DNA from: Elusimicrobiota bacterium
GTDB taxonomy: Bacteria > Elusimicrobiota > Elusimicrobia > UBA1565 > JACRDR01
DNA length: 64,000 nt
Direction of reading: 5' to 3'
NCBI GenBank assembly: GCA_041694815.1
Contig: JBGFSC010000033.1
Location: 8,148 to 72,147 of the forward strand
Shown: one piece after another, positions 1 to 64,000 of the stretch
How positions within the stretch are numbered: position 1 is the stretch's first letter
How the letters are laid out: each line of letters opens with the position of its first letter
Position numbers and translations under genes: made by a program
The notes under the pieces: generated by a model
What the model was told of the DNA's origin: nothing
Seen by the model: only the letters and a program-made list of their open reading frames with translations
Databases searched by the model: none

Positions 1-312
1 AGGCAGTATCCTTGGTAGCTCAGGGGGCGCAGCAGGTAGCTGGAGATGCGTCCCGAGGCGATTTCGCCGACCACCTCCCAGCCGCGCCCCGTGAACGCGA
101 AGGAGCGTAGCAGGGAGACGGCGAGCACGTAGCTGAGCATCTGGGCCCTGGAGTAGCCCAAAAAGCGTTCGTCTTGGCCCAGCAGGGCGGACCAGAAGAA
201 ATACAGCGCGAGGATGGCCGCCAGGCCCCCGACGCGGTCCATCAGTAGGGAGGCGCGCCGCTGCAGCACGTTCTGCAGGCTCAGCGAATAAACGTAGAGG
301 TACTTGCTCATG
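1..312 (-). CDS. ABC-2 type transporter permease, partial (N-terminal part; gene continues past window start)
   Basis: Minus-strand ORF starting MSKYLYVYSLSLQNVLQRRASLLMDR..., hydrophobic. Its start overlaps the stop of the upstream ATPase gene (CATCTGGCATGAGC). Confidence 0.5.
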
Positions 313-1294
313 CCAGATGGGAGCTGTCGGCGAAAAGGCTGCGGACTACTTCCTGCACGGGGGTCTCCTCGATGGTGAGGTCCGCGACGGGAAAGCGGGA
401 GAGCAGAGCGGCGGCGCGCTTGGAAACCTCCGAGCGCGGCACCTCGATGACCGCGTGCAGCCCTCCGTTTTCGGCCACCCGGCCGATCTCCTCGAGCGCG
501 GAGGCGGGGACCGCCTCGTTGAAGTCCGCGCGGATCACCTTGACCGGGGCGTAGCGCTCCACGACCCGGCGCAGCGAGCCGTCGTATAGCAGCCGCCCCG
601 AATCGATGATCAACACGCGGGGGCAGAGCTCGACGATATCGTCCATGTTGTGGCTGGTGAGCAATACGGTGGCCTTGTTGCGCCGGTTGTATTCCAGGAC
701 GAATTGGCGCACGCGCTTCTGCATCACCACGTCGAGCCCCAGGGTCGGCTCGTCTAGCAGCAGCAATCTAGGCCGATGGAGTATGGCCACCGCCAGCTCC
801 GCCTTCATGCGCTGGCCGAGCGAGAGCTTCTTGACCGGGATCGACAGGCAGCCTTGCAGCTCGAGCAGGTCGACGAGCTCCTCGACGCTGCGCCGGTACT
901 CGGCCTCGGGGACCTCGTAGATCTTCTGATTCAGGCGGAAGGTCTCCTGCGCGGGCAATTCCCACCACAATTGGGAGCGATGCCCCATGACCAGCGAGAA
1001 CTGCTTCTGGAATTCCGATTCCCGCTTCCAGGGCACGAAGCCGAGCACGGAGGCCGTGCCGGAGCTGGGGTTGAGCAGGCCCGAGAGCATCTTGAGGGTC
1101 GTCGTCTTCCCCGCGCCGTTGGCGCCTAAAAATCCGACGAGCTCGCCTTCCTCGATCCGGAAGCTGGCGCCGACGACGGCGGGAATGTCGCGCCATTGGC
1201 GGTGCAACAGGGATTTAAAGGCGTTCCAGAGTCCGGGCCCCTTCTCCGGCACTCGAAAAGTCTTGCTGAGGTTGGAAGCCTCGACGATAGCCAC
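308..1294 (-). CDS. ABC transporter ATP-binding protein
   Basis: Walker A GANGAGKTT, ABC signature LSLGQRMK, Walker B LLLLDEPT, H-loop TSHNM. Confidence 0.9.
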   Translation of the reverse strand: MAIVEASNLSKTFRVPEKGPGLWNAFKSLLHRQWRDIPAVVGASFRIEEGELVGFLGANGAGKTTTLKMLSGLLNPSSGTASVLGFVPWKRESEFQKQFSLVMGHRSQLWWELPAQETFRLNQKIYEVPEAEYRRSVEELVDLLELQGCLSIPVKKLSLGQRMKAELAVAILHRPRLLLLDEPTLGLDVVMQKRVRQFVLEYNRRNKATVLLTSHNMDDIVELCPRVLIIDSGRLLYDGSLRRVVERYAPVKVIRADFNEAVPASALEEIGRVAENGGLHAVIEVPRSEVSKRAAALLSRFPVADLTIEETPVQEVVRSLFADSSHLA

Positions 1295-1320
1295 GCCTTA
1301 TTGTACTAAAGCTATGCGTT

Positions 1321-1818
1321 TTAAGGTTTGAATCCAATTTTCGGAGAGGGCCTTTTCTGGCCCGCCATAAGCCGCCGAATGGCACCGAAAATGTTCTGGA
1401 TGTAGATGTCATGGCCCTGCATTTTACGCTCGAGTTTCTGTAATTTTTGGGCGGACTCTTTGTGGGTAGAGATTATTTCGCGCAGTCGAATGAAGGCCCG
1501 CGCTATTTTTACGCTGGCCTCGATGGCGACCGGGGTGTGGAGAACGCTGGAAAGCATGACTGCGCCATACTCCGTAAAGACGTGCGGGAGATAACGGCGT
1601 CCTCCGCGGCCCATGTTTGAGGTTGCAAAATGCAACCTCAAAGAATCGGCCTCCTCGGGAGTCAATTGGAACATGAAGTCTTCGGGAAAGCGCTTTCAAT
1701 TGCGGCTGACTTGTTGATTAAGCCGTTTTGTCGTGACGCCGTAAAGAGCTACGAGATCAACGTCGAGCATGACTTTGTGGCTGCGAATCAAATAAATGCG
1801 GCGCTCGATTTGTTCCAT
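1321..1818 (-). pseudogene. ORF6N-domain protein interrupted by a single in-frame TGA
   Basis: N-terminal 40 codons MEQIERRIYLIRSHKVMLDVDLVALYGVTTKRLNQQVSRN (1818..1699), then TGA at 1698-1696. The same frame continues KRFPEDFMFQLTPEE...GGRRYLPHVFTEYGAVMLSSVL (track ORF 1321..1674). The joined ~165 aa matches the ORF6N family end to end. Confidence 0.65.
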
Positions 1819-1951
1819 GGGAATTATTGATTTCATTCGGGCTCCTGCTACATATATATACGAGTGAACCCCACCTTTTGTTCCCTTCTTCTGCAGAAAT
1901 TCTGCAACAAAGGCCTATTGGGGTATTAGGTCTTTAGTCTCATGCGGGGGT

Positions 1952-2644
1952 ATGAGATCCGGGGTTACTATAAGCCAGGTCATGAAAAGGCGATTTCGTC
2001 GATATGGCCTAGCGGCTCTTTTCCTATGCCAGGGCCTGGGACTTTCCGGATTTCGCCGGCCTGAATCCAGCGTGGGAAAGCCATCGAACCCGGAACCAAA
2101 ATTTCCTTTGCTTGGCGACGTCGTTGACCTGGATGCAGTCACAGAGGAGCTGTTAGGAGAGTTGGATAAGTTGCGAACTTCGACGAGTCCGTCGCCGTTA
2201 GGCGTTATGGATCCTCGTGATCTAATTGACCCGGCGTTAGGCGGGCGCTTGGCAAGGTCGATTCAATTCCGTTTGCCTGGGCCGGCCGAAGCGGAACGTC
2301 TTTTGCGGTATTATGTACGCAAGAAACGTATATCACTGGACATCGATGTTGATTTGCGGGCGGTGGCCTCCGAGGCTCAGGGTTTATCCTCTGCTCAACT
2401 AAAACAGCTAGTCGATGAGGCAGGCTCACAGATGGCGTGTCGGTGGGCGTCTTCAGTGAATGCGGATGATTTCCGTGAAGCATTGGAGGTGTTGCAAATG
2501 GGGCCGGTCCAAGCTGAGGAAGCGAGGAGAAGAAGAAGGGAAGAAGCAATGAATGAGCTGGCAGAGCGTTTCCGCCATCAGGCGACCGCCTTGCCTGGCG
2601 AAGGAATCGAAACCGCTGTAGAGCGATTTAGGTTGCAGTGGTAA
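1952..2644 (+). CDS. exported degenerate AAA+ domain protein (sensor and lid regions kept, no Walker A); probable start 1982
   Basis: MKRRFRRYGLAALFLCQGLGLSG is signal-peptide-like. DLIDPALGGRLARSIQFRLPGPAEAERLL resembles the AAA second region of homology. DVDLRAVASEAQGLSSAQLKQLVDEAG is a lid-like helix. No GxxGxGKT motif. C-terminal tail ...TAVERFRLQW. Confidence 0.5.
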   Translation: MRSGVTISQVMKRRFRRYGLAALFLCQGLGLSGFRRPESSVGKPSNPEPKFPLLGDVVDLDAVTEELLGELDKLRTSTSPSPLGVMDPRDLIDPALGGRLARSIQFRLPGPAEAERLLRYYVRKKRISLDIDVDLRAVASEAQGLSSAQLKQLVDEAGSQMACRWASSVNADDFREALEVLQMGPVQAEEARRRRREEAMNELAERFRHQATALPGEGIETAVERFRLQW

Positions 2645-3369
2645 CTGTTCCTAAAGTTGAGAATGCGTGGAAAGTGGATGCCTGGCACCCAATGAATCGC
2701 CTGGGGCGATCCGTTCGTCTTTTGATCTTTTTGTCGAGCGCGTTGACGCCGGCCTCCGCCATCGGGCCTCGTGGTCCGGGGACGCCGCCGCCAACGTCTT
2801 CGGATCCCGCAAAAACCCGGTTAGCGGATTTGCTAGCCAAGCTGCGAGGAACAGGAAACAAAATTTGTGCAGCAACAATATTACTCACGGGTGTAGAGGA
2901 TAGAGATCGAGACGACATACTTTCTTTGTTGGATCCGATGCCGATAGTTGTAGTTCATCCCGATGGGCTCCGTGCGAACTATGTCGGAGGAGCCTCCCAG
3001 CGTCTTAATGAGGTGTTCAGCCAGGTGACGGCTAAGCACGACGGAGGAGCTTTGTATCTTGATGATTTTGATGAATTTAATAAGGACCCGGTATTAAGGT
3101 CGCAAACGATAATGGGCATAGATACGGCGGTCGCGCTGAGCAAACTAAAGGGATTTCCGGTATTGATATTTGCGCAGACCAATTGGCCGGAGCGCCTAGA
3201 CCCTGCTTTGCGTCGCCGCTTCGCGTACGTGATCAACTGGCGAGCGGACGAACTTCTTCGTGATAAGCAGATTAAGAGGCTGCAAGAACTCCTGGCCGAT
3301 CAGGCTTCGCCGGTCTCTGCTTGGGCGGATGCCGAGACTGCGGAGCGGCGCTTCAAGCTGCCTTGGTAG
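2638..3369 (+). CDS. exported P-loop-less AAA+-like protein; probable start 2692
   Basis: MNRLGRSVRLLIFLSSALTPASA is signal-peptide-like. ILLTGVEDRDRDD sits where GPPGTGKT would be. LYLDDFDEF is Walker-B-like. VLIFAQTNWPERLDPALRRRF matches the sensor-1/arginine-finger region. C-terminal tail ...ETAERRFKLPW. Confidence 0.5.
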   Translation: MVTVPKVENAWKVDAWHPMNRLGRSVRLLIFLSSALTPASAIGPRGPGTPPPTSSDPAKTRLADLLAKLRGTGNKICAATILLTGVEDRDRDDILSLLDPMPIVVVHPDGLRANYVGGASQRLNEVFSQVTAKHDGGALYLDDFDEFNKDPVLRSQTIMGIDTAVALSKLKGFPVLIFAQTNWPERLDPALRRRFAYVINWRADELLRDKQIKRLQELLADQASPVSAWADAETAERRFKLPW

Positions 3370-3407
3370 TTGCTTCCCCGGGCTTATTTTGATAATATAA
3401 CGTTTCC

Positions 3408-3719
3408 ATGTACGCGATCATCGAGACGGGCGGCAAGCAGTTCTGGGTCACCCCCGGCGAGGTCATCCGGGTCGAGAAACTCGAGGCCAAGGAAGGCTCG
3501 GAGCTTAAGCTCAAGGCCCTCTGGGCCGCGGGCGAGCCCGGGCAGGGCGGCGACTCCAAGAAGCTGCCCTCCGCCGAGGTAACGGTGCAGGTCGTCAAGC
3601 AGCTGCGCGCGCCCAAGGTCATCGTCTTCAAGAAGCGAACCAAGAAGGCCTACCAGAAGACCCAGGGCCATCGCCAGGACCTGACCGAGATACGCATCAA
3701 AGAAATTTCCCTGAATTAA
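3408..3719 (+). CDS. rplU: 50S ribosomal protein L21
   Basis: MYAIIETGGKQFWVTPGEVIRVEKL is a typical L21 N-terminus. Sits directly upstream of L27. Confidence 0.9.
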   Translation: MYAIIETGGKQFWVTPGEVIRVEKLEAKEGSELKLKALWAAGEPGQGGDSKKLPSAEVTVQVVKQLRAPKVIVFKKRTKKAYQKTQGHRQDLTEIRIKEISLN

Positions 3720-3731
3720 CCGGATTTATTT

Positions 3732-4010
3732 ATGGCACATACAAAAGCGCAGGGCTCTTCCTCAAACGGACGCGACAGCCATGGGCAGCGCCTGGGCGTC
3801 AAGCGCTACGGCGGCCAATTCGTCCTGGCCGGCTCGGTGCTGGTCCGCCAGCGTGGCACCAAGTTCCTTCCGGGGCTCAACGTGGGCCGCGGCAAGGACG
3901 ACACCCTCTTCGCCAAAGCCTCGGGTGTGGTGACATTCCAGTGGGCCAAGAAGGACAAGAAGCGCCTGAGCGTCATCCCTTCCGGCAACGGCGCCGCGAA
4001 CGGCCAGTAA
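3732..4010 (+). CDS. rpmA: 50S ribosomal protein L27
   Basis: [31 protein letters not shown] is the canonical L27 N-terminus. Confidence 0.9.
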
Positions 4011-4037
4011 GACTCCGTTTTCCTCGAGGACCGGCGA

Positions 4038-5354
4038 GTGACAAACTTCGTCGATAAAGTCCGCATTTTTGCCAAGGGCGGGCAGGGGGGAGACGGCTGC
4101 CTTTCCTTCCGTCGGGAGAAATACGTAGAATTCGGTGGACCCGACGGCGGAGACGGCGGGCGGGGCGGCGACGTCTACCTCGTCGCCGACCGTAATCTTG
4201 GCACCCTGCTGGATTTTACCCGTCGGCCCCATCTCGAGGCTTTATCCGGAGAAAACGGCAAGGGCGCCAATAAGACGGGGCGGGGGGCAGACGATCTTAT
4301 CGTCTCGGTCCCGATCGGGACGATGGTCTACAAAAGGGACCAATTGCTCGCGGATCTAGTCGAAGAGGGCCAGAGGGTGCTCGTCGCCAAGGGCGGCCGC
4401 GGCGGCCGAGGTAACCTGTCATTCAAGAGCCAGCGCAACACCGCTCCCCGCATCGCCGAGAAGGGCGAGCCCGGCGAGCAGGCCGTCGTCGACCTGGAGC
4501 TCAAGCTCATCGCCGACGTGGGCCTGACCGGGCTGCCCAACGCGGGCAAGTCGACGCTGCTGGCCAGGCTCAGCCGCGCGCGCCCCAAGATCGCGGATTA
4601 CCCGTTCACCACCCTGGCGCCGCATTTAGGCGTCGTCGAGCATAAGCGCTCGAGCTTCATCATGGCCGACATCCCGGGGCTCATCGAGGGGGCGCATCGC
4701 GGCAAGGGCTTGGGTGACGCCTTCCTGCGCCATATCGAGCGCACGCGCCTGCTGGTTCACTTGGTCGATCCGTTGGGCTACGGCGGCAAAAGCGCCGAGG
4801 ATGGGGTGCGCGTCATCGAGGCGGAGCTTAAGTCTTTTTCCGCGAGGCTGGCGAAGAAGCCGCGCGTTCTGGTGGTCAACAAGATGGATCTGCCCGAGGG
4901 CCCCGTCGTGCTGCGCCGATTGCGCGGCCGCTACAGAACCCGTCCCGTCTTCGGCATCTCCTGCGCCTCGGGGCAGGGGGTCTCCGAGCTCGCCGACCGG
5001 CTCGCCGAGGAGCTCGCCCGCCTGCCTCGGGAGGGCGAGGGGGCGGCCCGGCCGGCCGGGCCCGAGAAGCTCCTGGTTAGCCCCGGCTTCGAGATCCGGC
5101 GGAGGCAGGGGGGCTTCGAGGTCTCGGGAGCCTACGTCGAGCGGATCGTGCGCATGGCCGACCTGTCGCTGCCCGAATCGGTCGCGCGGCTGCAGCTGGC
5201 CCTGCGGAAGGTCGGGGTCGACCGTGCGCTTCGTAAGGCCGGCATCCAGAACGGCGACGTCGTTCGCGTGGCGGGGCACGAATTCGAGTGGTCGGACGCC
5301 CCCTTCGCCCCACCGCCCCGCATCCCCCGTACCCGGCGCACCCGCATCCAATGA
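4038..5354 (+). CDS. obg: GTPase Obg/CgtA
   Basis: Obg fold N-terminal domain [27 protein letters not shown]...[13 protein letters not shown]-domain motifs [22 protein letters not shown]. Conserved rplU-rpmA-obg order. Confidence 0.9.
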
Positions 5355-6232
5355 ACACGCTGCGGGAGTACGAGGCGCGGATACAGGACGTGGGAGGCAT
5401 CGACGGCGCCGTCTTGTTCTGCGAGCGCCTGGCCTCCCGCCACTACGAGAATTTCCCCGTCGCCTCCAGGCTGCTGCCGCGGCACACCCGGCGCCACGTG
5501 GCCGTGCTCTACGCCTTCGCGCGCATCGCCGACGATTTCTCCGACGAGGCCGAGTACGAGGGCGTGCGCCGCCAGCGCCTGGAGGACTGGCGCAGGCAGC
5601 TGTGGGCTATCGGCAAGGAGCCGCCCCGGCATCCGGTGTTCCTGGCCATGGAGGAGAGCCTCCGGCAGCTCGACCTGCCCCGCGAGCCCTTCGACGACCT
5701 GCTGAGCGCGTTCCTGCAGGATGTCGACAAGCGCCGCTACGCCAGCTTCGATGAGGTGGCCGATTATTGCCGGCGCTCCGCTAATCCCGTGGGCCGGATC
5801 GTGCTCATGATACACGGCTACCGCGATCCGGAGCTCTTCAAGCTCTCCGACGCCATCTGCACCGGGCTGCAGCTCGCCAATTTCTGGCAGGACGTGTCCG
5901 TCGATCTGAAAAAGGACCGCATCTACATCCCGGAGGAGGATTTCCGCCACTTCGGCTACGGCGAGGCGGACCTTCGCATGGGAGTCGTCAACGAGCGCTT
6001 CCGCAACCTCATGAAGCACCAGTGGAAGCGCACCCGGGCCCTCTTCGAGACCGGCCGGCACCTGTGGCCGAGGCTCCGGTTCCCGCTCTCCTGGGAGATC
6101 AAGCTGACCTGGCTGGGGGGAAACCAGGTGCTTCATAAGATACGCCGCGCCGGTTTCGACACGCTGCACCAGCGCCCAGCCCTGACGAAATGGGATTGGA
6201 TGAAGCTGCTGTTGTTCGGGTGGGCGGCGTGA
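5351..6232 (+). CDS. hpnC: squalene/phytoene-synthase-family enzyme, HpnC-like (hydroxysqualene synthase)
   Basis: YENFPVASRLLP, AFARIADDFSDE and YIPEEDF motifs. Precedes an HpnD-like and an HpnE-like gene. Confidence 0.7.
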   Translation: MNTLREYEARIQDVGGIDGAVLFCERLASRHYENFPVASRLLPRHTRRHVAVLYAFARIADDFSDEAEYEGVRRQRLEDWRRQLWAIGKEPPRHPVFLAMEESLRQLDLPREPFDDLLSAFLQDVDKRRYASFDEVADYCRRSANPVGRIVLMIHGYRDPELFKLSDAICTGLQLANFWQDVSVDLKKDRIYIPEEDFRHFGYGEADLRMGVVNERFRNLMKHQWKRTRALFETGRHLWPRLRFPLSWEIKLTWLGGNQVLHKIRRAGFDTLHQRPALTKWDWMKLLLFGWAA

Positions 6233-7077
6233 CGGGCGGGGAGGCGGCGGCCCGGCGCTCGAGCTTCTACGTGGGGTTCCTGTTTTTGCCCTCCGAGAAG
6301 CGCCGCGCGCTCACCGAGGTCTACGGCTTCTGCCGGATGATCGACGACATCGTCGATTCGGGAGAGCTCACCCGTGTTGAAGCCGAGAAGAGGCTTGAGT
6401 TCTGGCGCGAGGAGATCGCGCGGCTCTACGAGGGCAGGCCGGGCCATCCCGTGTCCCAGGCGCTCGCCTACCCCGTCGAGCGCTTCGCCCTGCCGCGGCA
6501 GGCCTTCCTGGACCTCATCGGCGGCTGCGCGATGGACTTGGAGCGCCGCCGCTACGAGGATTTCAAGGAGCTGGAGGCCTATCTCTACGGCGTCGCCGTC
6601 ACGGTGGGGCTTCTCTGCGTCGAGATTTTCGGCTACCGTCACAGCGACGCGGCGCGCGTTCGGGAATACGCGACGCACCTGGGCTACGCCTTCCAGCTCA
6701 CCAATATCCTGCGCGACGTGGGCGCCGATCTCGAGATGGGGCGGATCTACCTGCCCCTCTCGGAAATGCGCGCGGCAGGCTACTGCGTCGAGGAGCTCCA
6801 TAGCCGCCAGCATAACAAGGCCTTCGTGGCGCTCATGGAGGCGCAGTATGCGCGCGCCAAGGGCTATTACGCCCGCGCGCGGACCCTGCTGGACCCGCGC
6901 GATCGCGCGGGGATGCTCGCCGCCGAGCTCATGGCCCGTCATTATGAAGGGGTGCTCGACGAGATACGCCGGCGGCAGTACAGGGTCTTCTTCGAGCGGA
7001 TCGGCTTGAGCCCCTGGCAGAAGCTGCGTTTGGCCGCGGCCGGCTGCGCCTACAGCTATGGGCTTGTGACACCATAA
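6190..7077 (+). CDS. hpnD: presqualene diphosphate synthase HpnD-like
   Basis: SSFYVGFLFLPSEKRRALTEVYGFCRMIDDIVDS, YAFQLTNILRDVGADLEMGRIYLP. Second squalene-synthase-family paralog in the hpnC-D-E order. Confidence 0.7.
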   Translation: MGLDEAAVVRVGGVTGGEAAARRSSFYVGFLFLPSEKRRALTEVYGFCRMIDDIVDSGELTRVEAEKRLEFWREEIARLYEGRPGHPVSQALAYPVERFALPRQAFLDLIGGCAMDLERRRYEDFKELEAYLYGVAVTVGLLCVEIFGYRHSDAARVREYATHLGYAFQLTNILRDVGADLEMGRIYLPLSEMRAAGYCVEELHSRQHNKAFVALMEAQYARAKGYYARARTLLDPRDRAGMLAAELMARHYEGVLDEIRRRQYRVFFERIGLSPWQKLRLAAAGCAYSYGLVTP

Positions 7078-7329
7078 TATGGACGATCTGGAGGCCCGAG
7101 CTTGAGACGATTTCGAGGCGCGACGAGGGAGCATAGCCGTAGGCTATGTGACCGAGGAGCAACGATGAAATCGGCCAAGCTCGGGCCTCCCCGCAGGGGC
7201 CGGGCGATTTTGGGCTGCGCCAGCGTCGCTCGTCGCTCACATACCGCTGCGGGTATGCTCGCTCCTCGCTCCTTGGCTCGCTCCAAAATCGCCTCGGCCA
7301 GATCGTCCATATTATGGTGTCACAAGCCC
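7060..7329. repeat. intergenic element bounded by a perfect 32-bp inverted repeat (gggcttgtgacaccataatatggacgatctgg), with internal hairpins
   Basis: Left arm 7060-7091, right arm 7298-7329 as exact reverse complement. Inner palindromes catagccgtaggctatg and cataccgctgcgggtatg. Overlaps the hpnD stop and ends 2 nt before the hpnE ATG. Confidence 0.7.
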
Positions 7330-7330
7330 T

Positions 7331-8680
7331 ATGGCCTTCTCTGACGTCGTCGTCCTGGGCGGCGGCTTCGCCGGCCTCGCCTGCGCGAGCGCGCTGGCCG
7401 AGCGCGGCGCGCGCGTGACCTTGCTCGAGAAGAAGCCCCATCTGGGCGGGCGCGCCTATTCCTTCAGGGAGCCCGGGACAGGCGCCGTCATCGACAACGG
7501 ACAGCATCTGTTCATGGGCTGCTACGGCGAGACGAAGGCCTTCCTGGGCCGCGTCGGCTCGGCTTCCTTGTTGCGTTTCTCCCGGGGGACTCGCGTCGAC
7601 TACCGCGACGGCATGGGCCGGCGCGACGCGCTGTCGTGCCCCGCGGCGCTGCCGGCGCCCTGGCATCTGGCCTTCGGCGTGCTCGGGCTCGCGGGGCTGT
7701 CCTTGCTCGACAAATGGAATCTCCGGAAGCTCAAGACCTTCTTCGATGAGGGCGGCAGGGACCGCTCCGCCGAGCTCGATGCCATGACGGCGCGGCAATG
7801 GTTGAGTTCCGTCGGCCAGTCGCCGCGGGCCCAAGAGAGGCTCTTTGACCCCATCGCCATCGGAGCCTTGAACGAGTCGCCGGAGCGCGCCTCGGCGCTG
7901 GGCCTGGCCCAGGTGCTCGAGCGCCTCTTCTTCCGCGACGCCGAGGATTCCCGGCTCGGCCTCGCGTCCGTTGGCCTAAGCGAGCTCTATACCGAGCAGG
8001 CGCGGCGATTCATCGAGTCCCGCGGCGGCCGCGTCGTGCTCGGCAAGAAGGCCGCCGCCTTGGAAAGCGAGGGCGGCAGGATTTCCGCGGTGAGAACCTT
8101 ATCCGGAGAGCGCATCGCGGCCGATGCGTTCGTCTCGACCCTGCCGCCGTGGGCATTGGACAAGCTCGAGCGGCCCCTTGAGCTTCACGGGGAGTGGTCG
8201 GGACTTAAGCCCTCGCCGATCATCGGCATTAATCTGTGGCTTGATCGGGCCGTGCTGGAGGAGCCCTTGATCGGGCTCCTGGGAACCTCGATCCATTGGA
8301 TTTTCAACAAGAACGCGCTCTGGGGGCTCCGCACGCAAGAGCAATATCTGTCGCTGGTCATCAGCGGAGCCCATGATTTCCTCGGCGCCCCGCCCGCCTC
8401 CTTGCTGGAATTGGCCAAGCGGGATCTGGAGCGCTGCTTGCCCGATTTTAAAAAAGCTAACATAAGCCGATGGTACGTGGTCAAGGAGCCCTTCGCGACG
8501 CTGTCTCCGGTTTGCGGCTCCGACCGGCTGCGGCCGCGCCACGAGTCGCCGCTGCCGAACTTTTTTTACGGCGGGGATTGGACGCAGACCGGGCTTCCGG
8601 CGACCATCGAGAGCGCGGTGCAAAGCGGCCACGCCTGCGCGCGGCTGATAGGGAGGGGAGTCCATGATCAAGTCCGATAA
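7331..8680 (+). CDS. hpnE: FAD-dependent hydroxysqualene dehydroxylase HpnE-like (amine-oxidase family)
   Basis: [40 protein letters not shown] dinucleotide-binding motif. Sits directly downstream of hpnD. Confidence 0.7.
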
Positions 8681-9233
8681 GTGGATACGGAAAATGTCGC
8701 TGCAGCATAAGATGATCGACCCCTTCGTTGAAAAGCTGCAGGCCAACGGCCAGATTTCCTACGGGCTCTCCTCGTATGGCTACGATATCCGCGTCACCGA
8801 CCAATTCAAGATCTTCACCAACGTGCTGGGGGCCGTCGTCGACCCCAAGAATTTCGACGAGAAGTCCTTCGTTGATTTCAGAGGCCCTTTCTGCATGGTC
8901 CCGCCCAACTCCTTCGCACTCGCCCACTCCTTCGAATATTTCCGCATCCCGCGCAACGTGCTAGGGATATGCATTGGCAAGAGCACCTACGCCCGGTGCG
9001 GCATCGTCGTCAACATTACCCCGTTGGAGGCCGAGTGGGAGGGGCACCTGACGATCGAGATATCCAACACGACGCCCCTGCCGGCCAAGATCTATTCGAA
9101 TGAAGGGATCGCGCAACTCATCTTCCTGGAGTCCGACGAGGTCTGCGAGACCTCGTATAAAGACCGCAAGGGCAAGTACCAGGCCCAGCAAGGCATCACC
9201 CTGCCGCGCATCCTGAGCGCTTCGGCGTCGTAA
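8664..9233 (+). CDS. dcd: dCTP deaminase
   Basis: [31 protein letters not shown] and [15 protein letters not shown] motifs. Confidence 0.85.
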
Positions 9234-9482
9234 AAAGCGGTAACTTTCGCCTGCAAACGCGGCTTCGGCCTGTTCCCCAGCGCCGCTACTTGAGGCGTAC
9301 CTTTTAGTAGCCGCGTTCGTCGCTCTTTGATTCGTCTCGAAATCCGTATTTTTGCGTTCGAACCGTGTTTTTGAACGGCTTCTAGAAAAATATCCACCTT
9401 ATTGCAAAAACCATTTATAACAATTGCGTTTTTTGCGCCAACTCCGTCTGAAAAGAGTTGGAGCGAAAAGACTTTATAGAAC

Positions 9483-10427
9483 ATGCGCTTTTTTACCCAA
9501 TGTGGATATTTTTCGAGTCGGGACGGAACTTATTCGTGGCTCGATCGTATATATAGTATGGCGATGATCGAGTTAGACGGCGAGCGATTGCTCGCCGAAT
9601 GCGACACGAAGAAAGATGCCGAACTGTTTGCCAGGCTGGAGCGCTTTCGAGGAGAAGAGTCCGAGTCGCTCGCGCAGACATTGGCATGTTTGGCGACGTT
9701 GGATAGACGCAAGGCGGCTGATGAGCTTGCGGACGGTTCTCTGTTTCTCTATTGCACTCGGAAACTCGGTTATTCCGAGGCAGAAGCCTATATGAGAATC
9801 CGGGTGGCGCGAGCCGCCAACGACTTTCCGCGGATTCTAACGATGATCGGTCGCGGGCAGATCCATGTCAGCGCGGTCGCCCGGATAGCGCCTTATCTGG
9901 ATTCCGAAAATTATAGGAGCCTGCTGGGCAAGGCCAGTCGGCGAAGCCGCGAGGAACTCGATCGGCTGATTGCGGAATTAGAGCCGCAGATAGAGAGGCG
10001 ACCGGTCATTCGCTCTCTATCCGTGGGGAATAATGCTCGCGCTCCGATTGTCACAGCGGAATCGCTCTTCGAACCGCCTTCGCCGCAGCTTCACTCTTCT
10101 TTCTCGCAGTCGGCATCGGGAAGGGAAAATAAAATCGAGATGAAGATCGAGCCCTGGCTGCCGACGGCCGTGCCTGATAACGCCGGCGCGTGTTCCGTTC
10201 GCCCGCCTGCCGGCCGGGTTTTATTTAGCTTCGTCGGCAGCGAGGCCTTTCGGGCTAAATACAAGCGGGCGAAGGAAATATTGCTTCATAAATATCCCGA
10301 TGGAAGTCCAGAGAAGATATTCGATGACGCGTTGGAAGCGCTGTTGGACAAAAAAGATCCTTGGCGCCGATTGGCGAGGAAAGAAAGGCGCCGGGCGATG
10401 GCAGGCTCTGAGGTGGATTCTTCATAG
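9483..10427 (+). CDS. DUF222-like (13E12-repeat) domain protein with no detectable HNH nuclease domain
   Basis: ARLERFRGEESESLAQTLACLATLDRRKAADELADGS...RIRVARAANDFPRILTMIGRGQIHVSAVARIAPYL resembles the N-terminal domain of DUF222/HNH proteins. AT-rich DNA on both sides. Confidence 0.4.
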   Translation: MRFFTQCGYFSSRDGTYSWLDRIYSMAMIELDGERLLAECDTKKDAELFARLERFRGEESESLAQTLACLATLDRRKAADELADGSLFLYCTRKLGYSEAEAYMRIRVARAANDFPRILTMIGRGQIHVSAVARIAPYLDSENYRSLLGKASRRSREELDRLIAELEPQIERRPVIRSLSVGNNARAPIVTAESLFEPPSPQLHSSFSQSASGRENKIEMKIEPWLPTAVPDNAGACSVRPPAGRVLFSFVGSEAFRAKYKRAKEILLHKYPDGSPEKIFDDALEALLDKKDPWRRLARKERRRAMAGSEVDSS

Positions 10428-10577
10428 CTCTGGTGCATGGGCCCGCTTCCAAATACGATAAACGCTTGCGCAGTGACATCATAGGACCTTAGGCCTATTT
10501 CCAGGAGTCCTAAAAAACCACGTATTAAGGCCCTAAAGGCTCAGGCGGCTTAGCCGTTTGGCGCGTACACTTTACCA

Positions 10578-11285
10578 ATGCGTTTGCCGTGGATTCTCTG
10601 CTGTTTGCTCGCCGTCGCACCGTCTCTGGCGGCCGAAACCGTCGAGTCGATCAAGGCCGGCTCCGGCGTTGACTTCGGAGAAGGAGCGACGGCGGTTGGC
10701 CTGACGGGAAATCCCTCGAATTCCTCTTTCGGGTCTCAATTCGCCGCCCTATTTAAGCTCGGCCAAGCCAGGAGGCAGACGCCTGGAGTTAGGCGCAGGG
10801 GGCCGATCATCGTCAAGGAGCCGGCGCCTCCGCCGTTTCCGAAAAATCACGATTATTGCTGGCCAAGCGCCTTGGACCGCGCGGCGGGTTTCGTGATCGG
10901 AGTTGTTTTTCCGACGGTGCTTCTAACCGCCTTGAGTTTTGCCTCGGGCATCGGCTTGGGGACCGGCTTAGAGAGTGCTACCAGCATGGCCGGCTTCCTA
11001 TTGCCCCGACTCGCGGGAGTCCTCTACGGGGTCACTACGGTGATGGCATGGGCTCATATAGTGAATTGGATGCTCCGTCAGACATGGATTCAATGGCCGA
11101 AAGGCCGCGCGAAACCGGTGGATCCCATGGCGATCGTAATGGCGTTCGCCCTAGGATTCTTTTCTCCTCCGCTGGCCGGATTGATCATCGGCTGGAGTAT
11201 GGGCCGGCATTGGGCGGCGTTCCTATCCCAGAGACTGGGCTGCGCGGTTGAGAAACTTCTCTATCGAATATGGTATCGCCTATGA
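10578..11285 (+). CDS. signal-peptide/multi-pass membrane protein, paralog A of a five-member family (divergent)
   Basis: SP MRLPWILCCLLAVAPSLAAE, then ETVESIKAGSGVDFGEGA, PIIVKEPAPPPFPKNHDYCW, then 3-4 predicted TM helices. Same architecture as paralogs B-E. Confidence 0.5.
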   Translation: MRLPWILCCLLAVAPSLAAETVESIKAGSGVDFGEGATAVGLTGNPSNSSFGSQFAALFKLGQARRQTPGVRRRGPIIVKEPAPPPFPKNHDYCWPSALDRAAGFVIGVVFPTVLLTALSFASGIGLGTGLESATSMAGFLLPRLAGVLYGVTTVMAWAHIVNWMLRQTWIQWPKGRAKPVDPMAIVMAFALGFFSPPLAGLIIGWSMGRHWAAFLSQRLGCAVEKLLYRIWYRL

Positions 11286-12415
11286 AACCGATTTTATTGG
11301 CTCTTGCCCTGGCCCTCGCCGCCGACGCGCCGGCCTCGGCCGGCGAAAGCGAGGAGCTCAAGGCGGCTCTCGAGGAGACCCGGGGCCTGCTGGACATGAA
11401 CAAGCCCCGCCGGGAATTCGAGCGCCATAGCGGCGATATGCGTTCGGTGGCCTTTTCCTCCGACGGCTCCATGATCCTCTCTGCCAGCCACGGCAACGTG
11501 TTCCTCTGGGGGGTCGACGACCTGGAGTTTATCACTAAATTTGAGCCGCCGAACGAATACGGTGGCTTCCACGGGGCCCAGCTCAGTCCGAAAGATGAAA
11601 CGCGAATCCTTACCGCTAGCACGAACTGGGTCATCCTGTGGCGGTGGAACCAGGAGGAAGGCGCGCTCGAGCGGGTCAAGAAACTCGACGTTGGGGGAGA
11701 CGGCGCCGAGATCGCGATCTACAGCACCGATGGCTCTCGCATCGTCACGGCTCACGGCAAGAGCGCTATCGTATGGGACGCCGATGGTAACAAGTTGGCC
11801 CTCATCGAGGCGCCGGGCGACATCCATTCGGTTTCGATCAACCCGGAAGGCTCGAGATTGGTCACGGTGCATCGGGACGGGTCGGCCAGCGTGTGGGAAG
11901 TCGGAGTCCTGAAAAAGAAGCTTCTCCTGTTTGATGTGATTGGTGGGAAAAGGCTTCTGGACCTTCCCAAAGGCAATCGGCGGGGAGCCGCGCTTTTTAG
12001 CCCCGATGGTTCCAAGTTCCTGACCCTCGGCGGAGATTTCAGGCTGCGGGATGCGTCGAACTGGCAAGATTTGGGGATTTTCAAGCCAGAACAGGGGGTG
12101 TTTTCGACGGCGGCGTTCAGCCGGGACGGCTCGCGAATTGCGGCCGCTAACGATAAGGAAACGGTGGTATTCAACGCCAGGACGGGTGAGATCGTCAAGG
12201 TGCTGCCGCCCGCCCTTTGCGTGGGATTTAGCCCGGAGGGTACTTATCTGGCGACCGGAGGGATCGATCGCGTGGTTCGAGTTTGGAAGATAGCCTTCTC
12301 GTCGCAGGAGCTCAAGGCCGTGGAGCATCGTCTAAAGAATAAGGCGAACGCCGCCGATCCTGAAAAGGCGAAGGACGAGATCCAGACGGCCGAGGAGCGC
12401 TTTAGGCTTGATTAG
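11270..12415 (+). CDS. exported WD40 beta-propeller protein 1, ends ...TAEERFRLD
   Basis: SP MKPILLALALALAADAPASA. WD40 blades, e.g. SVAFSSDGSMILSASHGNVFLWGVDD, VSINPEGSRLVTVHRDGSASVWEV, VGFSPEGTYLATGGIDRVVRVWKI. Overlaps both flanking paralog genes. Confidence 0.7.
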   Translation: MVSPMKPILLALALALAADAPASAGESEELKAALEETRGLLDMNKPRREFERHSGDMRSVAFSSDGSMILSASHGNVFLWGVDDLEFITKFEPPNEYGGFHGAQLSPKDETRILTASTNWVILWRWNQEEGALERVKKLDVGGDGAEIAIYSTDGSRIVTAHGKSAIVWDADGNKLALIEAPGDIHSVSINPEGSRLVTVHRDGSASVWEVGVLKKKLLLFDVIGGKRLLDLPKGNRRGAALFSPDGSKFLTLGGDFRLRDASNWQDLGIFKPEQGVFSTAAFSRDGSRIAAANDKETVVFNARTGEIVKVLPPALCVGFSPEGTYLATGGIDRVVRVWKIAFSSQELKAVEHRLKNKANAADPEKAKDEIQTAEERFRLD

Positions 12416-13010
12416 GGTCCTAGCGGCAGCTTTGGTATTGTCTTATTTTTGCGTGCCAGCCGGCGCCGGCGAGCTGGAGGAGGCCAAGCAGGAGTCCGGG
12501 ATCGAGTTCGGCGAGGCGGGGGCCGCCGCTTCGGTCCTAAGTCCGATCCCCGCGCGCGCCCCGGGCCCGATCGCGGGCCTGATGCATTTGGTTCAGAAGG
12601 CCAGGCGCGGAGGCCCGCCGGCGCCCATCGTCGTTTCCGAACCCATCAATCATAAGAATTGTTTGTGCAAAAACAGCGCGGACGAAGAATTTCTAGGTTA
12701 TATAGTCGCTCTCTTGCCCCTAGCCGCCGGGATTCTCGTAATGATCGTTTTTGGAGACCCATTTTTTGGCGGCGTGGCACGCGCCGCGATTCCCCAAATG
12801 ATTCTGGCGCGACTTGCCGCATCCGCGCTTGTCACCGCCTGGTTTTGTCGCTTGCGGAGTCCTATAAAATTCGATTGGTTAACGGGCACCACTCTCGGGC
12901 TCATCGCTGTGACGACGGCGGTTTTTCCGCCTATTGGCGGAGCTTTCCTGAGCTACTTATTGGTTGGGGATCTAATTAGGTGGTTCCATCATTTCCTGCG
13001 CCGAGAATGA
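12408..13010 (+). CDS. signal-peptide/multi-pass membrane protein, paralog B
   Basis: SP, GELEEAKQESGIEFGE, PIVVSEPINHKNC, 3-4 TM helices, C-terminal WFHHFLRRE. Confidence 0.6.
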   Translation: MIRVLAAALVLSYFCVPAGAGELEEAKQESGIEFGEAGAAASVLSPIPARAPGPIAGLMHLVQKARRGGPPAPIVVSEPINHKNCLCKNSADEEFLGYIVALLPLAAGILVMIVFGDPFFGGVARAAIPQMILARLAASALVTAWFCRLRSPIKFDWLTGTTLGLIAVTTAVFPPIGGAFLSYLLVGDLIRWFHHFLRRE

Positions 13011-13597
13011 AGACCTCTATTTTCTTGACCTTAATCGTTCTGGTGGCTTCGGGTCAGCGAGAGAGGCTTTTCGCCGGCCAAGCCGAGGCGATAAGGCATG
13101 AGTCGGGAATTTTTTTCGGGGAAGGCATGTCCGTGCCCTCCTCGGTCGCGGCGGAGGACAGGCGGATCGGCCCCTCCGCCCTGCTGTTCGCCTTCCAAAA
13201 AAAGAAAGCCGGGCCGAGAGGGCCCATCGTAGTGAAGGAACCGATCAATCACAAGGTTTGTTCTCCAAATCGGCGCGAGCAATTGGCCGGAGCGGTGGCT
13301 GGAATTATCGTCCCGACCCTTGCGGTCTTGGGAATGGAACTCGCTTGGGCCTTTAGTGGTGTTTCCTCACCCATGACTTTCCTGGCGCCGCGGGCCATCG
13401 GCATGGCGCTGGCCGGAGTTTTGGCCTTGGCCTGGGGCCGGTCTCGTAAAACCAGTCTTTCCGAGAATGCGATGTTTTCGACCATGGCGGCCGCCACGGG
13501 CTTTATATCCCCGTCCGCCGGCATATTCGTGTTAGGGATGGTCTTTACGAGCCAGGTCTTGGCCTCCTGGTTCCACCGCCGTCTTCATCTCTTATGA
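13007..13597 (+). CDS. signal-peptide/multi-pass membrane protein, paralog C
   Basis: SP MKTSIFLTLIVLVASG, AEAIRHESGIFFGE, PIVVKEPINHKVC, TM helices, C-terminal WFHRRLHLL. Confidence 0.6.
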   Translation: MKTSIFLTLIVLVASGQRERLFAGQAEAIRHESGIFFGEGMSVPSSVAAEDRRIGPSALLFAFQKKKAGPRGPIVVKEPINHKVCSPNRREQLAGAVAGIIVPTLAVLGMELAWAFSGVSSPMTFLAPRAIGMALAGVLALAWGRSRKTSLSENAMFSTMAAATGFISPSAGIFVLGMVFTSQVLASWFHRRLHLL

Positions 13598-14151
13598 AGA
13601 ACTCAGCTTTCAGATACGTATTCCTTGGCCTCGCCTTCGCGGCGGGCGTACTGCACGCCGGGTCCCTCGAGGAGGCCAAGGATGGGTCGGGAAGCGTGTT
13701 CGGGGAGTCCGCTGGCTCTTCGGCCTCCGCCCCGCCCGCGCGGCTAGGGATTACCGATAAGGTCCGACCGCTCGTAGCCAGACTTTACCGGCCCCGTAGG
13801 GAGCCGATCATCGTCAAGGAACCGCCCAATCATCGGCTCTGCTTTCCAGATAATAAGGACGCTAAAATCGCGACCTGGATCGCCGTCATCCTGCCCGCGA
13901 CGGCCATTACGGTGCTGGCCGCCACCTCGGCCTTGGGGCTGTCGCCCATTTCCTTCGCAGTGCCGGGCGCCATCGGCGCGGGACTGACCATCATCGGCCT
14001 AATTAGGGCTGACATGTTTAGGCCCAGCTGGAAGGCGATCGCCGTCGCCGCCGCCTTGGGTTTCTTCTTGCCGGCTATTCCGGTGCTTTTCTGGGGCGCC
14101 GGCTTATGGGATGGCGCCGTGTCCTGGATTCATCGGCTGAGGCATCGATGA
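13594..14151 (+). CDS. signal-peptide/multi-pass membrane protein, paralog D
   Basis: SP, GSLEEAKDGSGSVFGE, PIIVKEPPNHRLC, TM helices, C-terminal WIHRLRHR. Confidence 0.6.
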   Translation: MKNSAFRYVFLGLAFAAGVLHAGSLEEAKDGSGSVFGESAGSSASAPPARLGITDKVRPLVARLYRPRREPIIVKEPPNHRLCFPDNKDAKIATWIAVILPATAITVLAATSALGLSPISFAVPGAIGAGLTIIGLIRADMFRPSWKAIAVAAALGFFLPAIPVLFWGAGLWDGAVSWIHRLRHR

Positions 14152-15262
14152 ATATCCTCTTTATGGCCGCAGCCGTGCTCGCGGCCTCGTTGCCCGGCCG
14201 CGCCTTCGCCCAGGCTCGAGGCATACTCGCGGAGCGCAAGGCCTTTCTCGAGGAGATCGAAGCGCAGCGGCCCACCGAGCCGACGCTGACCCACACCCTG
14301 CAGGCTTCGGGACCCATCGCGTTTAACGGAGACGGTTCCCTGGCGCTTATCGGCTCGACCTTGTTCGACGCCAGGAGCTGGAAGGTGGCCGGATATTTGG
14401 ACGGCCATAAGCAGGCGGTGACCGCCGCGGCCGTTTCCCAGGACGGCAGGATCGCGGCGACGGCGAGCTGGCACAGCCGGGACAAGACGGCGATCCTATG
14501 GGAGCTTCCCTCCGGCCGCCAGGCTCGCGCGATCAAGGGGCCTTCGGCCATACTCTCGCTCGCCTTGAGCCCCGACGGTTCGCGGCTCGTCACGGGACAT
14601 CATAATAAAAGCGCGATCATCTGGGATGTCGCCACCGGCAAGAGGGTGCTCGAACTCATAGGGAATGAGAATACGGTCTACGCCGTGGCGTACAGCCCCA
14701 GCGGAGAAAAGATCGCCACGGCGGGGGCGGATGAAAAAATCCATATCTGGGACGCCAAGACTGGAAAACGGACGCATTGGGCCGAGGGTAGCCTTGGCGC
14801 GATCATCTCCTTGGCGTTTACTCCAAACGGCGATAAGATCATCAGCGGTTCCGATAAAGGGATGGTGGAAGCCACGCCCGTCAACGGCGGTCGAGGATGG
14901 AAACCTCTCTTTAAGAACGTCGGCAAACCGTATTCAATCGCCGTCAGCCCTAATGGGAAAAAAATCGTGGCGGCCGGCACGATACCCAGGCTGTTTGATG
15001 AGGTGAGCGAACGGTTCTCCTTTTTCGAGCTGACGGCCTCCCGGTCGAAGGGGACTTCTTTTCCGTCGCGTTTTCTCCCGGGGGTTATGAAATATTGATC
15101 TCCGGGCTCGATGGGATCACCAGGGTATGGTCCATCGCTATGTCGCCCGAAAGGATACGGGAGAAGCTCAAGGAGTTCGACGAGCGCCTCAGGCAATCCG
15201 CGGCCATCCAAGCCGCCAACGGAGAAGCCATCGACGCCGAGGAGAGGTTCAAATTATGGTAG
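14106..15262 (+). CDS. exported WD40 beta-propeller protein 2 with an apparent frameshift (possible pseudogene or homopolymer error); ends ...DAEERFKLW
   Basis: Track ORF 14106..15098 has SP plus WD40 blades (VTAAAVSQDGRIAATAS, LSLALSPDGSRLVTGHHNKSAIIWDV, VYAVAYSPSGEKIATAGADEKIHIWDA). The last blade FFSVAFSPGGYEILISGLDGITRVWSI...AEERFKLW* reads only in another frame, open from about 15004 to 15262. The shift lies near a T5 run around 15025-15040. Confidence 0.55.
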
Positions 15263-15843
15263 CGCGCCTATGCCTCGCCTTCATTCTATATTTGCCCGTC
15301 ATGTCGCGGGCCGGGGAGACGGAAAAGCTCAAGCAGGAGTCCGGTATTCTATTTGGAGAGAGTCGGCAAAACACCGGTGCCGTGTCGTTCTTTAGGCTGC
15401 CGGGACGCAAGGCCGGACCCGCGGCGGCGAACGCCGCGGCGCCCAAGGCCATGCCGCCCAATATCATCCCTCCGCCGCGATTTAACAGGTATGACGTTCC
15501 TACCTGGGAAATTTTAGCAAGCTTCTTGGTGACGGTCGCCCTGCCTTTGGCGGCCGCCGGGGCGGCTCAGCTGGGCATTCAGGCGAGCATACAGGCGAGC
15601 GCAGGGCTTCCTTTGATCGGCTGGCGCGTGTTGGGCGGCTTGGCATGCGGCATTTGGGCGCTCGCCTGCGGTTGGGCCAATCCGAAGCAAAGGATGAATA
15701 AATGGGTTTTCGGCGCCTTGATGGCGGGGCTCGGGAGTTTTTTGCCGGGCGGCGCCGCTTTTTTGCTATCTGCCGTCTCCATGAACCAATTGCTCGGCCC
15801 GGTCGCCTCATGGATACACAGCGCCCTTAAGCGAGAGCCGTGA
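15256..15843 (+). CDS. signal-peptide/multi-pass membrane protein, paralog E
   Basis: SP MVARLCLAFILYLPVMSRAG, ETEKLKQESGILFGE, Pro-rich linker, TM helices, C-terminal WIHSALKREP. Its ATG overlaps the TGG-TAG end of WD40 protein 2. Confidence 0.6.
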   Translation: MVARLCLAFILYLPVMSRAGETEKLKQESGILFGESRQNTGAVSFFRLPGRKAGPAAANAAAPKAMPPNIIPPPRFNRYDVPTWEILASFLVTVALPLAAAGAAQLGIQASIQASAGLPLIGWRVLGGLACGIWALACGWANPKQRMNKWVFGALMAGLGSFLPGGAAFLLSAVSMNQLLGPVASWIHSALKREP

Positions 15844-15892
15844 CCCGGTTCGCGTTTACATCCCGTACATAATTTAGTACCATTCTTCAGTC

Positions 15893-16327
15893 ATGCCGCA
15901 GGGGACTTTCGTCGCCGATTCCAAGCTCGCCCAGCAGAACCGCCGCTGGCATGTCATTGACGCCGATGGGCAGGTGCTGGGCCGGCTCGCCAGCCGCGCC
16001 GCGGTGCTGCTTAAGGGAAAGCACAAGCGCTTTTTCAGCCCGGCGGTGGACTGTGGGGATTTCGTGGTGGTGACCAACGCCGCCAAGATCCGTCTCACCG
16101 GCAACAAGCTCAACCAGAAATTTTACTTCTCGCATTCGGGCTATGCCTCCGGCGCCAAGACGACCCCCCTTAAGCTGCAGATGGAGCGCGATCCCCGCAA
16201 GGTCGTCTACCTGGCGGTCAAGCGCATGCTCGACTCCAACCGCCTCCGCTCGCCGCAATTGAGGCGGCTGCGCGTCTATAAGGGCGATAAGCATCCCCAC
16301 CCGCTCCCCGAGGCCGCGCGTGGCTAA
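15893..16327 (+). CDS. rplM: 50S ribosomal protein L13
   Basis: RRWHVIDADGQVLGRLASRAAVLLKGKHK and FYFSHSGY are L13 signatures. Directly upstream of S9. Confidence 0.9.
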   Translation: MPQGTFVADSKLAQQNRRWHVIDADGQVLGRLASRAAVLLKGKHKRFFSPAVDCGDFVVVTNAAKIRLTGNKLNQKFYFSHSGYASGAKTTPLKLQMERDPRKVVYLAVKRMLDSNRLRSPQLRRLRVYKGDKHPHPLPEAARG

Positions 16328-16721
16328 GAACGGGGACTGGGTACTGGCCACGGGCCGCCGGAAGACCTCCATCGCCCAGGTCAAGCTGCTACGGCAGGGA
16401 GACGGCAAGGTGACGGTCAATTCCAAGCCCTTGGACCAGTATTTCCACGGCCGGGACCGCCAGGTGCAGGACGTGCTCTCGCCCTTGAAGGCCGAGGGCG
16501 CCGGCGGCTACAACGTGTCGGTGAAGGTCTTCGGCGGCGGCGTCAACGGGCAGGCCGGGGCCATCCGGCACGGCATCGCCCGGGCCTTGGCCAAAATCGA
16601 CGAGAAGCTCAAGAAGGCGATGCGCCTTCAGGGATTTCTGACCCGCGACGACCGCATGGTCGAGCGCAAGAAGTCGGGCCAGCCGAAAGCGCGCAAGCGC
16701 TTCCAGTACTCCAAGCGTTAG
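16320..16721 (+). CDS. rpsI: 30S ribosomal protein S9
   Basis: GGGVNGQAGAIRHGIARAL and C-terminal KARKRFQYSKR. Confidence 0.9.
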   Translation: MAKNGDWVLATGRRKTSIAQVKLLRQGDGKVTVNSKPLDQYFHGRDRQVQDVLSPLKAEGAGGYNVSVKVFGGGVNGQAGAIRHGIARALAKIDEKLKKAMRLQGFLTRDDRMVERKKSGQPKARKRFQYSKR

Positions 16722-16743
16722 GGCGGCCCGCCCTCCCACCCTC

Positions 16744-17052
16744 TTGACGGAAACGATCAAGATACGAGGCCTCCTCCGGATCCCGGCCTGGATATTCGGC
16801 GTCTGGGGATTGGCCGTCTCGGCGAAGGGCGCCTGGGACCTGCTGGGCTTCGGCGAGCCCGAGGCCAACCGCTACGCCCCGCGCCCCTGGGAATTCGTGA
16901 GCCAGGCCGAATGGGCCCGCTACGCCTTCTTCGAGCTCTGCTATGGGCTGGCCTGCCTTGCCCTGGCCTGCCTTATGATGCGATTTGCGCGCTTTTTGCC
17001 CGAGACCCTGGAGCGCCCGAAGGCCGAGCCGGCCTTCGACATATTCCGTTAG
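16744..17052 (+). CDS. small hypothetical membrane protein
   Basis: Two hydrophobic segments (AWIFGVWGLAVSA, FFELCYGLACLALACLMM). No recognisable family. Confidence 0.3.
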   Translation: MTETIKIRGLLRIPAWIFGVWGLAVSAKGAWDLLGFGEPEANRYAPRPWEFVSQAEWARYAFFELCYGLACLALACLMMRFARFLPETLERPKAEPAFDIFR

Positions 17053-17053
17053 C

Positions 17054-18304
17054 ATGCCCCCGCTGCCGGCAACTACTAAGGCACTCTCGTCGCTGCCTCC
17101 CTACTTGTTCGTCAAGCTCAACTCCGTCAAGGAGGAGGCCCAGCGGCGCGGGTTAAGCCTGATCGATCTCGGCATGGGCAACCCCGACCGGCCCACGCCG
17201 GAGCATGTCGTGGGGGCCCTGTGCCGCGCGGCCAAGGACGACCCCTCCACGCACCGCTACCCGCAGACCCGAGGGACTGCGGCGCTGCGCAAGGCCATCG
17301 CCGACTGGTACGGCCGCCGTTTCGGCGTGGCTCTAGATCCCGAGACCGAGGTGCTGCCCTTGATCGGCTCCAAGGAGGGGCTGGCCCATCTTTTCTTCGC
17401 TTATCTGGGGCCTTCCGATTACGCGCTCATCCCCAGCCCGTGTTATCCGGTCCACTACAACGGCACTTTGCTCACCGGCACCAAGCTGCATTTGATGCCG
17501 CTCCTCGAGCGCAACGCCTTCCTGCCGGAGCTCTCCAAGATCCCCAAGGCGGTCGCCGCGAAGGCGAAGATCCTCCTCATCAATTATCCGAACAACCCGA
17601 CGGGGGCCGTCGTCGAGGATCTTTCCCTGTTCGAACGCTGCGTCGCCTTCGCCAAGAAGCACCGCTGCTTCGTGGTGCATGACAACGCCTACTCGGAGAT
17701 CGCCTTCGACGGCTACCGCGCGCCGTCCTTCCTCCAGGCCAAGGAGGCCAAGCGTTTCGGCGTGGAATTCCACTCCTTCTCGAAATCCTATTCGATGGCC
17801 GGCTGGCGGGTGGCCTTCGTGGTCGGCAACTCCGAGATCATCGCCAACCTGGCCAAGTTCAAGTCCTTTTTGGACTACGGGATCGCCGGGTTCGTCCAGG
17901 CGGCCGCCGTGGAGGCCTTGCGCGGCCCTCAGGATTACGTGGCGGCGGTTACCGAGCTCTACCGCGACCGGCGGGATGTCTTGGCCCGCAGCCTTCGCGA
18001 GGCGGGCTGGCCGGCGCAAGCCCCCAAGGCCAGCATGTACTTGTGGGCCGGCCTGCCCCCCGGATTCGCGCGCATGGGCTCCTTCGCCTTCTGCCAGTCC
18101 CTGCTGCTCAAGCAAGGCGTCGTTTTGGCTCCGGGAGTCGGCTTCGGCCCCCATGGGGAGGGTTTCGTCCGCTTCGCCCTCGTAGAGGAGCAAGGGCGCA
18201 TCCAGGAGGCGGTCCGCCGCATCGCCCGCTTCCTCCAGGACGGCCCGCAGCGCGCCAAGAAGACCGGGCCCGGCGGCAAGAGCGTGTTGCTCGTCGAGCA
18301 CTGA
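17054..18304 (+). CDS. class I/II PLP-dependent aminotransferase (AlaT/DapL-like)
   Basis: GMGNPD, NNPTG, and SFSKSYSMAGWRVAF, which is the PLP-lysine motif. About 416 aa. Confidence 0.75.
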   Translation: MPPLPATTKALSSLPPYLFVKLNSVKEEAQRRGLSLIDLGMGNPDRPTPEHVVGALCRAAKDDPSTHRYPQTRGTAALRKAIADWYGRRFGVALDPETEVLPLIGSKEGLAHLFFAYLGPSDYALIPSPCYPVHYNGTLLTGTKLHLMPLLERNAFLPELSKIPKAVAAKAKILLINYPNNPTGAVVEDLSLFERCVAFAKKHRCFVVHDNAYSEIAFDGYRAPSFLQAKEAKRFGVEFHSFSKSYSMAGWRVAFVVGNSEIIANLAKFKSFLDYGIAGFVQAAAVEALRGPQDYVAAVTELYRDRRDVLARSLREAGWPAQAPKASMYLWAGLPPGFARMGSFAFCQSLLLKQGVVLAPGVGFGPHGEGFVRFALVEEQGRIQEAVRRIARFLQDGPQRAKKTGPGGKSVLLVEH

Positions 18305-18314
18305 CGTCCCTGCG

Positions 18315-19052
18315 ATGAACCCCATCCATATCGGTTGCTCCGGATTTCCCATCAATCGCGCCGGTTATTTCGGCACCCTGGCATCGGTGGAGATCCGCTC
18401 CTCGTTCATCCGACTGCCGCGCCTGGATACGGCGCGGCGCTGGCGGCAGGAGGCGCCGCGAGGATTCATCTTCTCCCTGCAAGCTACGAGCGGCATCACG
18501 CACCCCTCGCCCGGCGTTCCGGGGTCCGGCTTCTTCCGCCGCAGCGCCGCCGTCTCGGAATGCTGGAGCAGGACGGCCGAGGTGGCAGACGCCCTCAAGG
18601 CTAATTTCGTGCTCTTCGAGACTCCGGCGAGCTTCTACCCGAACGCGGACCATCTGCGGGACATGTACGCCTTCTTCAAGGGCGTGGGCCGCGGCCGGTT
18701 TTTGTTCGCATGGCAGCCGCACGGCAAATGGGAGGCGGCGCTGGTGCGCAAGATCTGCGGGGACCTGCGCCTCATCCACGCGGTCGACCCGCTGGCCGTC
18801 AAGCCGGAGGCGGGGTCCGTGCGCTACTTCCGGATGAGCGGCGCCGGTCCCGGCCGGCCGAGCTGGCGCGGGCACGGCTATAGCGACGGGGAGCTGCGGG
18901 AGCTGCGGGGGTTGTGCGAGGAGAAGGCGTCCTTCGTCTTTTTTCTCAACGCCGACATGTGGAAGGACGCGCGGCGATTTCAGGCGATGACGAACCCTAT
19001 CACACCGCTTAGGCCCTCCCGCTACTGGCCCCCCCGCGGGGGGGGCCAGTAG
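18315..19052 (+). CDS. DUF72 (YecE-like) family protein
   Basis: MNPIHIGCSGFPINRAGYF...VEIRSSFIRLP...VLFETPASFYP pattern typical of DUF72. Confidence 0.55.
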   Translation: MNPIHIGCSGFPINRAGYFGTLASVEIRSSFIRLPRLDTARRWRQEAPRGFIFSLQATSGITHPSPGVPGSGFFRRSAAVSECWSRTAEVADALKANFVLFETPASFYPNADHLRDMYAFFKGVGRGRFLFAWQPHGKWEAALVRKICGDLRLIHAVDPLAVKPEAGSVRYFRMSGAGPGRPSWRGHGYSDGELRELRGLCEEKASFVFFLNADMWKDARRFQAMTNPITPLRPSRYWPPRGGGQ

Positions 19053-19055
19053 CCT

Positions 19056-20909
19056 ATGTGCGGTATCGCCGGAGCCCTTCGCCTCGACGGGGCCCCTCCC
19101 CGCGCCGAGGCCGTCGCGGCGATGCGTGCCGCCCTGGCCCATCGCGGGCCGGACGACGAAGGGCAATGGTCCCAGGGGCCCGCCTGCTTCGGCTTCCGCC
19201 GCCTGTCGATCCTGGATTTAAGCGGCGGGCGCCAACCGATGTCCTCGGCCGACGGGAGGCTCACCGTCGTCTTCAACGGCGAAATCTATAACCATCCGCA
19301 GCTCCGCTCCGAGCTGGAGGCGGCGGGCGCACGCTACCGCACGCGTTCGGACACCGAGACCATACTCCATCTCTACGAGCGATACGGCGCCGGCGCCTTG
19401 GGTCGCCTACGCGGCATGTTCGCCGTCGCGTTATGGGACTCCTCCAGCGCGGAGCTACTGCTCGCCCGCGACCCGATCGGTATCAAGCCCCTTTATTACA
19501 GCGCCGGCCCGCGCGAGCTGCTTTTCGCCTCCGAATTGCGCGCCTTGGTGGCCGGGGGCGTCTCGACGCGGCTCGATGAGCGCGGCGTTTGGGAATACCT
19601 GCTCGACGGCTTCGTGCGCGCCCCGCGCACGGCCCTCGCGAGCGTCCGCAAGCTGCCGCCGGGGCATCTGCTGAGGGCCGGCGCCGCGGGCGTGCGCGTC
19701 GAGCGATTCTGGAGCCCTCCGCCGGCGCAGACCCGCATCGACGACGAACGGGAGGCTTTGGAGCGGCTGGAGTCCCTGCTCCTCGATTCGGTCCGCTCGC
19801 AAATGCTTAGCGACGTGCCGGTCGGAGCGTTCTTGAGCGGGGGGGTCGATTCGAGCCTGGTGGCCGCCCTCATGACGCGGGCCTCGCCCCGCCCGGTCTC
19901 CACATTCTCGATCGGCTTTTCCGGAGCGCGTCCCGGGCTCGACGAGTCCGCTTACGCCAGGACGGTCGCCCGGCATTTGGGAACCGACCATCACGAGCTG
20001 GTCCTCGGGGCTCGGGTGCTCGACGACCTCGAGCGGCTCTCGGAGTGCTTAGACGAGCCGGTGGCCGATTCGGCGATGCTGCCGACCCTGCTCTTGTCGC
20101 GCTTCGCCCGCGAACGCGTGAAGGTCGTTCTCACCGGAGAGGGTGCTGACGAGCTTTTCGCCGGGTATAACCGGTACAAGGCGGCTCTCCTTTCCGAGCG
20201 CATCCAAGGCCTTCCGGGCTGGCTACGGCCGCCGGCCGCCGCGCTCGCCCGGCGCCTCGGCCGGGGCCGCGTATTCGAGGGCATCCCCTATTCCTCGCTG
20301 GTCGACTGGGCCTCGGCCTTAAGGCACGGGGACGCGGCCGGGCTGCGTTCGGTTTGCGCGCCGGAATTTTTCGAAAGCGCGAGCCGCGAGCCGGCGCCGG
20401 ATGGCTGGGAGCGGCCCGGCCTCGACGCCGCATTGGCCTACGACCTACGCAACGTGCTCTGCGACGCGCTGCTCATGAAGGTCGACAAATCGAGCATGCG
20501 CGCTTCCTTGGAGGCTCGCGTCCCTTTCCTGGACCCGGGGCTGGTCTCCTTCGCGGCCCGGCTCCACCCGAGCCTCAAGATGCGCCGCTTCAAGGGCAAA
20601 TACCTGCTGCGGCGCCTGGCGGAGAAGCTACTCCCGCGGTCCATCGCCTGGCGGCGCAAGCACGGCTTCATCGTGCCTTGGGAAGAATGGCTGAGCCGTC
20701 CCTCCGAGGCGACCTCCGCCTTGCTCAGCGGCCAGACGTTAAGGGACTGCGGTATTTTCGACCTGGCGGCCGTCGGGCGCCTGCGCGGCGCCTTGATCGC
20801 GGGACGCGCCGGCGACGCGGGGCTGCTATTTAGGGTGGCGGTGTTCGCCTTGTGGCTCGACGGGATTCAAGAAAAAGCCGAAAAATTGATAGCATATCGC
20901 CGCTCATGA
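19056..20909 (+). CDS. asnB: asparagine synthetase (glutamine-hydrolysing)
   Basis: N-terminal MCGIAG nucleophile. SGGVDSS PP-loop. About 617 aa. Confidence 0.85.
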   Translation: MCGIAGALRLDGAPPRAEAVAAMRAALAHRGPDDEGQWSQGPACFGFRRLSILDLSGGRQPMSSADGRLTVVFNGEIYNHPQLRSELEAAGARYRTRSDTETILHLYERYGAGALGRLRGMFAVALWDSSSAELLLARDPIGIKPLYYSAGPRELLFASELRALVAGGVSTRLDERGVWEYLLDGFVRAPRTALASVRKLPPGHLLRAGAAGVRVERFWSPPPAQTRIDDEREALERLESLLLDSVRSQMLSDVPVGAFLSGGVDSSLVAALMTRASPRPVSTFSIGFSGARPGLDESAYARTVARHLGTDHHELVLGARVLDDLERLSECLDEPVADSAMLPTLLLSRFARERVKVVLTGEGADELFAGYNRYKAALLSERIQGLPGWLRPPAAALARRLGRGRVFEGIPYSSLVDWASALRHGDAAGLRSVCAPEFFESASREPAPDGWERPGLDAALAYDLRNVLCDALLMKVDKSSMRASLEARVPFLDPGLVSFAARLHPSLKMRRFKGKYLLRRLAEKLLPRSIAWRRKHGFIVPWEEWLSRPSEATSALLSGQTLRDCGIFDLAAVGRLRGALIAGRAGDAGLLFRVAVFALWLDGIQEKAEKLIAYRRS

Positions 20910-22420
20910 GGCGCGCCTTGTGGGGCCTGCTGCTCGTTCTCGCGGCGCCGGCGCACGCCGGCAAAATCCGCCTCGTCGTCTACCACACCAACGACGTGCA
21001 CGGCTGGATCATGGCGCAGCCGGCGACATTCTCGGCCGACGTCTCCTCGCGGATGATCGGCGGCTACCCGGCGCTGGCCCGCCTGCTCTCGCGCGAGAAA
21101 TTGCCCCGCCTGCTGCTCGACGGCGGCGACTGGTTCCAGGGCACGCCGGAGGGCACGCTCACCAACGGCCGCGCCGTCGCCGAGTGCATGAACGCCGTGG
21201 GCTACGACGCGGTGGTGGTGGGCAACCATGACTTCGACCTGGGTCAGGGAAGGCTGCGGGAGCTGGTGTCGGCCCTCAAGATGCCCGTGCTGGGCGCCAA
21301 CGTCTACGATGCCGAGGGCCGCCGCGCCGATTTCGTCAAGCCCTACGTCCTGCGCCGGGTAGGGGGGGTTCGGATCGGCATCTTCGGCCTGCTGACCTCG
21401 GAGATGCGCCGCCTGAGCTTTCCCAAGAACATCGCGGGCTTGCGCTTTAGGCGCGAGGTCGACGAGGCGCGCGAGATGGTGCGGCAATTGCGCCGCGAGG
21501 GCGCCGACGTGATCATCGCCGTCAACCACGTCGGCTTCGAGAATCCCGACGGCTCCGCCTTCGAGGGGGACAAGTTCCTGGCCTCCGAGGTGCCCGGCAT
21601 CGATTTGATCGTCGGCGGGCATACGCACACCCGCCTGCGCCATCCCGTCCGCGATCCGAGAAACGGCACGCTGATCGTGCAGGCGGGATGCTACCTGACC
21701 CAGGTCGGCAAGGTGACCTTGGATATCGACCCGGCGACGAAGAAGGTCATTCATTCGGAAGGGCGCCTGATCAACCTATGGGTCGACGAGCTGGGCGAGG
21801 ACGCGCGGCTCAAGAAAATCGTCGATAGGCACCACCGTTCGGTTGACGGGCAGCTCAACCAGGTCATCGGCACCGCGGCCGAAGCGCTCGACCGAGGCTA
21901 TCACGAGGAATCGGCCTTGGGCAATTGGGTCACCGATTGCTCCCGATCGTGGGCCGGCACGGAGCTCGCTTTCCAGAACTCGGGCGGGCTACGCCGCAGC
22001 CTGCCGGCGGGGCCGGTGACCGTGCGGCGGATATTCGAGATCATGCCTTTCGAGAATGCGGTCGCCACCTTCACCATCACCGGGGCGCAGGTCCGCGAGG
22101 CGCTCGAGCATGGGGTTTCCGGCAGGCGGGGGGTGCTCCAAGTCGGGGGGCTGCGTTTCACCTACGATCCGAGGGCCGCGGTAGGCCGCCGGGTGCGCGA
22201 GATATGGGTCAACGGCGCGCCATTGGAGGAGGAGCGCCGCTACAGCGCCTCGGCGGCCGACTTCATGCTTGAAAGCGGCGACGGGTCCGCGGTGTTCCAG
22301 GAAGTCGCGGATAAAACAGTGACCCCCCTCTTGGTTCGGGACATGCTCTTGTGGTGCGCCGAAAACCATTCTCCGATCCACGCGCCCCCGAAAAATCGTA
22401 TGATGGAGCTCAAGGACTGA
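20906..22420 (+). CDS. secreted bifunctional metallophosphatase/5'-nucleotidase (UshA-like)
   Basis: SP MRRALWGLLLVLAAPAHA. HTNDVHG, GGDWFQGT, GNHDFD and NHVGF metallophosphoesterase motifs, plus a C-terminal 5'-nucleotidase domain. Confidence 0.75.
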   Translation: MRRALWGLLLVLAAPAHAGKIRLVVYHTNDVHGWIMAQPATFSADVSSRMIGGYPALARLLSREKLPRLLLDGGDWFQGTPEGTLTNGRAVAECMNAVGYDAVVVGNHDFDLGQGRLRELVSALKMPVLGANVYDAEGRRADFVKPYVLRRVGGVRIGIFGLLTSEMRRLSFPKNIAGLRFRREVDEAREMVRQLRREGADVIIAVNHVGFENPDGSAFEGDKFLASEVPGIDLIVGGHTHTRLRHPVRDPRNGTLIVQAGCYLTQVGKVTLDIDPATKKVIHSEGRLINLWVDELGEDARLKKIVDRHHRSVDGQLNQVIGTAAEALDRGYHEESALGNWVTDCSRSWAGTELAFQNSGGLRRSLPAGPVTVRRIFEIMPFENAVATFTITGAQVREALEHGVSGRRGVLQVGGLRFTYDPRAAVGRRVREIWVNGAPLEEERRYSASAADFMLESGDGSAVFQEVADKTVTPLLVRDMLLWCAENHSPIHAPPKNRMMELKD

Positions 22421-22421
22421 C

Positions 22422-23009
22422 ATGCTCGAAAAGGCCAAGGTGAAGGTAGAGAAGTTCTGGACCTTCGGCAAGAAGACGCTGGCGGCCCTAAGCTTCTGGG
22501 GCCTGGTGTTTAGCCTCGTCACCATCGGGCGCCTGCGCGCCGCCTTCGACTACGACGACACCTTGGTGGACTCAACACCCGCCTTCAACAAGGCCTTTAA
22601 GAGCGGCTCGCAGCCCTTCTCGACCCAGTTCTGGTCCGTCGTCAACCGCAACTACGACCTCGAGCGGCGCAAGCTCTTGAGCAACGCCCTGGCCTGGACG
22701 CTGAGGATTTTCGGCTTCAAGATCACGATCATCGCGACCCGCCCGCCGGTGGAGGCGGAGGCCCTGCGCAAGGAGTGGCGGCATCTGGCCGCGCAATTCG
22801 TGTTCTCGGAGAATCGCGCGGCGCGGCATCTGCTGCTCAAGCAGGCCAATTACGTGCTCTTCTTCGGCGATTCCGATTCCGACATCCAGGCCGGCCGTAA
22901 CGCGAACGTGTTCACCGCCAGAATTCGCCGTAGTCCCAAGTCCTCGTATAAGGAGGATTATCATCCCGGTGCCCTGGCCGAGTGGGTCATTCCCTTGAGC
23001 GAATACTAA
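22422..23009 (+). CDS. HAD-superfamily phosphatase, class B acid phosphatase (AphA)-like
   Basis: N-terminal TM/SP. Motif I FDYDDTLV. Motif IV FGDSDSDI. Confidence 0.5.
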   Translation: MLEKAKVKVEKFWTFGKKTLAALSFWGLVFSLVTIGRLRAAFDYDDTLVDSTPAFNKAFKSGSQPFSTQFWSVVNRNYDLERRKLLSNALAWTLRIFGFKITIIATRPPVEAEALRKEWRHLAAQFVFSENRAARHLLLKQANYVLFFGDSDSDIQAGRNANVFTARIRRSPKSSYKEDYHPGALAEWVIPLSEY

Positions 23010-24446
23010 ATGGATATTCCCGACCATTCCGCCGCGTACCGCTTCCGCCGGATGCTCAATTGGTTTCCGCTCGGCCTAGCCTACGCTTTCTTCTACATGG
23101 GCCGTTACAATCTGACGGTCGCCAAAAGCGCGCTAGGCGACGCCCTGATGACCAAGGCGGACTTCGGAACGATATTCGCCGTCGGCGCTTGGGTCTATGG
23201 CCTGTCCTTCTTGGTGACGGGACCTCTTACCGACAAGCTCGGCGGGCGCAAAGCCATGCTCGCGGGCACCGCCGGCGCGATTGCGGCCAACCTCCTCATG
23301 GGATTGACGCTCTATGGAATCGCGAATTGGGGATGGACAGTCCCGATCTTCTGGTCCTTCATGATTCTCTACGCGGTTAACATGCATTTTCAGAGTTACG
23401 GCGCCGTCGCCATCGTCACGGTCAAGGCGCCGTGGTTCCATGTGCGCGAGCGCGGGACGTTCTCGACGATCTTCGCCGTCATGATCACGCTCGGCATCTT
23501 CTTCGCCTTCGATTGGGGCTTCGCGATCGTCGGCGCGACGCGGAGCCTGCCGCCTGAATCGCTCGGCTTCTGGGGAGCGGTTTTTAAATCCATGATTCCG
23601 GCCGGCGCGGGGGTTGACAGGAACTGGTGGCTCTTCTTCATGCCGGCGTGGCTCCTGGGCGCGTGCTGGGCGGCGATGTTTCTTTGGCTTCGCGACAATC
23701 CCAGCGAAGCCGGCTTTAAGGACTTCGACACGGGAGAGGAATCCGTCTCGCATGACGGCAAGCGCCTGCCGGTGCGCGAGGTTTTCTATAAGATTGTCAC
23801 GCACCCAGTCCTGATCGTCGTTTGCGGTATCGAATTCTGCAGCGGCGTGCTGCGCAACGGCATCATGCATTGGTATCCTCTCTTCGCCGCCGAGGTTGGA
23901 TTCAAGAAATCGTTCTGGATCACCCAAAACTGGGGCTTGACGCTGCTCATCGCCGGGGTGGCCGGCGCTTTCCTTACGGGCTGGGCTTCCGACCGACTAT
24001 TCCAGTCCCGCCGCGCGCCGATGGCGGCCATCCTCTACGGGCTGATGGCGGTCAGTTCGCTCGTGATGGCATTGACGCTCGGCAAGTCGCTGTGGTGGGG
24101 AGGAGCGGCGACGCTGCTCATTTCGCTCTCCGTTATCGGCGTCCACGGCATCCTGTCGGGAACGTCGACTGCAGATTTCGGAGGCGCCAAAAACGCGGGC
24201 GCCGCGGTCGGCGTTGTCGATGGCATGGTTTATCTTGGCACGGGCCTGCAATCGGTAATCATCGGTAACATCACCCCGGTCGGAGAGGCCGCCAAGGATC
24301 CCGGCAATTGGTTTTGGTGGCCTATGTTTCTTGTGCCGTTCTCATTTATCGGCCTCGTTCTGTCGGCGAGAATATGGAACGCCGTGCCGAGGAAGGCCGG
24401 AGCATCGGTCCCGGTACCAAATACCGCAGAAGCGGCGGCAGCCTAG
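23010..24446 (+). CDS. MFS transporter, possibly an organophosphate:phosphate antiporter (GlpT/UhpT)-like
   Basis: About 12 hydrophobic segments. FYMGRYNLTVA and PLTDKLGGRKAM loops resemble the GlpT/UhpT family. The family call is by inspection only. Confidence 0.55.
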   Translation: MDIPDHSAAYRFRRMLNWFPLGLAYAFFYMGRYNLTVAKSALGDALMTKADFGTIFAVGAWVYGLSFLVTGPLTDKLGGRKAMLAGTAGAIAANLLMGLTLYGIANWGWTVPIFWSFMILYAVNMHFQSYGAVAIVTVKAPWFHVRERGTFSTIFAVMITLGIFFAFDWGFAIVGATRSLPPESLGFWGAVFKSMIPAGAGVDRNWWLFFMPAWLLGACWAAMFLWLRDNPSEAGFKDFDTGEESVSHDGKRLPVREVFYKIVTHPVLIVVCGIEFCSGVLRNGIMHWYPLFAAEVGFKKSFWITQNWGLTLLIAGVAGAFLTGWASDRLFQSRRAPMAAILYGLMAVSSLVMALTLGKSLWWGGAATLLISLSVIGVHGILSGTSTADFGGAKNAGAAVGVVDGMVYLGTGLQSVIIGNITPVGEAAKDPGNWFWWPMFLVPFSFIGLVLSARIWNAVPRKAGASVPVPNTAEAAAA

Positions 24447-24521
24447 CGGGTCTCATTTCCTCAAAAAGTACCAATCTTCTAAGGACACAGCTTTTTCCTG
24501 GTTAAAGGCGATTTTCTTATG

Positions 24522-24529
24522 CTATAATT
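24522..24529 (+). promoter_or_regulatory. candidate -10 element (tataat) upstream of tpiA and the BMC gene run
   Basis: Exact tataat at about 24523-24528 in an AT-rich 130-bp intergenic region before tpiA. No strong -35. Confidence 0.25.
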
Positions 24530-24578
24530 GTGCCCTGTCGTTGACGGTGCCGTTTGTGGCCAAATTGACCACAATCGA

Positions 24579-25373
24579 ATGACATCCACGCTTAGACGGC
24601 CGATCATCGCGGGCAATTGGAAGATGAATTTGAGCCTGCGGGAATCGGCCGATTTGATTCGCGCCCTGCTCGACGGCATCCCCGCCCCAGGCTCGGGTCC
24701 CGAGATCATTGTTGCCCCTCCCTTCACCGCCTTGACCGTGGCCGCCGAGCTTCTTAGGGGCCGGCCCGTGCGCCTGGCGGCTCAAAATCTCTTTTGGGAG
24801 AAATCCGGGGCTTTCACCGGCGAGATATCTCCCGCCCAGCTCAAGGACGCCGGCTGTTCCGCGGTGATCATAGGCCACTCGGAACGCCGCAGGCTTTTCG
24901 GCGACAGCGACGCCTCCGTGGCCAAGAAGCTCAAGGCGGCGCTGGGCGAGGGGCTCCTCCCAATCGTCTGCATCGGCGAGACCTTGGAGGAACGCGAAGG
25001 CCAGAAAACCTACCGGGTGCTTGAGACCCAGATCCAGGGGGCCCTGCAGGGACTGGCACCGTCCGAGCTGGCGACCCTGGTGATCGCCTACGAGCCGGTC
25101 TGGGCCATCGGCACGGGCAAAACGGCCACGCCGGCCCAGGCCCAGGACGCGCATCTGTTCATCCGCAAGCAATTAGCGAGGCTGCACGGCGAGGGCTTCG
25201 CCCAGGCCGCGCGAATCCTATACGGGGGATCGGTGGCCCCGGAGAACATCGACTCCCTGATGGCGCAGCCGGATGTCGACGGCGCCTTAGTCGGGGGGGC
25301 CAGCCTAAAACCCGTTTCATTCCTCAGGATCGTTCATTATAAAAAGGAGATTTTGCATGGATCAAAATCCTGA
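24579..25373 (+). CDS. tpiA: triosephosphate isomerase
   Basis: [34 protein letters not shown]. Confidence 0.85.
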
Positions 25374-25995
25374 ATTGGCCAAGCGGATCACCGAAAAGGT
25401 GGTCGAGAGGATGGAGCGCTCCAAGACTCCGATTCCCGTCGGCGTGTCCAACCGGCATGCCCATCTGGACCAGGCGCATTGGGACATCCTTTTCGGCAAG
25501 GAGCTCTCCCCCCGCAAGTTCCGCTCGGTCAAGCAGCCTGGTTTCTTCGCCTGCTACGAGACCGTCGACATCGAGGGCCCCAAGGGTAAAATCTCCAACG
25601 TGCGTCTCATCGCCCCGCACCGCCCCAAGACCCAGATCGAAATTTCTAAAACCGACGCCAGCACGCTGGGCCTGCGCCCCCCGGTGCGGGACTCGGGCAA
25701 GCTGGAAGGGTCGGCCCCCGTGCGCATCATCGGCCCCAAGGGCTCCATCGAGATCAAGGAGGGGCTCATCATCGCCCGGCGGCACATCCATTTCCACCCG
25801 CTCGAAGCCAAGGCCATGGGCGTGCAGGACGGCGAGATCGTCCGGGTACGCGCGGGATCGGGCGGCATCCGCGAACTGATTTTCGAGCAGGTCTTGGTGA
25901 GGGTCTCCGACCAGTTCAGCTTGGAGATCCACCTGGACACGGACGAGGCCAACGCCGCATGGGTGAAGTCGGGCGACTTGGTGAATATCTGTTAA
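25357..25995 (+). CDS. pduL: phosphate acyltransferase PduL (BMC-associated phosphotransacylase)
   Basis: Two PduL repeats with [10 protein letters not shown] and [11 protein letters not shown]-terminal [14 protein letters not shown] matches the PduL end almost exactly. Confidence 0.85.
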
Positions 25996-26005
25996 GGAGG
26001 AGAAC

Positions 26006-26305
26006 ATGGATGCTCTGGGAATGATCGAGACGAGGGGCCTGGTGGCCTGCGTGGAAGCCGCCGACGCGGCGGTCAAGGCCGCCAACGTGCGGCTGGTGGG
26101 TTATGAGAAGGTGGGCACGGGACTGGTGACGGTGCTCTTCCGCGGAGAGGTCGCGGCCTGCCGGGCCGCCTGCGACGCGGGAGCCGCCGGCGCGCAGAAG
26201 GTGGGCGAGCTCGTGGCGGTGCACGTGATCCCGCAGCCTCACCCCGACCTCGAGGGCAAGATGCCCATCTCGCTGCCCGAGACGGTCAATCGCGGGAGGA
26301 AGTAA
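26006..26305 (+). CDS. BMC shell protein, BMC-H (Pfam00936-type hexamer)
   Basis: [52 protein letters not shown]...VHVIPQPH. Confidence 0.85.
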
Positions 26306-26371
26306 CCGTCGTGGGATTAAAACGAATAGGCCCCCTCGGCTACTCGCCTCCCCGTGGGGGAGGCGAGTGAC

Positions 26372-26677
26372 ATGATATTTGCCAAGGTCGTCGGCACCGT
26401 CGTTTGCACGCTTAAGGACGAGAAGCTCGTCGGCACCAAATTGCTCCTGGTCCAGCCGGTGGACTTGGGTCGCCAGCCGAAGGGAAATCCCATCGTCGCC
26501 GTCGATGCCGTCGGCGCCGGCGAGGGGGAGCTGGTGCTGCTGGTGCAAGGATCGAGCGCCCGGCAGACCGTGCGCACCGAGAGCCGCCCCGTCGACTGCG
26601 CGATCTTCGCCATCGTCGACACCGTCGAGAAGGAGGGCAAGACCCTCTTCCACAAAGGCCAGGAGGCCGCCGCCTGA
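26372..26677 (+). CDS. BMC vertex protein BMC-P (EutN/CcmL/PduN family), copy 1
   Basis: MIFAKVVGTVVCT...KLLLVQP...VAVDAVGAGEGELVLL pattern of pentamer proteins. Confidence 0.75.
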   Translation: MIFAKVVGTVVCTLKDEKLVGTKLLLVQPVDLGRQPKGNPIVAVDAVGAGEGELVLLVQGSSARQTVRTESRPVDCAIFAIVDTVEKEGKTLFHKGQEAAA

Positions 26678-28110
26678 TGGCGCTCGAACAGAAGGACATC
26701 GCCGAGATCGTGGGCGAGGTGCTCAAGCGGCTGAGCGCGCTTCCAGCGGATCGGCCGCCCGCCCCGCAGGCGACGGGGACAGGCGTGGTGTTCGCCTCCG
26801 TGGACGAGGCGGTGCGGGCGGCGGCCAAGGCGCAGGCCGCCTTCCAGGAGCTCGGCCTCGAGAAGAGGCGCGCCGTCATCGCGGCGATGCGCGAGGCGGC
26901 CGTCTCGAGCGCCGAACGCTGGGCCAAGATGGCTGTCGAGGAGACCGGCATGGGGCGCTGGCAGGACAAGGTCCAAAAAAACCTCGTCTGCGCCAAGAAG
27001 ACTCCCGGAGTCGAGGACCTGCAGTCGCGTTCTTACACGGGGGACACGGGCCTGACCTTGGTCGAATACGCGCCCTACGGAGTCGTCGCGGCGGTCACGC
27101 CCTCCACCAATCCGGCCGCCACCATCATCAACAACTCGATCTCGATACTCTCGGCGGGTAACAGCGTGGTGTTCGCGCCCCACCCCGCGGCTAAGAGGGT
27201 CTGCCAGGACGCGATGAGGGCCTTAAGCGAGGCCGCCGTTTCCGCCGGGGCGCCCGCCGGAGTGATTACTACCTTCGCCGAGGCGACGCAGGAGAACACC
27301 AAGGCCTTGCTCGCGCATCCCGAGGTCCGCGTCAACATGGTCACCGGCGGCCCGGCCATCGTTAAGGTCGCCATGACCACCGGCAAGACCTGCAAGACCA
27401 TCGCCGCCGGGCCGGGAAATCCGCCTGCTGTCGTTGATGAGACAGCCCTTTTTCCTAAATGCGCCTCCGACATCATCTTCGGGGCGAGCTTCGACAACTG
27501 CGTGCTCTGCACGGCGGAGAAGGAGGCGATCGTCACGCAGGCGGCCCGCGAGCGCTTCCTCAACTCGATGCGCTCCGACTCGAGGGCCTTCGAGCTTTCC
27601 CCCAAGCAGCTCGAGCAATTGACCGCCCTGGTCATCCAGGAGGGCGGGCGCGGCTGCAAGGATCCTCGGCTTAACCGCGACTATGTCGGCCGCGACGCCG
27701 CCGTCATCGCCAAGGGCATCGGGCTCAGCCTCCCGGAGGGCGCGCGGCTTTTATGGGCCGAGGTCCCCAACGATCACCCCCTGATCTGGACCGAGCAGCT
27801 CATGCCTGTCCTGCCGGTGACCGTCGCCCGCGACGTGGACGCCGCCATAGAATTGGCCTACGAGGCCGAGGGCGGCAATCACCACACCGCCTCGATGCAC
27901 TCGATGAACGTCGACCATCTCACGCGCATGGCGCGGCGCATGCAATGCTCCATCTTCGTCAAGAACGCCCCGACGCTATACGGATTGGGCCTGGGGGAGG
28001 GCTACGCCTCGATGTCGATCGGCACGCCGACGGGAGACGGGTTGACCAAGGCGAGCCATTTCGCCCGGCCGCTGCATTGCAGCCTGGTCGGGTATTTTAG
28101 GATCGCTTAG
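26677..28110 (+). CDS. CoA-acylating aldehyde dehydrogenase (PduP/EutE-like) with an N-terminal encapsulation-peptide-like helix
   Basis: ALDH fold with catalytic FDNCVLCTAEKE. N-terminal amphipathic DIAEIVGEVLKRL followed by a Pro-rich linker. Confidence 0.8.
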   Translation: MALEQKDIAEIVGEVLKRLSALPADRPPAPQATGTGVVFASVDEAVRAAAKAQAAFQELGLEKRRAVIAAMREAAVSSAERWAKMAVEETGMGRWQDKVQKNLVCAKKTPGVEDLQSRSYTGDTGLTLVEYAPYGVVAAVTPSTNPAATIINNSISILSAGNSVVFAPHPAAKRVCQDAMRALSEAAVSAGAPAGVITTFAEATQENTKALLAHPEVRVNMVTGGPAIVKVAMTTGKTCKTIAAGPGNPPAVVDETALFPKCASDIIFGASFDNCVLCTAEKEAIVTQAARERFLNSMRSDSRAFELSPKQLEQLTALVIQEGGRGCKDPRLNRDYVGRDAAVIAKGIGLSLPEGARLLWAEVPNDHPLIWTEQLMPVLPVTVARDVDAAIELAYEAEGGNHHTASMHSMNVDHLTRMARRMQCSIFVKNAPTLYGLGLGEGYASMSIGTPTGDGLTKASHFARPLHCSLVGYFRIA

Positions 28111-28118
28111 GAGGAAGC

Positions 28119-28670
28119 ATGCAAGCCAATCTCGCGGTGGGACTTCTGGAGACCTCCTCGATCGCCCGCGGCATCGAGGCGGCCGACGCGATGTGCAAGA
28201 CGGCGTCGGTGACCTTGAATAAGACCAATATCATCGCCCGCGGAAAATACACGATCTTGATCTCGGGGCCCGTCGGGGAGGTTGAATCCTCGCTGCGCGC
28301 CGGCATTGAGATCGCCAAGGACTCCGTCATCCATCAATTCATCATCCGCAACGTGCACCAGCAAGTGCTCGACGCCTTGGAGAAGCGCCTGCCGGTGGAG
28401 GCCTTGGAGGCTGTCGGCATCATCGAGACGAAGGAGGCCATCGCGGCCGTGCACGCCGCGGACTCCGCGGCGAAGGCGGCCCGCGTGCATCTGCTCGAGG
28501 TGAGGGCCGTCGTGCCCGGAGGCAAGGGGCTCGTGACCATGACGGGCGAAGTCGGCGCCGTGCGCTCGGCGGTGGCCGCGGGCATCGCCTCCGTTCCGCA
28601 GGGGATGCTCGTCAGCCATGTCATTATCCCGCAGGCGGATCGGCAGTTATTGGGCGCGGTCGGCAAATGA
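28119..28670 (+). CDS. tandem-domain BMC shell protein (BMC-T, PduT-like)
   Basis: Two BMC domains of about 90 aa each (VGLLETSSIARGIEAADAMCKTASV... and VGIIETKEAIAAVHAADSAAKAARV...) in 183 aa. Confidence 0.65.
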   Translation: MQANLAVGLLETSSIARGIEAADAMCKTASVTLNKTNIIARGKYTILISGPVGEVESSLRAGIEIAKDSVIHQFIIRNVHQQVLDALEKRLPVEALEAVGIIETKEAIAAVHAADSAAKAARVHLLEVRAVVPGGKGLVTMTGEVGAVRSAVAAGIASVPQGMLVSHVIIPQADRQLLGAVGK

Positions 28671-29122
28671 ATCTCGTTATCGGCTCCGACCACGCCGGCT
28701 TCGAGGCCAAGGAGAGGCTCAAGAAATTCCTCCAGGCCCAGGGGCATGCCGTGACCGATTTCGGCTGCTATTCGACGGAGGCTGTCGATTATCCCGATAT
28801 CGCCCAACTCGTCGGCGAGAGCGTCGCGCGGGGCGAGTTCGAGCGCGGGGTGCTTTTGGACGGCTTCGGAGGGGCCGTGGCCTTCGCCGCTAACAAGGTG
28901 CCCGGCGTTCGGGCCGTCTGCGCCTACGACATCGTCAGCGCCCGTTTTTCGGCGGCCCACGAGAACGCCAACGTGCTCTGCGTCGGCGGCAAGACGCATG
29001 GCGAATTGGCCCTGCAGGAGATACTCAAGGCCTTCTTGTCGACCCCCTTCGAGGGCGGGCGGCACGAGCGGCGATTGGCCAAGGTGTTGTCCATCGAGTC
29101 GAAGTACGGGGGAACCAGGTGA
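28667..29122 (+). CDS. ribose-5-phosphate isomerase B (RpiB/LacAB)-like, BMC-locus variant
   Basis: GSDHAGF, AFAANKVPGVRAV, AAHENANVL and GGRHERR align with RpiB. The position of the E. coli catalytic Cys (ILICGTG) reads LLDGFGG here. Confidence 0.75.
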   Translation: MNLVIGSDHAGFEAKERLKKFLQAQGHAVTDFGCYSTEAVDYPDIAQLVGESVARGEFERGVLLDGFGGAVAFAANKVPGVRAVCAYDIVSARFSAAHENANVLCVGGKTHGELALQEILKAFLSTPFEGGRHERRLAKVLSIESKYGGTR

Positions 29123-29400
29123 AGCTGGCTCGGGTGATCGGCCGCGTGTTCTGTGCCCGCCAGTCGGAGGCGATCGACGGCAAAAAGTTGCTCTTGATCC
29201 AGCCCCTCGCGTGGGAAGACGAGACGCCGAAGGGAGACCCGCTGGTCGCTTTGGATGCCGTCGGCGCCGGGGCCTCCGAAAAAGTCTACTGGGTCGCGGC
29301 GCGCGAGGCGGCCGTCGCCTTCGAGGACCTGCCTCCCACCGACGCCGCCGTCGTCGGCATCGTCGAGGGGCATCAGGTCCGAGACTTCAGGAGGCAATGA
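29119..29400 (+). CDS. BMC vertex protein BMC-P, copy 2
   Basis: MKLARVIGRVFCARQ...KLLLIQPL...VALDAVGAGASEKV. Confidence 0.7.
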   Translation: MKLARVIGRVFCARQSEAIDGKKLLLIQPLAWEDETPKGDPLVALDAVGAGASEKVYWVAAREAAVAFEDLPPTDAAVVGIVEGHQVRDFRRQ

Positions 29401-29696
29401 TGTTCTTAGCGGAAGTGGTCGGCAATGTCTGGGGGACGCGCAAACACCCCTCCCTGGAGGGCAAGCGCCTGCTGCTGGTGCGGCCGATCGACCCGATGAC
29501 GGAAAAGCCCCTTGGCGAGACGCTCATGGCCCTAGACGGTGGGGTAGGCTCGGGGCCGGGCTCCGTCGTGTTGGTGATGGACGAAGGGGGTTCCGCCCGG
29601 CAGATTTTAAAGGACGAGAAGGCGCCCGTTCGGGCAGTGGTCTGCGCGGTGGTCGACCAGGTCGCCGCGGGGCGGGAGGCGAAGCGCTATGCGTGA
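29397..29696 (+). CDS. BMC vertex protein BMC-P, copy 3
   Basis: [31 protein letters not shown]...[23 protein letters not shown] start overlaps the stop of copy 2. Confidence 0.65.
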
Positions 29697-30729
29697 GGCC
29701 GAGATCAAGCAGGTCGTCGATGCCGTCGTGCGGGTACTGGCCGAGAAGGGGATGCTCAATAAGGATTGCGGCTGCGGGGCGTCTTCCAAGGCGCACCAGC
29801 CGGTGACGGTAACGACCGGCACGGCCGGCAAGATTTTTTCGGACGCGTGGCGCTCGCCAAGCCCGGCTAAAAGCGCTCCGGTCCGGCCCCAGGCGCAGTC
29901 CCAGCCGGAAGAGGAGATCGAGCATACCTCCGCTCCCGGCTGCCCGCATTGCGCGCCCGTGGCCGAATGTAGCCCCGGGCAACTCTCGGCCCTGGGGGTC
30001 GACCGCATCGCGGTCTGTCACCCCACCAAGAACTGCTCTAAGATCGCTCGCACCGTCGACCATACCCTGCTTAAGCCCAACGCCACCCAGGAGGAGGTCG
30101 CCAAGCTTTGCGAGGAGGCGCGCGCCTACTGCTTCGCCTCCGTCTGCGTCAACCCGAGCTATGTGGCGCTCTGTTCGAGGCTGCTTAAGGGCTCGGGGGT
30201 CAAGATCTGCACCGTCATCGGATTCCCCCTGGGCTCCACCACGCCGACGGTCAAGGCCATCGAGGCGAGGGATGCCATCGCCAACGGGGCTGACGAGATC
30301 GACATGGTGCTAAACATCGGGGCCCTCAAGTCGGGCAATGACGCGCTGGCCGAGGGAGATATCCGCGCGGTGCGCGAGGCCACCCGAGGCAAAGTCTTGA
30401 AAGTGATTTTGGAAACTGCTCTCCTGACCCAGGACGAGAAGCTGCGCGCCTGTAAGCTCGCCAAATCGGCGGGCGCCGACTTCGTCAAGACCTCGACCGG
30501 CTTCGGCGGGGGAGGGGCGACGGTCGAGGATATCCGCCTCATGCGCGGGGCGGTTGGGCCGCTCATGGGTGTCAAGGCCTCCGGGGGCATCCGCGACGCC
30601 GCCACCGCGCAGGCCATGCTGGAGGCCGGAGCGACCCGGCTGGGCACCTCGGCGAGCATCGCGATCGTCACCACGCCGGGCGCCGCTGAGGCCGCCGCCC
30701 CCGGCGCCAAGGAAGGAGGGAAATACTGA
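29689..30729 (+). CDS. deoC: deoxyribose-phosphate aldolase (DeoC) with an N-terminal extension of about 120 aa
   Basis: C-terminal 220 aa align to class I DeoC ([29 protein letters not shown] with the Schiff-base Lys, GVKASGGIR). N-terminus is amphipathic ([19 protein letters not shown]), then a Cys/Pro-rich linker. Confidence 0.8.
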
Positions 30730-31001
30730 TGGCGACACGGATCAAGATGCGAATCGACCTTCAATGCGGGTCCTGCTCCGCCCTGATCCATCAAGCCGAC
30801 CCGCCGCAGCGTTTTTGCCCGTGCTGCGGGGCCGGCTTCGAGCGCTTTTGCCTCAAATGCGGCAAGAAGGTGGACATGTACTTCGAGGAGTGGTGGCCCG
30901 AGGAAGACGAGTGCCTGAGGACCTATTCTCCCGCCAAACGCTGTCCTAGCTGCAATAGCGGCTTGGAAGTCGAAGAACGCGAAATCGAAGAGGGGGACTA
31001 A
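30729..31001 (+). CDS. small zinc-ribbon protein (four CxxC pairs), hypothetical
   Basis: CGSCS...CPCC...CLKC...CPSC in 90 aa. Embedded between deoC and a BMC-H gene. Confidence 0.4.
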
Positions 31002-31300
31002 TGTCAGAAATCCGGGAAGCGCTGGGGCTCGTGGAAACCAAGGGGTTCGTCGGCATGATCGAGGCCTCCGACGCCATGGCCAAGGCGGCCAAGGTGCGGC
31101 TAGTCGGCTACGAGAAGGTGGGCAACGGGCTGGTCACGACTCTTTGCCGGGGCGAGGTGGGCGCCGTGCGCGCGGCCGTCGAGGCGGCTGCCGCAGCCGC
31201 CCAGAAGGTCGGCGAACTGGTGTCCGTCCACGTGATTCCCAGGCCCCACGACGACCTGGAACGGTACCTGGATGCCATCGCCGTGAAGCTCAAGGCGTAA
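31001..31300 (+). CDS. BMC shell protein, BMC-H, copy 2
   Basis: [52 protein letters not shown]...VHVIPRPH. Confidence 0.85.
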
Positions 31301-31324
31301 GCCCTCCGGGCGCGACGCCGGACG

Positions 31325-31558
31325 ATGTACACCGCCGACGACCTTATCGACGCTATTTTCGAATGCCTGCCCCGCGACGCCCGGGCGCCGCGGCCACCCG
31401 CCCCCTCCCCCCGCGGTCGGCCTTTCCTGACGGAGGCGGCCATCAAAAAGGCGTTGACTCCCGGAGCCCGACACCTTACAATACCAAGGGACTCCATCGT
31501 CAGCCCTTTGGCCCTCGATTGGCTGACGCTCAAGGGCGTAGAAATCATCCGCGAGTAG
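31325..31558 (+). CDS. small hypothetical protein in the BMC locus (77 aa)
   Basis: N-terminal helix DDLIDAIFECL. C-terminal LTIPRDSIVSPLALDWLTLKGVEI. High GC3. No family assigned. Confidence 0.3.
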   Translation: MYTADDLIDAIFECLPRDARAPRPPAPSPRGRPFLTEAAIKKALTPGARHLTIPRDSIVSPLALDWLTLKGVEIIRE

Positions 31559-31577
31559 CATTATTAAGGAGAGCCGA

Positions 31578-32654
31578 ATGGACGTAAGCAGCTTGCTCAA
31601 ATTGATGGTCCAAAGGGAGATTTCCGACATCCATTTCAAGGCGGATTCTTCCCCCGCCTTAAGGATCCATGGCCAGATGATCCCGGCCTCGAACATCCAG
31701 AAGCTTAGCGCCGAGGACGTCAAGGGAATCGCCTATCAATTGATGACCCCCCAGCAGGTCAAGCATTTCGAGGGAGAAGACGAGATGGATTTTGCCTACA
31801 GCCTTCCCGGGGTGGCGCGTTTTCGCATCAACGTCTACCGGCAGAGGGGCTCGGTGGGCCTGACCATGCGGGTAGTTCCCTTGAAGGTGGGTGATTTCCA
31901 GTCGCTCAATCTTCCCGCCCAAGCCTTGACCCGGTTGGCCCAGGAAAGCCGCGGCCTGATCCTGTTTACGGGCATCACCGGGGCGGGAAAAACAACCTCG
32001 ATGAACAGTTTCCTCAACTATATCAACGCCAACTACCAGTACCGGATCATCACCGTCGAAGACCCCATCGAGTTCTATCATCAGGACCTCAAATCCTCCG
32101 TCGTGCAGCGGGAGGTGGGCCACGACACCCGCTCCTTCGCCCACGCCCTGCGGCACGTGCTCCGGCAGGACCCGGACCTCGTCGTCATCGGGGAGATGCG
32201 GGACTTCGAGACGATCCAGGCGGCGATACTGGCGGCCGAGACAGGTCATCTGGTGCTCTCGACCCTGCATACGATGGACGCGGTGCAGACCATCGACCGA
32301 ATCATCGACGCCCATCCCGCGCACCAGCACCCCCAGGTGCGGCAGCAATTGGCCAACACGCTCAAGGGGGTCGTCGGGCAGCGCCTGGTGCCGACCCAGG
32401 ACGGCAAGGGCCGCGTCCCCGCCACCGAGATCATGGTGGCCAACAGCCTGTCCCGGCGGCATATCCTGGAGGGCAAGAACGCCGAGCTCTATAAGCTGAT
32501 GGAGGGCGGCGCCTACTACGGCATGCACACCTTCGACCAGGACCTTATCCGCCTCGTCCAAGAGCAGAAGATCGACCAGAAGACAGCGTTGGAGAACGCC
32601 AGCAATCCCGAGGATATCGCGCTCAAGATGCGCGGCGTTTCGGCGGGGGTCTAA
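31578..32654 (+). CDS. pilT: type IV pilus retraction ATPase PilT/PilU family
   Basis: SDIHFKADSSPALRIHG, Walker A GITGAGKTTS, EDPIEF, Walker B LVVIGEMRD, His box STLHT. Confidence 0.85.
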   Translation: MDVSSLLKLMVQREISDIHFKADSSPALRIHGQMIPASNIQKLSAEDVKGIAYQLMTPQQVKHFEGEDEMDFAYSLPGVARFRINVYRQRGSVGLTMRVVPLKVGDFQSLNLPAQALTRLAQESRGLILFTGITGAGKTTSMNSFLNYINANYQYRIITVEDPIEFYHQDLKSSVVQREVGHDTRSFAHALRHVLRQDPDLVVIGEMRDFETIQAAILAAETGHLVLSTLHTMDAVQTIDRIIDAHPAHQHPQVRQQLANTLKGVVGQRLVPTQDGKGRVPATEIMVANSLSRRHILEGKNAELYKLMEGGAYYGMHTFDQDLIRLVQEQKIDQKTALENASNPEDIALKMRGVSAGV

Positions 32655-33428
32655 GTGGGAGAACCGGAGGGAGAGAAGGAGGTCGAGTCGATCCTGACGG
32701 ATCTGGAGTCGATCTTGTCCGGGACTCCTCCCGCCACCCCGCCGGCCAAGGAGGCGCCCGCCAAGGCGATTGCCGCCAAGCCGGCCGATGTGCCGGAAAT
32801 CAAGCTTTCCGCGAGCACGACCGCACCGGCCGAAGCAACTCCTCCGATTCCGGCATCGGCACCGCCTCCTCCGACCATCTCGCTGCCCGCGGCCGCTCCG
32901 CCGCCGGTTCAAGCCAAGCCAGCGGTCCAGGCTCCTCCCCTGGTCCAAGCGCCGCCACCGGTCCAAGAGCCGCCTCCCGTGTCCGTTCCGACGCCGGCGA
33001 CCGCAGCAACACCGCCCGCTGCCGCGCCGCAGGCTTCCGGGGTTCCCGAGAATACTCCTAAGGACCAGATCCGGCGCGTCGGCTTTCTCTACGCCCCGGA
33101 GCAGAAAGGGAACGTGGAGGAGTTTCTGAAATTCATCGATTCGGTGGCATTGAAGGTGTCCAAGAAACCGTTGTACATCGAACGTGTGATGGTGAGCGAG
33201 TTTCCCGAGCAAGGAGATCCCAAGTTGGCCTTCGAGCAGGCTAAGGCAGGGAAGGCCGTAGGCGTGGTCGGGGTGTTGGCCTCGCTGCCCGAAAGCAGGA
33301 TACGCGAAATCGAGGAGGTATTCTCTGAAAACGGCATGTTTTATCGGACCGTGCATCCAGACGACATGCTCAAACGCTCGACCGTGGTCGATCTGCTCGT
33401 AGACCTGATGTTGAGCAGCCCTGCTTGA
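32655..33428 (+). CDS. Pro/Ala-rich hypothetical protein with a conserved-looking C-terminal domain
   Basis: Low-complexity PAPA-rich N-terminal half. Globular C-terminal roughly 120 aa (IRRVGFLYAPEQKGNVEEFLKFIDS...). Overlaps the pilT stop. Confidence 0.4.
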   Translation: MGEPEGEKEVESILTDLESILSGTPPATPPAKEAPAKAIAAKPADVPEIKLSASTTAPAEATPPIPASAPPPPTISLPAAAPPPVQAKPAVQAPPLVQAPPPVQEPPPVSVPTPATAATPPAAAPQASGVPENTPKDQIRRVGFLYAPEQKGNVEEFLKFIDSVALKVSKKPLYIERVMVSEFPEQGDPKLAFEQAKAGKAVGVVGVLASLPESRIREIEEVFSENGMFYRTVHPDDMLKRSTVVDLLVDLMLSSPA

Positions 33429-34981
33429 CGATGCTGGAGATGTGGGAGCTCATCCCTTCGCCGACCGCCGCCCAGCCCCATCGGCAAACGTTGTGGCTCA
33501 AGGGCCAATTGGCGGACGTCAACGCCGTCATCCGCCGTTTGGGCTCGGTTTGCGGCCGCCCCCGCAAGGGGTCGCGCGGCAAGTTCAATTTCAGTCTCTA
33601 CCTGCATCCCGACGGCCCGCAGGCCATCGGGAATATCCAGTCGGCCCTACGGGACATCACCTCACCGGGCTCCACCGCCGCGACGCCGCCGGTCAAGCCG
33701 GCTCCGGCCGCGCCCGCCGAAGCTCCGGAACTCCCCGCGCCCAAGCCGATCGTTCAGGAAACGCCGAGCGCGACTCCGGCCGCAGCCGCTCCAGCGCCCG
33801 CTCCGCAGCCGCTCTTCGGCGCCGCGCTGGAGCCTAATAGCGACTACAATTTCGAGGCCATGGTGGTGGGTTCCTTCAACCGCTTCTCGCACGCGGCTGC
33901 CAACTCGGTGGTCTCCAATCCCGGGACGATGTACAACCCCCTGTTCCTCTTCGGCAATCCCGGCACGGGCAAGACCCACCTACTGAGCGCCATCGCCCAG
34001 GCCTTGCAGCAGCCGGTTTGGCTCAGCAGCGGGCCACGGCTGGCGCGGGCCGTCGCGCGGGCCGCGCCAGCGGGAAGGATCGGAGAGCTAGAGGAGTTGG
34101 CCGAACGCTCGCGGGCCCTGCTCATCGACGACATCCATTTACTCTCGGTCAACGAGCACAACCAGGACGGACTGGTGAAGCTGCTGCGCCGTTTCTTTTC
34201 GGCCTCCAAACAGGTCGTCATGAGCTCCGCCTACCCCCCGCGCGCGTTGACGGCCATGGAGCAGGCCCTGGATTTCAAAATCGCTTCGGGCTGGGCGGTC
34301 GAAATGAAGGCCTTTGGCCCGGAGGTCCAGCGCGAGATCCTCGCCATGGCCCTGCAGCGCGCCGGGTTTGCCAACGACGAGGTTGCCGTAACGCAGGTCC
34401 TGGGCCATATCGGCGAGGCCTTTTTCGATCTCGGCCGGTGGCTGCGGCGCCTCAAATCCCTCGCCGCGTTGCGCGCCGCCGCGGGCCAGGCCGCCTCGCT
34501 GCACGAGCTGCTGCCCGTCCTTTTCGTGCCCGAGCTGCCGGTGCCGGAGCCCCTTTCCGACGAGGAGGTCCAGGGCCTTCTCGGGCAGATGCCCCCGGCG
34601 CCCGCCGGCGCCGCCCAAGGCGCCGTCTTTTTCCCGAAAGGACGTAGCGCCCATGCCGAACTTATGCTGCGCCGTTTGGCCGCCGTGTCCAAGCCCAACG
34701 GCTGGCCATTCCCGATCCGCCGGGCGGCGCTGGAGGCCTACGACCCGGACCAGCTCTTCGGCGTGCCTTTCGAAATAGCCGAGGCCTGTGAAAACGCGCG
34801 CGCCGGAGCTGCCCTGGTGTTGGGCCCCGCTCCCGGTTCGGGCCTGGCGGGCCGGGAGACCGAGCTCGCGCACGCGGTGGGGCATATACTCGAAAGCTTG
34901 GGCATACGGTTCGGTTGGATCCCATTTAGCCGAGTCAACGAGCTGGCCCCGTATTTTCGCGCGGGGCTCGATCTGAGATGA
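33425..34981 (+). CDS. DnaA-like AAA+ ATPase paralog lacking the C-terminal DNA-binding domain IV
   Basis: YNFEAMVVGSFNRFSHAAANSVVSNPGTMYNPLFLFGNPGTGKTHLLSAIAQAL matches DnaA domain III closely, including Walker A. LLIDDIHLL is Walker B. No domain-IV HTH. Pro/Ala linker at the N-terminus. Confidence 0.6.
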   Translation: MTMLEMWELIPSPTAAQPHRQTLWLKGQLADVNAVIRRLGSVCGRPRKGSRGKFNFSLYLHPDGPQAIGNIQSALRDITSPGSTAATPPVKPAPAAPAEAPELPAPKPIVQETPSATPAAAAPAPAPQPLFGAALEPNSDYNFEAMVVGSFNRFSHAAANSVVSNPGTMYNPLFLFGNPGTGKTHLLSAIAQALQQPVWLSSGPRLARAVARAAPAGRIGELEELAERSRALLIDDIHLLSVNEHNQDGLVKLLRRFFSASKQVVMSSAYPPRALTAMEQALDFKIASGWAVEMKAFGPEVQREILAMALQRAGFANDEVAVTQVLGHIGEAFFDLGRWLRRLKSLAALRAAAGQAASLHELLPVLFVPELPVPEPLSDEEVQGLLGQMPPAPAGAAQGAVFFPKGRSAHAELMLRRLAAVSKPNGWPFPIRRAALEAYDPDQLFGVPFEIAEACENARAGAALVLGPAPGSGLAGRETELAHAVGHILESLGIRFGWIPFSRVNELAPYFRAGLDLR

Positions 34982-36345
34982 CCCTGCCCGTGTGGGTGGC
35001 CCTACTGCTCTGCGCCGCCTCGGCGGCCGCCGCGGCGCTCGCGGCTCGCCGCGTTGGCGCGAACGGGGAAGGCGAGAAGAGGCCGAAGGCTCCCGGGATC
35101 GCGCTGGAGTCGACGCTGCGCGAGGTTGCCGCCACCATCGCGGCCCGCCCCAGCCGGCCTTCCGACAGCCTGGGGGCGATCGTCTCGATCATCGCGAAGG
35201 CGGTCAGCGCCGACCTGTGCGCTTTTTTGCTCTTCGAGGAGGCCAGCGGGGAGTTGGTCACGCAGCCCGGGGCCTACGGCCTGTCCTCGGGACAGGAAGG
35301 CTCGCTCTATCGCCTCCCGCTCAACAACGATACCTCTTCCTCGGTGCGGGTGTTTAAGACCGGGTTGTCGTTCTTGACTGGGGACGCTCAAAGCGACCCA
35401 AGGGTCATCAGTCATTACGTCAAATTGTGGAAATGCCATTCCCTGATGGTGGTTCCCTTGACCCTCGAAGGCAAGCGCGTCGGCGTTCTCCGCGTGGGGA
35501 GCTTCCAAAAGGACTTTTTTTCCGCCGAGCATCTCCGTTTCGTCGAGCTGCTCGCGGAGGAGGCGGTCGTCATTCTAGGAGGGGCCCTGCTGACGCAGAA
35601 GCTGCGCGAGACCAACCAGCGGCTCGAGGAGCTTAACCGGCTCAAGGATGAGTTCGTCTCCACGGTAAGCCACGAGTTCAAGACGCCGTTGACCTCCATC
35701 AAGGGATTTGCGACCGTCATGCTCGAGGGGTCGCCGGGCCCGATCAACGCCGACCAGAGGAAATTCCTGACCATCATCCAGAACGCCTGCGACCGCCTGA
35801 CGATGCTGGTCTCGGAGCTCCTCGACATCTCACGCCTGGAGGCGGGCGTGCGCATGGAAATGCAGGAAGTGTCCTTGGAGGAGATGCTCCGCGTCTCGCA
35901 GGAGAACCTCCAATGGCAGGCCGAGAGCCGAGGCATCCGTCTGTCGCTCGAGCTCCGGGACTCCCTGCCACCCATCCAAGGGGATCCCCGCTGGCTGCGC
36001 CAGGTGGTCGACAACCTGCTTTCGAACGCGATCAAGTTCACGCCCAAGGGCGGCAGCGTCTGTATGCGGGCGTGCCTCCAGGGCGACGCCGTCGAGGTGA
36101 CCGTCGAGGACACTGGCGTGGGGATCGCGCCGGAGGACCAGCCGCACATCTTCCAGAAATTCTATCGCGCCCGCAGCCAGGCCCCTTTGAACGCGCCGGG
36201 GACGGGGCTGGGCCTGGCGATCGCCAAGACGGTAGTGGAGAAGCACGGCGGGCGGCTCTGGTTCGATTCGCAGCCCAACCGCGGCTCGAGATTTTACTTT
36301 GTCTTGCCGACCGCCGAGGCGGCGGCGCGGATGCAGCGTGTCTAA
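34978..36345 (+). CDS. sensor histidine kinase with GAF domain
   Basis: N-terminal TM, GAF-like region, HisKA (STVSHEFKTPLTSIKGF), HATPase_c (N-box LLSNAIKFT, G-boxes DTGVGI and GTGLGLAI). Confidence 0.8.
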   Translation: MTLPVWVALLLCAASAAAAALAARRVGANGEGEKRPKAPGIALESTLREVAATIAARPSRPSDSLGAIVSIIAKAVSADLCAFLLFEEASGELVTQPGAYGLSSGQEGSLYRLPLNNDTSSSVRVFKTGLSFLTGDAQSDPRVISHYVKLWKCHSLMVVPLTLEGKRVGVLRVGSFQKDFFSAEHLRFVELLAEEAVVILGGALLTQKLRETNQRLEELNRLKDEFVSTVSHEFKTPLTSIKGFATVMLEGSPGPINADQRKFLTIIQNACDRLTMLVSELLDISRLEAGVRMEMQEVSLEEMLRVSQENLQWQAESRGIRLSLELRDSLPPIQGDPRWLRQVVDNLLSNAIKFTPKGGSVCMRACLQGDAVEVTVEDTGVGIAPEDQPHIFQKFYRARSQAPLNAPGTGLGLAIAKTVVEKHGGRLWFDSQPNRGSRFYFVLPTAEAAARMQRV

Positions 36346-36381
36346 CGGTGCCTGGCACCGACAAATAGGAGGGGGGACTCT

Positions 36382-36834
36382 ATGCGAAAAAACTGGAAGG
36401 CAATGGGCTGGGCCTTGGCGTGCGCCGCCCTGGCCGCCGGATGCTACGGCCCGCAGAGCCGCGTCAAGAAGGGCCAGGTGCAGAACACAATCAACCAGGA
36501 CCCGAACCGCAACCAATACTTAGAGGCGATCGGCATCGGCGCATCCGATCCGGCGCTCGCCAGCGACACGCAGCGCAAGGCCCTCGCGCGCGACGCCGCC
36601 ATCGTCAAGGCGCAGTATGAGATGCTCTCCATGGTCAAGGGCGTCATGCTCCAGGGAGGGGTGACCGTCCAGCGGGCGATGGAGACCGATTCCACGCTCG
36701 AGGCGAAGGTCAATGACGTCATCAAAGGCGCCGAGATACTCAAGAGCGAGTTTACCGCCGACAACGGCTGCGTCGTGACGATCCGACTCCCGAAGAAGCG
36801 GTTGGAGGAGATGATGGGAGTGAAGTTCAAATGA
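36382..36834 (+). CDS. lipoprotein, LPP20/FlgP-like
   Basis: Lipobox LAAGC. ARDAAIVKAQYEMLSMVKG...VQRAMETD is LPP20-like. Confidence 0.45.
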   Translation: MRKNWKAMGWALACAALAAGCYGPQSRVKKGQVQNTINQDPNRNQYLEAIGIGASDPALASDTQRKALARDAAIVKAQYEMLSMVKGVMLQGGVTVQRAMETDSTLEAKVNDVIKGAEILKSEFTADNGCVVTIRLPKKRLEEMMGVKFK

Positions 36835-37871
36835 GTCGCCTATGGCTGGCCGCGCTCTTGATCGCGGCCGGTTGCTCGCACGGGCGCCTAAAGCCGGGGC
36901 CGGGCGAGCAGGGCGAGGTCATCGAATCCGAGGGATGGTCGCCTTCAGACGGCGACCTGCTCAAGTCGCGCCAACGAGCGCTGGCGGAGGCGCAGAGGAA
37001 GGCGGTCGAACGCGTGGTGGGGGTATTTATTTCCGCCAAGACCCGCGTCGACGCCGCGGTGCACGTGGATTCCCGGATAATGGCCAATGTCGAGGGGTAT
37101 ATCCGGAAATACGACGTGTTGGAGGAACGAAACGAGGCGGGTTTCTTTAAGATGCGCATCCGCGCCCTGGTGCTCTACCGCAAGATCGGCGACGATTTAA
37201 GGGAGCTCGGCCTGCTTCGCCCGCCTCCTCCCCCGGGCAATCCGAGGGTGAGCGTGCTGCTTAAGCCCGACGGCGCTGCGGGATCTGGGAGCCTGGCCGC
37301 GCGTGGGGTGCGCACGGCACTCGTGGAGCGTGGGTTCGCGGTGATCGACGGCGAGGGCGCCTACGACCTCGCGGTGACGGGGGATGCCGACGCGCATCCC
37401 ATCGAGGACTCCCGCCTGGCGGGATTCCGCTCCTTCCGCGCGCGCGTCTCACTGCAGGCCAGCAAGATGGGCTCATCGCAGCTCTTGAGCCGCAAGACCC
37501 AGGAGGCCTCCGCACTCGACCCCTCACCAGAGGTGGCCCGGGCCAAGGCCCTCGACGTCGCCGGCGCCATGGCCGGCGAAGCCTTGGCGGCGGAACTCTC
37601 GAAGGCGCTGGCCTCGCGCATCGAGGTGCGTCTGCGCATCCATGGGATCAAGGGGCTCGAGAAGATACGGGCCGTGGCCGAGGATGTGCGGGGCAATCCC
37701 GGGGTGGCCGCGGTGACGCTGTCGGCCTATCGGGACGGGATCGCGGAATTACAGGTGACGACGGAGCGGATCCCGGGCGACGAGCTGGCGGCGCTCATGC
37801 TCCGGATGCGATCGCACCGCTTCGCCGCCAGGTCGGTGTCTCCCTATGAGGTCGAACTGGAGGGGCAATAG
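36831..37871 (+). CDS. lipoprotein, hypothetical
   Basis: Lipobox LIAAGC. Start overlaps the previous gene. Confidence 0.4.
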   Translation: MSRLWLAALLIAAGCSHGRLKPGPGEQGEVIESEGWSPSDGDLLKSRQRALAEAQRKAVERVVGVFISAKTRVDAAVHVDSRIMANVEGYIRKYDVLEERNEAGFFKMRIRALVLYRKIGDDLRELGLLRPPPPPGNPRVSVLLKPDGAAGSGSLAARGVRTALVERGFAVIDGEGAYDLAVTGDADAHPIEDSRLAGFRSFRARVSLQASKMGSSQLLSRKTQEASALDPSPEVARAKALDVAGAMAGEALAAELSKALASRIEVRLRIHGIKGLEKIRAVAEDVRGNPGVAAVTLSAYRDGIAELQVTTERIPGDELAALMLRMRSHRFAARSVSPYEVELEGQ

Positions 37872-38466
37872 CCTTGCCGCCCTGCTCGTGGCGGCCGGCT
37901 GCGCTCCGGCGCCGGTGCGTTTCACCTCCGCCAATTTCCACGCGCTGGCTCCGCCTCGCGTGGCCGTGCTGCCGTTCGACAACTGGAGCGTCGACTTGGT
38001 CGGTCCGGCGATGCTCCGGAGCCTATTCGAGGCGCGCCTGCGGGAGCGCGGCTACGAGGTGGTCTCTATGGAGGCGGTCGATGCCCGATTGCGGGAGCTG
38101 GGCGTCACCCACGGGGGCCAGCTGAAGGCCTTTTCGCCCCAGGCGCTCGGTTCGGCCCTGGGGGTGGAGGGGCTCATCTACGGGACGGTCGAGGAGTTCG
38201 TGATGCAGAACATCGGCTTCATCGCGCGGCGCTGCGTGCGCCTGCACGCCAGATTGGTGCATGCCGCCGGCGGCGAGCGGCTCTGGGAGGACACGGGGGA
38301 GGGGAATTGGGCCCGGGTAACTTTCGACAAGAAGGAGGCGCAGCGTATCTTCTTGGAGGGTTGGACCTACCGCGAGATCGAAAATATATTCAGGAATCCC
38401 CTTTTACCCGAATCGAAGGCGGCCGTGCAAGACCTCATTTCGCGCCTGCCGAGGAGGAGTTCATGA
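37846..38466 (+). CDS. lipoprotein, DUF799 (GNA1162)-like
   Basis: Lipobox LVAAGC. VAVLPFDNWSVD plus SLFEARLRERGYEVV resemble the DUF799 family that is usually found next to CsgG-like genes. Confidence 0.4.
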   Translation: MRSNWRGNSLAALLVAAGCAPAPVRFTSANFHALAPPRVAVLPFDNWSVDLVGPAMLRSLFEARLRERGYEVVSMEAVDARLRELGVTHGGQLKAFSPQALGSALGVEGLIYGTVEEFVMQNIGFIARRCVRLHARLVHAAGGERLWEDTGEGNWARVTFDKKEAQRIFLEGWTYREIENIFRNPLLPESKAAVQDLISRLPRRSS

Positions 38467-39395
38467 ACAAGCGTTTGTTTTTAGCCGTGATCCTTGGGCT
38501 TTCGGCCTGCGGCCCCAGCGCGTCGGTGCATAGGCGCCAGCCCGTTACGGCCACGGAGACTCGCGCGCTCGACTCGAAATATACCGGCCCCAAGCGCCGC
38601 ATCGGCATCGTCGATTTCGAGAACAAGAGCGCCTACGGACAGAACCGGCTGGGGAGCGCAGCCTCCGACATACTCGTCACCGAGCTGGCCAAGACCGGCA
38701 AATTCGTCGTGGTGGAGCGCGATAAGCTGCAGAAAATATTCGACGAGCAGAAATTGCAGGCTTCCGGGGCCGTCGACGCCAGGACCGTCGTGCGGGTCGG
38801 CAAGATCCTGGGGCTAAACGCCATCGTCACCGGCGCCGTCTCGCAATTCGGCGTCAAGGAGGAGGGCAGCGACTACCTCCTGGTGGCCTCCAAGCGTCAG
38901 GTCGCCGAGGTGACGGTGGACATACGCGTCGTCGACGCGGAGAACGGGCAAGTGCTCTACGCGGACTCCGGCAAGGGGGTGGGCAAGAGCACCAAGCGCA
39001 ACGTGCTCGGCCTGGGGGGACGAGGGGGCTACGACGAGACGATAGAGGGCGAGGCGCTGCGGGCGGCGATCGTGCAGTTTACCGCCAACGTGGTCAGCCA
39101 GGTGCACAAGAAGCCCTGGTCCTGCCGGATCGCCGCCGTCAGCGGCGGCCGTCTCTACCTCAACGCGGGGCCGACGATGGGGCTCGAGAAGGGGGCCTCC
39201 TTGGACTGCTTCCACCTGGGCTCGGAGGTCATCGATCCGACGACGGGGCTGGTGCTGGGCCATGAGGAGGTAGCCTTGGGTCGGGCGGTGGTAGACGGGC
39301 CTTTCGGCGACAACGGGGAGGGTTCCGTGGCGCGCCTGGTGCGCCCCAGCGGGCCGGCCCCGGCGGCGAAGGATATTTGCCGGTTGGCGGAATGA
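38463..39395 (+). CDS. CsgG-family lipoprotein (curli-type secretion channel-like)
   Basis: Lipobox LSAC. RIGIVDFENKS, SDILVTELAKTGKFVVVERDKLQKIFDEQKLQASG and LNAIVTGAVSQFG motifs characteristic of CsgG. Confidence 0.6.
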   Translation: MNKRLFLAVILGLSACGPSASVHRRQPVTATETRALDSKYTGPKRRIGIVDFENKSAYGQNRLGSAASDILVTELAKTGKFVVVERDKLQKIFDEQKLQASGAVDARTVVRVGKILGLNAIVTGAVSQFGVKEEGSDYLLVASKRQVAEVTVDIRVVDAENGQVLYADSGKGVGKSTKRNVLGLGGRGGYDETIEGEALRAAIVQFTANVVSQVHKKPWSCRIAAVSGGRLYLNAGPTMGLEKGASLDCFHLGSEVIDPTTGLVLGHEEVALGRAVVDGPFGDNGEGSVARLVRPSGPAPAAKDICRLAE

Positions 39396-39560
39396 ACGAC
39401 AGCTTTTACGCGCTCCATAACAACGGACGCGGCGCCGACCGGAGTGTCGGCGCCGGACTTCGTCGCGCTTCGCGCGACGAAGTTCGAGGTTTCTCGCGAG
39501 TATTCCGCGCGACGAAGCTCTTTAACGACAGCTTTTACGCGCTTTGGGCGCGTGACTCGG
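39395..39560. repeat. structured intergenic repeat element, copy A (about 1.8 tandem units with a perfect 25-bp palindrome)
   Basis: aacgacagcttttacgcgct occurs at 39395 and 39525. Palindrome cttcgtcgcgcttcgcgcgacgaag at 39458-39482. A reverse-complement copy is at 47713-47787. Confidence 0.7.
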
Positions 39561-39617
39561 CGCCGAGTTCGGGATTTAACAGATGGAACTTATTGGCATG
39601 AGAATCGTATATACGGT

Positions 39618-41138
39618 ATGCTCGCCAAGGTCTGGTCCGCGGGGGTCCGCGGCGTCGACGGCTATCCCGTATCCGTGGAACTCGACATCGCCAACGGCCT
39701 GCCGGGCTACACCACCGTCGGCTTGCCGGACAGCGCCGTGCGCGAGTCCCGGGAACGCGTCCTCAGCGCCTTGCGCAACTCGGGATTCCAATTCCCTCCG
39801 CGCCGGGTCACGGTCAACCTGGCGCCGGCGCAGCTGCGCAAGCGCGGCACCCAGTTCGACCTTCCGGTCGGGCTGGGACTCTTGGCCGCCTCGGGCCAGC
39901 TTCCCGCCGGCGACTGGATGCGGCGCTACTGCTTCCTGGGGGAGCTGGCCTTGGACGGGAGCGTGAGGCCCGTCTCCGGGGTGCTGCCCATGGCCGCGGC
40001 GGCCCTTTCGGCCGGGGCCCAGGGGGTGCTGCTCGCGCGCGAGAATTCGGGCGAGGCGGCGGCCGTGGGGATCAAGAGCTACGGCGTCTGCACCCTGCAG
40101 GAGGCAGTGCAATTCGTCGCCGGCGCCTCCGCCCTGCCGCCTGCCCGCGCTCCCCGGCCCAAGCCCATCCTTCGCGGCGAGGACATCGCGGATGTCCGGG
40201 GGCAGAGCCTGGCCAAACGGGCCCTCGAGGTCGCGGCGGCCGGAGGGCATCACCTTCTTTTAAGCGGGCCTCCGGGCTCCGGCAAGACCATGCTCGCCCG
40301 GCGCCTGCCCGGGCTGCTTCCCCCGTTGAGTCGCGGCGAATCGCTGGAGCTCGCGAGGATACTTTCGGTACGCGGCGAGGCCGCCAGTCGCTGTTGGCCC
40401 TCGGAACGCCCCTTCCGCGCGCCTCACCACGGTGCCACCATGGCGGCGCTCATCGGGGGCGGGCCCTACTGCCGGCCGGGCGAGATATCGATGGCGCATC
40501 GCGGCGTTTTATTCTTGGACGAGCTGCCGGAATTCAAGCGCGAGGCGCTGGAGGCGCTCCGCGTTCCCTTGGAAACGCGGCGCGTGCTGGTCTCCCGAAT
40601 CAAGGAGACCGTCGAATACCCGGCCGATTTCATCCTCGTGGCGGCGCAGAATCCCTGCCCCTGCGGCTTTCTGGGGCACCCGACGCGCCCCTGCCGCTGC
40701 GGCCCGCGCGCGGTGGACGCCTACCGGCGGAGAATTTCGGGGCCCCTGCTTGAGCGCATTGACCTGCGCATCGAGGTCTCGCCGCTTCCCTTCTCCGATT
40801 GGAACGCCGACGGTCCCTGCGCCGGAGCGGAGACTTCGGCGGCGGTGCGCGAGCGGGTGTCGCGGGCGCGCCGCAGGCAGGCGGCCCGCCTGGGTGAGGG
40901 CCGAGACAATGCTTCGCTTGGGCCCGCCGAGCTGCGCCGCCACTGCGCGTTCGCGGACCGGGGGCGGGCCCTGCTCGAGGCCGCCGCCTCCCGCTGGGGT
41001 CTGTCGGCCCGGAGCCTCGACCGGATATTGAAGGTCGCCCGCACCCTGGCGGACTTGGCGGACTCGCCGAAGTTGGAGACCCCGCATTTGACCGAGGCGA
41101 TCGCGTTATGCGCCGAAAACACAGGCACGGAGGTTTGA
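39618..41138 (+). CDS. YifB/ComM-family Mg-chelatase-like AAA+ ATPase
   Basis: N-terminal Lon-protease-like domain (AVRESRERVLSALRNSGF). LLLSGPPGSGKTMLARRL Walker A, then a ChlI-type domain. About 507 aa. Confidence 0.8.
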   Translation: MLAKVWSAGVRGVDGYPVSVELDIANGLPGYTTVGLPDSAVRESRERVLSALRNSGFQFPPRRVTVNLAPAQLRKRGTQFDLPVGLGLLAASGQLPAGDWMRRYCFLGELALDGSVRPVSGVLPMAAAALSAGAQGVLLARENSGEAAAVGIKSYGVCTLQEAVQFVAGASALPPARAPRPKPILRGEDIADVRGQSLAKRALEVAAAGGHHLLLSGPPGSGKTMLARRLPGLLPPLSRGESLELARILSVRGEAASRCWPSERPFRAPHHGATMAALIGGGPYCRPGEISMAHRGVLFLDELPEFKREALEALRVPLETRRVLVSRIKETVEYPADFILVAAQNPCPCGFLGHPTRPCRCGPRAVDAYRRRISGPLLERIDLRIEVSPLPFSDWNADGPCAGAETSAAVRERVSRARRRQAARLGEGRDNASLGPAELRRHCAFADRGRALLEAAASRWGLSARSLDRILKVARTLADLADSPKLETPHLTEAIALCAENTGTEV

Positions 41139-41139
41139 G

Positions 41140-41856
41140 ATGATCAACGCGTGGTTGTTATCCGTTTTACTTTGTAGGGCGGCGTCGGCTGAACGCAGCC
41201 ATACGGTGGTCGAGAAGGACACGCTGTGGGACCTGGCCTCCCGTTACTACGGCGACCCGTTCCAGTGGAGGAAGATCTCGGAGGCGAATCCTCCCCCCGA
41301 GGTGCGCGACCCGCATTGGATATATCCCGGCCAACGCCTGATCATCCCGGACCTCGAGGCGGCGGGGCAGCCGCAAGATCAAGCCGAAGAAAAGCCAGAA
41401 GCCGAGCCCGCGCCTATCGCCGCCGCTCCGCCGCCGGAGCCGGCCGTAGAGCCGGCTCCCGCTCCACCCGCTCAGGTGGCGAGCGAATCCATTTCGACGA
41501 GATTCCCGGAGGGCCTCGTCGCCCAGCCGCCCTCCAATGTCCGCCTACTCGCCAAGCCTGGCTGGTCGGCGGATGGGGCCGTCAGCGGCTTCGAAGGGCA
41601 GGAATCCATGGCCGCCGAGGGCGATCTCATCGACATCCGTCTCAAGCCAGGGCTGTCGGCCTCGCCGGGAGAGCGCTTCTTCGTCTTCCGCAAGGCCGCG
41701 CCCGGCGAGGCGGACGCCGACAAGAAGGCGACGTATCTAGTTGAGATCGGCAGGATACGGATCAAGAAGGTCCTGGCCGACGGCGGCTATCGCGCCGTGA
41801 TACTCAAATCGAACGATTCCCTGCAGATCGCAGACCTCGTCCAGCGAGGGGGGTAA
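41140..41856 (+). CDS. LysM-domain protein with Pro/Ala-rich spacer
   Basis: SP, then HTVVEKDTLWDLASRYYGDPFQWRKISEAN...IYPGQRLIIP, a LysM motif. Confidence 0.6.
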   Translation: MINAWLLSVLLCRAASAERSHTVVEKDTLWDLASRYYGDPFQWRKISEANPPPEVRDPHWIYPGQRLIIPDLEAAGQPQDQAEEKPEAEPAPIAAAPPPEPAVEPAPAPPAQVASESISTRFPEGLVAQPPSNVRLLAKPGWSADGAVSGFEGQESMAAEGDLIDIRLKPGLSASPGERFFVFRKAAPGEADADKKATYLVEIGRIRIKKVLADGGYRAVILKSNDSLQIADLVQRGG

Positions 41857-41860
41857 TGGT

Positions 41861-42259
41861 ATGGAATTCGACGGCTTAAAGAAGCTTCTCTGGTTCTTGG
41901 CGATACTCATCGGGCTGGGCCTCTACGTCCGCTCCCATTACGACTTTCAGGACGCGCTGCGCTTCTCCAGGCGGCACCCGCACCCGAAACTGTCGCCGGC
42001 CGTGGATTATTATTCGGGCATGGCCTATTACCTGCGCGAGGATTACCCGCGCGCGGTGGACGCCTTCACGCAGCTGCTGACGGACTACCCCACCTCCTAC
42101 TACGCGCCGCGCGGCCTCTTGAGGCTGGGCAGCAGTCATATGGAGATGCGGCAATACCAGCAGGCCCGCGAGGCGTTCGAGAAATACATGGAGGAATTCC
42201 CTAATGGCAAGGACAGGGCCTTGGTCGATTCCAAATACGAATTCATCAAGTTCCGATGA
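41861..42259 (+). CDS. TPR-like repeat membrane-anchored protein
   Basis: N-terminal TM helix. Paired helical repeats (YYSGMAYYLREDYPRAVDAF, YAPRGLLRLGSSHMEMRQYQQAREAF). Confidence 0.4.
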   Translation: MEFDGLKKLLWFLAILIGLGLYVRSHYDFQDALRFSRRHPHPKLSPAVDYYSGMAYYLREDYPRAVDAFTQLLTDYPTSYYAPRGLLRLGSSHMEMRQYQQAREAFEKYMEEFPNGKDRALVDSKYEFIKFR

Positions 42260-42651
42260 GCCCCGCGCCGCAGCCGCCTTTCGCCGGGCTCGTCCGCGAG
42301 CGGATGCGCGAGCGGGGCATCGGCCTTCGTGAGCTCTGCCGCGCCGTGCGCCTCGACCCCTCCTTCTTCTCCAAGGTGCTCGCTGGCAAGCGCAGCCCTC
42401 CCTCCGAGGAGGCCGTGCTTCGCCGCATCGCCGAGGCCCTGGCCATGGACGCCTCCGCCCTCGTCGTATCCGCCGGCCGCATCCCGATGGAATGGAGCGG
42501 CGTATGGAAGGACCCCGGCCTTTTCGAGTCCATGCATCGACTGGCTCTCCGGGGCGTCCAGGCTCCCGTCCGGCAGGCCGCTTCCTCGTGGTCGACCGGG
42601 CCCGAGCGCAAGGTGGCCAAGGCCAAGGCGTTCGGCGACGAATTGCTGTGA
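42256..42651 (+). CDS. XRE-family helix-turn-helix protein
   Basis: LVRERMRERGIGLRELCRAVRLDPSFFSKVLAG is an HTH_3-type motif. Confidence 0.5.
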   Translation: MSPAPQPPFAGLVRERMRERGIGLRELCRAVRLDPSFFSKVLAGKRSPPSEEAVLRRIAEALAMDASALVVSAGRIPMEWSGVWKDPGLFESMHRLALRGVQAPVRQAASSWSTGPERKVAKAKAFGDELL

Positions 42652-43521
42652 CGGCGGCCGAGGAGCGCCGGCTTTCGCGGGAGCAATTCCCGGCTCTATT
42701 AGCCTCCATCGAGGATGCGCCCCAGGCGCTGCACGTCCGCGGCGATCTCGACGAGGGCCCCGCGGTGGCCATCGTAGGCTCGCGCAGGCCGACCCCCTAC
42801 GGTTGCCGGGTCGCGCGGGCACTGGCCTCGGGCGCCGCCGCGGCCGGCTTGCGCGTGGTCAGCGGACTGGCCCGAGGCATCGACGCCCGGGCGCATGAGG
42901 CGGCGCTGGAGGCCGGAGGGAAGACCTGGGCCGTGCTCGGCTCGGGACTGGGCCGCGTCTACCCTCCCGAGCATCGCGGGCTGGCCGAGCGCATCGTCTC
43001 GGCGGGCGGCGCGTTGCTGAGCGAATACCCGTTCGACCGCGGCCCCGAGGCGTATCACTTCCCGATGCGCAACCGTATCCTAGCTGGGCTCTCGTGGGCG
43101 ACGGTCGTCGTCGAGGGCGACATGAAGTCCGGCTCCCTGATCACGGCGCGCGAGGCGCTCAAGCAGGGGCGGCAGGTCCTGGCCGTCCCTGGTCCCGTCG
43201 ATTCGCCGATGAGCGAGGGGCCGAACTGGCTTCTGCAAAACGGGGCGGCCCCGGCCTGCGGCGTCGAGGACATCCTGGGCGCCCTCCCGCCTTCCGTTAG
43301 GTCCCAGTTGGACGCCTCCGGTGTCACGCCCGGCCGCGGCGAAGGCGCCGGGCAAGGCGATACTACACCTGAGGAGCAAAAAATCTTAGAATTACTCGGC
43401 CCGAATTGCCGTCACTTAGACGAGATCGTCTGGGAGACGGGGATGGACGCCTCGGCCTTGTCCCGGATCCTGGTGGGTCTGCGGATGAAGGATTTGATCG
43501 GCGCGTATCCCGGGCAGCGTT

Positions 43522-43535
<14 letters not shown>
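42649..43535 (+). CDS. dprA: DNA processing protein DprA/Smf (GTG start)
   Basis: VAIVGSRRPTPYG...LARGIDARAHEAALEAGGKTWAVLGSGL...ESDLKSGSLITAREALKQGRQVLAVPG Rossmann-like DprA core, plus a C-terminal winged helix. Upstream of topA, as is common. Confidence 0.75.
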
Positions 43536-45834
<2,299 letters not shown>

Positions 45835-45849
45835 AGAGACCCAACGGTC

Positions 45850-46752
45850 GTGGCAGACGATTTAGCTTATTGGATCCAACGCTTCCTGCTGCATCTGCGT
45901 TCCCAGCGCAATTATTCCGCGCACACCCTGCGCTCCTATTCTGGCGACCTCAAGCGGTTTGAGGCTTTCATGGCGAAGCAGGGCGCCGGGGCGTCCGGCC
46001 TGGAGCGCCGGCATGTCCGCGCCTATCTGGCCTCGCTGCAGGCGGCCGGGGGCAAGCGCAGTTCCCTGCTGCGAAGGATGGCCAGCCTGCGTTCCTTGCG
46101 CGCATTCCTCATCGAGCAGGGGGTCCTCGCGCGCGACCCGTTTTTGGCCGTCCGTCTTCCCAAGAAGGAGTCGCGGCTGCCCAAGTTCTTGACCGAATCG
46201 GAAATGAGCTCGCTGCTCTCGGCCCTGCCCGACCGTCGCGGAGGCTTCGACTGGCCCGAGCGCGACCTGGCGATACTGGAGCTGCTCTACTCCTGCGGGC
46301 TGCGCCGCTCGGAGCTGCACGGGCTCAACGTGGCCGACGTGGATTTCCTGGGCGGGGCCCTGCGCGTGACGGGTAAGGGTTCCAAGGAACGGGTCGTTCC
46401 CATCGGCGAGCGCGCGCTCAAGACGCTGCGCCGCTACCTGGCCTCGCGCAAGAGCGCGGGCGGGGAGGCGGGTGGAGAGGCGCTTTTCCTCAACGCGCGT
46501 GCTGGAAGGCTTTCGGAGGAGGGCATCGCCTTCATTCTCCGCCGCTGGGCGAAGGCCGCGGGTTTCCTTAAACCCGTATCGCCGCATCTATTCCGCCACA
46601 GCTTCGCCACGCATCTGGTCTCGCGCGGCTGCGACTTGAGAAGCGTCCAGGAAATGCTCGGGCATAAGAATATCTCCAATACCCAGATTTACACGCATCT
46701 CTCGCTCGAGCACATTAAGGAAGTCTATCGGCAGAGCCACCCCCGCGCATGA
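45850..46752 (+). CDS. tyrosine recombinase XerC/XerD
   Basis: N-terminal SAM-like core-binding domain (FLLHLRSQRNYSAHTLRSYSGDLKRF). Catalytic R...HxxR...Y (LLYSCGLRRSEL, HLFRHSFATHL, IYTHLS). Confidence 0.85.
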   Translation: MADDLAYWIQRFLLHLRSQRNYSAHTLRSYSGDLKRFEAFMAKQGAGASGLERRHVRAYLASLQAAGGKRSSLLRRMASLRSLRAFLIEQGVLARDPFLAVRLPKKESRLPKFLTESEMSSLLSALPDRRGGFDWPERDLAILELLYSCGLRRSELHGLNVADVDFLGGALRVTGKGSKERVVPIGERALKTLRRYLASRKSAGGEAGGEALFLNARAGRLSEEGIAFILRRWAKAAGFLKPVSPHLFRHSFATHLVSRGCDLRSVQEMLGHKNISNTQIYTHLSLEHIKEVYRQSHPRA

Positions 46753-47690
46753 AAGACAAGATCACGCTGCTTATGGAGGAAACCGGCTGCGAGCAGGGGG
46801 AAGCCGAGCTGGCGCTGGAGCTTTGCGGCTATGAGCTGGAAAAGGCCGTGGCCGCCGTGCCGCGCCTTTTTCAAAATATTATAGTTTTGAAGGGGAAATT
46901 TAAGGAAGAGGTGGAGGGACTATACGGCCTTCTCCTCATAATCTTGAATCTGCGCGAACACTCCCTACTGCGCGCCAAATCGGTTGTTTCGTACAACCCG
47001 GCCATCTACGCCGCCTCCCTGGAGCAGAACTGGTTCGAGTTCGAGAAACATCTCTATGCCTCGCGGCTTTGGGAGGGGACCCTGCAGCCCTTGAGCCAGG
47101 AGATCGAGCAGCTCATGACCGGGTATTTCAGCTCTGAGGAATCGGCGCCCTTTTACTCTGATAGCCGGGGCCTGCCGGTGCAGCAGGAGACGCTGGCATT
47201 GAGATCCTTGTTGGGCAGGCGCTTCGCCGCCGAAGGCTTCCGCTTGTTGCTCCAACGCGACGTGCTGGACATGGGCCAGTTCCAGGAGATACGCCCTTAC
47301 GCCGGAAACGGGCGCCGCCCGGGGACGCGGCGCAGAGGCCCGTCCCGTGGGGGGCCGCTGATTTTGCGCATCACGCTCGAGGGTTCGCCCGATGGAGTGG
47401 AGGCGGCCGACCTGCGGGCGGGGGACATGGTCTACGCCCAGATCACCGACACGCGGGATATCGCCCAGTACCTTTCTAAGCTATTCGGGCCCGGCGCCTC
47501 GGAGGACACGAGCTCACTGCTCGTGCCGGTAGAGGCGGTCGAAAGCGGCCCTAGCCAGGAGATCGGCATCCGCGTCCGTTTCTCGCTGGGCGTTTGCGGA
47601 GACGTGAACGTGGCTCCGGAGACGAGGCTCAAGGTGATTCGCCGTTCGTCGAGATCGAAGGAGTCTTGGTGGAAGAAGTTCTTTGGGTAA
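46749..47690 (+). CDS. hypothetical protein with UBA-like N-terminus
   Basis: TLLMEETGCEQGEAELALELCGYELEKAV. No further family assignment. Confidence 0.35.
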   Translation: MKDKITLLMEETGCEQGEAELALELCGYELEKAVAAVPRLFQNIIVLKGKFKEEVEGLYGLLLIILNLREHSLLRAKSVVSYNPAIYAASLEQNWFEFEKHLYASRLWEGTLQPLSQEIEQLMTGYFSSEESAPFYSDSRGLPVQQETLALRSLLGRRFAAEGFRLLLQRDVLDMGQFQEIRPYAGNGRRPGTRRRGPSRGGPLILRITLEGSPDGVEAADLRAGDMVYAQITDTRDIAQYLSKLFGPGASEDTSSLLVPVEAVESGPSQEIGIRVRFSLGVCGDVNVAPETRLKVIRRSSRSKESWWKKFFG

Positions 47691-47712
47691 TTCTCGCGAG
47701 AAACCTCGAACT

Positions 47713-47787
47713 TCGTCGCGCGAAGCGCGACGAAGTCACGCGCCCGAGGCGCGTAAAAGTCGCCGTTTAGTAGTTACGGAGGCATCA
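47713..47787. repeat. structured intergenic repeat element, copy B (reverse-complement, compact version of copy A)
   Basis: ctcgcgagaaacctcgaacttcgtcgcgcgaagcgcgacgaag is the exact reverse complement of 39458-39500. The tail gcgcgtaaaagtcgccgtt approximates the reverse complement of aacgacagcttttacgcgc. Confidence 0.7.
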
Positions 47788-49076
47788 TGCCGGCCTTGGT
47801 CGTCGTAGGCGCCCAGTGGGGCGATGAGGGAAAGGGCAAGATCGTCGACTTCCTCAGCCGCGGGGCCGACATGGTGGTCCGCTACCAGGGAGGCAATAAC
47901 GCCGGGCATACCATCATTTTCAAAGGACGCCCGCTCGCCCTGCACCTGATCCCATCCGGCATCTTGTTCGCCGGCAAGCGCAACGTCATCGGAAACGGCG
48001 TCGTCGTCAGCCCGGGCGCGTTCCGCGACGAGGTGCGCCTGCTGCAGGCCCGTGGCGTGCGCGTGCGCGGCCGGCTCTTTGTGAGCCTGGGCGCGCACGT
48101 GATCCTTCCCTACCACATCGTGCTCGACGGGCTGCGGGAGGAGGGCGGCAGGGGTATCGGCACGACCAAGAAGGGCATCGGTCCTTGCTACGAGGACAAG
48201 GTCGCGCGCATCGGCATCCGCGTCTGTGATTTCCTCGACCCGGAACTGTTCAAGTCCCTGGTGGAGCAGAACCTGCGCGTCCGGGCGGTGGAATTGGGCG
48301 CGGGCCCCAAGCCCTTGGCTCAGATCCGCCGTGAGGTATTCGGCGACTACGGCGCCTTGCGGGCCTTCCTTAAGCCCTTTGCGGTCGACACGCCCCCGAT
48401 CATCAACGAGGCATTGAGCCGAGGGCGGCGGGTGCTTTTCGAGAGCGCGCAGGGCGCCATGCTCGATCTGGATTTCGGGACCTACCCGTTCGTGACTTCC
48501 TCCAATCCGGTCGCCGGAGGCGCCTGCATCGGCGCGGGCGTCGGCCCAAGCCAGGTCGGCCATATCTTGGGGGTCACCAAGGCCTACACCACCCGCGTAG
48601 GCCTGGGCCCGTTCCCTACGGAGCTCGACGGGCATATCGGGCGCTACCTCCGCGAGAAGGGCAAGGAGTACGGCGCTACGACGGGCAGGCCCCGGCGCAT
48701 CGGCTGGCTCGACCTGGTCCAGCTCAAGCGCGCCATCCTCGTCAGCGGGATCCGTTCGCTTGTGATGACCAAGCTCGACACGCTCGCCAACGTGCATCCC
48801 GTCAAGGTCTGCGTCGCCTACCGGCTGGGCCGCAAGAGGCTGGCGGCGTTCCCCATGGGACGCCGGGAGCAGCTCGAATGCGAGCCCGTTTACGAGACCC
48901 TGCCCGGCTTCAGCGGGGATTTTACGGGGATCCGCCGCTTCGACGCGCTGCCCAAGGCCGCGCGGGATTATGTGGCCTGGGTGGAGAAGCGCCTGGAGAC
49001 ACCGATCGATATCGTGTCGGTGGGCCAGAGGCGGGAAGAGACGATCGTCCGCCGGCCGAATTCCGCTTGGAAATAA
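47787..49076 (+). CDS. purA: adenylosuccinate synthetase
   Basis: VVVGAQWGDEGKGKIVD, GGNNAGHT and GIGPCY motifs. 429 aa. Confidence 0.9.
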   Translation: MPALVVVGAQWGDEGKGKIVDFLSRGADMVVRYQGGNNAGHTIIFKGRPLALHLIPSGILFAGKRNVIGNGVVVSPGAFRDEVRLLQARGVRVRGRLFVSLGAHVILPYHIVLDGLREEGGRGIGTTKKGIGPCYEDKVARIGIRVCDFLDPELFKSLVEQNLRVRAVELGAGPKPLAQIRREVFGDYGALRAFLKPFAVDTPPIINEALSRGRRVLFESAQGAMLDLDFGTYPFVTSSNPVAGGACIGAGVGPSQVGHILGVTKAYTTRVGLGPFPTELDGHIGRYLREKGKEYGATTGRPRRIGWLDLVQLKRAILVSGIRSLVMTKLDTLANVHPVKVCVAYRLGRKRLAAFPMGRREQLECEPVYETLPGFSGDFTGIRRFDALPKAARDYVAWVEKRLETPIDIVSVGQRREETIVRRPNSAWK

Positions 49077-49107
49077 AGCCTTAAATCCGTGTCAAGGGCC
49101 TAGGTCT

Positions 49108-49136
49108 TGACAGGCCAAGGGCATCTGCTATACTTC
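49108..49136 (+). promoter_or_regulatory. sigma70-like promoter (cttgaca - 16 nt - tatact)
   Basis: Near-consensus -35 at 49108-49114 and -10 at 49131-49136, directly upstream of the structured RNA. Confidence 0.5.
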
Positions 49137-49144
49137 GACTGTTG

Positions 49145-49238
49145 TACCGATAAACCGGCAAACCCTCCGCGAGGAGGGGGCGCAAAGCGTAGGGCCTGGA
49201 GGTCCAGGTCGCCTGGCTACCGAAGACAACAGTAGGTT
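49145..49238 (+). promoter_or_regulatory. candidate c-di-GMP-I (GEMM) riboswitch aptamer
   Basis: ggCAAACC-cuccGCGAggagg-GGCGCAAAGC-...-uggCUACCGaag matches the GEMM signature: GNRA-capped hairpin, CGCAAAGC junction, second hairpin, UACCG. Enclosing stem acuguugu/acaacagu. Confidence 0.5.
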
Positions 49239-49270
49239 CCGGGGTCGCGCAGCTGGAGTTCCCGTTTCCG

Positions 49271-49335
49271 CCCGGCCTTGACTGGCTATCTTCGGGATAG
49301 AGGGGTGAGATAGTCAGCGAGGCCGGGCCTTTTAT
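49271..49335 (+). terminator. intrinsic terminator / riboswitch expression platform
   Basis: Imperfect long hairpin cccggccttgactggctatc...gatagtcagcgaggccggg followed by cctttt. Confidence 0.45.
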
Positions 49336-49864
49336 GGGCAACGGGAGGCGCTTGAAAGGGAATATCGAGGCGGCTTGGGCGTACTGCGGATGGACCGCGT
49401 GGCTCGCGGTCTGGGGGTATTGCCTCCCCGCCCCCGCGTACGCCGAGCCGGCTCCGGTGGGGTTAGAGGCCCAAGGAGTCGATCCTTGGGCCGCTTTGCA
49501 TAGTCGCGACCTGGACGTGCGTGACGCCTTCAATCGCCCGGTATCCAGGCGCCTCATCGAGGGCCAAATCAAGGCGGCATCCTCCGGGGCCCGGGATTCG
49601 GTCTCATTTTTCTCCAGGCTTCCCAAGGCGCGCTCGGTGCTGGTCTCCTTGGAACGGATGCTGATAGCCAGCTGCGGCCTGGCGGCGCCCTCGCCATGGT
49701 CCGGTTTACGTATCGCCGTCACTTCCTGGCTGTGCCGCCCGTCGCCCAAGATCTCGGTGTTCTGGGCCTTCCTGAGTGTCGCCTCGGCTGCCGCTGCGTC
49801 GATTTCGCTGGTCGTCATGCAACCCCGCAAAATCGCCTCCCCCGCGCCGGTCCTGCGCTGTTAA
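49334..49864 (+). CDS. hypothetical ORF immediately downstream of the riboswitch terminator
   Basis: Only sizeable + strand ORF between the riboswitch and the HEAT gene. High GC3 fits coding. Hydrophobic N-terminal segment. No family recognised. Confidence 0.25.
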   Translation: MGNGRRLKGNIEAAWAYCGWTAWLAVWGYCLPAPAYAEPAPVGLEAQGVDPWAALHSRDLDVRDAFNRPVSRRLIEGQIKAASSGARDSVSFFSRLPKARSVLVSLERMLIASCGLAAPSPWSGLRIAVTSWLCRPSPKISVFWAFLSVASAAAASISLVVMQPRKIASPAPVLRC

Positions 49865-49963
49865 TTCCCGTAAAAGCCCCGTAACAAGTTCCCTGTACAG
49901 TTGTTGAAGTTTTGCCGCTCGAGCATTCGGTTTGACGTGGAAAACGAGGAGGAATTTTAAGCC

Positions 49964-50737
49964 ATGCCGTTTTACGCGCGCGCGCGCTTCTATAGCGTCC
50001 TGATGTGGATCGCCGGGCCGGCGCTTGGGGGTGATGTGCTCCAGAAAGAACTCGGCCGCATGTCCGACCGAAACCCCGCCGTTCGACGGCAGGCGGCCGC
50101 TCGGCTGGCTCATGCCGAAGGGCGCTCGGCTGCGGCGGCGCTCGAGTCCGCCCTGAAGGATTCCGACGCTTCCGTCCGCCGCGAGGCCGCGCTGGCCCTG
50201 GGCCTGCGCGGGTCTCTGGGGTCCGCCCAAGTCCTGATCTCCTGCCTCAAGGACCGGGACGCGCAGGTCCGCCAGGGCTGCATCCGGGCGCTGGGACTGA
50301 TCCGGGCACCCCAGGGGGTCGCACCGCTGTCTTCGGAGCTTAAGCGCGGGGACGCGCATGAGAAGGCGGCGGTCTTGGAAAGCCTGGGCCATATAGGCGG
50401 CCCCGAGGCTTTCGGCGCCGTCCGCGATGCCTTGAGCGCCTTGCGCGGGAACCGTCGCCGTGGAGCGCCTATCGATCAGCCCCTGATGCAGGAGGAAGAG
50501 GCGATCCGGGCCTTAGGCAGGCTGGGCCGACCCGAGGGAATCCCCTTGGCGAAAGAGGGACTGAGCTCTCCGGACGATCGCATCCGCGCGGTTTCCTGCT
50601 TGGCACTGGCTCGGATGGGCGACGGCTCCGAGCGCCTGCGCTGCGCGGCCCTTCTGTCTCATCCGGACCCGTTGGTCCTCAAGGATGCGGCCGAGGCCTT
50701 GAGCCGGATGGAAGCAAGGGAGAAGGCGCGGGAATAA
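49964..50737 (+). CDS. HEAT/PBS-lyase-like repeat protein
   Basis: Repeated D(S/A)xVRxxAxxALGxxG units (NPAVRRQAAARLAHAEG, DASVRREAALALGLRGS, DAQVRQGCIRALGLI, DDRIRAVSCLALARMGD). Stop lies 1 nt before the giant ORF start. Confidence 0.55.
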   Translation: MPFYARARFYSVLMWIAGPALGGDVLQKELGRMSDRNPAVRRQAAARLAHAEGRSAAAALESALKDSDASVRREAALALGLRGSLGSAQVLISCLKDRDAQVRQGCIRALGLIRAPQGVAPLSSELKRGDAHEKAAVLESLGHIGGPEAFGAVRDALSALRGNRRRGAPIDQPLMQEEEAIRALGRLGRPEGIPLAKEGLSSPDDRIRAVSCLALARMGDGSERLRCAALLSHPDPLVLKDAAEALSRMEAREKARE

Positions 50738-50738
50738 T

Positions 50739-53700
50739 ATGGCACGCCCTATCGCCCTGCTGGCCGGCCTTCTTCTGGCGCCAAGCTTTTGTTGGGCGGT
50801 CCCTCAGGATATCTCCGGCGGCATCTCCACCGCCGAACCGGGCTCGAGGAAGGTATTCTATCACGAATCCTATGATCGGACATGGGTGTTCTACCAGAAC
50901 AGCTTAAGCAAGTTCGCCTACCAGTCCTACGACGGGGTCAACTGGACGGCAGACACCCAGGTTTTTCCGGCGGCGGATGTTTCCGCGGCCGGCTGCACCG
51001 GAACCCCGGGCCCCGTGGGTAGCATCTGGTATGTCGCTTCCTCCACCCGCGTTTATGCCATTGCTGGGGAGGATTCCGCGAACGAAACCAACGACAATAC
51101 CAACGCCAACTATCCCAACAAGGTCTATTTGCGCCGCGGAGACTTAAATTCGGATGGGACGATCACCTGGGGCAGCGTGGCTTGCCGGGCCCGAGACATC
51201 ACCTTTGACGGCGGATTGGGGGATTATCTGGCGGGGATGTCCGTGTCCATCGCGGTTCCCGAGGATGAAACCGCAAACGGCGGCAACAACCTCATGTGGG
51301 TGGCTCATTTTAGGCGCAGGACCACCGTTTTCCGCCAGGCCCCAGCCGGACAGAACCAAATCACGGCGGCGACTCTGGGCGGCGGAGTGGATTTGCAAGA
51401 CGGCCACGCCCTTCAAGAAGCCAGCAACGCCAATGGCTTTGAGAGCGTGGTGCCTATCAACGATGCCGGGACCTGGAAATTCTTGGTAGGCAATAATGAT
51501 CGTTCCGATCAATCGGATCCGATCGTAGACCGTTTTGTAGTCAGCGCCGCGGCCCGGGAGCTTGGCGGAGAACTCGACCCTACCGGTCCCGGGATCAACA
51601 ACAACGCCTACTCCGTCTCCTTGGCTCCCGAGGGGGCCTCCTCCATTGTCCATGCGGCCTATGTCGACAGCAGCGGCCGTATCGCGTATCAAAGGCGCAC
51701 AGGCGCGGGGACCTGGGCCGCGGCGATCGTGGTGGATGCTTGCGCGGCGGTCAATAGCTCTCCGTGCAAAAATCCGTCCGTGGCTTATGTGCCAGACCCC
51801 GCGACCTTTAATAGGGTGTATATCGTATATCTTTCCAGCTACGGCGCCGTCAATTATGCCGTAGGCCCGGCCACCGCCACGGCAGCCGGAGAATTCACCG
51901 TCATCCAAGGCTGGCAGTCGAGCGGATCGAATCCGATCGTTCCGGTTAAAAGCACGGCCCCGGCGCCGCTGGCGGTCGTTTGGAACGACGCCTCCCCACA
52001 AGCCAAGATCGACTTTATCATCACCTCCGGATACGCGTCCCCGACTGTCAGCTCGGTGGCCGAAAGCCCCGGCAAGGCCTGGTTAAGCTCCAACAAATTC
52101 GATCTGTTGATAACGGGGTCCAACTTCCTGGATCTGGGAGGCACGAAGAAGCCAAAGGTCAAGCTGTTGGAGAATGGAGCGGATCAATCCGCTATCACGG
52201 TCACTTCCACCACCTTCGTCAATGCCAGCACTCTTCGGGCTTCCATCGTCCTGATCGCGCCGACGACCTCCTATGACGTGAGGGTTATCAATCCCGACGC
52301 GAAGTTTACCGTGTTTCAGGACACGGTGACCATTTCGTCTCCCACCCTGAGCTCTCTGACGGATGCAGACGGGAACATTCTTTCCGGAGGTATTTTCCCC
52401 AACAATAACGGTACGACCGCCATGACGCGGGATGTGACGGTCAACGGTTCTAACTTTCAGAACTGGGGCTCCAGCGTTCCCAAGGTCTCCGTCGTTTCAG
52501 GGATTTCCTTATATGCCATTACGGGCCTTAGCAGCAACTCGTTTGTCGCAAGACTCAAGATTTCAACGACGACGGTTGCCGGCACCTATGCCCTCACGGT
52601 TCAGAATCCGGACAATCAATCCGTGACCCAGTCCTCCACCTTTACGGTGACCCGGCCCTCGGCCACTATCAACTATCCCATCGAAGGCAACGGCCTGCTG
52701 GGCGGATTTACCACGGGCTTTGCCACCCTCAACGGGGTGGCAGACTATGATACCACGGGGGACGGCCTGGGGGATTCGGTCGCCGGGATCACTCAAAATA
52801 CATCGGATATACGCATCGTCTCCCTTGGAGGCGCCGGTTGTCCTGCAAACGGCTATCTCTGGAACGGAAGCGGATTCGCCGCGCCCGGGAGCTTCGCGGA
52901 TCAGGAGCAGGAGTGGCAGGCGGCCAGCGCCCCGAGCCCGTGGGCGTACTCCACCCTCAATATGAATCTATTCCAAGCGGTCGATACCGAAGGGTGTCCC
53001 TTCCGGCTGGAATCCCGGGGAAGGAGCTCCGATGGGGGGCGAAGCATGGCTTCCGGAGCCGGAATCGTCACCCTGACCATGGACCGCAAAAGGCCGGTGA
53101 TCGATGTCACCTCTCCACCGGGCGGCCAGATCATCAATACGGCCGATAATATTTTCATGGTTTTCAGCGATGTCTCCGGAGTCAAGAAAGTGGAATTCAC
53201 GCTCCAGGCGGATACCGAAACGGCCCGTTACTGGACCGGATCCTCCTGGACGGCGAACGAGATGTGGCTTTCCACCCCGGCCAGTCCCCAGATGCAGTTC
53301 AACCCTCCCACCGCCAGCAACAATGTCACCATCAGGACGATAACGGACGATCTCAAGCGCCCGGCCTGGGTGGATGGATGGAAATATCGGATCAAGGCCA
53401 GGGCCACCGACCGGTTGGAGCAATTGGGTTATGCTCCCGGCGGGGCGTCTGCCCCCACCGAAACGGTGTTCTTCTACGACGTTTCGGCTCCTACGGTGAC
53501 CTTGGAGTCTCAATGGCTGAACGTCTCCACATGCACCGTGGCCTCCGGTTGCGCTACCAGCTGGAAAAGGTCCGTCCCGTCGATCGGCGGCGGCATTTCC
53601 GACAATGTTTCGATCCTGGAGGCGATCCACAACCCCAACGTCAAATTAAGGATTTTCGACATCACCGCCACCAACCTTTACCTGGACACCGGCACCTTGA

Positions 53701-56700
53701 GCTTCACCAACATCGCGGCGGGCAACGCCTGGTTCGACGCCAAGAAAAGCGGAGGCCATGCCAATTGCAGCGTCAACGGCAGCGCCGGAACCTGGAATTG
53801 CAGCTTCAGCGCGGTGCCTGTCGGCGGCTCCTGCGGGGCGCAGGGAGGGCCCGGCTGCGGCTGGCAGAATGGCCGAGAATACCGCATCGAGGTCTACGGG
53901 TTAGACGGGGCCGGCAACTCGACCGGCACGGCGGCCAGCCCGCTGTTTACACGCTATTTCAAATTCGACGCGGACAATCCCACGATCACGATCGACTATC
54001 CGATCGAGGGCGGTCTCTACGGGCTCAACGGGACCAACGACCCGCGCGGAAGCTCGGGCGATTCCACCAGCGGCGTCGACTATGTCGAATACCGACTGGA
54101 GTATCCGGGCTCGGGCGGCCTCACCAAATGGACCAAGGGCGTGACCGGATCCTGTTCGGGCGGAGCCAAGGGCCCCAACGACTGGTGCGACCAGACCGCC
54201 GCGATCTGGAACATCGCCGGCACGACCACGACAGTCCCTTATGCCGTCTGGCACGCCTCCGAGGCCACCAACGCCGGCAAATGGGTCAACGGCGAGCAAT
54301 ACGCACTGATCGCGCGCGTCGTCGACAAGGCCGGCAATTTCTCGGTGACTTACGCCACCGTCACCTTCAAGCTCGACTCCTCCTCGCCCGTCGCCTCGGT
54401 GAGCTTTCCGGGCGCCTCCACCTTCTTTAGCGCCCAAATCGGAGGCGTCAATGGGTTCGTCCAGGATTATCCGTTGACCACGCGGCAAAGCGGAATCGAT
54501 CTCATGAAAATCGGCATCCAGCGCTTGGGCGACGGCTTCTGGTGGAATGGGGCCTCCGGCTGGCAGGCGACCCGCAATGACCCGGCCCAAGCAGTGGTTC
54601 AGGGCAGCCCCGGGGAAAACACGGCTTGGAGCCACGCGAACTTCGGAGGGTTCTGGAGCAATATCACCTGGAGCAGCGAGACCTTCCGCGTCTATGCCTG
54701 GGCGCAGGACAAGGTGGATCAGCCGAGCTCCGCCTACCGCAATGTGGAGTCGTCCCAGACCTTGGATCAGACCTTCTATTATGACGTCATGTCCCCGACT
54801 TCCTCGGTCATCGCCCCGATCAACAATCAATGGTACAGCGCCGTCTCCGGCTACGACCTCTCTTATATATTGGGCACCGCCACGGATCGTCCGGCCTCGG
54901 GGCCGGGCTCGGGAAACACCATCTTCCGGGCCTACGCGGAGATCCGCTATCCTGACGACGGCGATGCCAACAAATGTTGGGGCGGCACGGCTTTCGACAA
55001 GCAATGCTATCAGGACGGAGGCGCCACCTGCGGCTCGGCCGCCTCCAGCTGGCAAGAAATGACGATCTCGGGCAGCTCCTGGACCTTTCCGGTCCAAGCC
55101 GGAGGAGGGGCTTTATGGACCGCCATGACGGACGGCAAGACCTATCAGGTCCGGGTCTGCTCGCTCGACAACGCCGCCGACAGCACGGGCGCATCGAATT
55201 TCAGCAGCCGGAACAAAGAAACGAACTTCACGAGCAACGTCAACGAGAAAAGCCTGCGCGTCGACAAGTCCGGCCCGAGCTCGCTGATCCAATCCCCGAA
55301 CCAGGCGGAGGTCTCGATCCTGACGACGATCAGCGGGACCGCCAGCGACGGCAATAGCGGGATATTCCATGTCCGGGTGGCGTATTACGGCGAGACGGAA
55401 GCCAATTGGTGGAACCCCGTCACCCGGGCCTTCGACCTGGGGGGCGCCTCCTCCAATCCGCCGGATTCCGCTTTCATCGCCGCCTCCACGCAGACGTTAA
55501 ACCCTGTTCCTTGGGAGGTCAGCGGAGCTTCCATTCCCGCCATGGTCAACGGCCAATTCTACCGCATCTTCGCCGCGGGCCAGGACCAGGTCTCGAATAC
55601 GACCACCTTCCCCGGACATGGGAGCTACACGAATCCGCCGACCCAATCTTCCTTTATAAGGATCAAGCGCGTCGCCGCCGCCCCGACCTCGGCCATCAAT
55701 GTTCCCGGAGCCGGAGAGCCCCATTACAAGCCCAGCGGCGGACAGTCGCTGACCTCGATCTCCGGCTCGCTCGCCGACGCCACCACCCTGCAGATCCGCC
55801 TGACGAACGTGAGCGCCGAACCGGATCAGGTATGGACTGGGGCCTCCTGGGTGTCCACCGTCACGTATCTGGCCGGCTGCACGAACACGACCTATGTCGT
55901 CGGGCAGTCCACCTGCGGTTTCATCGGCGCCGACAATACGACATGGTCGGAAAGCGTCAGCGCACTGCCTTGGCCCGCGGGAACCAACCGCATCCAATGC
56001 GAGGCGCGGGCGGCCACGGAAAGCCCGCTGGTCGTGCAGAACGAGCCCTTCCCCTCGCGGCTCTTCGTTATCGACGGCGATAATCCCAACAATACCCTGA
56101 CCGAACCTAACGCGGCCTATGAGAGATGGCTCTCGACGATCACCGGCATCGCTACGGACATCGGCTTGGGCGTCATCTCGAACGTGGAAATCGCCCTCTC
56201 GACCGCCAGCCAGTCCAGTTATTGGAACGGCTCCGGCTCCTGGGTGGTAGGGCCGGCGATATGGCTGGGCGCGACGGCAAATTCTCCGCCCTTCGATTCC
56301 AATAACGAAGCCTGGTCGCGTTCCTCGGGCCTGCCGGCGTTCGAGAACAACAAGACCTACGAGATCCAGGTCCGCCTGACGGAGAAATCAGGACGGACAT
56401 TCCTGTTCCCGCAACCAGGGCCGACCTTCAATTTCACGATCGATACGGCCTCCCCGACCGCGCGCATCCTCGCCCCGGTCGTCAACTCGGGCATCCGCAG
56501 CCTGCCGCAATTATGGGGCACCGCGGCCGATAACGGCCAGAACCAGAGCGTGCAGATCGCGATCCAGAAGCTTTCGGCGACCCCGCTCTGGTACGACGGC
56601 GCGGACTTCCTGGTGCCCGGTTCCAATCCCAACTGGATCTTCATCCAAAACGGTATCAACGGCTTTTTGTCCGCGGACGCGACGAGCTGGACCTACGCCC

Positions 56701-59700
56701 CGGCGGGTGTCGACGGGGATTTCACCGGGGGTTTCGAATATCTGGTGCTGACGCGCTCGACGGATGTGGCCGGCAATATCCAGGATACCTTCGCCGCGGA
56801 CGTTTCCTCGCGCGTGATCCGCATCGACAAGAGGGCGCCGGAGTCCTACGGATCGTTTCCGGTCGACGATGGCGACGGCGCCAGCGGGCGTTATCGTTCA
56901 TCGCTGGTCGGGCAGACGGGGAATTCGACCCATATTCGAGGTACGGCCCAGGACCCGGCCGAGGGGAGCACCCCGTCCGCCGGCGTATTCGCGACACAGC
57001 TCCGTCTCTCGTATTTGAGCGGAGGGACCTCGTACTATTGGACCGGGACCACGTTCAGCTCCTGGACGGTGACGCAGAATTCCGCCTGGAACAGCGCCCT
57101 GGTGACCGGCAGCGCCCCCACTTGGAATTGGGATTACCTCGTCAATATCGACTTCAACGAGGTCGACGGGGCCGCGCAGCCCGCCGTCGACCGCGAGTAC
57201 CGGCTCGAGATGCGCTCCGAGGACGCCTCCCGACTGGCCGACGGAAGCGGGGCCGGCAATGTCGAAACGCCATCCAATCCGCCGGCCGACACCCTCCATT
57301 TCATCGTCGACGATTCGACCCCGGCCGTGCTTATCACCACGCCTTCGGCCGCGGCGCTGGGCTCCTTGAGCGAGATCTCAGGCACGGCCGCCGCCGCCCT
57401 TTCGGGCCATCGAAGGACGGAACTCAAGATTTCGACGGGCACCGGGGCTAGCACCCGCTACTGGACCGGTTCTACGTGGACCGCCAACGAGCATTGGATC
57501 ACGACCGCGAGGCTTGGCCAGAGCTCCTGGACCTACACCGTGCCGGCCAACCTATTCGACGGCGATCTTCCGCTGACCGAATACACGTTCATCGCGCGTA
57601 CTCTCGATTACGCGGGCAACTATTCCTCGCTGTACTCGACCAAGACCCTGGTCCATGACGACGTCGCTCCCTATGCGGCCGTCGGATTTCCCATCTCGGG
57701 AGGCTTCTACAACGCCGCCGGGATCGTGACGAGCTCTGGCAGCGTCTCGGACAGCGCCGCCGGGAATACGGGAATCACCGATGTTCGGATCGTTTTAAAA
57801 CGCGTCGACCCGCCGGTCGGATATTGGAAACAATCGGATAATACCTTTCCGCCCGGCATCCAGCGATCGACGGTCAATATTTTCACTAGCTCGTGGACCG
57901 TCGCGATGCCTGCGCTATTTAGCAACGTCAGCTACCGTATGTGGGTGGAGGCCACCGACGGCGCGGGGAACATCTACTGGGCCAACGCGAACGCCTCGCA
58001 GGCCGCGGCCGACACGGACATCGGCAATAATGTCGGGGGGGTGCCCTTCCTCTACGATAACGATGTCCCGCTATCGGTCACGACCTCTCCCGCCAACAAC
58101 GCCTTAATCCGCTCGCAGCTCTCGGCAATCGCCGGAACGAGCATCGACGGCCTGGGCTCCTCGGGACTGTCGACCTCCGCCGGAGACCAGTTCCGCTTCC
58201 GCCTGCTGCGCAGCTCCGGCCCCCCGGGAAATTACCAATATTGGCAGGGAGGGGCTTCTTGGGGCAGCGTGGCCGATTTCTTCATCACCCCCGTTGAGAT
58301 TGACGCCGCGAACAAGAAATTTTCGTGGATCCAGGCACTTCCCGCCGGGGCCTTCCTGGATGACGGGCGCGAATATAAAACCCGGATCCGCGCCCGGGAC
58401 CAGGCCAACAATACGGAATCGGAGAAGGAATACCGCTTCATCTTCGACAGCTCCGTACCGGACAGCAAGATTACCTCCCCCGCGCACGATTCCTTTATCA
58501 ATGCCACCGCCTTCACGATCTCCGGCACGGCCGATGATCGCATCAATTACGGCCAGGGGCAGGATTTCGAGGCCGGTTTGGCCGTCAACGGGGCCTCCGT
58601 GGCCGTGCAGCGATTGAGCGACAATCAATGGTGGAGCGGTACCGCTTTCAATCAAAGCTCCCCTTTCTGGAGTTCCGCTACCTTTGTCGGCGCTTCCTCG
58701 GGGACCTTCAGCTACGCGATCACCCTCACGGCCGATACCAGCTATTACGTGGTCGCCAGGGCATTGGACCTGGCGGGCAATCTCGAAACGGATCTAAGCA
58801 CCAACACCTTCACCGTCGACCTCCAGAACCCCACCTCCCGGTCGACCTCTCCGACCGGGACGCTCAACCAAATGACGGCCATCTACGGCACGGCGAGCGA
58901 CCTGCTGCCGGGCCAGCTCGACGGGATTCTCCTTAACATCGTCCAGACGGCCGGGACTGGCTCGCCTCAGACCTGGACGGACACGGGCTGGACGGCGGGG
59001 GACTCGAGCATCTGGGTGGGCACCGGCACGATCGGCGCGCTCATCACCGGAACCACCTACGCCTGGAGCTTCTCCGGCAGCACGATCGCCTGGCTCGCCG
59101 ATTCCAGCTATAAGGTAAGCACCCGCGCCCGGGACAAGGCCGGCAATTACCGCCCGATTCCCGGCAGTCCGGATATCACCTTCTCGCTCGCCGGGCCCTT
59201 ATCCGGCATCACCACTCCGAGCAACGGCGCCCCGCATTTCAAGTCGGCGGCCCTGACCTCGATACTGGGCACGGCGATCAATTCCTCGACCGCCGCCGTG
59301 CGCCTGACCCAGGCCGGCCCGGACCATGCCTTCGCGGTGGGCAACGACGATCTGGCCTGGCATAGCGGCTTGGGCTGGGTGTCGACCAACACCTTCAACG
59401 GCTACATCGGCGTGACCAGCTACAACGGCGCCCCCGACCCGGACACCTGGAGCTATTCCTTCTTGGCCGCCAACTGGCAGAACAATCGCAAGTACAAGGC
59501 CGAGTCCATAGGCCGCACCCTATCGCCCGCCGTGGACCAGAGCGTGTTCACGGGAGCGGAGACCCGCGAGTTCATCATCGACGATTCCGCGCCTTCGGCG
59601 GCCGTCACCCTGCCCAGCGCGCTCTATTACCGAGCCGGGCAATTGCCGAATTTCACCGGCACGATCACGGATACGGTCCCCGGAGCGGCCAATTCGGCCA

Positions 59701-62700
59701 GCGTGCGCTTTAGGCTCTTGCGCATGAAGGATAGCTACGAGTGGAACGGTTCGACCTTCGCGGCCTCCGGCATCGACCTCGTCCCGACCGATCAGGGCGG
59801 GGGCAATTACAGCTTCGCCAACTCCACCGGCGACGCGGTGTTCGAGGACGGCCTTCTCTACAAGGTGCGCATCACCGCCCAGGACCTGGCGACGAACCAG
59901 ACGGTGGTCGAGCAGCCCTCTCCCAACGGGTTCCGCTTCGACGTGTCCAAGCCCACGGCGACGATCAGCGTCCCCAAGGCAGGGTATGTCATCAATAGCC
60001 TGCCGCAGCTCAGCGGCACGGCGGCCGATTTCATGTCCGGTTCGGGCAATTATCAGGGCTCCGGGGTGTCCGGCGTGAATGTCTACCTGCAGAACCTGGC
60101 CAACGGCAGCTATTTCAACGGCTCGGGCTTTTTGAGCGCGACGCCGGTGCCCTTGGCGGCCTCCTTCTACGCGCCGAGCGGCACCTGGACCTATACCTCG
60201 GGATCGCTGGAGTCCTCGCTGACCGACGGGCTCTACAGCCTCTACGTCGAGGCCGCCGATAACGCGGGCAATGTCCAGGTGAATTTCACCGCCAACAACT
60301 CCTCGAGGACCTTCGCCATCGACAAGACGGCGCCGAGTAGGGCCATCACGACTCCCGTGTCCCAGGCCTATACCCCCGCGGCGATATTTTCCGCCAATGT
60401 CACGGGCACGAACACCGATTCCGTGGTCAACAGCACGGCGGCCGGGGCGGATTTCGTCGAATTGCAATTGTGGTATGTCGTCGGGGTCAGCAGCTATTAC
60501 TGGAGCGGCTCCTGGAGCACGACGATCAGCACGCTGCAGGCCTCCGGCGCCTCCTGGAGCCTTCTGGCCCAGCAGCCGCCTCAGACCGGAGCCAACAGTT
60601 GGGCCCGCGGCGCCGACGCGGTGGATACCGAGCGGCGCTATTACGTTCGAGTGCGGGCGCATGACAAATCCACCCTCGGAGACGGTTCGGTGAGTCCTTC
60701 TACGGGTAATGTAAGCAGCTGGAGCTCGCCGCTGGGATTCATCGTCGACCCGATCCTGCCTGTCTCCTCGGTGACGACGCCTTCCAACGGCAGCTTCGCC
60801 AGCGCCCTGCCCTCGATCTCGGGCACGGCCGACGGGGGGCTTTCGGGTCTCGGTTCCCCCGGCGGGGTGGTGGTCCGCATCACGACCAACCCGAGCACCG
60901 GCCCGGACTGGAACGGAAGCGCGTATTCGTTCACGGGGGTGCCGATATTCCGTTCCGTGACGGTCACGGGCAACAGCTGGTCGTATCCGGGATCTACGGG
61001 AGACAATTTGACGGGGGCCTTCCAGGACCATAACGTCTACTACGTCTATTCGAAGGCCACCGACGGCGCCGGAAATCCCGAGTCAGGCATGTTCGTTTCC
61101 ACCGTCACCATCGACGCCTCGGCGCCGAGCTTGTCGATCAGCCATCCGAGCACTCCGCCGAACCCGCCCTTCTATTCGAACAACACCGAATCGACGCGCA
61201 AGAGCACCTATACCTGGGGCGCAATTTCGGACCCCGCTCCCGTGCCTTCCGGCGTCACGCAGGTCTGGGTGGCGATTGCCTCCGGCTCCTCGCTCAATGT
61301 TTGGTGGAGCACGACGACCAACAGCTTCAGCGTCAATCAAACCGCCGTCCACTGGTCGACGCAGGTATACGTGCCCGGCGCCGCGCGCTGGGAATATTAT
61401 CCGCCCTGGACGCTTTCGGACCAGATCAGCTACAAGGTCTTCGTCCGGGCCAGCGATGGGGCAGGCAACTGGACGGGCAACATCGTCAATCCCGGCGATG
61501 CCGGAGAGCTCTCGCAGCAGTTCAAGTACGACATACTCCGCCCCACGGGCACGGTGAGCGGTCCGGCCAACGGGAGCAACGTCAAATCCTTGGCCGCCTT
61601 CTCGGGCAGCGCGGCCGACCCCGGCGGCAGCGCGGGCTCGGGCATCCAGATCGTCTATGCCGGCGTGAAGAAGACCTCGGTGATCCCGAACGAATGGTGG
61701 AACTGGGGCACGAAGCAATTCGATTCCGGGCTCAGCGATCCTCCGGCCCTCTCCCCTTTAAGCGCGGCCTGGACCCAGGTGGCGACCACCAGCGCCCAAG
61801 GCTTCAATTCCGTCGGCTGGTCGACGCCGGTGCCGGTGAATATGCTGGTGAGCTCCAACACCTACCAGGTGGTGGTGGCGGCCGTGGACTGGGCGACGAA
61901 TCGCCCGCCGGACGCTGAGCCGACGCTCTCGGGAGCCGGCGCGAATTTCCGCTACGACACCCAGGCCCCGGTGGTGGCGGCCACCTTTCCGGTCAGCGGG
62001 CTGGCCTATAACGCGGCGAGCCTGACTCCTCTCGCCGGCACGGCGGCGGACAACACGACGGGCAATTCCGGAGTGCAGAGCGTCCAGATCTTGCTTAAGA
62101 ACAGCGTGACCAACTCCTATTGGAGCGGCAGCGGCAATATCTTCGATGCCCCGCCTTCCGGCTATTCCAATTGGGTAACGATGAGCGGCAAGGAAACCTG
62201 GAGCCGCTCCTGGCCGTCGCTCGACAGCAACGTCAAATACATCCTGTGGGTGCGGGGCAGCGATAACGCTGTCAACATCTCGACCTACCCGGCCTACCCG
62301 GCCGATCAGGGCCGGCTCGACGCCAACCAGAACATCGACGGCAGCGTGGCGATCAACTTCATCTACGACACCGACCCGCCGGTGTCCAAGATGACCTCGC
62401 CCCAGCCGGGGGCCTATATCCAGAACCCGGCCGTTTTGGCGACCGTCTCCGGCACGGCCTATTCAGACGTCGCCAACGTTTCGGGAGCCTCCTATGTCGA
62501 CCAGGTGCGGCTCAATCTGTATTGCTCGGGCTGCGCGGCGGGCGATGTGCCGGGCTGGTGGACGGGAGGCGGTTGGAGCACGACGCAGCCCGATCCGCCG
62601 CAATTCGCCGCCTCCGGACCGCCTGGCAGCCCCTCGGTCAACTGGAGCTTTAGCTTCTCGAACAGTTGGGCTGAGGGCTACCAGTACATCGTCTACTCCC

Positions 62701-64000
62701 GCGCCCGGGATTTCGCCACGAACCTGGAGTCGCCCCAGGCCCAGGGCGGCTTCATCGTGGACCTGAGCACTCCTTCGGCGAGCCTCGTCTCTCCCGCCAA
62801 TAATGTCTTCTACGTGAGCGTCAGCTCGGTCACGGGGTCGGCCGACGACCGCTTCTGCACCTTCAACCCGGCTTTGTGCGTCGTCAACAACCGCGACAAG
62901 CAGGCCGGCATCGCCGGCTCCAGCGTCACCGTGGTGATCCAGCGCCTGAGCGACTACAAATACTGGAGCGGTACCGCCTTCGACTCCACCGTGCCCGTCT
63001 GGTCCTCGGCCAATTTCGTCGGGATGTCCAGCGGAACCTGGAGCTACTCGATCAACCCGAGCTTCCTGGTCGACGGATCGAGCTTCGCGGTGACGGCGCG
63101 GGCCAAGGACCAGGCGGGCAATCTGCAGCTTTCCTATAGCACGAATGTCTTCACCATCGACTCGCAAGCCCCGACTTCGATGGCTACGGCGCCGGCTACG
63201 ACGGTCGATGTGATGACTCCCATCTACGGCACGGCCAGCGACCCCGCCATCGGAGTGCTCGATGGCGTGCTGCTCAACATCGTGCAAACGGTGGGCAACG
63301 GCTCGCCTCAGACCTGGACGGACACGGGCTGGGTCGCCGGGAACTCGAGCATCTGGGTGGGCACCGGCACGATCGGCGCGCTCATCACCGGAACCACCTA
63401 CGCCTGGAGCTTCTCCGGCAGCACGATTACCTGGCTGTCGAACTCCACCTATCAGATCAAGACCCGCGCCCGGGACAAGGCCGGAAATTACCGTCCCGTT
63501 CCCGGCAGCGCGGACCTGAGCTTCTCCATCTCCGGCCCGCTTTCGGGCATCACCACTCCGAGCAACGGCGCCCCGCATTTCAAGTCGGCGGCCCTGACCT
63601 CGATACTGGGCACGGCGATCAATTCCTCGACCGCCGCCGTGCGCCTGACCCAGGCCGGCCCGGACCATGCCTTCGCGGTGGGCAACGACGATCTGGCCTG
63701 GCATAGCGGCTTGGGCTGGGTGTCGACCAACACCTTCAACGGCTACATCGGCGTGACCAGCTACAACGGCGCCCCCGACCCGGACACCTGGAGCTATTCC
63801 TTCTTGGCCGCCAACTGGCAGAACAATCGCAAGTACAAGGCCGAGTCCATAGGCCGCACCCTATCGCCCGCCGTGGACCAGAGCGTGTTCACGGGAGCGG
63901 AGACCCGCGAGTTCATCATCGACGATTCCGCGCCTTCGGCGGCCGTCACCCTGCCCAGCGCGCTCTATTACCGAGCCGGGCAATTGCCGAATTTCACCGG
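50739..64000 (+). CDS. giant secreted Ig-like-repeat surface protein (adhesin-like), partial; at least 4,420 codons with no stop before the window end
   Basis: SP MARPIALLAGLLLAPSFCWA. Continuous reading frame from 50739 to 64000, which the ORF track misses because there is no in-window stop. Dozens of roughly 100-aa repeats carry YW(S/T)G(S/T)xW and (A/T)xDxAGN strand motifs typical of bacterial Ig-like domains. All overlapping track ORFs are in other frames. Confidence 0.8.
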   Translation, partial: MARPIALLAGLLLAPSFCWAVPQDISGGISTAEPGSRKVFYHESYDRTWVFYQNSLSKFAYQSYDGVNWTADTQVFPAADVSAAGCTGTPGPVGSIWYVASSTRVYAIAGEDSANETNDNTNANYPNKVYLRRGDLNSDGTITWGSVACRARDITFDGGLGDYLAGMSVSIAVPEDETANGGNNLMWVAHFRRRTTVFRQAPAGQNQITAATLGGGVDLQDGHALQEASNANGFESVVPINDAGTWKFLVGNNDRSDQSDPIVDRFVVSAAARELGGELDPTGPGINNNAYSVSLAPEGASSIVHAAYVDSSGRIAYQRRTGAGTWAAAIVVDACAAVNSSPCKNPSVAYVPDPATFNRVYIVYLSSYGAVNYAVGPATATAAGEFTVIQGWQSSGSNPIVPVKSTAPAPLAVVWNDASPQAKIDFIITSGYASPTVSSVAESPGKAWLSSNKFDLLITGSNFLDLGGTKKPKVKLLENGADQSAITVTSTTFVNASTLRASIVLIAPTTSYDVRVINPDAKFTVFQDTVTISSPTLSSLTDADGNILSGGIFPNNNGTTAMTRDVTVNGSNFQNWGSSVPKVSVVSGISLYAITGLSSNSFVARLKISTTTVAGTYALTVQNPDNQSVTQSSTFTVTRPSATINYPIEGNGLLGGFTTGFATLNGVADYDTTGDGLGDSVAGITQNTSDIRIVSLGGAGCPANGYLWNGSGFAAPGSFADQEQEWQAASAPSPWAYSTLNMNLFQAVDTEGCPFRLESRGRSSDGGRSMASGAGIVTLTMDRKRPVIDVTSPPGGQIINTADNIFMVFSDVSGVKKVEFTLQADTETARYWTGSSWTANEMWLSTPASPQMQFNPPTASNNVTIRTITDDLKRPAWVDGWKYRIKARATDRLEQLGYAPGGASAPTETVFFYDVSAPTVTLESQWLNVSTCTVASGCATSWKRSVPSIGGGISDNVSILEAIHNPNVKLRIFDITATNLYLDTGTLSFTNIAAGNAWFDAKKSGGHANCSVNGSAGTWNCSFSAVPVGGSCGAQGGPGCGWQNGREYRIEVYGLDGAGNSTGTAASPLFTRYFKFDADNPTITIDYPIEGGLYGLNGTNDPRGSSGDSTSGVDYVEYRLEYPGSGGLTKWTKGVTGSCSGGAKGPNDWCDQTAAIWNIAGTTTTVPYAVWHASEATNAGKWVNGEQYALIARVVDKAGNFSVTYATVTFKLDSSSPVASVSFPGASTFFSAQIGGVNGFVQDYPLTTRQSGIDLMKIGIQRLGDGFWWNGASGWQATRNDPAQAVVQGSPGENTAWSHANFGGFWSNITWSSETFRVYAWAQDKVDQPSSAYRNVESSQTLDQTFYYDVMSPTSSVIAPINNQWYSAVSGYDLSYILGTATDRPASGPGSGNTIFRAYAEIRYPDDGDANKCWGGTAFDKQCYQDGGATCGSAASSWQEMTISGSSWTFPVQAGGGALWTAMTDGKTYQVRVCSLDNAADSTGASNFSSRNKETNFTSNVNEKSLRVDKSGPSSLIQSPNQAEVSILTTISGTASDGNSGIFHVRVAYYGETEANWWNPVTRAFDLGGASSNPPDSAFIAASTQTLNPVPWEVSGASIPAMVNGQFYRIFAAGQDQVSNTTTFPGHGSYTNPPTQSSFIRIKRVAAAPTSAINVPGAGEPHYKPSGGQSLTSISGSLADATTLQIRLTNVSAEPDQVWTGASWVSTVTYLAGCTNTTYVVGQSTCGFIGADNTTWSESVSALPWPAGTNRIQCEARAATESPLVVQNEPFPSRLFVIDGDNPNNTLTEPNAAYERWLSTITGIATDIGLGVISNVEIALSTASQSSYWNGSGSWVVGPAIWLGATANSPPFDSNNEAWSRSSGLPAFENNKTYEIQVRLTEKSGRTFLFPQPGPTFNFTIDTASPTARILAPVVNSGIRSLPQLWGTAADNGQNQSVQIAIQKLSATPLWYDGADFLVPGSNPNWIFIQNGINGFLSADATSWTYAPAGVDGDFTGGFEYLVLTRSTDVAGNIQDTFAADVSSRVIRIDKRAPESYGSFPVDDGDGASGRYRSSLVGQTGNSTHIRGTAQDPAEGSTPSAGVFATQLRLSYLSGGTSYYWTGTTFSSWTVTQNSAWNSALVTGSAPTWNWDYLVNIDFNEVDGAAQPAVDREYRLEMRSEDASRLADGSGAGNVETPSNPPADTLHFIVDDSTPAVLITTPSAAALGSLSEISGTAAAALSGHRRTELKISTGTGASTRYWTGSTWTANEHWITTARLGQSSWTYTVPANLFDGDLPLTEYTFIARTLDYAGNYSSLYSTKTLVHDDVAPYAAVGFPISGGFYNAAGIVTSSGSVSDSAAGNTGITDVRIVLKRVDPPVGYWKQSDNTFPPGIQRSTVNIFTSSWTVAMPALFSNVSYRMWVEATDGAGNIYWANANASQAAADTDIGNNVGGVPFLYDNDVPLSVTTSPANNALIRSQLSAIAGTSIDGLGSSGLSTSAGDQFRFRLLRSSGPPGNYQYWQGGASWGSVADFFITPVEIDAANKKFSWIQALPAGAFLDDGREYKTRIRARDQANNTESEKEYRFIFDSSVPDSKITSPAHDSFINATAFTISGTADDRINYGQGQDFEAGLAVNGASVAVQRLSDNQWWSGTAFNQSSPFWSSATFVGASSGTFSYAITLTADTSYYVVARALDLAGNLETDLSTNTFTVDLQNPTSRSTSPTGTLNQMTAIYGTASDLLPGQLDGILLNIVQTAGTGSPQTWTDTGWTAGDSSIWVGTGTIGALITGTTYAWSFSGSTIAWLADSSYKVSTRARDKAGNYRPIPGSPDITFSLAGPLSGITTPSNGAPHFKSAALTSILGTAINSSTAAVRLTQAGPDHAFAVGNDDLAWHSGLGWVSTNTFNGYIGVTSYNGAPDPDTWSYSFLAANWQNNRKYKAESIGRTLSPAVDQSVFTGAETREFIIDDSAPSAAVTLPSALYYRAGQLPNFTGTITDTVPGAANSASVRFRLLRMKDSYEWNGSTFAASGIDLVPTDQGGGNYSFANSTGDAVFEDGLLYKVRITAQDLATNQTVVEQPSPNGFRFDVSKPTATISVPKAGYVINSLPQLSGTAADFMSGSGNYQGSGVSGVNVYLQNLANGSYFNGSGFLSATPVPLAASFYAPSGTWTYTSGSLESSLTDGLYSLYVEAADNAGNVQVNFTANNSSRTFAIDKTAPSRAITTPVSQAYTPAAIFSANVTGTNTDSVVNSTAAGADFVELQLWYVVGVSSYYWSGSWSTTISTLQASGASWSLLAQQPPQTGANSWARGADAVDTERRYYVRVRAHDKSTLGDGSVSPSTGNVSSWSSPLGFIVDPILPVSSVTTPSNGSFASALPSISGTADGGLSGLGSPGGVVVRITTNPSTGPDWNGSAYSFTGVPIFRSVTVTGNSWSYPGSTGDNLTGAFQDHNVYYVYSKATDGAGNPESGMFVSTVTIDASAPSLSISHPSTPPNPPFYSNNTESTRKSTYTWGAISDPAPVPSGVTQVWVAIASGSSLNVWWSTTTNSFSVNQTAVHWSTQVYVPGAARWEYYPPWTLSDQISYKVFVRASDGAGNWTGNIVNPGDAGELSQQFKYDILRPTGTVSGPANGSNVKSLAAFSGSAADPGGSAGSGIQIVYAGVKKTSVIPNEWWNWGTKQFDSGLSDPPALSPLSAAWTQVATTSAQGFNSVGWSTPVPVNMLVSSNTYQVVVAAVDWATNRPPDAEPTLSGAGANFRYDTQAPVVAATFPVSGLAYNAASLTPLAGTAADNTTGNSGVQSVQILLKNSVTNSYWSGSGNIFDAPPSGYSNWVTMSGKETWSRSWPSLDSNVKYILWVRGSDNAVNISTYPAYPADQGRLDANQNIDGSVAINFIYDTDPPVSKMTSPQPGAYIQNPAVLATVSGTAYSDVANVSGASYVDQVRLNLYCSGCAAGDVPGWWTGGGWSTTQPDPPQFAASGPPGSPSVNWSFSFSNSWAEGYQYIVYSRARDFATNLESPQAQGGFIVDLSTPSASLVSPANNVFYVSVSSVTGSADDRFCTFNPALCVVNNRDKQAGIAGSSVTVVIQRLSDYKYWSGTAFDSTVPVWSSANFVGMSSGTWSYSINPSFLVDGSSFAVTARAKDQAGNLQLSYSTNVFTIDSQAPTSMATAPATTVDVMTPIYGTASDPAIGVLDGVLLNIVQTVGNGSPQTWTDTGWVAGNSSIWVGTGTIGALITGTTYAWSFSGSTITWLSNSTYQIKTRARDKAGNYRPVPGSADLSFSISGPLSGITTPSNGAPHFKSAALTSILGTAINSSTAAVRLTQAGPDHAFAVGNDDLAWHSGLGWVSTNTFNGYIGVTSYNGAPDPDTWSYSFLAANWQNNRKYKAESIGRTLSPAVDQSVFTGAETREFIIDDSAPSAAVTLPSALYYRAGQLPNFT
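59205..59659 (+). repeat. intragenic exact repeat, copy 1 (inside the giant ORF)
   Basis: Identical at nucleotide level to 63547-64000. The preceding roughly 260 bp (58947-59204 against 63291-63546) are about 90% identical. Confidence 0.75.
63547..64000 (+). repeat. intragenic exact repeat, copy 2 (truncated by window end)
   Basis: Copy of 59205-59659, offset 4,341 bp, which is not a multiple of 3 by my count. The offset may be off by 1-2 nt. Confidence 0.75.

Follow-up and report, generated by a model that had tools for sequence, protein, structure and literature searches.

A C-terminal tail shared by exported AAA-derived and WD40 proteins in an uncultured Elusimicrobiota genome: a possible private docking tag

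What might a short peptide do at the very end of four exported proteins which have two unrelated folds? The question is raised by a 64,000-nucleotide stretch of an Elusimicrobiota genome (referred to as a whole as the window), in which two AAA-derived proteins, ORF1 and ORF2, and two WD40 proteins, WD40-1 and WD40-2, have free C-termini ending in TAVERFRLQW, TAERRFKLPW, TAEERFRLD and DAEERFKLW, with stops at 2644, 3369, 12415 and 15262, respectively. These tails follow the consensus T-A-[EV]-[ER]-R-F-[KR]-L-x(0–1)-[WD]-COOH of 8–12 residues, and a helical, variable spacer some 30 residues long lies before the motif. An earlier note on this DNA had described four proteins ending in the tail, three of them with a terminal tryptophan; all four peptides are present where it placed them and the tryptophan closes ORF1, ORF2 and WD40-2 (WD40-1 ends in Asp), but the WD40-2 tail lies in the −1 frame and needs a 1-nt frameshift to belong to its protein.

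That this is a chance resemblance or the artefact of a non-coding frame is effectively refuted. The motif is short, one carrier requires a frameshift and the GC3 of ORF1 and ORF2 is atypically low (0.52–0.56), all of which might suggest it; however, the core [ER]RF[KR]L is found at only four sites in a six-frame translation of the window, each 1–2 residues before a stop, and a much looser pattern (hydrophobic residue, K or R, hydrophobic residue, 0–2 further residues, then W, F, Y or D at the stop), applied to open frames of 70 codons or more, recovers these four tails and no others. The earlier note had proposed to check for C-terminal enrichment; the background of 80 other genomes (1.23 Mb) yields 15 occurrences of the core, all of them internal and none closing a long open frame. 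Leave-one-out profile searches of 22,445 six-frame segments returned the omitted tail as the top non-member every time (E = 1.2e-3, 1.9e-4, 0.021 and 0.089), and across families the profile of the AAA-pair tails finds WD40-1 at E = 9e-4 and WD40-2 at E = 7e-3 (the reverse search reaches only E = 0.7). Independent domain matches are also seen in all four open frames.

ORF1 (1982..2644, + strand; P0011, 220 aa; alternative start 1952) comprises the final part of an AAA core together with the lid (AAA_lid_3, E = 4e-4; C-terminal part of FtsH/PAN, E = 4e-12), and the P-loop domain is absent. Its tail module lies at 2516–2641 with the terminal motif at 2612–2641, the C-terminus reads GIETAVERFRLQW before the stop, and the AF2 model has helices at residues 175–203 and 209–216 with a tail pLDDT of 73–85 which then falls to about 55. 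ORF2 (2692..3369, + strand; alternative GTG start 2638) is a fragment of the AAA core, matching PF00004 over profile positions 25–128 only (IteA-like, E = 1.8e-6), with neither Walker A nor lid and with ILLTGVEDRD at the expected P-loop position; its tail module is at 3241–3366, its terminal motif at 3337–3366 and its C-terminus reads DAETAERRFKLPW, and a homolog search recovered only ORF2 itself. A functional AAA+ ATPase of the classical clade has a lid and, within a single chain, Walker A (GxxxxGK[ST]), Walker B, sensor 1 and an arginine finger, and this class was rejected for both proteins as the Walker A P-loop is absent from each and ORF2 has no lid. Judged from their sequences, ORF1 and ORF2 are AAA-derived proteins but not ATPases.

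WD40-1 (11282..12415, + strand; alternative start 11270; PF00400, E = 2e-24) is modelled by AF2 as a propeller of seven four-stranded blades (pLDDT 79.5). Its tail module (12287–12412, C-terminus IQTAEERFRLD) includes helices at residues 341–355 and 360–376, with a pLDDT of about 70 for the tail and below 50 over the last four residues. WD40-2 is split as sequenced: the frame-0 part (14148..15098, + strand; alternative start 14106; PF00400, E = 1.7e-29) encodes the signal peptide along with the bulk of the propeller and stops at 15098 (...FLPGVMKY), whereas the −1-frame part (15002..15262, + strand) encodes the last blade and the tail module (15134–15259, ending AIDAEERFKLW) and can be joined to the propeller only via a 1-nt frameshift within 15002–15095, where there is a weak slippery sequence, C_TTT_TTC, at 15020–15026. 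In the public gene call the final 55 aa are a separate ORF (P0008), and WD40-2, being frameshifted, may be a pseudogene. The PF00400 matches and the WD40-1 model give strong support to a WD40 β-propeller assignment for both proteins, and profile matches likewise bear out the folds given to ORF1 and ORF2 in the earlier note. The signal peptides it described are plausible from a direct reading of the N-termini, in which a basic n-region, a 9–17-residue hydrophobic stretch and ASA/AFA sites can be recognised in the tail carriers; the membrane paralogs encoded beside the WD40 genes have signal-peptide-like N-termini too.

All of the tail genes sit in two small, low-GC3, foreign-looking islands of this one uncultured genome, one directly upstream of rplU and the other inserted between dcd and rplM. 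The lower GC that had been attributed to this accessory DNA is confirmed by a GC3 of 0.52–0.75 in these genes versus 0.83–0.88 in the adjacent core genes. A truncated ORF6N-domain gene lies at the edge of the first island (1321..1674, − strand; PF10543, E = 3e-8, profile positions 45–86 only), and ORF6N is a family typical of mobile elements. The first gene of the second island (9483..10427, + strand; GC3 0.60) is weakly DUF222-like (PF02720, E = 0.018) with no HNH domain detected in its product, and is possibly a mobile-element remnant. It is followed by membrane paralog A (10578..11285, + strand), which has no Pfam family and for which no homolog was found outside its own genome; this protein runs from a signal peptide through a periplasmic N-terminal region some 75 aa long (containing GSGVDFGE and PIIVKEP) to about three TM helices. 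Paralogs B (12408..13010), C (13007..13597), D (13594..14151) and E (15256..15843) are also on the + strand, with the start of B overlapping the WD40-1 tail by 8 nt, 4-nt overlaps between B and C, C and D, and D and WD40-2, and the ATG of E lying within TTA TGG, the codons for the final Leu and Trp of WD40-2. The five paralogs have in common the periplasmic N-terminal motifs ESGIxFGE and PIIVKEP, the latter after a basic patch, and about three TM helices. The gene order is thus parA-WD1-parB-parC-parD-WD2-parE, with neighbours overlapping by 4–8 nt, and ORF1 and ORF2 are about 7 kb from these genes and adjoin no paralog.

To speak of four proteins overstates the independence of the tails. WD40-1 and WD40-2 are paralogs, and ORF1 and ORF2 appear to derive from a single ancestor by reciprocal deletions (the tail is their sole detectable similarity). 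Within each pair the tail was inherited, so that two independent occurrences, one AAA-derived and one WD40, are counted rather than four, and the sharing between folds is essentially one event. Conservation across folds is centred on the last ~12 residues, with no significant similarity between the two families in the upstream helix, and the tail is absent from the generic WD40 relatives we compared. Cross-family pairs are as alike as within-family pairs (ORF1 and WD40-1 are identical at seven of the eight motif residues). The view that the tail is a module independent of either fold is supported. The N-terminal segment of ribosomal protein S10 was considered as the origin of this module and rejected as a chance resemblance: the tail profile matched residues 1–30 of E. 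coli-type S10 in a search of the PDB (E = 0.0015), but its score was no more than 6 bits against B. subtilis S10 and −2 bits against the T. thermophilus protein, so that the similarity is limited to one lineage and is not one to S10 in general.

The codons of the motif indicate what has been conserved. When the eight motif codons were pooled, synonymous sites were saturated (pS 0.96) and replacement sites were not (pN 0.21), the codons themselves are scrambled (Leu is TTG, CTG, CTT and TTA, and Arg is CGA, CGC, CGC and AGG), and no DNA repeat covering the tails was found. Because synonymous but not replacement sites are saturated and there is no such repeat, the tail is, on this codon evidence, under purifying selection as a peptide rather than as DNA. 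In WD40-1 and WD40-2 part of the constraint may nonetheless be on the DNA, where part of the motif doubles as ribosome binding site and start codon for the following gene. The A-E-E-R codons hold GAGGAG in WD40-1 and GAGGAGAGG in WD40-2, 10 and 8 nt before the starts of paralogs B and E, the start codons (TTG at 12408 and ATG at 15256) are inside the final tail codons, and the F, K and L codons are AT-rich as the spacer of an initiation region would be. These features, the presence of only two independent lineages and the confinement of everything to one genome would suit an inherited remnant that itself does little or nothing, copied as a 3′-terminal segment between island genes by recombination and kept in the WD40 genes mainly because it supplies the overlapping gene downstream with its Shine-Dalgarno sequence, AT-rich spacer and start codon. 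We consider this rather unlikely, as the full peptide motif is retained in the tails of ORF1 and ORF2 even though GAGGAG is absent from both, no overlapping gene follows the ORF2 tail (its stop is 39 nt upstream of rplU), and neither the retention of amino acids across saturated synonymous sites, which inertia without peptide selection cannot produce, nor the equal similarity of cross-family and within-family pairs is accounted for.

Beyond this genome the tail could not be found. A search of 1.84 billion protein representatives with the tail profile returned the same four proteins only, and no relatives of the AAA fragments or of the five membrane paralogs were found in that set. The recurrence across genomes that the earlier note had suggested looking for did not appear, as the motif pattern gave 62 raw matches in 185,579 species genomes against about 70 expected, which is chance level, with none confirmed; pattern scans of metagenome and viral collections gave no confirmed relative either. 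An NCBIfam scan of the four carriers (E up to 1) produced no CTERM or sorting-domain match and Pfam gave only noise on the isolated tails, in keeping with the remark that the tail is unlike described sorting motifs. General sorting or quality-control signals mark many proteins in many genomes, and since the tail was found on four proteins only, this part of the first interpretation is unsupported while the fold-independent module stands; overall, the observation is partly confirmed and its interpretation partly supported. Its absence from every other sequence that we searched makes the tail look like a docking tag private to this gene set rather than a general sorting signal.

The explanation we tentatively favour over the others, as possible rather than probable, is that the tail is a short docking peptide which tethers the exported carriers to an island-encoded partner. 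A common receptor would bind the motif, and the soluble periplasmic proteins encoded by the islands would assemble on it. The likeliest receptor would be another island product, with the peptide-binding face of the WD40 propellers and the periplasmic N-terminal region conserved among the five paralogs as candidates. Because the genes from parA to parE overlap, the seven may form a single operon encoding a stoichiometric complex, to which the two AAA-derived fragments could be recruited via the same tail. A short motif on a spacer is preferred to a folded domain or homotypic bundle because cross-fold conservation is centred on the ~12 terminal residues. Docking is favoured by the restriction of the motif to the extreme C-terminus, by the selection acting on it as a peptide, by tail helices whose moderate-to-low AF2 confidence suggests an exposed appendage, by the signal-peptide-like N-termini which would place all partners in the same compartment, and by the occurrence of both tail carriers and candidate receptors within only these two islands. 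There is also a precedent by analogy for exported WD40 propellers as scaffolds in Rv3035-FecB of M. tuberculosis, where such a propeller serves in protein–protein interactions (PMC13041763). Against docking are the distance of ORF1 and ORF2 from the other genes, the Asp at the end of WD40-1 and the lack of orthologs in our searches, and the case for a working complex is weaker because WD40-2 is frameshifted and possibly a pseudogene.

Two other uses of an exported C-terminus deserve comparison with the docking peptide. The tail might be a ligand, acting as a degron or stress signal, for a periplasmic PDZ or tail-specific protease of the DegS, DegP, Prc or Ctp type, which we regard as quite unlikely. 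The carriers are exported with a free carboxy terminus, three of the four end in Trp, ORF1 and ORF2 have W, L and F at −1, −3 and −5, and the β-strand hydrophobic moment of the last 12 residues (0.44–0.66) exceeds the helical one (0.24–0.43), which fits binding by β-augmentation; however, WD40-1 has its Asp and WD40-2 is out of register by one (F-K-L-W), such ligands need only 3–5 residues whereas conservation here extends upstream to T-A-E-E-R, a housekeeping protease would not explain a tail on island proteins only, and our scan of window proteins revealed no PDZ protein. It is highly improbable that the tail directs a second transport step, in which a dedicated machine would recognise it and move the carriers across the outer membrane or into it. 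Such a signal could well be placed at the C-terminus of Sec-exported proteins of unrelated folds, and some C-terminal secretion signals, the E-block signals of Dot/Icm substrates among them, likewise have an acidic stretch and then hydrophobic residues close to their end; yet there are only four carriers and none in any other genome searched, no NCBIfam or Pfam CTERM or CTD model matches, and neither the islands nor the window proteins that we scanned yielded a candidate sorting enzyme.

Amongst known systems, the LPXTG, PEP-CTERM, GlyGly-CTERM and T9SS CTD signals likewise mark the C-termini of exported proteins with many different folds. Sortase, exosortase and rhombosortase signals are built from a signature motif, a hydrophobic TM helix and a cluster of basic residues, and have many substrates, recurrence and a cognate enzyme; the tails here are charged and hydrophilic, end 0–2 residues past the motif without a hydrophobic segment or basic cluster, and are carried by four proteins in one genome, and this class was rejected as no TM segment or CTERM model match was found, nor any recurrence in the sequences searched or cognate enzyme among the window proteins scanned. 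The T9SS CTD, a β-sandwich of 70–100 residues, was rejected as the shared region is 10–40 residues long and predicted to be helical, with no model match. The β-signal of outer membrane proteins (Y-x-F) ends a β-barrel with a terminal Phe, Trp or Tyr and hydrophobic residues at −3 and −5 (and −7 and −9), and is sensed by the DegS PDZ domain and BAM. By analogy, ORF1 and ORF2 fit in being exported with an aromatic end and alternating hydrophobic positions, but WD40-2 is off register, WD40-1 ends in Asp, and the carriers are soluble WD40 and AAA-type proteins, not barrels, with a charged, predicted helical segment upstream.

Other analogies may be sought in tails that dock on a common receptor. 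HbYX tails dock proteasome activators of unrelated folds (the PAN/Rpt AAA+ ATPases and Blm10/PA200) onto one receptor by a very short free C-terminal motif, and one carrier family here is AAA-derived, with ORF1 aligning with the C-terminal part of PAN. This is analogy and not homology: an HbYX tail was rejected as the last three residues (LQW, LPW, KLW and RLD) are not hydrophobic-Tyr-X and the carriers have signal peptides and no working ATPase, and no proteasome-like receptor is present. The EEVD-COOH tails of Hsp70 and Hsp90, which TPR clamp domains recognise together with the free carboxylate, similarly provide unrelated folds with an acidic terminal peptide, although of a different sequence and in another compartment. 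A small TPR protein is encoded in the window at 41861–42259, unlinked to the islands. The docking domains of PKS and NRPS systems, which specify the subunits that associate, are short helical terminal appendages to which the tail might be likened. All four carriers also have an amphipathic helix directly after the signal peptide, which might pair with the tail, but there is no sequence similarity or megasynthase context and our carriers are periplasmic. Finally, although the APC/C is eukaryotic and cytoplasmic, the IR tails of its Cdc20 and Cdh1 WD40 propellers and of Apc10 dock on one scaffold, with a TPR protein as the receptor, and they too are C-terminal tails common to WD40 propellers and another fold; the R-F-[KR]-L in all four of our tails even reads as R-x-x-L, a formal likeness only to the RxxL D-box which the Cdc20 and Cdh1 propellers bind.

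A selected C-terminal peptide is common to two unrelated families of exported proteins which are confined to two accessory islands in one genome. ORF listing and direct translation placed this tail, T-A-[EV]-[ER]-R-F-[KR]-L-x(0–1)-[WD]-COOH, at the end of the two exported AAA-derived proteins, ORF1 (1952/1982–2644; ...GIETAVERFRLQW) and ORF2 (2638/2692–3369; ...DAETAERRFKLPW), and of the exported propeller WD40-1 (11270/11282–12415; ...IQTAEERFRLD*), as the earlier note had written them. The fourth tail, ...AIDAEERFKLW*, does stop at 15262 as claimed, but it lies outside the frame of the second propeller gene, WD40-2, which stops earlier at 15098 and has its last blade and tail both in the −1 frame. 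Since frame 0 and the −1 frame are jointly open only in 15002–15095, a 1-nt frameshift is required within this interval, where the sole slippery-like sequence is a weak C_TTT_TTC (15020–15026); the public gene call gives the final 55 residues of WD40-2 as an ORF of their own (P0008). With the tail out of the gene frame, WD40-2 may therefore be a pseudogene or a frameshifted gene (programmed frameshifting), or the assembly may be in error here.

It is exceedingly improbable that these tails are explained by chance resemblance. Six-frame translation of the 64-kb window gave the core [ER]RF[KR]L four times, at the four tails and always 1–2 residues before the stop, whereas the 15 core occurrences in 1.23 Mb of 80 other genomes are all internal or in short open frames; the comparison of C-terminal and internal positions suggested earlier came out in favour of the C-terminus. 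A far looser C-terminal pattern, applied to open frames of at least 70 codons in the window, returned the same four tails and nothing else. When leave-one-out profiles were compared with 22,445 six-frame segments, the omitted tail was the best non-member every time (E-values of 1.2e-3, 1.9e-4, 0.021 and 0.089).

The conserved object is the peptide, because the eight motif codons vary freely at synonymous positions (Thr is encoded by ACC, ACT or ACG, Arg by CGA, CGC, CGC or AGG, and Leu by TTG, CTG, CTT or TTA), the pooled motif codons have a pS of 0.96 compared to a pN of 0.21, and the repeat finder found no DNA repeat covering the tails. A DNA repeat or recombination site was rejected as the cause on these grounds, as synonymous sites are saturated and nucleotide identity among the tails is only 54–71%. 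Translation starts also bear on the WD40 genes, in which GAGGAG(AGG) in the A-E-E-R codons precedes the start of paralog B by 10 nt and that of paralog E by 8 nt (B and E are members of a set of five small membrane proteins, A–E). These starts (TTG at 12408 and ATG at 15256) fall within the final tail codons of WD40-1 and WD40-2, respectively. We keep this overlap as a partial contributor to tail conservation in the WD40 genes only, and it is ruled out as the sole cause for ORF1 and ORF2, as both lack GAGGAG and ORF2 has no overlapping gene. The embedded starts would also favour the view that the tail is a relic, mostly without function and maintained with help from translation-start constraints, but as they cannot explain the tails of ORF1 and ORF2 we consider this unlikely.

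Where the earlier note had counted four carriers of unrelated folds, the two unrelated exported families stand but the independent carriers number only two, one AAA-derived and one WD40. ORF2 (2692–3369, + strand) is an AAA core (PF00004 positions 25–128) without the P-loop or lid, and ORF1 (1982–2644, + strand) is the end of an AAA core plus the lid. BLASTP found the two to be similar in the tail alone (33% over 36 residues), and on direct reading their signal peptides are both basic, each has a Pro-rich linker and their first helices resemble one another. The simplest history would start from a single exported ancestor, an AAA-like gene which had the tail, and proceed by duplication and reciprocal trimming. 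As this history would give the AAA fragments a single ancestor, and as WD40-2 is a divergent paralog of WD40-1 (~36% identity over aligned columns), the sharing of the tail across folds amounts in essence to a single event. With a profile built from the two AAA tails, the best outside matches were WD40-1 (E 9e-4) and WD40-2 (E 7e-3), and in the reverse search with the WD40 tails ORF2 ranked first, weakly (E 0.7). The cross-family similarity is confined to the last ~12 columns and the preceding helix is not significantly common to both families; ORF1 and WD40-1 are identical at seven of the eight motif residues, and cross-family pairs are no less alike than within-family pairs. We also note that the signal-peptide-bearing classical-clade AAA+ fragments at 1982–3369 are in the order lid-then-core, and that exported AAA-derived domains are unusual in themselves.

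The proposal that the tail is separate from either fold is supported by AF2 models of WD40-1 and ORF1, in which it resembles an appendage exposed at the end of a spacer. WD40-1 (55-row alignment) is predicted to be a seven-bladed propeller (mean pLDDT 79.5) with a helix (24–36) right after the signal peptide and a C-terminal helix-turn-helix (341–355 and 360–376), with a tail pLDDT of ~70 which is below 50 for the last four residues. The ORF1 model is poor overall (53), yet includes a confident long helix (175–203, pLDDT 73–85) and a short helix spanning IETAVERF. The predicted helix-turn-helix prompted the idea of a homotypic helical-hairpin bundle, which is disfavoured, as conservation between the two families does not include the first helix. 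Strand-type binding by the terminal F-x-L-x-W is also possible, since the strand-type hydrophobic moment of the final 12 residues is larger than the helix-type moment. A role for the tail as a spare WD-repeat strand (T-I-K-L-W-D-like) was not supported by the WD40-1 model, which already has seven complete blades and a helical tail, but the tail might still act so in trans.

The regex and HMM searches which the earlier note proposed did not extend the distribution of the tail. Of raw matches to the pattern, genomes (596 Gb) had 62 compared to ~70 expected (the species-genome collection used excludes the window's own genome), metagenomes had 86 and viral contigs 58, and none of these was confirmed. 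The tail profile, run against 1.84 billion representatives, matched nothing beyond the four proteins from which it came and a single repetitive coiled-coil protein. ORF2 and the paralog profile found only themselves among 5.8 billion clusters, and the relatives of WD40-1 were generic WD40 proteins (24–32%), none with the tail. No model in Pfam, NCBIfam or PADLOC accounts for the tail or the paralogs, and in the defence-system check the AAA fragments had weak partial IetA/IteA ATPase matches only, with no match for the other island genes. A 42-residue tail profile (modules at 2516–2641, 3241–3366, 12287–12412 and 15134–15259) matched residues 1–30 of the E. coli-type ribosomal protein S10 in the PDB (E 0.0015); an S10 origin was rejected as the match was not reproduced with B. 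subtilis or T. thermophilus S10 and is probably chance. The tail is real, selected and new to description, but private, with two independent carriers in one uncultured genome. A general sorting signal, as had been suggested, is the reading least compatible with these distribution data; it is highly unlikely that the tail is a second-step secretion signal, and decidedly unlikely that it is the ligand of a PDZ or tail-specific protease.

Obg assigns the genome to the Elusimicrobiota, its best matches (72, 68, 65 and 60%) being from Elusimicrobia MAGs from lake water and groundwater, and the gene order kept in the relatives is rplU–rpmA–obg–hpnC–hpnD–hpnE–dcd–(one exported gene, 0.6–1.2 kb)–rplM–rpsI. 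This exported gene is conserved in the dcd–rplM loci of the relatives (L010, 4452–5150; L002, 14929–16146; L006, 14952–15596; L016, 13560–14246) and encodes ...WEPEDxxLLxxMxEAERLRAFD...FFxxKGTDAKWVF.... It is missing from the window, where there is instead a 6.66-kb island (9234–15892) containing a DUF222-like gene and seven tightly overlapping genes in the order paralog A–WD40-1–paralog B–paralog C–paralog D–WD40-2–paralog E. The DNA directly upstream of rplU contains ORF1, ORF2 and a truncated ORF6N gene, which are without counterpart in the loci of the relatives. The lower GC which the earlier note had seen in the carrier DNA was confirmed by a GC3 of 0.52–0.75 for the island genes compared to 0.83–0.88 for the flanking core genes, and because of this and the differences from the relatives' loci, both locations look like lineage-specific DNA which was probably acquired. 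Promoter and terminator scans of 1200–16500 did not exceed the shuffle expectation. A perfect 32-nt inverted repeat (7060–7091 / 7298–7329) was also seen around 206 nt between hpnD and hpnE, which are 2 nt apart in L010, and 7060–7329 looks like a MITE-like insertion overlapping the 3' end of hpnD.

Other loci were noted further along the window. A bacterial microcompartment-like cluster (25357–29400) was recognised by direct reading and includes BMC shell-type small proteins, an EutN-like protein, a 477-aa dehydrogenase-sized gene and an RpiB-like gene, and an LPP20-like lipoprotein, an unassigned 346-aa gene and a CsgG-family lipoprotein lie side by side at 36382–39395, resembling a CsgG-type secretion or assembly locus. 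A c-di-GMP-I riboswitch (49147–49224, 56.9 bits) is found upstream of a HEAT-repeat gene (49964–50737). This gene is followed by a giant open frame which runs from 50739 past the window end and exceeds 4,420 codons; it matches a choice-of-anchor-Z repeat weakly and is probably a surface protein controlled by c-di-GMP.

Paralogs A–E (10578–15843), which had no family assignment and no relatives in the profile search, each have a signal peptide followed by a periplasmic N-terminal part of ~75 residues and then ~3 TM helices. The periplasmic part has the conserved motifs [EG]SG[ISV]xFGE and a basic patch plus PI[IV]VKEP (PI[IV]VKEPxNH in its longer form), and W[FI]Hxx[LR] is common to the five at the C-terminus; matches to the N-terminal motif in the metagenome and viral collections were at chance level only and none was confirmed. 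The TolB-box peptide DGSGW binds a periplasmic propeller, and the [EG]SG[ISV]xFGE which follows the signal peptide is loosely reminiscent of it.

We tentatively suggest that the tail may be a short docking motif with a common receptor, probably an island product, by which soluble proteins might be assembled into an envelope complex. The candidate receptor would be the face of a WD40 propeller or the periplasmic part of the 3-TM paralogs, and binding would gather the soluble tail proteins into one complex. Exported WD40 scaffolds are on record in other systems (PMC13041763). A larger reading, which we think rather improbable, is that the tail is the address label of a hitherto unseen envelope system restricted to a lineage of the Elusimicrobiota, a periplasmic counterpart in bacteria of eukaryotic short-linear-motif/WD40 docking. 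In such a system the T-A-E-E-R-F-[KR]-L-x-W peptide would be inserted as a 'plug', either into a WD40 propeller in the periplasm or into one of a family of small 3-TM proteins, at its periplasmic domain, and so the propellers and the catalytically dead AAA-derived domains would come together as a periplasmic complex anchored in the membrane.

The reach of this is limited, as the tail and every one of its partners are orphans, confined to a single uncultured Elusimicrobiota genome, and one carrier is frameshifted. The tail does not open any question of long standing and is of value as a well-defined target. If docking were true, it would be a clean natural case of a short terminal peptide moved between unrelated folds and wiring exported proteins together in one complex, and would have signal-peptide-bearing AAA-derived domains and WD40 propellers at work in the bacterial periplasm. 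The tail keeps its place outside the described sorting motifs, as the features that define sortase/exosortase-type signals, the T9SS CTD and HbYX are missing from it, and at best it matches the OMP beta-signal in part. HbYX, APC/C IR and EEVD tails are tiny terminal peptides found across folds which dock on one receptor, and although the tail belongs to none of these, they would be the nearest to it in its proposed working.

Follow-up and report, generated by a model that had tools for sequence, protein, structure and literature searches.

Two adjacent AAA-derived proteins without a P-loop and with a shared C-terminal tail in an Elusimicrobiota genome

Described relatives and the locus

Catalytically dead AAA+ subunits are known from the clamp loader (delta-prime) and from chloroplasts (FtsHi and Ycf2). 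Such subunits are widely conserved and work in the cytoplasm or stroma, where they share a ring with active ATPases. Further, the WRPW tail of Hairy/Hes proteins is bound by the WD40 propeller of Groucho/TLE. We analyzed two adjacent open reading frames that can be compared with both cases, ORF1 and ORF2, which lie in a 64,000-nucleotide stretch of Elusimicrobiota DNA (the window) together with the following genes.

1321..1818, minus strand: gene of the ORF6N family (PDC-S05-like), oriented divergently to ORF1 and containing an in-frame TGA at 1698-1696
1982..2644, plus strand: ORF1, 220 aa (230 aa from an alternative ATG at 1952)
2692..3369, plus strand: ORF2, 225 aa (its alternative start, a GTG at 2638, overlaps the stop of ORF1)
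11270..12415, plus strand: WD1, a WD40 protein with signal peptide and tail (final residues AEERFRLD); a membrane paralogue (memb2) begins at a TTG that overlaps the WD1 stop
14106..15262, plus strand: WD2, a second WD40 gene with signal peptide and tail (ends AEERFKLW); a further membrane paralogue (memb5) begins at an ATG that overlaps the WD2 stop

The best sequence and fold matches of the two ORFs are AAA proteins of the classical clade (Cdc48/p97, Rix7/NVL, AFG2, FtsH/Yme1, PAN/Rpt and Vps4/spastin). ORF2 shares with them the beta1-beta5 core (as modeled), the pore-loop YVG, the sensor-1 TN and LDPALRRRF, while ORF1 shares the second region of homology (SRH) and the four-helix lid. Unlike classical AAA proteins, both ORFs are without Walker A and catalytic Glu, ORF2 is without most of the lid, and both begin with an export-type N-terminus and end in an unrelated tail; identities are only about 20-35%. 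Like the dead AAA+ subunits, in which the fold serves structure or interaction, they appear to keep the fold and the arginine-finger face while their own ATP site is degenerate, and FtsHi (8xku) is among the sequence and structure matches. In contrast to those subunits, they look exported, no active AAA partner is encoded near them and their occurrence is limited to a single genome.

Among named bacterial subfamilies, the anti-phage AAA ATPase IetA (IteA), together with the IetA-like 'RRF / LTPGDFA' AAA proteins, scores best for ORF2 and its nearest database relatives, and a defense-candidate (PDC-S05-like) gene is located next to ORF2. It differs in having neither an IetS protease partner nor a P-loop. 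Membership in IetA/IteA is ruled out, since scores were 20-29 bits (20.7, 27.4) versus the NCBIfam cut-off of 510 and IetS is missing; no protease gene was found in the islet. Compared with WRPW and Groucho, the likeness would consist of a short Trp-ending C-terminal motif that recurs on different proteins whose genes accompany those of WD40 propellers. Here, however, the WD40 proteins themselves carry the tail, and the setting is bacterial and predicted to be extracytoplasmic.

The AAA core, the lid and the nucleotide-binding site

The original prediction described both ORFs as AAA+ proteins without a P-loop, each with a Walker-B-like acidic patch, a sensor-1/arginine-finger region and a lid helix. 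The elements located in the two ORFs are listed below.

2129..2497, plus strand: ORF1, AAA remnant with alpha3, a degenerate beta4, the SRH 'IDPALGGRLARS', beta5 and a complete lid domain
2890..2916, plus strand: ORF2, GVEDRDRDD at the Walker A (GxPGTGKT) position, with P69E, G70D, G72D and K73R
2980..2988, plus strand: ORF2, retained YVG, as placed by alignment
3052..3072, plus strand: ORF2, Walker B strand LYLDDFD, with the Asp kept and the catalytic Glu replaced by Asp (E125D)
3160..3222, plus strand: ORF2, SRH VLIFAQTNWPERLDPALRRRF, with sensor-1 Thr-Asn and the RRF arginines kept

ORF2 consists of a predicted Sec-type signal peptide, a Pro-rich linker, an AAA alpha/beta core without P-loop and the common tail. 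It matched Pfam PF00004 (AAA) with 29.4 bits at a cut-off of 21.2, covering profile positions 25-128 of 131, and judged by these matches is a near-complete AAA core of the classical clade. As originally predicted, GVEDRDRDD occupies the Walker A position: in pairwise and multiple alignments 'LLTGVEDRDRDDI' aligns in register with 'LLyGpPGTGKSaf' of the relatives. Walker A is kept in 108 of the 112 related segments. The Walker-B-like patch stood for ORF2 with the change of DE to DD (context LYLDDFDEF), and the sensor-1/arginine region 'FAQTNWPERLDPALRRRF' is intact. Altogether 19 of 32 family-conserved positions are kept in ORF2, including all eight of the SRH (QTN...LDPALRRRF) and the YVG, which we take to be the pore-loop-1-type motif of classical AAA proteins; none of the four Walker A positions is retained, nor is the Glu of Walker B. 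This concentration of losses on nucleotide-binding residues corresponds to hypergeometric values of 2e-4 to 5e-4 in a post-hoc test and points to a pseudoenzyme pattern rather than random decay.

An AF2 model of ORF2 reached a pLDDT of 85-92 over residues 40-190, a confidence that leans on the AAA alignment, and contained beta1-beta5 and two C-terminal helices; a single-sequence model was uninformative (pLDDT 37). Searching the PDB with the alignment-based model gave Rix7/NVL, Vps4, spastin, Cdc48, Rpt and FtsH as the best fold matches. The similarity to AAA proteins that the original prediction had asked to be checked is thus clear by sequence and by model and falls in the classical clade, Cdc48 and FtsH included. 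The lid part of the claim failed for ORF2, where the full lid is reduced to two helices.

In case of ORF1, a signal-like N-terminus is followed by the rear half of an AAA core, a full lid and the common tail. Residues 60-200 of the 230-aa form match p97/Cdc48/NSF with an E-value of 1e-13 (phmmer), while the protein database holds the 220-aa form. The AAA_lid_3 match (E 4e-4) was below cut-off and a PF00004 profile search gave no match for ORF1. Strands beta1-beta3 and the whole Walker A region are absent, so that ORF1 is a half core plus lid rather than the P-loop-less AAA+ protein originally described, although its lid is complete. VVDLD (2120-2134) as a Walker B remnant is doubtful, resting on one weak alignment. 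The SRH is only partly kept: the sensor-1 Asn is replaced by Asp and one of two Arg fingers is gone ('VMD...DPALGGRLAR'). The half Rossmann-like core of ORF1 is unlikely to fold alone.

Judged by their residues, both proteins have been shown to be incapable of binding or hydrolyzing ATP in the AAA manner. ORF2 is predicted to be non-catalytic because an acidic run replaces the P-loop and Asp replaces the Walker B Glu, and ORF1 because its N-terminal half is absent. The described picture of an AAA-derived protein that is catalytically dead and has an export-type N-terminus fits ORF2 and applies to ORF1 only as a half core with lid.

ORF1 and ORF2 do not derive from a frameshifted full-length AAA gene. 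The hidden Walker A that was to be looked for in all frames was not found: the motif G....GK[ST] is absent in every frame upstream of and around both ORFs, and tblastn of 113 AAA proteins against positions 1-4200 located AAA similarity nowhere outside the two ORF frames. Recent duplication, or one gene split by a frameshift, is likewise ruled out, because the detectable mutual similarity of the ORFs is limited to the 36-aa tail. They lie in different frames, each with its own signal-like start and tail.

N-termini, shared tail and genomic surroundings

The N-termini and tails have the following positions.

1982..2050, plus strand: ORF1 N-terminus MKRRFRRYGLAALFLCQGLGLSG, signal-peptide-like or with a possible non-canonical lipobox (LFLC); weak
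2692..2760, plus strand: ORF2 predicted signal peptide MNRLGRSVRLLIFLSSALTPASA, with cleavage predicted at ASA|IG
2528..2641, plus strand: ORF1 tail copy (...NELAERFRHQATALPGEGIETAVERFRLQW)
3241..3366, plus strand: ORF2 tail copy (...ELLRDKQIKRLQELLADQASPVSAWADAETAERRFKLPW), modeled as two helices

Signal peptides were judged by simple rules: n-region charge, the h-region and small residues at -3 and -1. By these rules, ORF2 has an n-region of +3, an h-region and the ASA|IG site, making its N-terminus a convincing candidate Sec signal peptide. The N-terminus of ORF1 has a charge of +5 and a weakly fitting candidate cleavage site (LSG|F), and its maximum KD9 of 2.07 was not above that of the cytoplasmic control hpnE. 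Of the two signal-peptide-like starts originally proposed, that of ORF2 is therefore clear by the rules and that of ORF1 weaker, with control-like hydrophobicity. A hydrophobic signal-like start is common to all four tail-bearing proteins. Our literature search on exported AAA pseudo-ATPases returned nothing relevant.

The tail is about 40 residues long, terminates in ERF[KR]L(x)W and occurs in four copies in the window, on ORF1, ORF2 and the two WD40 proteins, all of which fit the C-terminal pattern [ER]RF[KR]L(x)W. The earlier proposal that ORF1 and ORF2 share it with the WD40 proteins held at all four places, with 4 copies observed versus 0.10 expected (300 Markov simulations). An HMM built from the four tails detected no fifth copy in the window (next match E 2); the four themselves score E 1e-17 to 1e-25 by construction. 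No tails were found in 80 related loci, and a degenerate tail peptide pattern searched in metagenome and viral contigs gave pattern matches of which none was confirmed.

Some of the genes for five membrane paralogues, each with a signal peptide and 3 TM segments, overlap the WD40 genes; these paralogues had no relatives in GTDB genomes or the protein database. In related genomes, dcd and rplM are spaced by 0.6-1.2 kb versus 6.7 kb here, which indicates that the WD40/membrane island is an insertion. Synteny is conserved in relatives from rplU onward, and the DNA upstream of rplU is not conserved. No tRNA, islet-flanking repeats or Rfam family were found in the region.

Interpretation and alternatives

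We consider it about even odds (a probability near 0.5) that ORF1 and ORF2 are real, lineage-private, exported and dead AAA-derived members of a tail-defined family in a horizontally acquired islet. In this Elusimicrobiota genome, the two genes would lie in a low-GC acquired islet bordering the conserved rplU...rpsI block. Members of the family would follow a common plan of N-terminal export signal, borrowed globular part and a C-terminal tail (about 40 aa) that finishes with ERF(K/R)L(x)W, where the globular part would be a WD40 propeller in two members, an AAA alpha/beta core in ORF2 and a rear half-core with lid in ORF1. Both ORF products would be sent by Sec to the ATP-free periplasm, where they may serve as inert binding modules. 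The tail, modeled as a helical hairpin, could be a common docking or oligomerization element that links family members mutually or to a common partner, for which the signal-peptide/3-TM paralogues overlapping the WD40 genes are candidates. ORF1, which has the lid but not the front half, and ORF2, which has the core but not the lid, appear complementary and could pair as one pseudo-AAA unit.

A number of observations speak against this explanation. No homologue of ORF1, ORF2 or the membrane paralogues was found, the GC3 of the two ORFs departs from that of the host, the ORF6N gene carries a nonsense codon, WD2 is frameshifted and WD1 has lost the tail Trp. In addition, ORF1 is a half-core with a weak signal, the single-sequence AF2 model is uninformative and no promoter-like site was found. 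Recent or ongoing decay is a serious alternative because the missing homologues coincide with foreign codon usage and a broken neighboring gene. Under this alternative, which we regard as possible but rather unlikely, ORF1 and ORF2 are non-functional relics of one or two AAA genes in a decaying acquired islet, still open through recent inactivation and possibly descended from tail-bearing exported proteins or from IetA-like conflict-system ATPases, to which the sub-threshold IetA matches would correspond. ORF1 would then be a 5'-truncated half domain. The in-frame TGA of the adjacent ORF6N/PDC-S05-like gene marks the islet as decaying mobile or defense-type DNA, the frameshift of WD2 lies near 15000 and the WD1 tail is clipped at its terminal Trp. 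GC3 of the two ORFs is 0.52-0.56 versus 0.83-0.90 in core genes. Searches of ORF1 and ORF2 against 5.8e9 protein clusters returned no homologue, those of ORF2 against 1.84e9 representatives only distant AAA proteins, and those against metagenome (JGI) and viral (IMG/VR) contigs no close homologue. The absence of a promoter-like site is also in line with relics.

Several features do not agree with simple decay. Both ORFs (220 and 225 codons, adjacent on the plus strand) are highly divergent from all AAA proteins, with identities of at most about 30-38%, and yet are stop-free. In favor of real genes, their composition follows GC1>GC3>GC2, like coding DNA of a genome of ca. 52% GC, and the highest-scoring frame is the annotated one. 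The losses in ORF2 cluster at residues that bind the nucleotide and spare the SRH and the hydrophobic core, the tail motif is retained in both ORFs despite saturated synonymous change, and the layout of signal, domain and tail is the same as in the WD40 members. Nevertheless, the signs of erosion make the current function of the family uncertain, and the family may be eroding, perhaps already in decay.

The tail could also be conserved at its end because the codons there serve to initiate translation of a downstream gene that overlaps it, with GAGGAG as Shine-Dalgarno sequence and NTG-G-TAR as start/stop. Stop/start overlaps indeed occur at ORF1/ORF2 (GTGGTAA), WD2/memb5 (ATGGTAG) and WD1/memb2 (TTG...TAG), and in the WD copies GAGGAG precedes the start by 9-19 nt. 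We judge this reading improbable: no overlapping gene follows the ORF2 tail (rplU starts 39 nt 3' of ORF2), tail similarity reaches about 40 residues upstream and no DNA conservation was found around the tail beyond the codons. Codons for R, F, K/R and L vary among copies while the amino acids stay constant, and these synonymous differences point to selection on the peptide. The codon comparison thereby shows tail conservation to be at the protein level. Least probable is that the hydrophobic N-terminus is an anchor or irrelevant and ORF2 an inactive cytoplasmic-face subunit lending its arginine-finger/sensor-1 face to an active AAA in the manner of clamp-loader delta-prime or FtsHi-type subunits, for although RRF, TN and YVG are selectively kept with the P-loop lost and the neighbors by structure and sequence include inactive FtsHi subunits, the N-terminus has the positive n-region, h-region and ASA|IG of a textbook cleavable Sec signal, an active partner gene is missing nearby and the other tail-bearing proteins also look exported.

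An extension of the exported-family explanation, which we hold to be doubtful, would have the four tail proteins and the five signal-peptide/3-TM paralogues form an undescribed extracytoplasmic assembly in which the tail acts as a portable docking tag and ORF1 and ORF2 reconstitute a split, nucleotide-free periplasmic AAA module. If such a split module were true, it would be the first case of an AAA-derived pseudoenzyme that bacteria export.

In conclusion, ORF1 and ORF2 are so far a curiosity rather than a proven new system. Since the family is restricted to a single metagenome-assembled genome of Elusimicrobiota and shows signs of erosion, its main value is that of a documented orphan that can be recognized should relatives appear. 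If ORF1 and ORF2 are made and exported, the AAA fold could be reused outside the cytoplasm for binding that needs no ATP, and a short portable C-terminal tail would mark unrelated exported domains for a common partner, providing a new case for pseudoenzyme evolution and for bacterial C-terminal sorting or docking tags.

Two AAA-derived reading frames

Two adjacent AAA-derived genes were delimited by ORF calling, each with alternative starts:
1952/1982-2644, + strand: ORF1
2638/2692-3369, + strand: ORF2

Both are singletons in a public protein collection, ORF1 as a 220-aa form (start 1982) and ORF2 as a 225-aa form (start 2692), and both entries trace to a single 154,608-bp NCBI contig. The annotated frames scored highest against local codon tables and showed the GC1>GC3>GC2 order of coding DNA. 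No further paralogues were found within the window, and outside a common C-terminal tail the two proteins show no detectable mutual similarity.

In ORF2 an AAA core has been specifically disarmed. The Pfam AAA profile (PF00004) matched residues 102-200 of the 243-aa form with 29.4 bits (cut-off 21.2), limited to profile positions 25-128 of 131 and with the Walker A part outside the match. PDB sequence matches were Rix7, AFG2, Yme1, FtsH and spastin (E 1e-4 to 0.1). When 1.84 billion representatives were searched exhaustively with phmmer, the ORF2 query came back together with 112 distant AAA proteins, of which the top one had an E-value of 2.5e-12 and 26% identity. GxxxxGK[ST] is present in the ORF2-matched segments of 108 of these 112 relatives, and both pairwise and MAFFT alignments place ILLTGVEDRDRDDI of ORF2 onto their LLLYGpPGTGKSaf, in agreement with the original prediction of a non-P-loop run at this position. 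At least 75% of relatives agree at 32 positions, and ORF2 retains 19 of them, among these the pore-loop YVG and the full set of eight from the second region of homology (T163, N164, L169, D170, A172, R175, R176, F177). None of the four conserved Walker A positions is kept (P69E, G70D, G72D, K73R), nor is the Walker B glutamate (E125D). With the 13 changes placed randomly, this split has a probability of 2e-4 to 5e-4 in a post hoc test.

AF2 gave no usable fold from the single ORF2 sequence (pLDDT 37). With a 21-row AAA alignment, pLDDT reached 73 overall and 85-92 over residues 40-190, in the order alpha0-beta1-alpha1-beta2-alpha2-beta3-alpha3-beta4-alpha4-beta5. Since only two helices follow beta5, a full lid is missing. 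A Foldseek PDB search with this model returned classical-clade AAA proteins (Rix7/NVL, Vps4, spastin, Cdc48, Rpt, FtsH-type) as top matches; because the model depends on that alignment, this is compatible with an AAA fold and not independent proof of it.

For ORF1, similarity was found to p97/Cdc48/NSF (D2 and D1 domains), PAN/Rpt and FtsH, with E-values down to 1.5e-13. The match is confined to residues 60-200 of the 230-aa form (alpha3, beta4, SRH, beta5 and lid) and no counterpart of beta1-beta3 was found in the protein. ORF1 is thus a rear half-core plus lid and not, as had been proposed, an AAA domain missing just its P-loop. Its beta4 is degenerate, with SPSPLGVMD in place of vfiigATN, so that the sensor-1 asparagine is now aspartate, and GGRLAR stands where AAA proteins have RPGRLD. 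VVDLD (2120-2134), followed by a deletion of about 16 residues, may be a Walker B vestige, as seen in one weak alignment. Of the AAA+ landmarks ascribed to both ORFs, ORF2 has the second region of homology but no full lid, and ORF1 has the lid, its Walker B patch being doubtful. An AAA ATPase role is excluded for both proteins.

A P-loop hidden in another frame, as in a frameshifted full-length gene, was ruled out. A six-frame motif scan of the window found Walker A in unrelated genes only (ABC ATPase at 1126 on the - strand, Obg at 4530, others far away), and tblastn of 113 AAA proteins against positions 1-4200 gave similarity solely at 2129-2488 (ORF1 frame) and 2803-3297 (ORF2 frame), one weak extension of the former reaching 2003.

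Classical-clade AAA ATPases are the nearest known relatives. IetA-like ATPases are the best-scoring named bacterial subfamily, with scores far below membership cut-offs. Close relatives were absent from protein clusters and from metagenome and viral contigs, and for ORF2 also from the 1.84 billion representatives.

Shared tail and N-termini

ORF1, ORF2 and a WD40 gene finishing at 15262 end in [ER]RF[KR]L(x)W-stop, and a second WD40 gene, finishing at 12415, ends in a clipped ERFRLD-stop. The anticipated tail common to AAA-like and WD40 proteins is therefore present, one WD40 copy being clipped. The window has four occurrences, whereas 300 Markov simulations averaged 0.10 and peaked at 1. The similarity spans about 40 residues, comprising an ExLKxLxERLxxQA-type helix, a loop and xETAEERF(K/R)L(x)W; in ORF1, an apparent repeat within the tail lies as follows:
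2555-2641, within ORF1: tail part with a repeat-like helix motif, residues 192-220

Run against the six-frame translation of the window, an HMM built from the four copies recovered those four alone, and the tail pattern gave no confirmed match in metagenome and viral contigs, the only collections scanned. In ORF1 and the other copies the tail also reads like a doubled short helix motif (ERFRHQA ... ERFRLQW; ERLRQSA ... ERFKLW), which may point to an origin by internal duplication.

Codons vary among copies (R CGA/CGC/AGG; F TTT/TTC; K/R AGG/AAG/AAA; L TTG/CTG/CTT/TTA) and no DNA conservation extends beyond them, which argues for selection on the peptide in each family lineage. In three of four copies the tail end overlaps the next start codon (GTGGTAA, ATGGTAG, TTG...TAG) and the GAGGAG codons of 'EE' sit at Shine-Dalgarno distance from it, which may add nucleotide-level constraint. 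A purely nucleotide-level explanation draws on these same features and leaves unexplained the tail of ORF2, where no gene overlaps downstream. At the junctions (2638-2644, 12408-12415, 15256-15262) the stop overlaps the start of a signal-peptide gene (GTG, TTG and ATG, respectively) by 7-8 nt; together with the GAGGAG spacing, this geometry suggests translational coupling.

Signal peptides were judged by simple rules. By these, the predicted export signal is textbook Sec in ORF2 (n-region MNRLGRSVR, h-region LLIFLSSALTP, cleavage site ASA|IG) and weak in ORF1, which has five positive charges, a moderately hydrophobic stretch no more hydrophobic than the N-terminus of cytoplasmic HpnE (control), and a poor cleavage site or non-canonical lipobox (LFLC). 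Signal-like segments also open both WD40 proteins and five membrane paralogues. As judged from sequence, the tail securely defines a four-member set whose members all have export-like starts.

Genomic setting

By its Obg protein the genome belongs to Elusimicrobiota, the best Obg matches being in lake and groundwater MAGs (72% and 68% identity). Relatives conserve the block rplU-rpmA-obg-hpnC-hpnD-hpnE-dcd-(0.6-1.2 kb)-rplM-rpsI. The dcd-rplM gap is 6.7 kb here versus 0.6-1.2 kb in related Elusimicrobiota, so the WD40/membrane island is an insertion. The AAA-like pair lies at the opposite edge of the same block, and no synteny was found in relatives' DNA upstream of rplU.
9234-15892: dcd-rplM gap, with two signal-peptide WD40 genes carrying the tail, five paralogous signal-peptide + 3-TM proteins and a 314-aa ORF (9483-10427)
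1321-1818, - strand: ORF6N-family gene (PADLOC PDC-S05, E 4e-25), directly upstream of and divergent from ORF1

The five paralogues share the motifs ESGIxFGE and PIVVKEPxNHxxC; no relatives were found in GTDB genomes or the protein database. The ORF6N gene is full length but for an in-frame TGA at 1698-1696 (…QQVSRN*KRFPEDFMFQL…), and is either a pseudogene or affected by a sequencing error. The WD40 gene at 14106-15262 is frameshifted near 15000, its WD40 frame ending at 15098 and the last blade and tail lying in another frame to 15262. Elsewhere, a perfect 32-nt inverted repeat between hpnD and hpnE (7060-7091 and 7298-7329, arms 206 nt apart) could be a small mobile element or structured RNA, and a c-di-GMP-I riboswitch aptamer lies at 49147-49224 on the + strand (Rfam RF01051, 56.9 bits, gathering score 35).

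Possible roles of the pair

We assign a probability of about 0.5 to ORF1 and ORF2 being real exported dead-AAA modules with the tail as a docking element. A helical-hairpin tail would serve in docking or oligomerization, the ORF1 lid and ORF2 core might pair, and the WD40 and 3-TM proteins would be possible partners. Dead AAA+ subunits include clamp-loader delta-prime and FtsHi. We know of no exported bacterial example, and a literature search for one found nothing.

That the two genes are relics out of use is a less probable but still serious reading. The ORF1/ORF2 stretch, bounded by a core ABC-ATPase gene and by rplU, has 47-59% GC with about 65% in each flank, and GC3 is 0.52 (ORF1) and 0.56 (ORF2) versus 0.83-0.90 in surrounding core genes. 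This foreign codon usage and the lack of homologues beyond distant AAA proteins, together with the half-domain nature of ORF1 and the broken neighbours (ORF6N TGA, WD40 frameshift), are evidence for recent acquisition and may reflect ongoing erosion. A cytoplasmic inactive-partner role and the nucleotide-level explanation of the tail jointly take the small remainder.

For exported dead-AAA modules as for relics, ORF1 and ORF2 are single-genome orphans. Their frames, long and open despite deep divergence, the selective loss of nucleotide-binding residues only, and the retention of the tail despite synonymous saturation are evidence that they functioned for a time as non-catalytic proteins.

Follow-up and report, generated by a model that had tools for sequence, protein, structure and literature searches.

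Tagged membrane paralogs and putatively exported WD40 proteins in a compact gene array of an Elusimicrobiota bacterium

Introduction

A tightly packed array in the genome of an uncultured Elusimicrobiota bacterium, in which genes for small membrane proteins are interleaved with genes for WD40 proteins, raises the question of what these two kinds of putatively exported protein have to do with each other. The array lies at 10578-15843 of the window, i.e. the 64 000 nt stretch of contig JBGFSC010000033.1 (assembly GCA_041694815.1) analysed here, and consists of seven plus-strand genes encoding five paralogous membrane proteins (A-E) and two WD40 proteins. The original prediction read it as a multi-subunit envelope complex of no characterised family that had diversified by tandem duplication.

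Results and Discussion

The features of the locus are as follows, where the tag is a 13-residue motif, ExxKx[EGD]SG[IV]xFGE, located just past the predicted signal-peptide cleavage site, and motif 2 is PI[IV]V[KS]EP.

9483-10427, + strand: upstream ORF, 314 aa; first gene of the low-GC3 island; GC3 0.60; absent from syntenic relatives
10578-11285, + strand: paralog A, 235 aa; predicted signal peptide; tag ESIKAGSGVDFGE; insertion in motif 2; C-terminal half hydrophobic; no WxH tail
11270-12415, + strand: WD40-1, 381 aa; likely start ATG at 11282; predicted signal peptide, N-terminal helix, seven-bladed propeller, two C-terminal helices
12408-13010, + strand: paralog B, 200 aa; TTG start; tag EEAKQESGIEFGE; PIVVSEPINHKNC; three hydrophobic segments; tail RWFHHFLRRE
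13007-13597, + strand: paralog C, 196 aa; tag EAIRHESGIFFGE; PIVVKEPINHKVC; tail SWFHRRLHLL
13594-14151, + strand: paralog D, 185 aa; tag EEAKDGSGSVFGE; PIIVKEPPNHRLC; tail SWIHRLRHR
14148-15262, + strand: WD40-2, as assembled a 316-aa ORF ending at 15098; repaired 371 aa, TAG at 15260-15262
15256-15843, + strand: paralog E, 195 aa; ATG start; tag EKLKQESGILFGE; degenerate motif 2, no Cys; tail SWIHSALKREP
10644-10682 (A), 12477-12515 (B), 13085-13123 (C), 13669-13707 (D), 15322-15360 (E), + strand: tag coding segments, direct-repeat family D1
10803-10822 (A), 12624-12643 (B), 13223-13242 (C), 13804-13823 (D), + strand: motif 2 coding segments, repeat family D2; absent in E

All seven genes were predicted to overlap by start and stop codons. 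Their order and strand hold; as assembled, however, WD40-2 stops at 15098 and paralog E starts at 15256, leaving an artefactual gap of 157 nt, caused by a frameshift of 1 nt in WD40-2. Once this is repaired, six of six junctions overlap, i.e. by ATGA at A/WD40-1 (if WD40-1 starts at 11282), B/C, C/D and D/WD40-2, and by 8 and 7 nt at WD40-1/B and repaired WD40-2/E, respectively, which is consistent with co-expression of the array genes. The junction between a WD40 gene and the gene that follows is present in duplicate, and the two WD40 C-termini are alike (AEERFRLD-stop and AEERFKLW-stop); the array thus looks like a product of tandem duplication, as had been suggested.

The frameshift is a 1-nt deletion near 15009-15011, which conceals the last blade and the C-terminal helices of WD40-2. 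These continue in the next frame, where tblastn with the WD40-1 C-terminus gave a match at 15059-15256 (37.7 % over 69 aa, E 2.7e-6). Since the frameshifted tail retains coding-like GC3 and homology, the shift is either recent or an assembly error, and the deposited 316-aa gene model, which it shortens, needs checking.

Both WD40 proteins match Pfam PF00400 (WD40-1, E 2.3e-24, 85.2 bits; WD40-2, E 2e-29, 101.4 bits; cutoff 27), and the AlphaFold2 model of WD40-1 (pLDDT 84.8, pTM 0.80) is a closed propeller of seven blades, for which Foldseek returned canonical seven-bladed WD40s and G-beta chains as top matches, in agreement with the predicted propellers. WD40-2 was placed by alignment only, its last blade being present only after the frameshift repair, and its nearest sequence relatives share 25-39 % identity over 26-83 % of the query. 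Among prokaryotic WD40 proteins, that of Thermomonospora curvata (PDB 5yzv) resembles WD40-1 with a target-normalised TM-score of 0.88 (r.m.s.d. 2.2 Å, 23 % identity); in contrast to such proteins, both WD40s of the array add a predicted signal peptide, one helix in front of the propeller and a pair of helices behind it. As a structural analogy only, a seven-bladed WD40 headed by a helix, next to a small partner in the membrane, also recalls G-beta/G-gamma. G-beta/G-gamma is eukaryotic and cytosolic, whereas the candidate partners here are unrelated, span the membrane several times and carry predicted signal peptides, and the resemblance is confined to the fold level. Assignment of the propellers to TolB (TIGR02800), which combines an N-terminal alpha/beta domain with a six-bladed propeller, was rejected, with 20.6 bits for WD40-2 against a cutoff of 343.15, no match for WD40-1, and a seven-bladed model preceded only by a helix.

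The paralogy of A-E is significant: a leave-one-out profile recognises each protein over its full length, with E-values from 5.5e-11 (paralog E) to 1.5e-29 (Z=1e6), that of paralog A being 1.3e-15. Identity among them is only 26-36 %, while the motifs are strictly conserved. In a back-translated scan of the window, the tag occurred five times and motif 2 four times, against 0.00 expected in either case (100 shuffles for the tag). The claim of one shared architecture therefore stands as regards paralogy, except that paralog E has neither the PIVVKEP/NH..C motif nor its Cys; paralog A is indeed a looser match, with an insertion in motif 2 and no basic WxH tail. Three or four TM helices are predicted in the paralogs, and the positive-inside rule gives no clear topology. 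N-terminal hydrophobic segments reach the threshold (at least 1.5) in five of the seven array proteins, i.e. not in C and D, with A|G or A|E cleavage sites read by eye. The AlphaFold2 model of paralog C is of low confidence (pLDDT 58.6), and the values below 50 at residues 13-54 would be consistent with a disordered tether at this position.

No curated family accounts for these membrane proteins, as had been anticipated. Searches of A-E against Pfam, NCBIfam, PADLOC, PHROGs and PDB sequence profiles gave nothing better than E 0.03, far below all cutoffs, so that none of the paralogs was placed among transporters, anti-sigma factors or proteins of immunity or defence, and the outside proteins described below likewise had no significant match among curated families. 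When 1.84 billion representative proteins were searched exhaustively with a profile, a single other full-length homolog came up, P0006 (E 1.9e-23), to which paralog D is closest (E 5.6e-22). Judging from full-length recognition by the leave-one-out profile, A-E and P0006 are a new family characterised by tag, PIVVKEP motif and three predicted TM helices. As the motifs are kept in P0006, they are not low-complexity artefacts, a possibility that the original prediction had raised against itself. Regardless, support based on conservation is thin because, apart from one homolog, the family is essentially limited to a single genome.

The search for the motifs outside the array, which had been proposed as a follow-up, also recovered the tag on unrelated exported proteins. 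Five carriers, on other contigs of which one bears the label Elusimicrobia, comprise an FAD oxidase and four mini-proteins that consist of a signal peptide, the tag, a tether and a Gly/Ala-rich membrane anchor, and nothing more. They belong to a few other metagenomic bacteria. Altogether, about 11 tag carriers were found in 596 Gb of genomes and, in addition, a metagenome collection, with at most one per outside contig. In 11 of 11 carriers the tag starts 1-8 residues past a predicted A|G-type cleavage site, and its Ser, two Gly, Phe and Glu are invariant. The tether that follows in the ten membrane-anchored carriers is 47-97 residues long, with a net charge of +2 to +6 and an Ala/Gly/Ser/Pro content of 37-52 %. 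By these sequence comparisons, the tag is portable, occurring on otherwise unrelated exported proteins rather than being specific to the A-E family.

No WD40 gene was found beside the tag on the five other contigs, in the 1.6-8 kb available. Therefore, the pairing with WD40 proteins, which had been taken as a repeated pattern, does not extend into a general rule, and the receptor of the tag need not be a neighbouring WD40 protein. This distribution would fit a signal for sorting or processing that is recognised by factors encoded at other places in these genomes, e.g. a dedicated peptidase, a modifying enzyme or an outer-membrane or surface targeting factor. The WD40s would then be cargo or partners only of that part of the proteins that is specific to the family, or would have no connection with the tag. 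The bodies headed by the tag are as different as those of the 3-TM family, of four mini-proteins with differing Gly-zipper anchors and of a putatively secreted FAD-linked oxidase, on contigs without a WD40 neighbour, and both its invariant residues and its constant position next to the predicted cleavage site argue in the same direction. By analogy, such a signal would be comparable to the C-terminal sorting tags of the PEP-CTERM/exosortase, GlyGly-CTERM/rhombosortase and LPXTG/sortase systems, in which a short, strongly conserved motif is likewise found on unrelated secreted proteins of few lineages, with paralog expansion in one genome. Those tags, however, are C-terminal, tripartite (motif, TM helix and basic tail) and served by a dedicated sortase, whereas the tag described here is N-terminal, directly follows the predicted Sec signal peptide and has no known processing enzyme. 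NCBIfam sorting-domain models (PEP-CTERM, GlyGly-CTERM and LPXTG) matched neither the paralogs nor the outside carriers, no sortase-like gene is present among the 38 window ORFs scanned, and a candidate sorting enzyme is absent from the window and the tag loci. Moreover, some 11 scattered carriers do not establish a regulon-like cargo set, and the mini-proteins have no obvious cargo, which leaves a sorting signal somewhat doubtful.

We tentatively propose instead that the paralogs, anchored in the membrane, may offer tethered docking peptides to the propellers with which they are co-translated, and that together they may form a lineage-restricted accessory envelope complex. Paralogs A-E would be exported by Sec and freed of their signal peptides, the hydrophobic C-terminal half (three or four helices) would anchor each of them in the cytoplasmic membrane, and a basic, probably disordered tether of 47-65 residues would extend into the periplasm. 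The tag would form the free N-terminal end of this tether, with the strand-like second motif, PI[IV]VKEPxNH..C, at its membrane-proximal end. The two WD40s, predicted to be exported and seven-bladed and presumably co-translated with the flanking paralogs through the overlapping stop and start codons, would then serve as periplasmic receptors or scaffolds that bind the tethered peptides, giving a membrane-tethered propeller platform of diversified subunits. The gene packing, the overlaps and the duplicated WD40-to-paralog junction speak for this proposal. The seven-bladed WD40 fold often binds short linear peptides, and WD40-1 being a canonical member with a G-beta-like N-terminal helix supports peptide binding as well. 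Minimal proteins made of tag, tether and anchor, in turn, make sense if the tag docks something to the membrane. The frameshift in WD40-2 as assembled, the ambiguous topology with a low-confidence model of paralog C, and the tag carriers without a WD40 neighbour speak against it, and the paralog-to-WD40 ratio is 5:2, which the tethered-propeller proposal does not explain.

Docking peptides that occupy the mature N-terminus in the periplasm have precedent: TolB carries the TolA box (ADPLVISSGNDRA in P. aeruginosa), and the TonB box is a further example (PMC7066135). The tag could accordingly be read as a similar box, which a TonB/TolA-type C-terminal domain encoded at another locus would capture by beta-strand augmentation, thereby linking the tagged proteins to a proton-motive-force-driven Tol/Ton/Glt-like system. 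The likeness to Tol-Pal and Ton is one of arrangement, i.e. a short conserved peptide on an exported protein, placed at its mature N-terminus or close to it, a flexible, disordered segment, the periplasm and the involvement of a beta-propeller. A chance metagenome match (L130), a CglE-like outer-membrane barrel with six [SG]GMxFG[ED] repeats, is encoded immediately downstream of a GltG-like gene whose product has a TonB-C-like AgmX/PglI domain at its end; this repeat, however, comes from an unrelated low-GC organism and was found by a pattern built for such strings. Sequence similarity between tag and boxes is limited to a few residues and is not meaningful, and the tag is on proteins predicted to be anchored in the inner membrane, not on the propeller. 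The propellers themselves are seven-bladed WD40s lacking the N-terminal domain of TolB, with a TIGR02800 score far from the cutoff; no TolA/TonB partner was identified, and Tol, Ton and Exb genes are absent among the 38 window ORFs scanned. We therefore consider a TonB- or TolA-box very unlikely.

The host is a member of the Elusimicrobiota, and the island differs in composition from its surroundings, with a GC content of 0.54-0.62 vs about 0.65 and a GC3 of 0.60-0.75 vs 0.83-0.91 in the flanking housekeeping genes, which bears out the earlier impression of AT-richer DNA. Its composition looks foreign. The island occupies the slot between dcd and rplM, which is variable, a syntenic relative having other genes there. 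The upstream ORF had been taken for a DUF222 gene, an assignment that falls away since its match to PF02720 (14.8 bits, E 0.018, 93 of 306 profile positions) is below the Pfam gathering threshold of 24.4 bits; searches against NCBIfam, PHROG and PDB gave no match for it either.

Such a setting might indicate that the cluster arrived by horizontal transfer as cargo of an island that may be decaying, and that it has no integrated role in the envelope. The paralogs, e.g. as immunity-like or exclusion-type proteins, would then diversify by duplication, and the WD40-2 frameshift would be a true pseudogenization. Besides the GC3 difference, the variable slot and the frameshift, the extremely narrow distribution fits this explanation, and an arrangement of small multi-pass proteins in tandem is typical of immunity genes. 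However, toxin, integrase, tRNA and flanking repeat are all absent, the paralogs have no PADLOC or PHROG match, the strict conservation of the motifs at such low paralog identity points to purifying selection, and the still coding-like tail of WD40-2 is hardly that of an old pseudogene. A decaying island is thus unlikely.

Conclusions

In its broadest form, our proposal would make the tag a hitherto undescribed signal at the N-terminus that serves docking or sorting in the envelope of Elusimicrobiota-like bacteria, with the island encoding its most expanded client family together with the receptor, i.e. the exported WD40 propellers, and hence a new kind of periplasmic peptide-propeller tethering system. 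We regard this broader reading as rather doubtful. If the tag is not a genuine docking or sorting signal, the cluster is another lineage-specific orphan island of local interest only, and its rarity limits the general impact either way, since 1.84 billion representatives yielded one outside full-length homolog and the tag has about a dozen carriers overall. If, in contrast, it is such a signal following the signal peptide, it would complement the known C-terminal sorting tags with one at the N-terminus, and the tag-tether-anchor mini-proteins would be minimal membrane tethers whose partner could be retrieved biochemically. For the Elusimicrobiota, a phylum whose cell biology has to our knowledge hardly been studied by experiment, the tag would then provide a handle on envelope organization.

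Organization of the gene array

Seven consecutive ORFs were found on the + strand at 10578-15843, in the order A, WD40-1, B, C, D, WD40-2, E of the original prediction, and the public gene models of the paralogs A-E and of WD40-2 agree in length with these ORFs (protein search).

Genes of the array
10578-11285, + strand, paralog A, 235 aa
11270-12415, + strand, WD40-1, PF00400 (E 2.3e-24)
12408-13010, + strand, paralog B, 200 aa, TTG start
13007-13597, + strand, paralog C, 196 aa
13594-14151, + strand, paralog D, 185 aa
from 14148, + strand, WD40-2, PF00400 (E 1.7e-29), 316 aa as deposited
15256-15843, + strand, paralog E, 195 aa

In the array, an orphan membrane family and two WD40 propellers predicted to be exported form a tightly coupled, tandemly duplicated set, which lies in a foreign-looking island of an Elusimicrobiota genome. 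Although the pairwise identity of A-E is only 26-36%, the proteins are alignable end to end and a leave-one-out profile recovers each of them over the full length, i.e. with E-values from 5.5e-11 (E) to 1.5e-29 (C) at Z=1e6. When back-translated, the 13-residue N-terminal tag ExxKx[EGD]SG[IV]xFGE (motif 1) and the motif-2 core PI[IV]V[KS]EP (full motif PI[IV]VKEPxNH..C) occur five and four times in the 64-kb window, respectively, versus 0.00 expected from shuffles for either. The common architecture claimed for A-E is supported by full-length alignment and cross-recognition by profiles, but not in every element, since paralog E has neither motif 2 nor a Cys. Paralog A, as had been noticed before, lacks the basic C-terminal motif, WxH being missing.

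Rarity and topology of the membrane family

That A-E belong to no characterised family was borne out by the lack of matches in Pfam, NCBIfam, PADLOC, PHROGs and a PDB profile search; a defence-system origin (PADLOC) and a phage origin (PHROGs) were rejected. In a word-indexed search the family profile retrieved self matches only, and when 1.84 billion cluster representatives were scanned by hmmsearch without an index, A-E themselves and two other proteins were recovered. The first, P0006 (203 aa, E 1.9e-23), matches the family over its full length, as no other outside protein does; it has D as its nearest relative among the paralogs and retains the tag, GPIVVKEPSNHRHC and SWVHGLRHR. The second, P0007 (144 aa, E 2.2e-8), shows similarity confined to its N-terminal 93 residues. 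The distribution of the family is thus extremely narrow. Nothing described in the libraries searched resembles the membrane family or its N-terminal tag, although uncultured phyla often contain orphan families.

The AlphaFold2 model of paralog C is poor (pLDDT 58.6 from a 6-sequence alignment, with residues 13-54 below 50), not good enough to search for similar folds, and helices are predicted in this low-confidence model at 89-117, 122-146, 151-167 and 169-195. Hydropathy picks out three hydrophobic segments in each of B-E, while in A two exceed the threshold. The paralogs may thus possess either three membrane helices (N-out, C-in) or four.

The propellers and a frameshift in WD40-2

Both WD40-1 and WD40-2 begin with a hydrophobic signal-like segment; their fold is a known one, and they are ordinary examples of it. 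The WD40-1 model (pLDDT 84.8, pTM 0.80; 49-sequence alignment) comprises the signal-peptide helix, a helix at 28-41, 28 strands in seven blades and two C-terminal helices. Foldseek groups it with the canonical seven-bladed WD40s 5yzv and 7big (TM-score 0.88, target-normalised) and with G-beta, to which the likeness is one of fold. WD40-1 is not TolB-like, and a TolB identity of the propellers was rejected from the TolB profile scores and the Foldseek matches. The homolog search with WD40-2 gave generic WD40 matches only and no orthologs with informative neighbourhoods. The two propellers have in common a conserved helix after the signal peptide (EELKAALEE at 11350-11378 and AERKAFLEE at 14228-14256; 83% DNA identity over 29 nt), which bears a loose likeness to the tag's first half (ELEEAK).

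The last 65 residues of WD40-1 find a match, in a different reading frame, within what had been taken for intergenic DNA, at 15059-15256 (37.7% identity, E 2.7e-6). Translated in this shifted WD40-2 frame, the DNA yields a final blade of textbook type, FSVAFSPGGYEILISGLDGITRVWSI, and a helical tail that ends in AEERFKLW before the stop, compared with AEERFRLD before the stop in WD40-1. Frame-2 stop codons end at 15001, and beyond approximately 15011 the original frame no longer shows homology. One base missing from GAACG at 15009-15013 explains the shift; its loss may be an artefact of the assembly or a genuine mutation. The public WD40-2 model P0008 (316 aa) is cut off by this 1-nt frameshift near 15009-15011. 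Repaired WD40-2 has 371 aa, and its stop codon at 15260-15262 overlaps the ATG of E by 7 nt, mirroring the 8-nt overlap of WD40-1 and B. The overlap of start and stop codons originally predicted for the array then applies to all six junctions, four of them as ATGA, but as assembled there is an intergenic gap before E. A long alternative start of E at 15127 was discarded as spurious, since it falls within the shifted WD40-2 reading frame.

Genomic setting

At 90% identity, the window dCTP deaminase clusters with four NCBI proteins that bear the name 'Elusimicrobia/Elusimicrobiota bacterium', and housekeeping proteins are 58-89% identical between the window and Elusimicrobia relatives. A MAG contig, L142 (GCA_016207485.1), has the same order rplU-rpmA-obg-SQS-SQS-hpnE-dcd ... 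rplM-rpsI-small ORF-aminotransferase, with a 184-aa ORF and a 1126-aa M16 peptidase (7644-11024) in its dcd-rplM slot in place of the island, i.e. the array and the ORF upstream of it. Neither A, WD40-1, C nor this upstream ORF gave a tblastn match against Elusimicrobia relatives. The impression of an AT-richer cluster was confirmed and is more marked at third codon positions, GC3 being 0.60-0.75 in the eight island genes versus 0.83-0.91 in the flanking genes (rplU, rpmA, obg, the squalene synthase gene, hpnE, dcd, rplM, rpsI and the aminotransferase gene). Since L142 carries other genes there and these four island genes are without tblastn match in the relatives, the cluster sits in a variable slot within a conserved housekeeping neighbourhood; it is also compositionally foreign. 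That it represents a decaying or selfish island appears unlikely to us. No tRNA, integrase or flanking direct repeats were found at the island edges, promoters and terminators were not enriched, and Rfam gave no match in the cluster. The adjacent DUF222 gene of the original prediction did not hold up, as the match of the upstream ORF (9483-10427) scores 14.8 bits, below the threshold of 24.4.

Further features were seen elsewhere in the window. A second patch of atypical composition (1321-3369, GC3 0.55-0.62) lies beside rplU and may be a mobile-element remnant; it includes an ORF6N/anti-repressor-like ORF (1321-1674, minus strand) and an AAA ATPase-like ORF (2638-3369). After rpsI, a small 102-aa membrane ORF (16744-17052) with no Pfam family has a counterpart with 64% identity at the same L142 position. 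A c-di-GMP-I riboswitch (49147-49224, + strand; Rfam RF01051, 56.9 bits) lies upstream of a 176-aa ORF (49334-49864), also without Pfam family.

The tag outside the island

P0007 consists of a signal peptide, GELEEMKAESGVKFGE, an Ala/Lys/Pro-rich linker and a Gly-zipper-like C-terminal anchor. Its gene divergently adjoins two M16 peptidase genes (contig L001, 288-3874), and the presence of M16 peptidases both here and in the dcd-rplM slot of L142 may be either coincidence or a link. Scans with back-translated degenerate DNA of the tag against GTDB representative genomes, a metagenome collection and viral sequences gave 52, 84 and 2 matches, respectively, all but four of which fell by chance within unrelated proteins or non-coding frames; HesB-like proteins (Chlamydiota), Lpd (Pirellulaceae) and out-of-frame matches were discarded.

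Further tag carriers left after filtering
L019, 'uncultured Elusimicrobia' MAG, secreted FAD_binding_4/ALO oxidase, 530 aa
L026, tag-tether-anchor mini-protein, 167 aa
L075, tag-tether-anchor mini-protein, 190 aa
L113, tag-tether-anchor mini-protein, 181 aa

Apart from the oxidase body of the L019 carrier, the outside carriers had no match in Pfam or NCBIfam. A 55-column tag profile built from 11 N-termini scores 47-69 bits on ten carriers (P0006, being without locus, was left out), the next best match in all fetched DNA reaching 24 bits. In 11/11 carriers the tag begins at residue 20-34, a few residues past an A|G, A|E or A|Q-type site, and the ten anchored carriers continue behind the tag with a stretch of 47-97 residues that has a net positive charge and is rich in Ala/Gly/Ser/Pro. 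The N-terminal tag is therefore portable, common to A-E and other exported proteins.

Possible function

No WD40 gene was found on the outside carrier contigs in the 1.6-8 kb available. This favours the main rival reading, by which machinery elsewhere reads the tag as a sorting or processing signal; we hold it to be only a little less probable than the docking scheme below. Distinctly less probable is a TonB/TolA-box-like peptide, a reading drawn from positional analogy (PMC7066135) and from a curiosity on the metagenome contig Ga0193958_1017635 (L130, GC 0.31). There, a CglE-like outer-membrane barrel (540-1574, NF033755) carries six [SG]GMxFG[ED][DE] repeats in an N-terminal extension, their core resembling the tag core SG[IV]xFGE, and immediately follows a GltG-like ORF that terminates in an AgmX/PglI (TonB-C-like) domain.

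It is tempting, if speculative, to view the tag as a tethered docking peptide, for which, or for the family-specific motif 2, the co-translated propellers would be the receptor. Paralogs and propellers would then form a membrane-tethered periplasmic platform, a scheme that, taken as a whole, we put forward only as a tentative possibility.

Follow-up and report, generated by a model that had tools for sequence, protein, structure and literature searches.

Among bacterial microcompartment (BMC) loci, those of the sugar-phosphate-utilizing (SPU) class are the only ones to contain deoxyribose-5-phosphate aldolase (DERA) (Dwyer 2024), and an N-terminal extension has been reported for all SPU DERAs. 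The SPU1 type comprises 62 loci, all from Elusimicrobia (Sutter et al. 2021, Nat Commun, Supplementary Data 2), and has been described as possessing a pfam00121 isomerase, a cysteine-less BMC-T(s) and a BMC-H paralog with KAA(N/D)/PQPH motifs (Sutter 2021). Loci of this type typically lack an alcohol dehydrogenase. With respect to function, DERA activity and the formation of a DERA–RPI complex have been demonstrated for SPU6 only, the former in an in vitro assay, and the SPU6 RPI itself displayed little or no activity, serving instead as a binding partner of DERA (Dwyer 2024). Purification of an SPU microcompartment, or metabolism of deoxyribose-5-phosphate by one in vivo, has yet to be reported.

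The window studied here is a 64-kb stretch of DNA from an Elusimicrobia genome, and the region from approximately 24579 to 31558 very probably represents an intact SPU1-type BMC locus. Its genes all lie on the + strand in the order TPI-PduL-H-P-AldDH-T-RpiB-P-P-DERA-Znr90-H-orf77, and the ten named in the original prediction all scored above Pfam gathering cut-offs, with strong Pfam or NCBIfam matches confirming their positions and strand. The presence of six shell genes and four pathway enzymes within 6.2 kb, joined by overlaps or gaps of <70 bp, renders a chance cluster impossible. The boundary first drawn (25357-31558) was too short, as it left out the adjoining triosephosphate isomerase (TPI) gene (24579..25373; PF00121, E 1e-92), which the literature definition of the locus also takes in. 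The end of TPI and the beginning of PduL share 17 bp, and the two genes also adjoin in L001, L002, L004, L006, L007, L010, L013, L084 and L086. An OPA-like MFS transporter gene is inserted upstream of TPI and is absent from the other loci examined. The assignment to the SPU class was upheld, with every published SPU1 hallmark present, and the nearest named relatives are from Elusimicrobia, named homologs being the basis of the taxonomic assignment. Among 17 Elusimicrobia-type loci (L001-L010, L013, L042, L084-L088), gene order is identical in every part covered by sequence. The locus is thus a complete, textbook copy of an already catalogued cluster, real but ordinary, and the class, originally called rare, is in fact among the most prevalent BMC types.

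The CoA-acylating aldehyde dehydrogenase (AldDH; 26677..28110) is of the EutE/PduP type (PF00171; NCBIfam PRK15398, 577 bits versus a cut-off of 403) and matches the BMC aldehyde dehydrogenase 5JFL (E 2e-113), with Cys278 of a CTAEKE motif aligned to the catalytic Cys of the template. Its N-terminus forms an encapsulation-peptide helix (residues ~4-20, hydrophobic moment 0.70) followed by a Pro-rich linker. The PduL-type phosphotransacylase (PTAC; 25357..25995; PF06130, E 4e-68; NCBIfam PRK15070, 240 bits versus a cut-off of 209) matches R. palustris PduL 5CUO (E 1e-49), preserves HxH motifs at residues 34 and 143, and begins with an amphipathic helix (residues ~5-21, hydrophobic moment 0.73) that is a putative encapsulation peptide. 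For TPI, homolog alignments start at ATG 24579, and the 17 residues upstream are neither helical nor amphipathic; lacking an N-terminal encapsulation peptide, this enzyme is probably cytosolic.

In terms of cofactor balance, PduL converts acetyl-CoA and Pi to acetyl-phosphate and CoA, so CoA is recycled by the locus itself. The earlier view that recycling of NAD+ and CoA is unexplained therefore holds for NAD+ only, as NADH has no evident sink: the window contains neither an alcohol dehydrogenase nor a PduS/PduT pair, and the BMC-T lacks an Fe-S pore cysteine. The underlying 64-kb enzyme search consisted of Pfam scans of most predicted genes, with ribosomal proteins, TopA, XerC, PurA and a few other short or self-evident ORFs read by eye rather than scanned. 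It detected no gene for an alcohol dehydrogenase, an acetate kinase or PduS, which extends to the whole 64 kb the predicted absence of the first two from the locus.

The signature enzyme, DERA (29689..30729), is a TIGR00126 deoC equivalog (290 bits versus a cut-off of 117) that matches PDB DERAs at E 3e-85, and its D205, K238, K267, K296 and C-terminal Tyr346 residues are invariant in 32 homologs. Its 118-residue N-terminal extension contains an amphipathic helix (residues 3-20), a GTAGKxF strand motif, and the conserved cysteines Cys85-x-x-Cys88 and Cys110. In the RpiB-like protein (28667..29122; PF02502, E 6e-48), alignment to C. thermocellum RpiB 3HE8 reveals replacement of the catalytic Cys by Asp (D65) and of a Thr by Phe (F67), while the phosphate- and sugar-binding residues, including D8, H9, H98, R132, H133 and R136, are preserved. 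This protein has DGFG in place of CGTG, as do 9 of the 12 RpiB copies in 11 SPU1 loci, and other SPU subtypes have DGAG at this site, such that the Cys-to-Asp change is kept across SPU subtypes. In one locus (L007), an Asp-type copy adjoins a canonical Cys-type one. Since Asp replaces its catalytic Cys, the RpiB-like protein of the window probably acts as a scaffold or as an enzyme whose specificity has changed, in agreement with the inactive, DERA-binding SPU6 RPI (Dwyer 2024); given that it retains all sugar-phosphate-binding residues, it may also have a catalytic role outside the model described below. No encapsulation peptide was found on it, nor any in-frame start upstream of 28667, and the N-terminal hydrophobic moments of the RpiB-like protein and Znr90 are 0.35-0.46, versus 0.66-0.73 for PduL, AldDH, DERA and orf77.

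Two mutually complementary BMC-H hexamers would make up the shell, together with three BMC-P pentamers and a single PduT-like BMC-T trimer that has no Fe-S pore. The BMC-H paralogs (26006..26305; PF00936, E 7e-28; and 31001..31300; PF00936, E 6e-28) are 71% identical and carry the interface motifs KAAN/PQPH (residues 24 and 76) and KAAK/PRPH (residues 28 and 80), respectively. The BMC-T(s), a tandem-domain trimer of the PduT type (28119..28670; two PF00936 domains, E 4e-41), has its sole Cys at residue 26 and an Ala at the pore-loop position (IIARGKY), which we take to be the site of the PduT pore Cys, and thus lacks a pore cysteine. The solitary BMC-P (26372..26677; PF03319, E 1e-32), for which ATG 26372 rather than 26354 is the most likely start, is 40-43% identical to the other two, which form an adjacent pair (29119..29400; PF03319, E 1e-19; and 29397..29696; PF03319, E 2e-23). 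The first of the pair has 4-bp overlaps on both sides, and the start of the second was corrected to 29397, giving an ATGA overlap between them. Although three BMC-P paralogs had been put forward as a novelty, such a triplet is a defining hallmark of all SPU loci.

Apart from this ordinary SPU1 content, the locus contains two small conserved genes, previously undescribed, for which the predicted novelty was confirmed. The first, which is preceded by a GGAGG site and overlaps each of its neighbors by 1 bp, encodes a 90-residue Cys-rich protein (Znr90; 30729..31001). Its four CxxC knuckles (C13/16, C30/33, C41/44, C72/75) and C62 suggest a double zinc-ribbon or rubredoxin-like protein, and sub-threshold profile matches within the family are to DZR in 40 of 42 members and to RUBY_RBDX in 26 of 42. 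Of 16 SPU1 loci, 8 have Znr90 in the interval from DERA to BMC-H, and the protein is confined to one Elusimicrobia subclade. All source-named clusters among its 41 homolog clusters are from Elusimicrobia, and only 11 representative clusters occur among 1.84 billion proteins. The second gene encodes a conserved 77-residue protein (orf77; 31325..31558) and lies after the second BMC-H. Of the 14 SPU1 loci whose sequence reaches this position, 13 have orf77 here, and L014 gives a weak match. None of the 482 orf77 homologs has a Pfam domain, and all source-named ones are hypothetical proteins of Elusimicrobia. It consists of an encapsulation-peptide-like amphipathic helix (residues 4-14), a Pro/Ala linker, and a beta-alpha-beta-alpha-beta domain of ~45 residues (AF2 model, mean pLDDT 75). 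This C-terminal domain matches positions 162-206 of eut_hyp (TIGR02536; E 8.5e-5), and the orf77 profile matches both termini of the ~250-residue eut_hyp-like proteins in SPU loci L016, L022 and L035. We propose orf77 as a putative shell/cargo adaptor.

What the window locus shows directly is the identity of its genes, their intact active sites, the helices, the synteny and the subtype, whereas the in vivo substrate, encapsulation and product fate are inferred, as would be any means of NADH reoxidation. The proposed role of the compartment is to break down, within its protein shell, deoxyribose from scavenged DNA, and the predicted route from deoxyribose-5-phosphate via glyceraldehyde-3-phosphate and acetaldehyde to acetyl-CoA and acetyl-phosphate equals the published SPU model (PMC4207490, PMC8217296, PMC11585597). 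Specifically, DERA, AldDH and PduL would be recruited by their N-terminal amphipathic helices, and the RpiB-like protein, which has no such helix, would probably be carried in as a complex with DERA. [quoted passage not shown] PduL would then form acetyl-phosphate, regenerating CoA inside the shell, and the exiting acetyl-phosphate and glyceraldehyde-3-phosphate would be used by a cytosolic acetate kinase for ATP formation and by TPI for entry into glycolysis, respectively. Nucleoside phosphorylase and phosphopentomutase are, like acetate kinase, absent from the window, which therefore shows neither how substrate is supplied nor how ATP is gained.

It is scarcely credible that the locus belongs to another BMC class (EUT, PDU, GRM, HO or MIC) with DeoC and RpiB as passengers. 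An AldDH/PduL core is indeed common to EUT2, PDU and GRM loci, and BMC-P triplets are also known in HO, MIC and MUF types, but Pfam scans of most predicted genes in the window found no ethanolamine ammonia-lyase, diol dehydratase, glycyl-radical enzyme or class II aldolase, and no EUT, PDU or GRM signature enzyme that would speak against the SPU class. All SPU1-specific features are present, the DERA, an enzyme unique to SPU loci, bears the SPU-type N-terminal extension and is encoded between shell genes, and all related Elusimicrobia loci with sequence across this stretch keep DeoC and RpiB in linkage with shell genes. A decaying remnant, in which shell genes persist by synteny only and no organelle is formed, is nearly as improbable. 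The lack of a regulator and of an NAD+ recycling enzyme, together with promoter and terminator signals not above chance, would fit such a remnant. However, none of the 13 ORFs is interrupted, their GC3 is high (0.75-0.88), they have ribosome-binding sites and overlaps of the translational-coupling kind, and conservation extends to catalytic residues and to the motifs at shell interfaces. Moreover, order and content are maintained across loci whose DERAs are only 52-70% identical, which points to purifying selection.

A more serious, though still unlikely, alternative retains the same shell and core enzymes and questions whether the physiological substrate is simply deoxyribose-5-phosphate: the Asp-variant RpiB-like isomerase might feed DERA from another (deoxy)sugar phosphate, or several acetaldehyde-yielding sugar phosphates might be handled. 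The binding residues of the RpiB-like protein are kept, the Cys-to-Asp change is conserved across subtypes and not decaying, the two copy types in L007 suggest distinct roles, and a different RPI substrate was left possible by Dwyer 2024. Nonetheless, the DERA is a high-scoring deoC equivalog whose core is ~60-68% identical to housekeeping DERAs, the SPU6 RPI acts as a nearly or wholly inactive DERA partner, aldose-ketose isomerization at C2 cannot yield deoxyribose-5-phosphate, and the locus contains no transketolase or kinase. Deoxyribose-5-phosphate as substrate of an intact SPU1 compartment remains the reading that we prefer.

Compared with known systems, the locus shares with EUT2 the confinement of acetaldehyde, its oxidation to acetyl-CoA by an EutE-type AldDH and CoA recycling by a pfam06130 PTAC. 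EUT2, which also has the eut_hyp family, differs in its ethanolamine ammonia-lyase (EutBC), B12 support genes and NAD+-recycling alcohol dehydrogenase, none of which is in the window. SPU6 of Chloroflexi (Dwyer, Sutter & Kerfeld 2024, Commun Biol) has the same DERA signature enzyme with a helix-containing N-terminal extension and catalytic Asp/Lys/Lys, an RpiB-like partner with Asp for the catalytic Cys, a BMC-P triplet and the acetaldehyde-to-acetyl-CoA step. Unlike the window locus, with its PduL, single-layer BMC-T and N-terminal AldDH peptide, SPU6 has no PTAC, a BMC-T(dp) and a C-terminal AldDH peptide; its RPI also bears its own N-terminal encapsulation peptide and a ~75-residue linker, whereas the window RpiB has no extension. 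SPU4 of Firmicutes likewise contains AldDH, DERA, RPI, PTAC and TPI, but is usually without BMC-T and has encapsulation peptides on about half of its TPIs. Its eut_hyp (TIGR02536) resembles orf77 in the N-terminal amphipathic helix and the C-terminal ~45 residues; the full-length protein (~200 residues) has a flavoprotein-like middle domain, whereas orf77 comprises only the helix and C-terminal domain.

From SPU1 (Sutter 2021) the window locus shows no structural difference. Both are from Elusimicrobia and contain DERA, an RpiB-like protein, AldDH, a PduL-type PTAC and TPI, with two adjacent BMC-P genes lying between RpiB and DERA, and with a third BMC-P. Both have two BMC-H with charge-complementary KAAK/PRPH and KAA(N/D)/PQPH motifs, as well as a PduT-related BMC-T(s) that lacks a pore cysteine. 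BMC-T(dp) and alcohol dehydrogenase are missing from both, and in each of them AldDH and PTAC bear encapsulation peptides. The published SPU1 summary is silent on the 77-residue protein, near-universal in the loci examined, and on the 90-residue eight-Cys protein, present in about half.

Every gene named in the original prediction was recovered by Pfam scan on the + strand at 25357-31558, and the gene list as a whole was confirmed by Pfam and NCBIfam matches. Specifically, the PduL-type phosphotransacylase (PTAC), which starts at 25357, matched PF06130 (E 4e-68) and scored above the PRK15070 cut-off of NCBIfam; the aldehyde dehydrogenase (AldDH; PF00171) was identified as an EutE/PduP-type CoA-acylating enzyme (PRK15398, 577 bits against a cut-off of 403); and the deoxyribose-5-phosphate aldolase (DERA, or DeoC; PF01791), starting at 29689, qualified as a deoC equivalog (TIGR00126, 290 bits against a cut-off of 117). 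An RpiB/LacAB-family protein (PF02502, E 6e-48) also lies on this stretch. The shell is represented by two single-domain BMC-H proteins (PF00936, E about 7e-28 each), one tandem BMC-T protein (two PF00936 domains, E 4e-41) and three BMC-P proteins (PF03319, E 1e-32, 1e-19 and 2e-23), such that shell genes of both kinds, three PF00936 (one tandem) and three PF03319, cluster within 5.3 kb. The first BMC-P gene probably starts at 26372, the second and third are adjacent at 29119 and 29397 (the last a correction to the predicted start), and the three proteins share pairwise identities of 40-44%. Two small ORFs, on the + strand as well, encode a 90-aa Cys-rich protein termed Znr90 (30729-31001) and a 77-aa protein termed orf77 (31325-31558).

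With respect to the limits of the locus, the predicted span held for the genes listed but proved too short upstream, as the locus also takes in a triosephosphate isomerase gene (TPI; PF00121, E 1e-92) at 24579-25373 (+), which overlaps the start of PduL. The locus thus has 13 intact genes on a single contig, in the order TPI-PduL-H-P-AldDH-T-RpiB-P-P-DERA-(90 aa)-H-(77 aa). Neighbouring genes overlap by 1-17 bp or are separated by no more than 66 bp, GGAGG-like ribosome-binding sites precede many starts, and GC3 is 0.75-0.88 across all locus genes. Operon limits could not be set, since a promoter/terminator scan of 18.5-36.5 kb gave counts no higher than shuffled expectation, and the locus is not delimited by strand or spacing because almost every gene predicted between 3.4 and 64 kb lies on the + strand. 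An Rfam scan of the whole window gave no match within or adjoining the locus, and a tRNA search found none.

The definition of the sugar-phosphate-utilising (SPU) class goes back to Axen et al. 2014 (PMC4207490), and its SPU6 subtype has been characterised biochemically by Dwyer et al. 2024 (PMC11585597); we took per-subtype counts from the main text of the latter and from the supplement of Sutter 2021. According to that supplement, the SPU1 subtype comprises 62 loci, exclusively from Elusimicrobia, in which two BMC-P genes are adjoined by DERA and RpiB, the enzymes include AldDh, PTAC and a pfam00121 isomerase, the shell contains a BMC-P triplet, the BMC-H paralogs differ in their interface residues (KAAK/PRPH versus KAA(N/D)/PQPH), and the BMC-T(s) is PduT-related and without a pore cysteine. 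The window locus matches all of these features. BMC-H1 carries KAAN at residue 24 and PQPH at 76, BMC-H2 carries KAAK at 28 and PRPH at 80, and the DERA gene is placed among the shell genes, between BMC-P3 and BMC-H2. The BMC-T is a single 183-aa tandem protein whose sole Cys, at residue 26, is far from the pore loop IIARGKY, which we aligned on what we take to be the position of the PduT pore cysteine. Pfam scans of the window found no BMC-T(dp) or any further BMC-domain gene, and none of the signature enzymes of the EUT, PDU and GRM classes (ethanolamine ammonia-lyase EutBC, diol dehydratase PduCDE or a glycyl-radical enzyme) among the window genes scanned; ORFs outside these scans (ribosomal proteins, TopA, XerC, PurA and small hypotheticals) were read by eye. 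Among homologs with a source name, the nearest relatives of DERA, Znr90 and orf77 all come from Elusimicrobia MAGs, and this homolog naming places the host in the Elusimicrobia.

Judged by its sequence, the locus is a real SPU locus and an ordinary copy of the catalogued subtype SPU1. The class originally proposed is borne out by a DERA with the SPU-type extension, AldDH, the RpiB-like protein and the BMC-P triplet, all of which were found. The three BMC-P paralogs had also been put forward as novel, but the triplet is already part of the published SPU1 description. Being a further copy of a subtype already catalogued, the locus adds little and leaves the accepted picture unchanged, and its main use is as a clean, complete SPU1 reference example. 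What interest remains attaches to the two small proteins, which are conserved and undescribed, and to NAD+ recycling in SPU1.

This assignment was accompanied by a comparison with related loci, which we designate by L numbers. Look-ups of DERA homologs yielded the syntenic loci L001 (an Elusimicrobia MAG) and L002 (a 2.2-Mb metagenomic contig), and L004-L010, L013, L042 and L084-L088 were added by scanning species-representative genomes and metagenomes. When every window protein was used in tblastn searches, gene order was identical in 17 related loci wherever sequence spans it, with DERA identities of related SPU1 loci to the window of 52-83%. Single genes are inserted in L002 (a HEAT-repeat protein) and L001 (an inositol-monophosphatase-family protein). 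This constant order firmly links DeoC and RpiB to the shell genes in relatives of the window locus, so that the unlinked arrangement that would have counted against the original prediction is not seen. The other SPU loci sampled, L016 (Xenobia), L022 (UBP9), L035 (Vulcanimicrobiota), and L062 and L079 (Holophagaceae), are from outside the Elusimicrobia and have gene orders that differ from that of the window, as expected for other SPU subtypes. In L035, the entire SPU locus (5025-11456) is found between the Era GTPase and RecO genes. These two genes are common neighbours in bacteria, and the BMC locus looks like an insertion between them.

Three + strand genes immediately precede the window locus. 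The first (20852-22420) encodes a 5'-nucleotidase with a signal peptide, the second (22422-23009) a class B acid phosphatase resembling AphA, and the third (23010-24446) a distant MFS transporter of the organophosphate:phosphate-antiporter (OPA) type. These genes may form a nucleotide-scavenging front end of the compartment, or may be there through plain synteny. The nucleotidase and phosphatase fit the idea of DNA scavenging, and one or both occur upstream of TPI in six of the seven loci with upstream sequence (L001, L004, L006, L013, L084 and L086). L002 has none of the three genes, the MFS gene is upstream of TPI in the window only, and the adjacency of nucleotidase and phosphatase is possibly plain synteny given that AsnB, which is unrelated, is also conserved upstream in L004 and L006. 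We consider membership of these three genes in the locus suggestive but unproven.

Downstream of the locus are genes for PilT (31578-32654, +, 19 bp after orf77), a DnaA-type AAA+ protein, a GAF histidine kinase, ComM/YifB (39444-41138, +) and DprA (42492-43535, +), which adjoins TopA. Of these, PilT, ComM/YifB and DprA are of the DNA-uptake/competence type. PilT-like genes are also found a few kb from L016, L022 and L035. We set aside the idea that SPU loci are specifically linked to type IV pilus or competence genes, as RecO, RuvX, YceG and uridine kinase lie between the pil genes and the locus in L035. Moreover, the Elusimicrobia flanks are themselves conserved, with AsnB upstream and the DnaA-like ATPase and GAF kinase downstream, so the adjacency of PilT is explained by plain chromosomal synteny. 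As a separate observation, the AAA+ gene (33425-34981, +) encodes a 518-aa protein with a DnaA-type AAA+ domain (PF00308), a conserved N-terminus of ~60 aa and a Pro/Ala-rich linker, and without the DnaA C-terminal DNA-binding domain. It recurs just downstream of SPU1 loci, distant relatives included (L001, L002, L004, L006, L009, L014, L042, L084, L086 and L088), and in L002 and L004 it starts at most 10 bp from the orf77 gene.

Two regions farther from the locus also drew our attention. A c-di-GMP-I riboswitch (RF01051, 56.9 bits) at 49147-49224 (+) precedes a 176-aa ORF and a HEAT-like repeat protein, and the gene region that follows (49334-63995, +) includes a giant ORF of at least 4,419 aa that runs past the window end. 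With its signal peptide and Big_13 (bacterial Ig-like) domains, this ORF likely encodes a c-di-GMP-controlled surface adhesin. On the other side of the locus, the region 10578-15843 contains five paralogous small membrane proteins on the + strand (10578, 12408, 12980, 13594 and 15127) that share a signal peptide and two conserved motifs, SGIxFGE and PI(I/V)VKEPxNH. None of the five matches Pfam, and genes for two secreted WD40 beta-propeller proteins (11270-12415 and 14106-15098) are interspersed among them.

In terms of its enzymes, the locus encodes a DERA whose core is ~60-68% identical to housekeeping DERAs (PDB DERA match, E 3e-85). Across 32 homologs there is no variation at K267 (the Schiff-base lysine), K296, K238, D205 or the C-terminal Tyr346, whose roles are assigned in part from established DERA knowledge. 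Residue roles were otherwise mapped from D102/K167/K201 of the E. coli enzyme (Dwyer et al. 2024, PMC11585597). The N-terminal extension of 118 aa consists of an amphipathic helix at residues 3-20 (hydrophobic moment 0.68) followed by a conserved GTAGKxF motif; Streptococcus and other housekeeping DERAs align from residue ~118 onward only, and such an extension is present on all SPU DERAs (Dwyer et al. 2024). Within the extension (29689-30042), Cys85-x-x-Cys88 and Cys110 are invariant and Cys116 mostly conserved across 32 homologs, a pattern that suggests a metal or disulfide site and that finds no mention in the SPU literature consulted. The AldDH matches the BMC enzyme 5JFL (E 2e-113) with its catalytic Cys278 conserved, and begins with a putative encapsulation-peptide helix followed by a Pro-rich linker, and PduL matches 5CUO (E 1e-49) with both HxH motifs kept. 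Over 14 residues, the N-terminal helices of PduL, AldDH, DERA and orf77 have hydrophobic moments of 0.66-0.73, compared with 0.46 for RpiB and 0.35 for Znr90. The TPI, which has no extension, is probably cytosolic.

The published SPU pathway is the best-supported model for the locus. [quoted passage not shown] Our analysis establishes gene identities, residues, helices and synteny; we infer the in vivo substrate, encapsulation and product fate. Experimental demonstration of DERA activity and of a DERA-RPI complex is confined to SPU6 (Dwyer et al. 2024, PMC11585597), and the SPU literature consulted contains no report of compartment formation or of deoxyribose-5-phosphate catabolism in vivo for any SPU type. 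The original prediction took both CoA and NAD+ recycling as unaccounted for in the locus. For CoA this does not hold, as PduL returns it and its recycling is thus encoded within the locus, whereas for NAD+ it does: Pfam scans of most predicted genes found no alcohol dehydrogenase, PduS/PduT or acetate kinase in the 64-kb window, which extends the predicted absence of alcohol dehydrogenase and acetate kinase from the locus, and the BMC-T is without an Fe-S pore. The absence of visible NAD+ regeneration is a known feature of SPU1 and is not special to the window copy.

Both small ORFs, originally noted as unexplained, are real genes whose products are conserved and undescribed. orf77 follows the second BMC-H in 13 of the 14 SPU1 loci with sequence there, with a weak match in the fourteenth, and a database search gave 482 homologs (77-106 aa) that lack any Pfam domain; those with a source name are all Elusimicrobia hypothetical proteins. 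Its architecture comprises an N-terminal helix, M(L/Y)TxDDLIDxI, a variable Pro/Ala linker and a conserved domain of ~45 aa (consensus GRxFLSExDIKK...AIxSPLAxDWLxLxGI), which AF2 predicts as beta-alpha-beta-alpha-beta with a mean pLDDT of 75. This domain matches the last 45 positions (162-206 of 207) of TIGR02536 (eut_hyp) at E 8.5e-5 and 22.3 bits, far under the curated cut-off of 152.6 bits. Given this score, and a length of 77 aa that leaves out the central flavoprotein-like domain, membership of orf77 in TIGR02536 was rejected. C. difficile CD1925, considered as an eut_hyp protein, was set aside as well, as it is EutQ.

The orf77 family profile also matches the N- and C-termini of ~250-aa proteins located between BMC-H and BMC-P in L016, L022 and L035, which themselves match eut_hyp weakly, and hhalign gave E 2.6e-5 and a probability of 75%. 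In SPU4, nearly every locus has an eut_hyp protein that bears an encapsulation peptide at its N-terminus. Other searches with orf77 returned chance matches only in PDB sequences (a homeodomain, E 0.055), nothing in Pfam and nothing below E 0.78 with Foldseek against the PDB. We read orf77 as a putative minimal relative of eut_hyp from which the central domain has been lost, which would make it a candidate adaptor between shell and cargo. With its encapsulation-peptide-like helix, orf77 is a near-universal and unreported SPU1 component, and its small domain connects SPU1, SPU4, other SPU loci and EUT2.

Znr90 is present in 8 of 16 SPU1 loci. It has four CxxC knuckles made up of eight invariant cysteines, a further cysteine (C62) and a conserved FEEWWPE(E/D)DEC motif. 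The family is very small: one search gave 41 clusters, and 1.84 billion proteins contain 11 representatives. Sub-threshold matches of its members were to a double zinc ribbon (40 of 42) and the rubredoxin-like domain of rubrerythrin (26 of 42); the AF2 model is poor (pLDDT 63), and Foldseek found nothing below E 1.3. What draws attention to Znr90 is its setting, a clade-specific eight-Cys protein encoded between DERA and a shell gene in an SPU1 locus with no visible NAD+ regeneration route in the window. One conceivable reading makes both small proteins functional parts of the SPU1 organelle, with orf77 as a minimal shell-cargo adaptor and Znr90 as an iron-binding electron outlet that reoxidises NADH. 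We regard this combined reading as very improbable; if true, the Znr90 outlet would explain a microcompartment without alcohol dehydrogenase or PduS/PduT, and the reading would solve the 'incomplete core' problem of SPU1.

The active site of the RpiB-like protein reads DGFG, with the catalytic Cys replaced by Asp, a variant typical of SPU loci, and the neighbouring Thr by Phe, and D8, H9, H98, R132, H133 and R136 are retained. DGFG occurs in 9 of the 12 RpiB copies from 11 SPU1 loci, and RpiB-like proteins of other SPU subtypes carry DGAG. In L007 (4749-5620), two RpiB genes adjoin, one an Asp variant (DGTG) and one with the canonical catalytic Cys (CGTG), and the sole copy in L042 is canonical (CGSG). 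That DGFG is fixed in most SPU1 loci with sugar-phosphate-binding residues kept bears on whether the RpiB-like protein serves as a scaffold or an enzyme. The SPU6 RPI is essentially inactive on ribose-5-phosphate and forms a 1:1 complex with DERA (Dwyer et al. 2024, PMC11585597), and the window protein with its Cys-to-Asp variant resembles this SPU6 protein. The two differ in targeting: the window protein begins right at its Pfam domain, with no upstream in-frame start and no encapsulation peptide, whereas the SPU6 RPI has an encapsulation peptide of its own (Dwyer et al. 2024).
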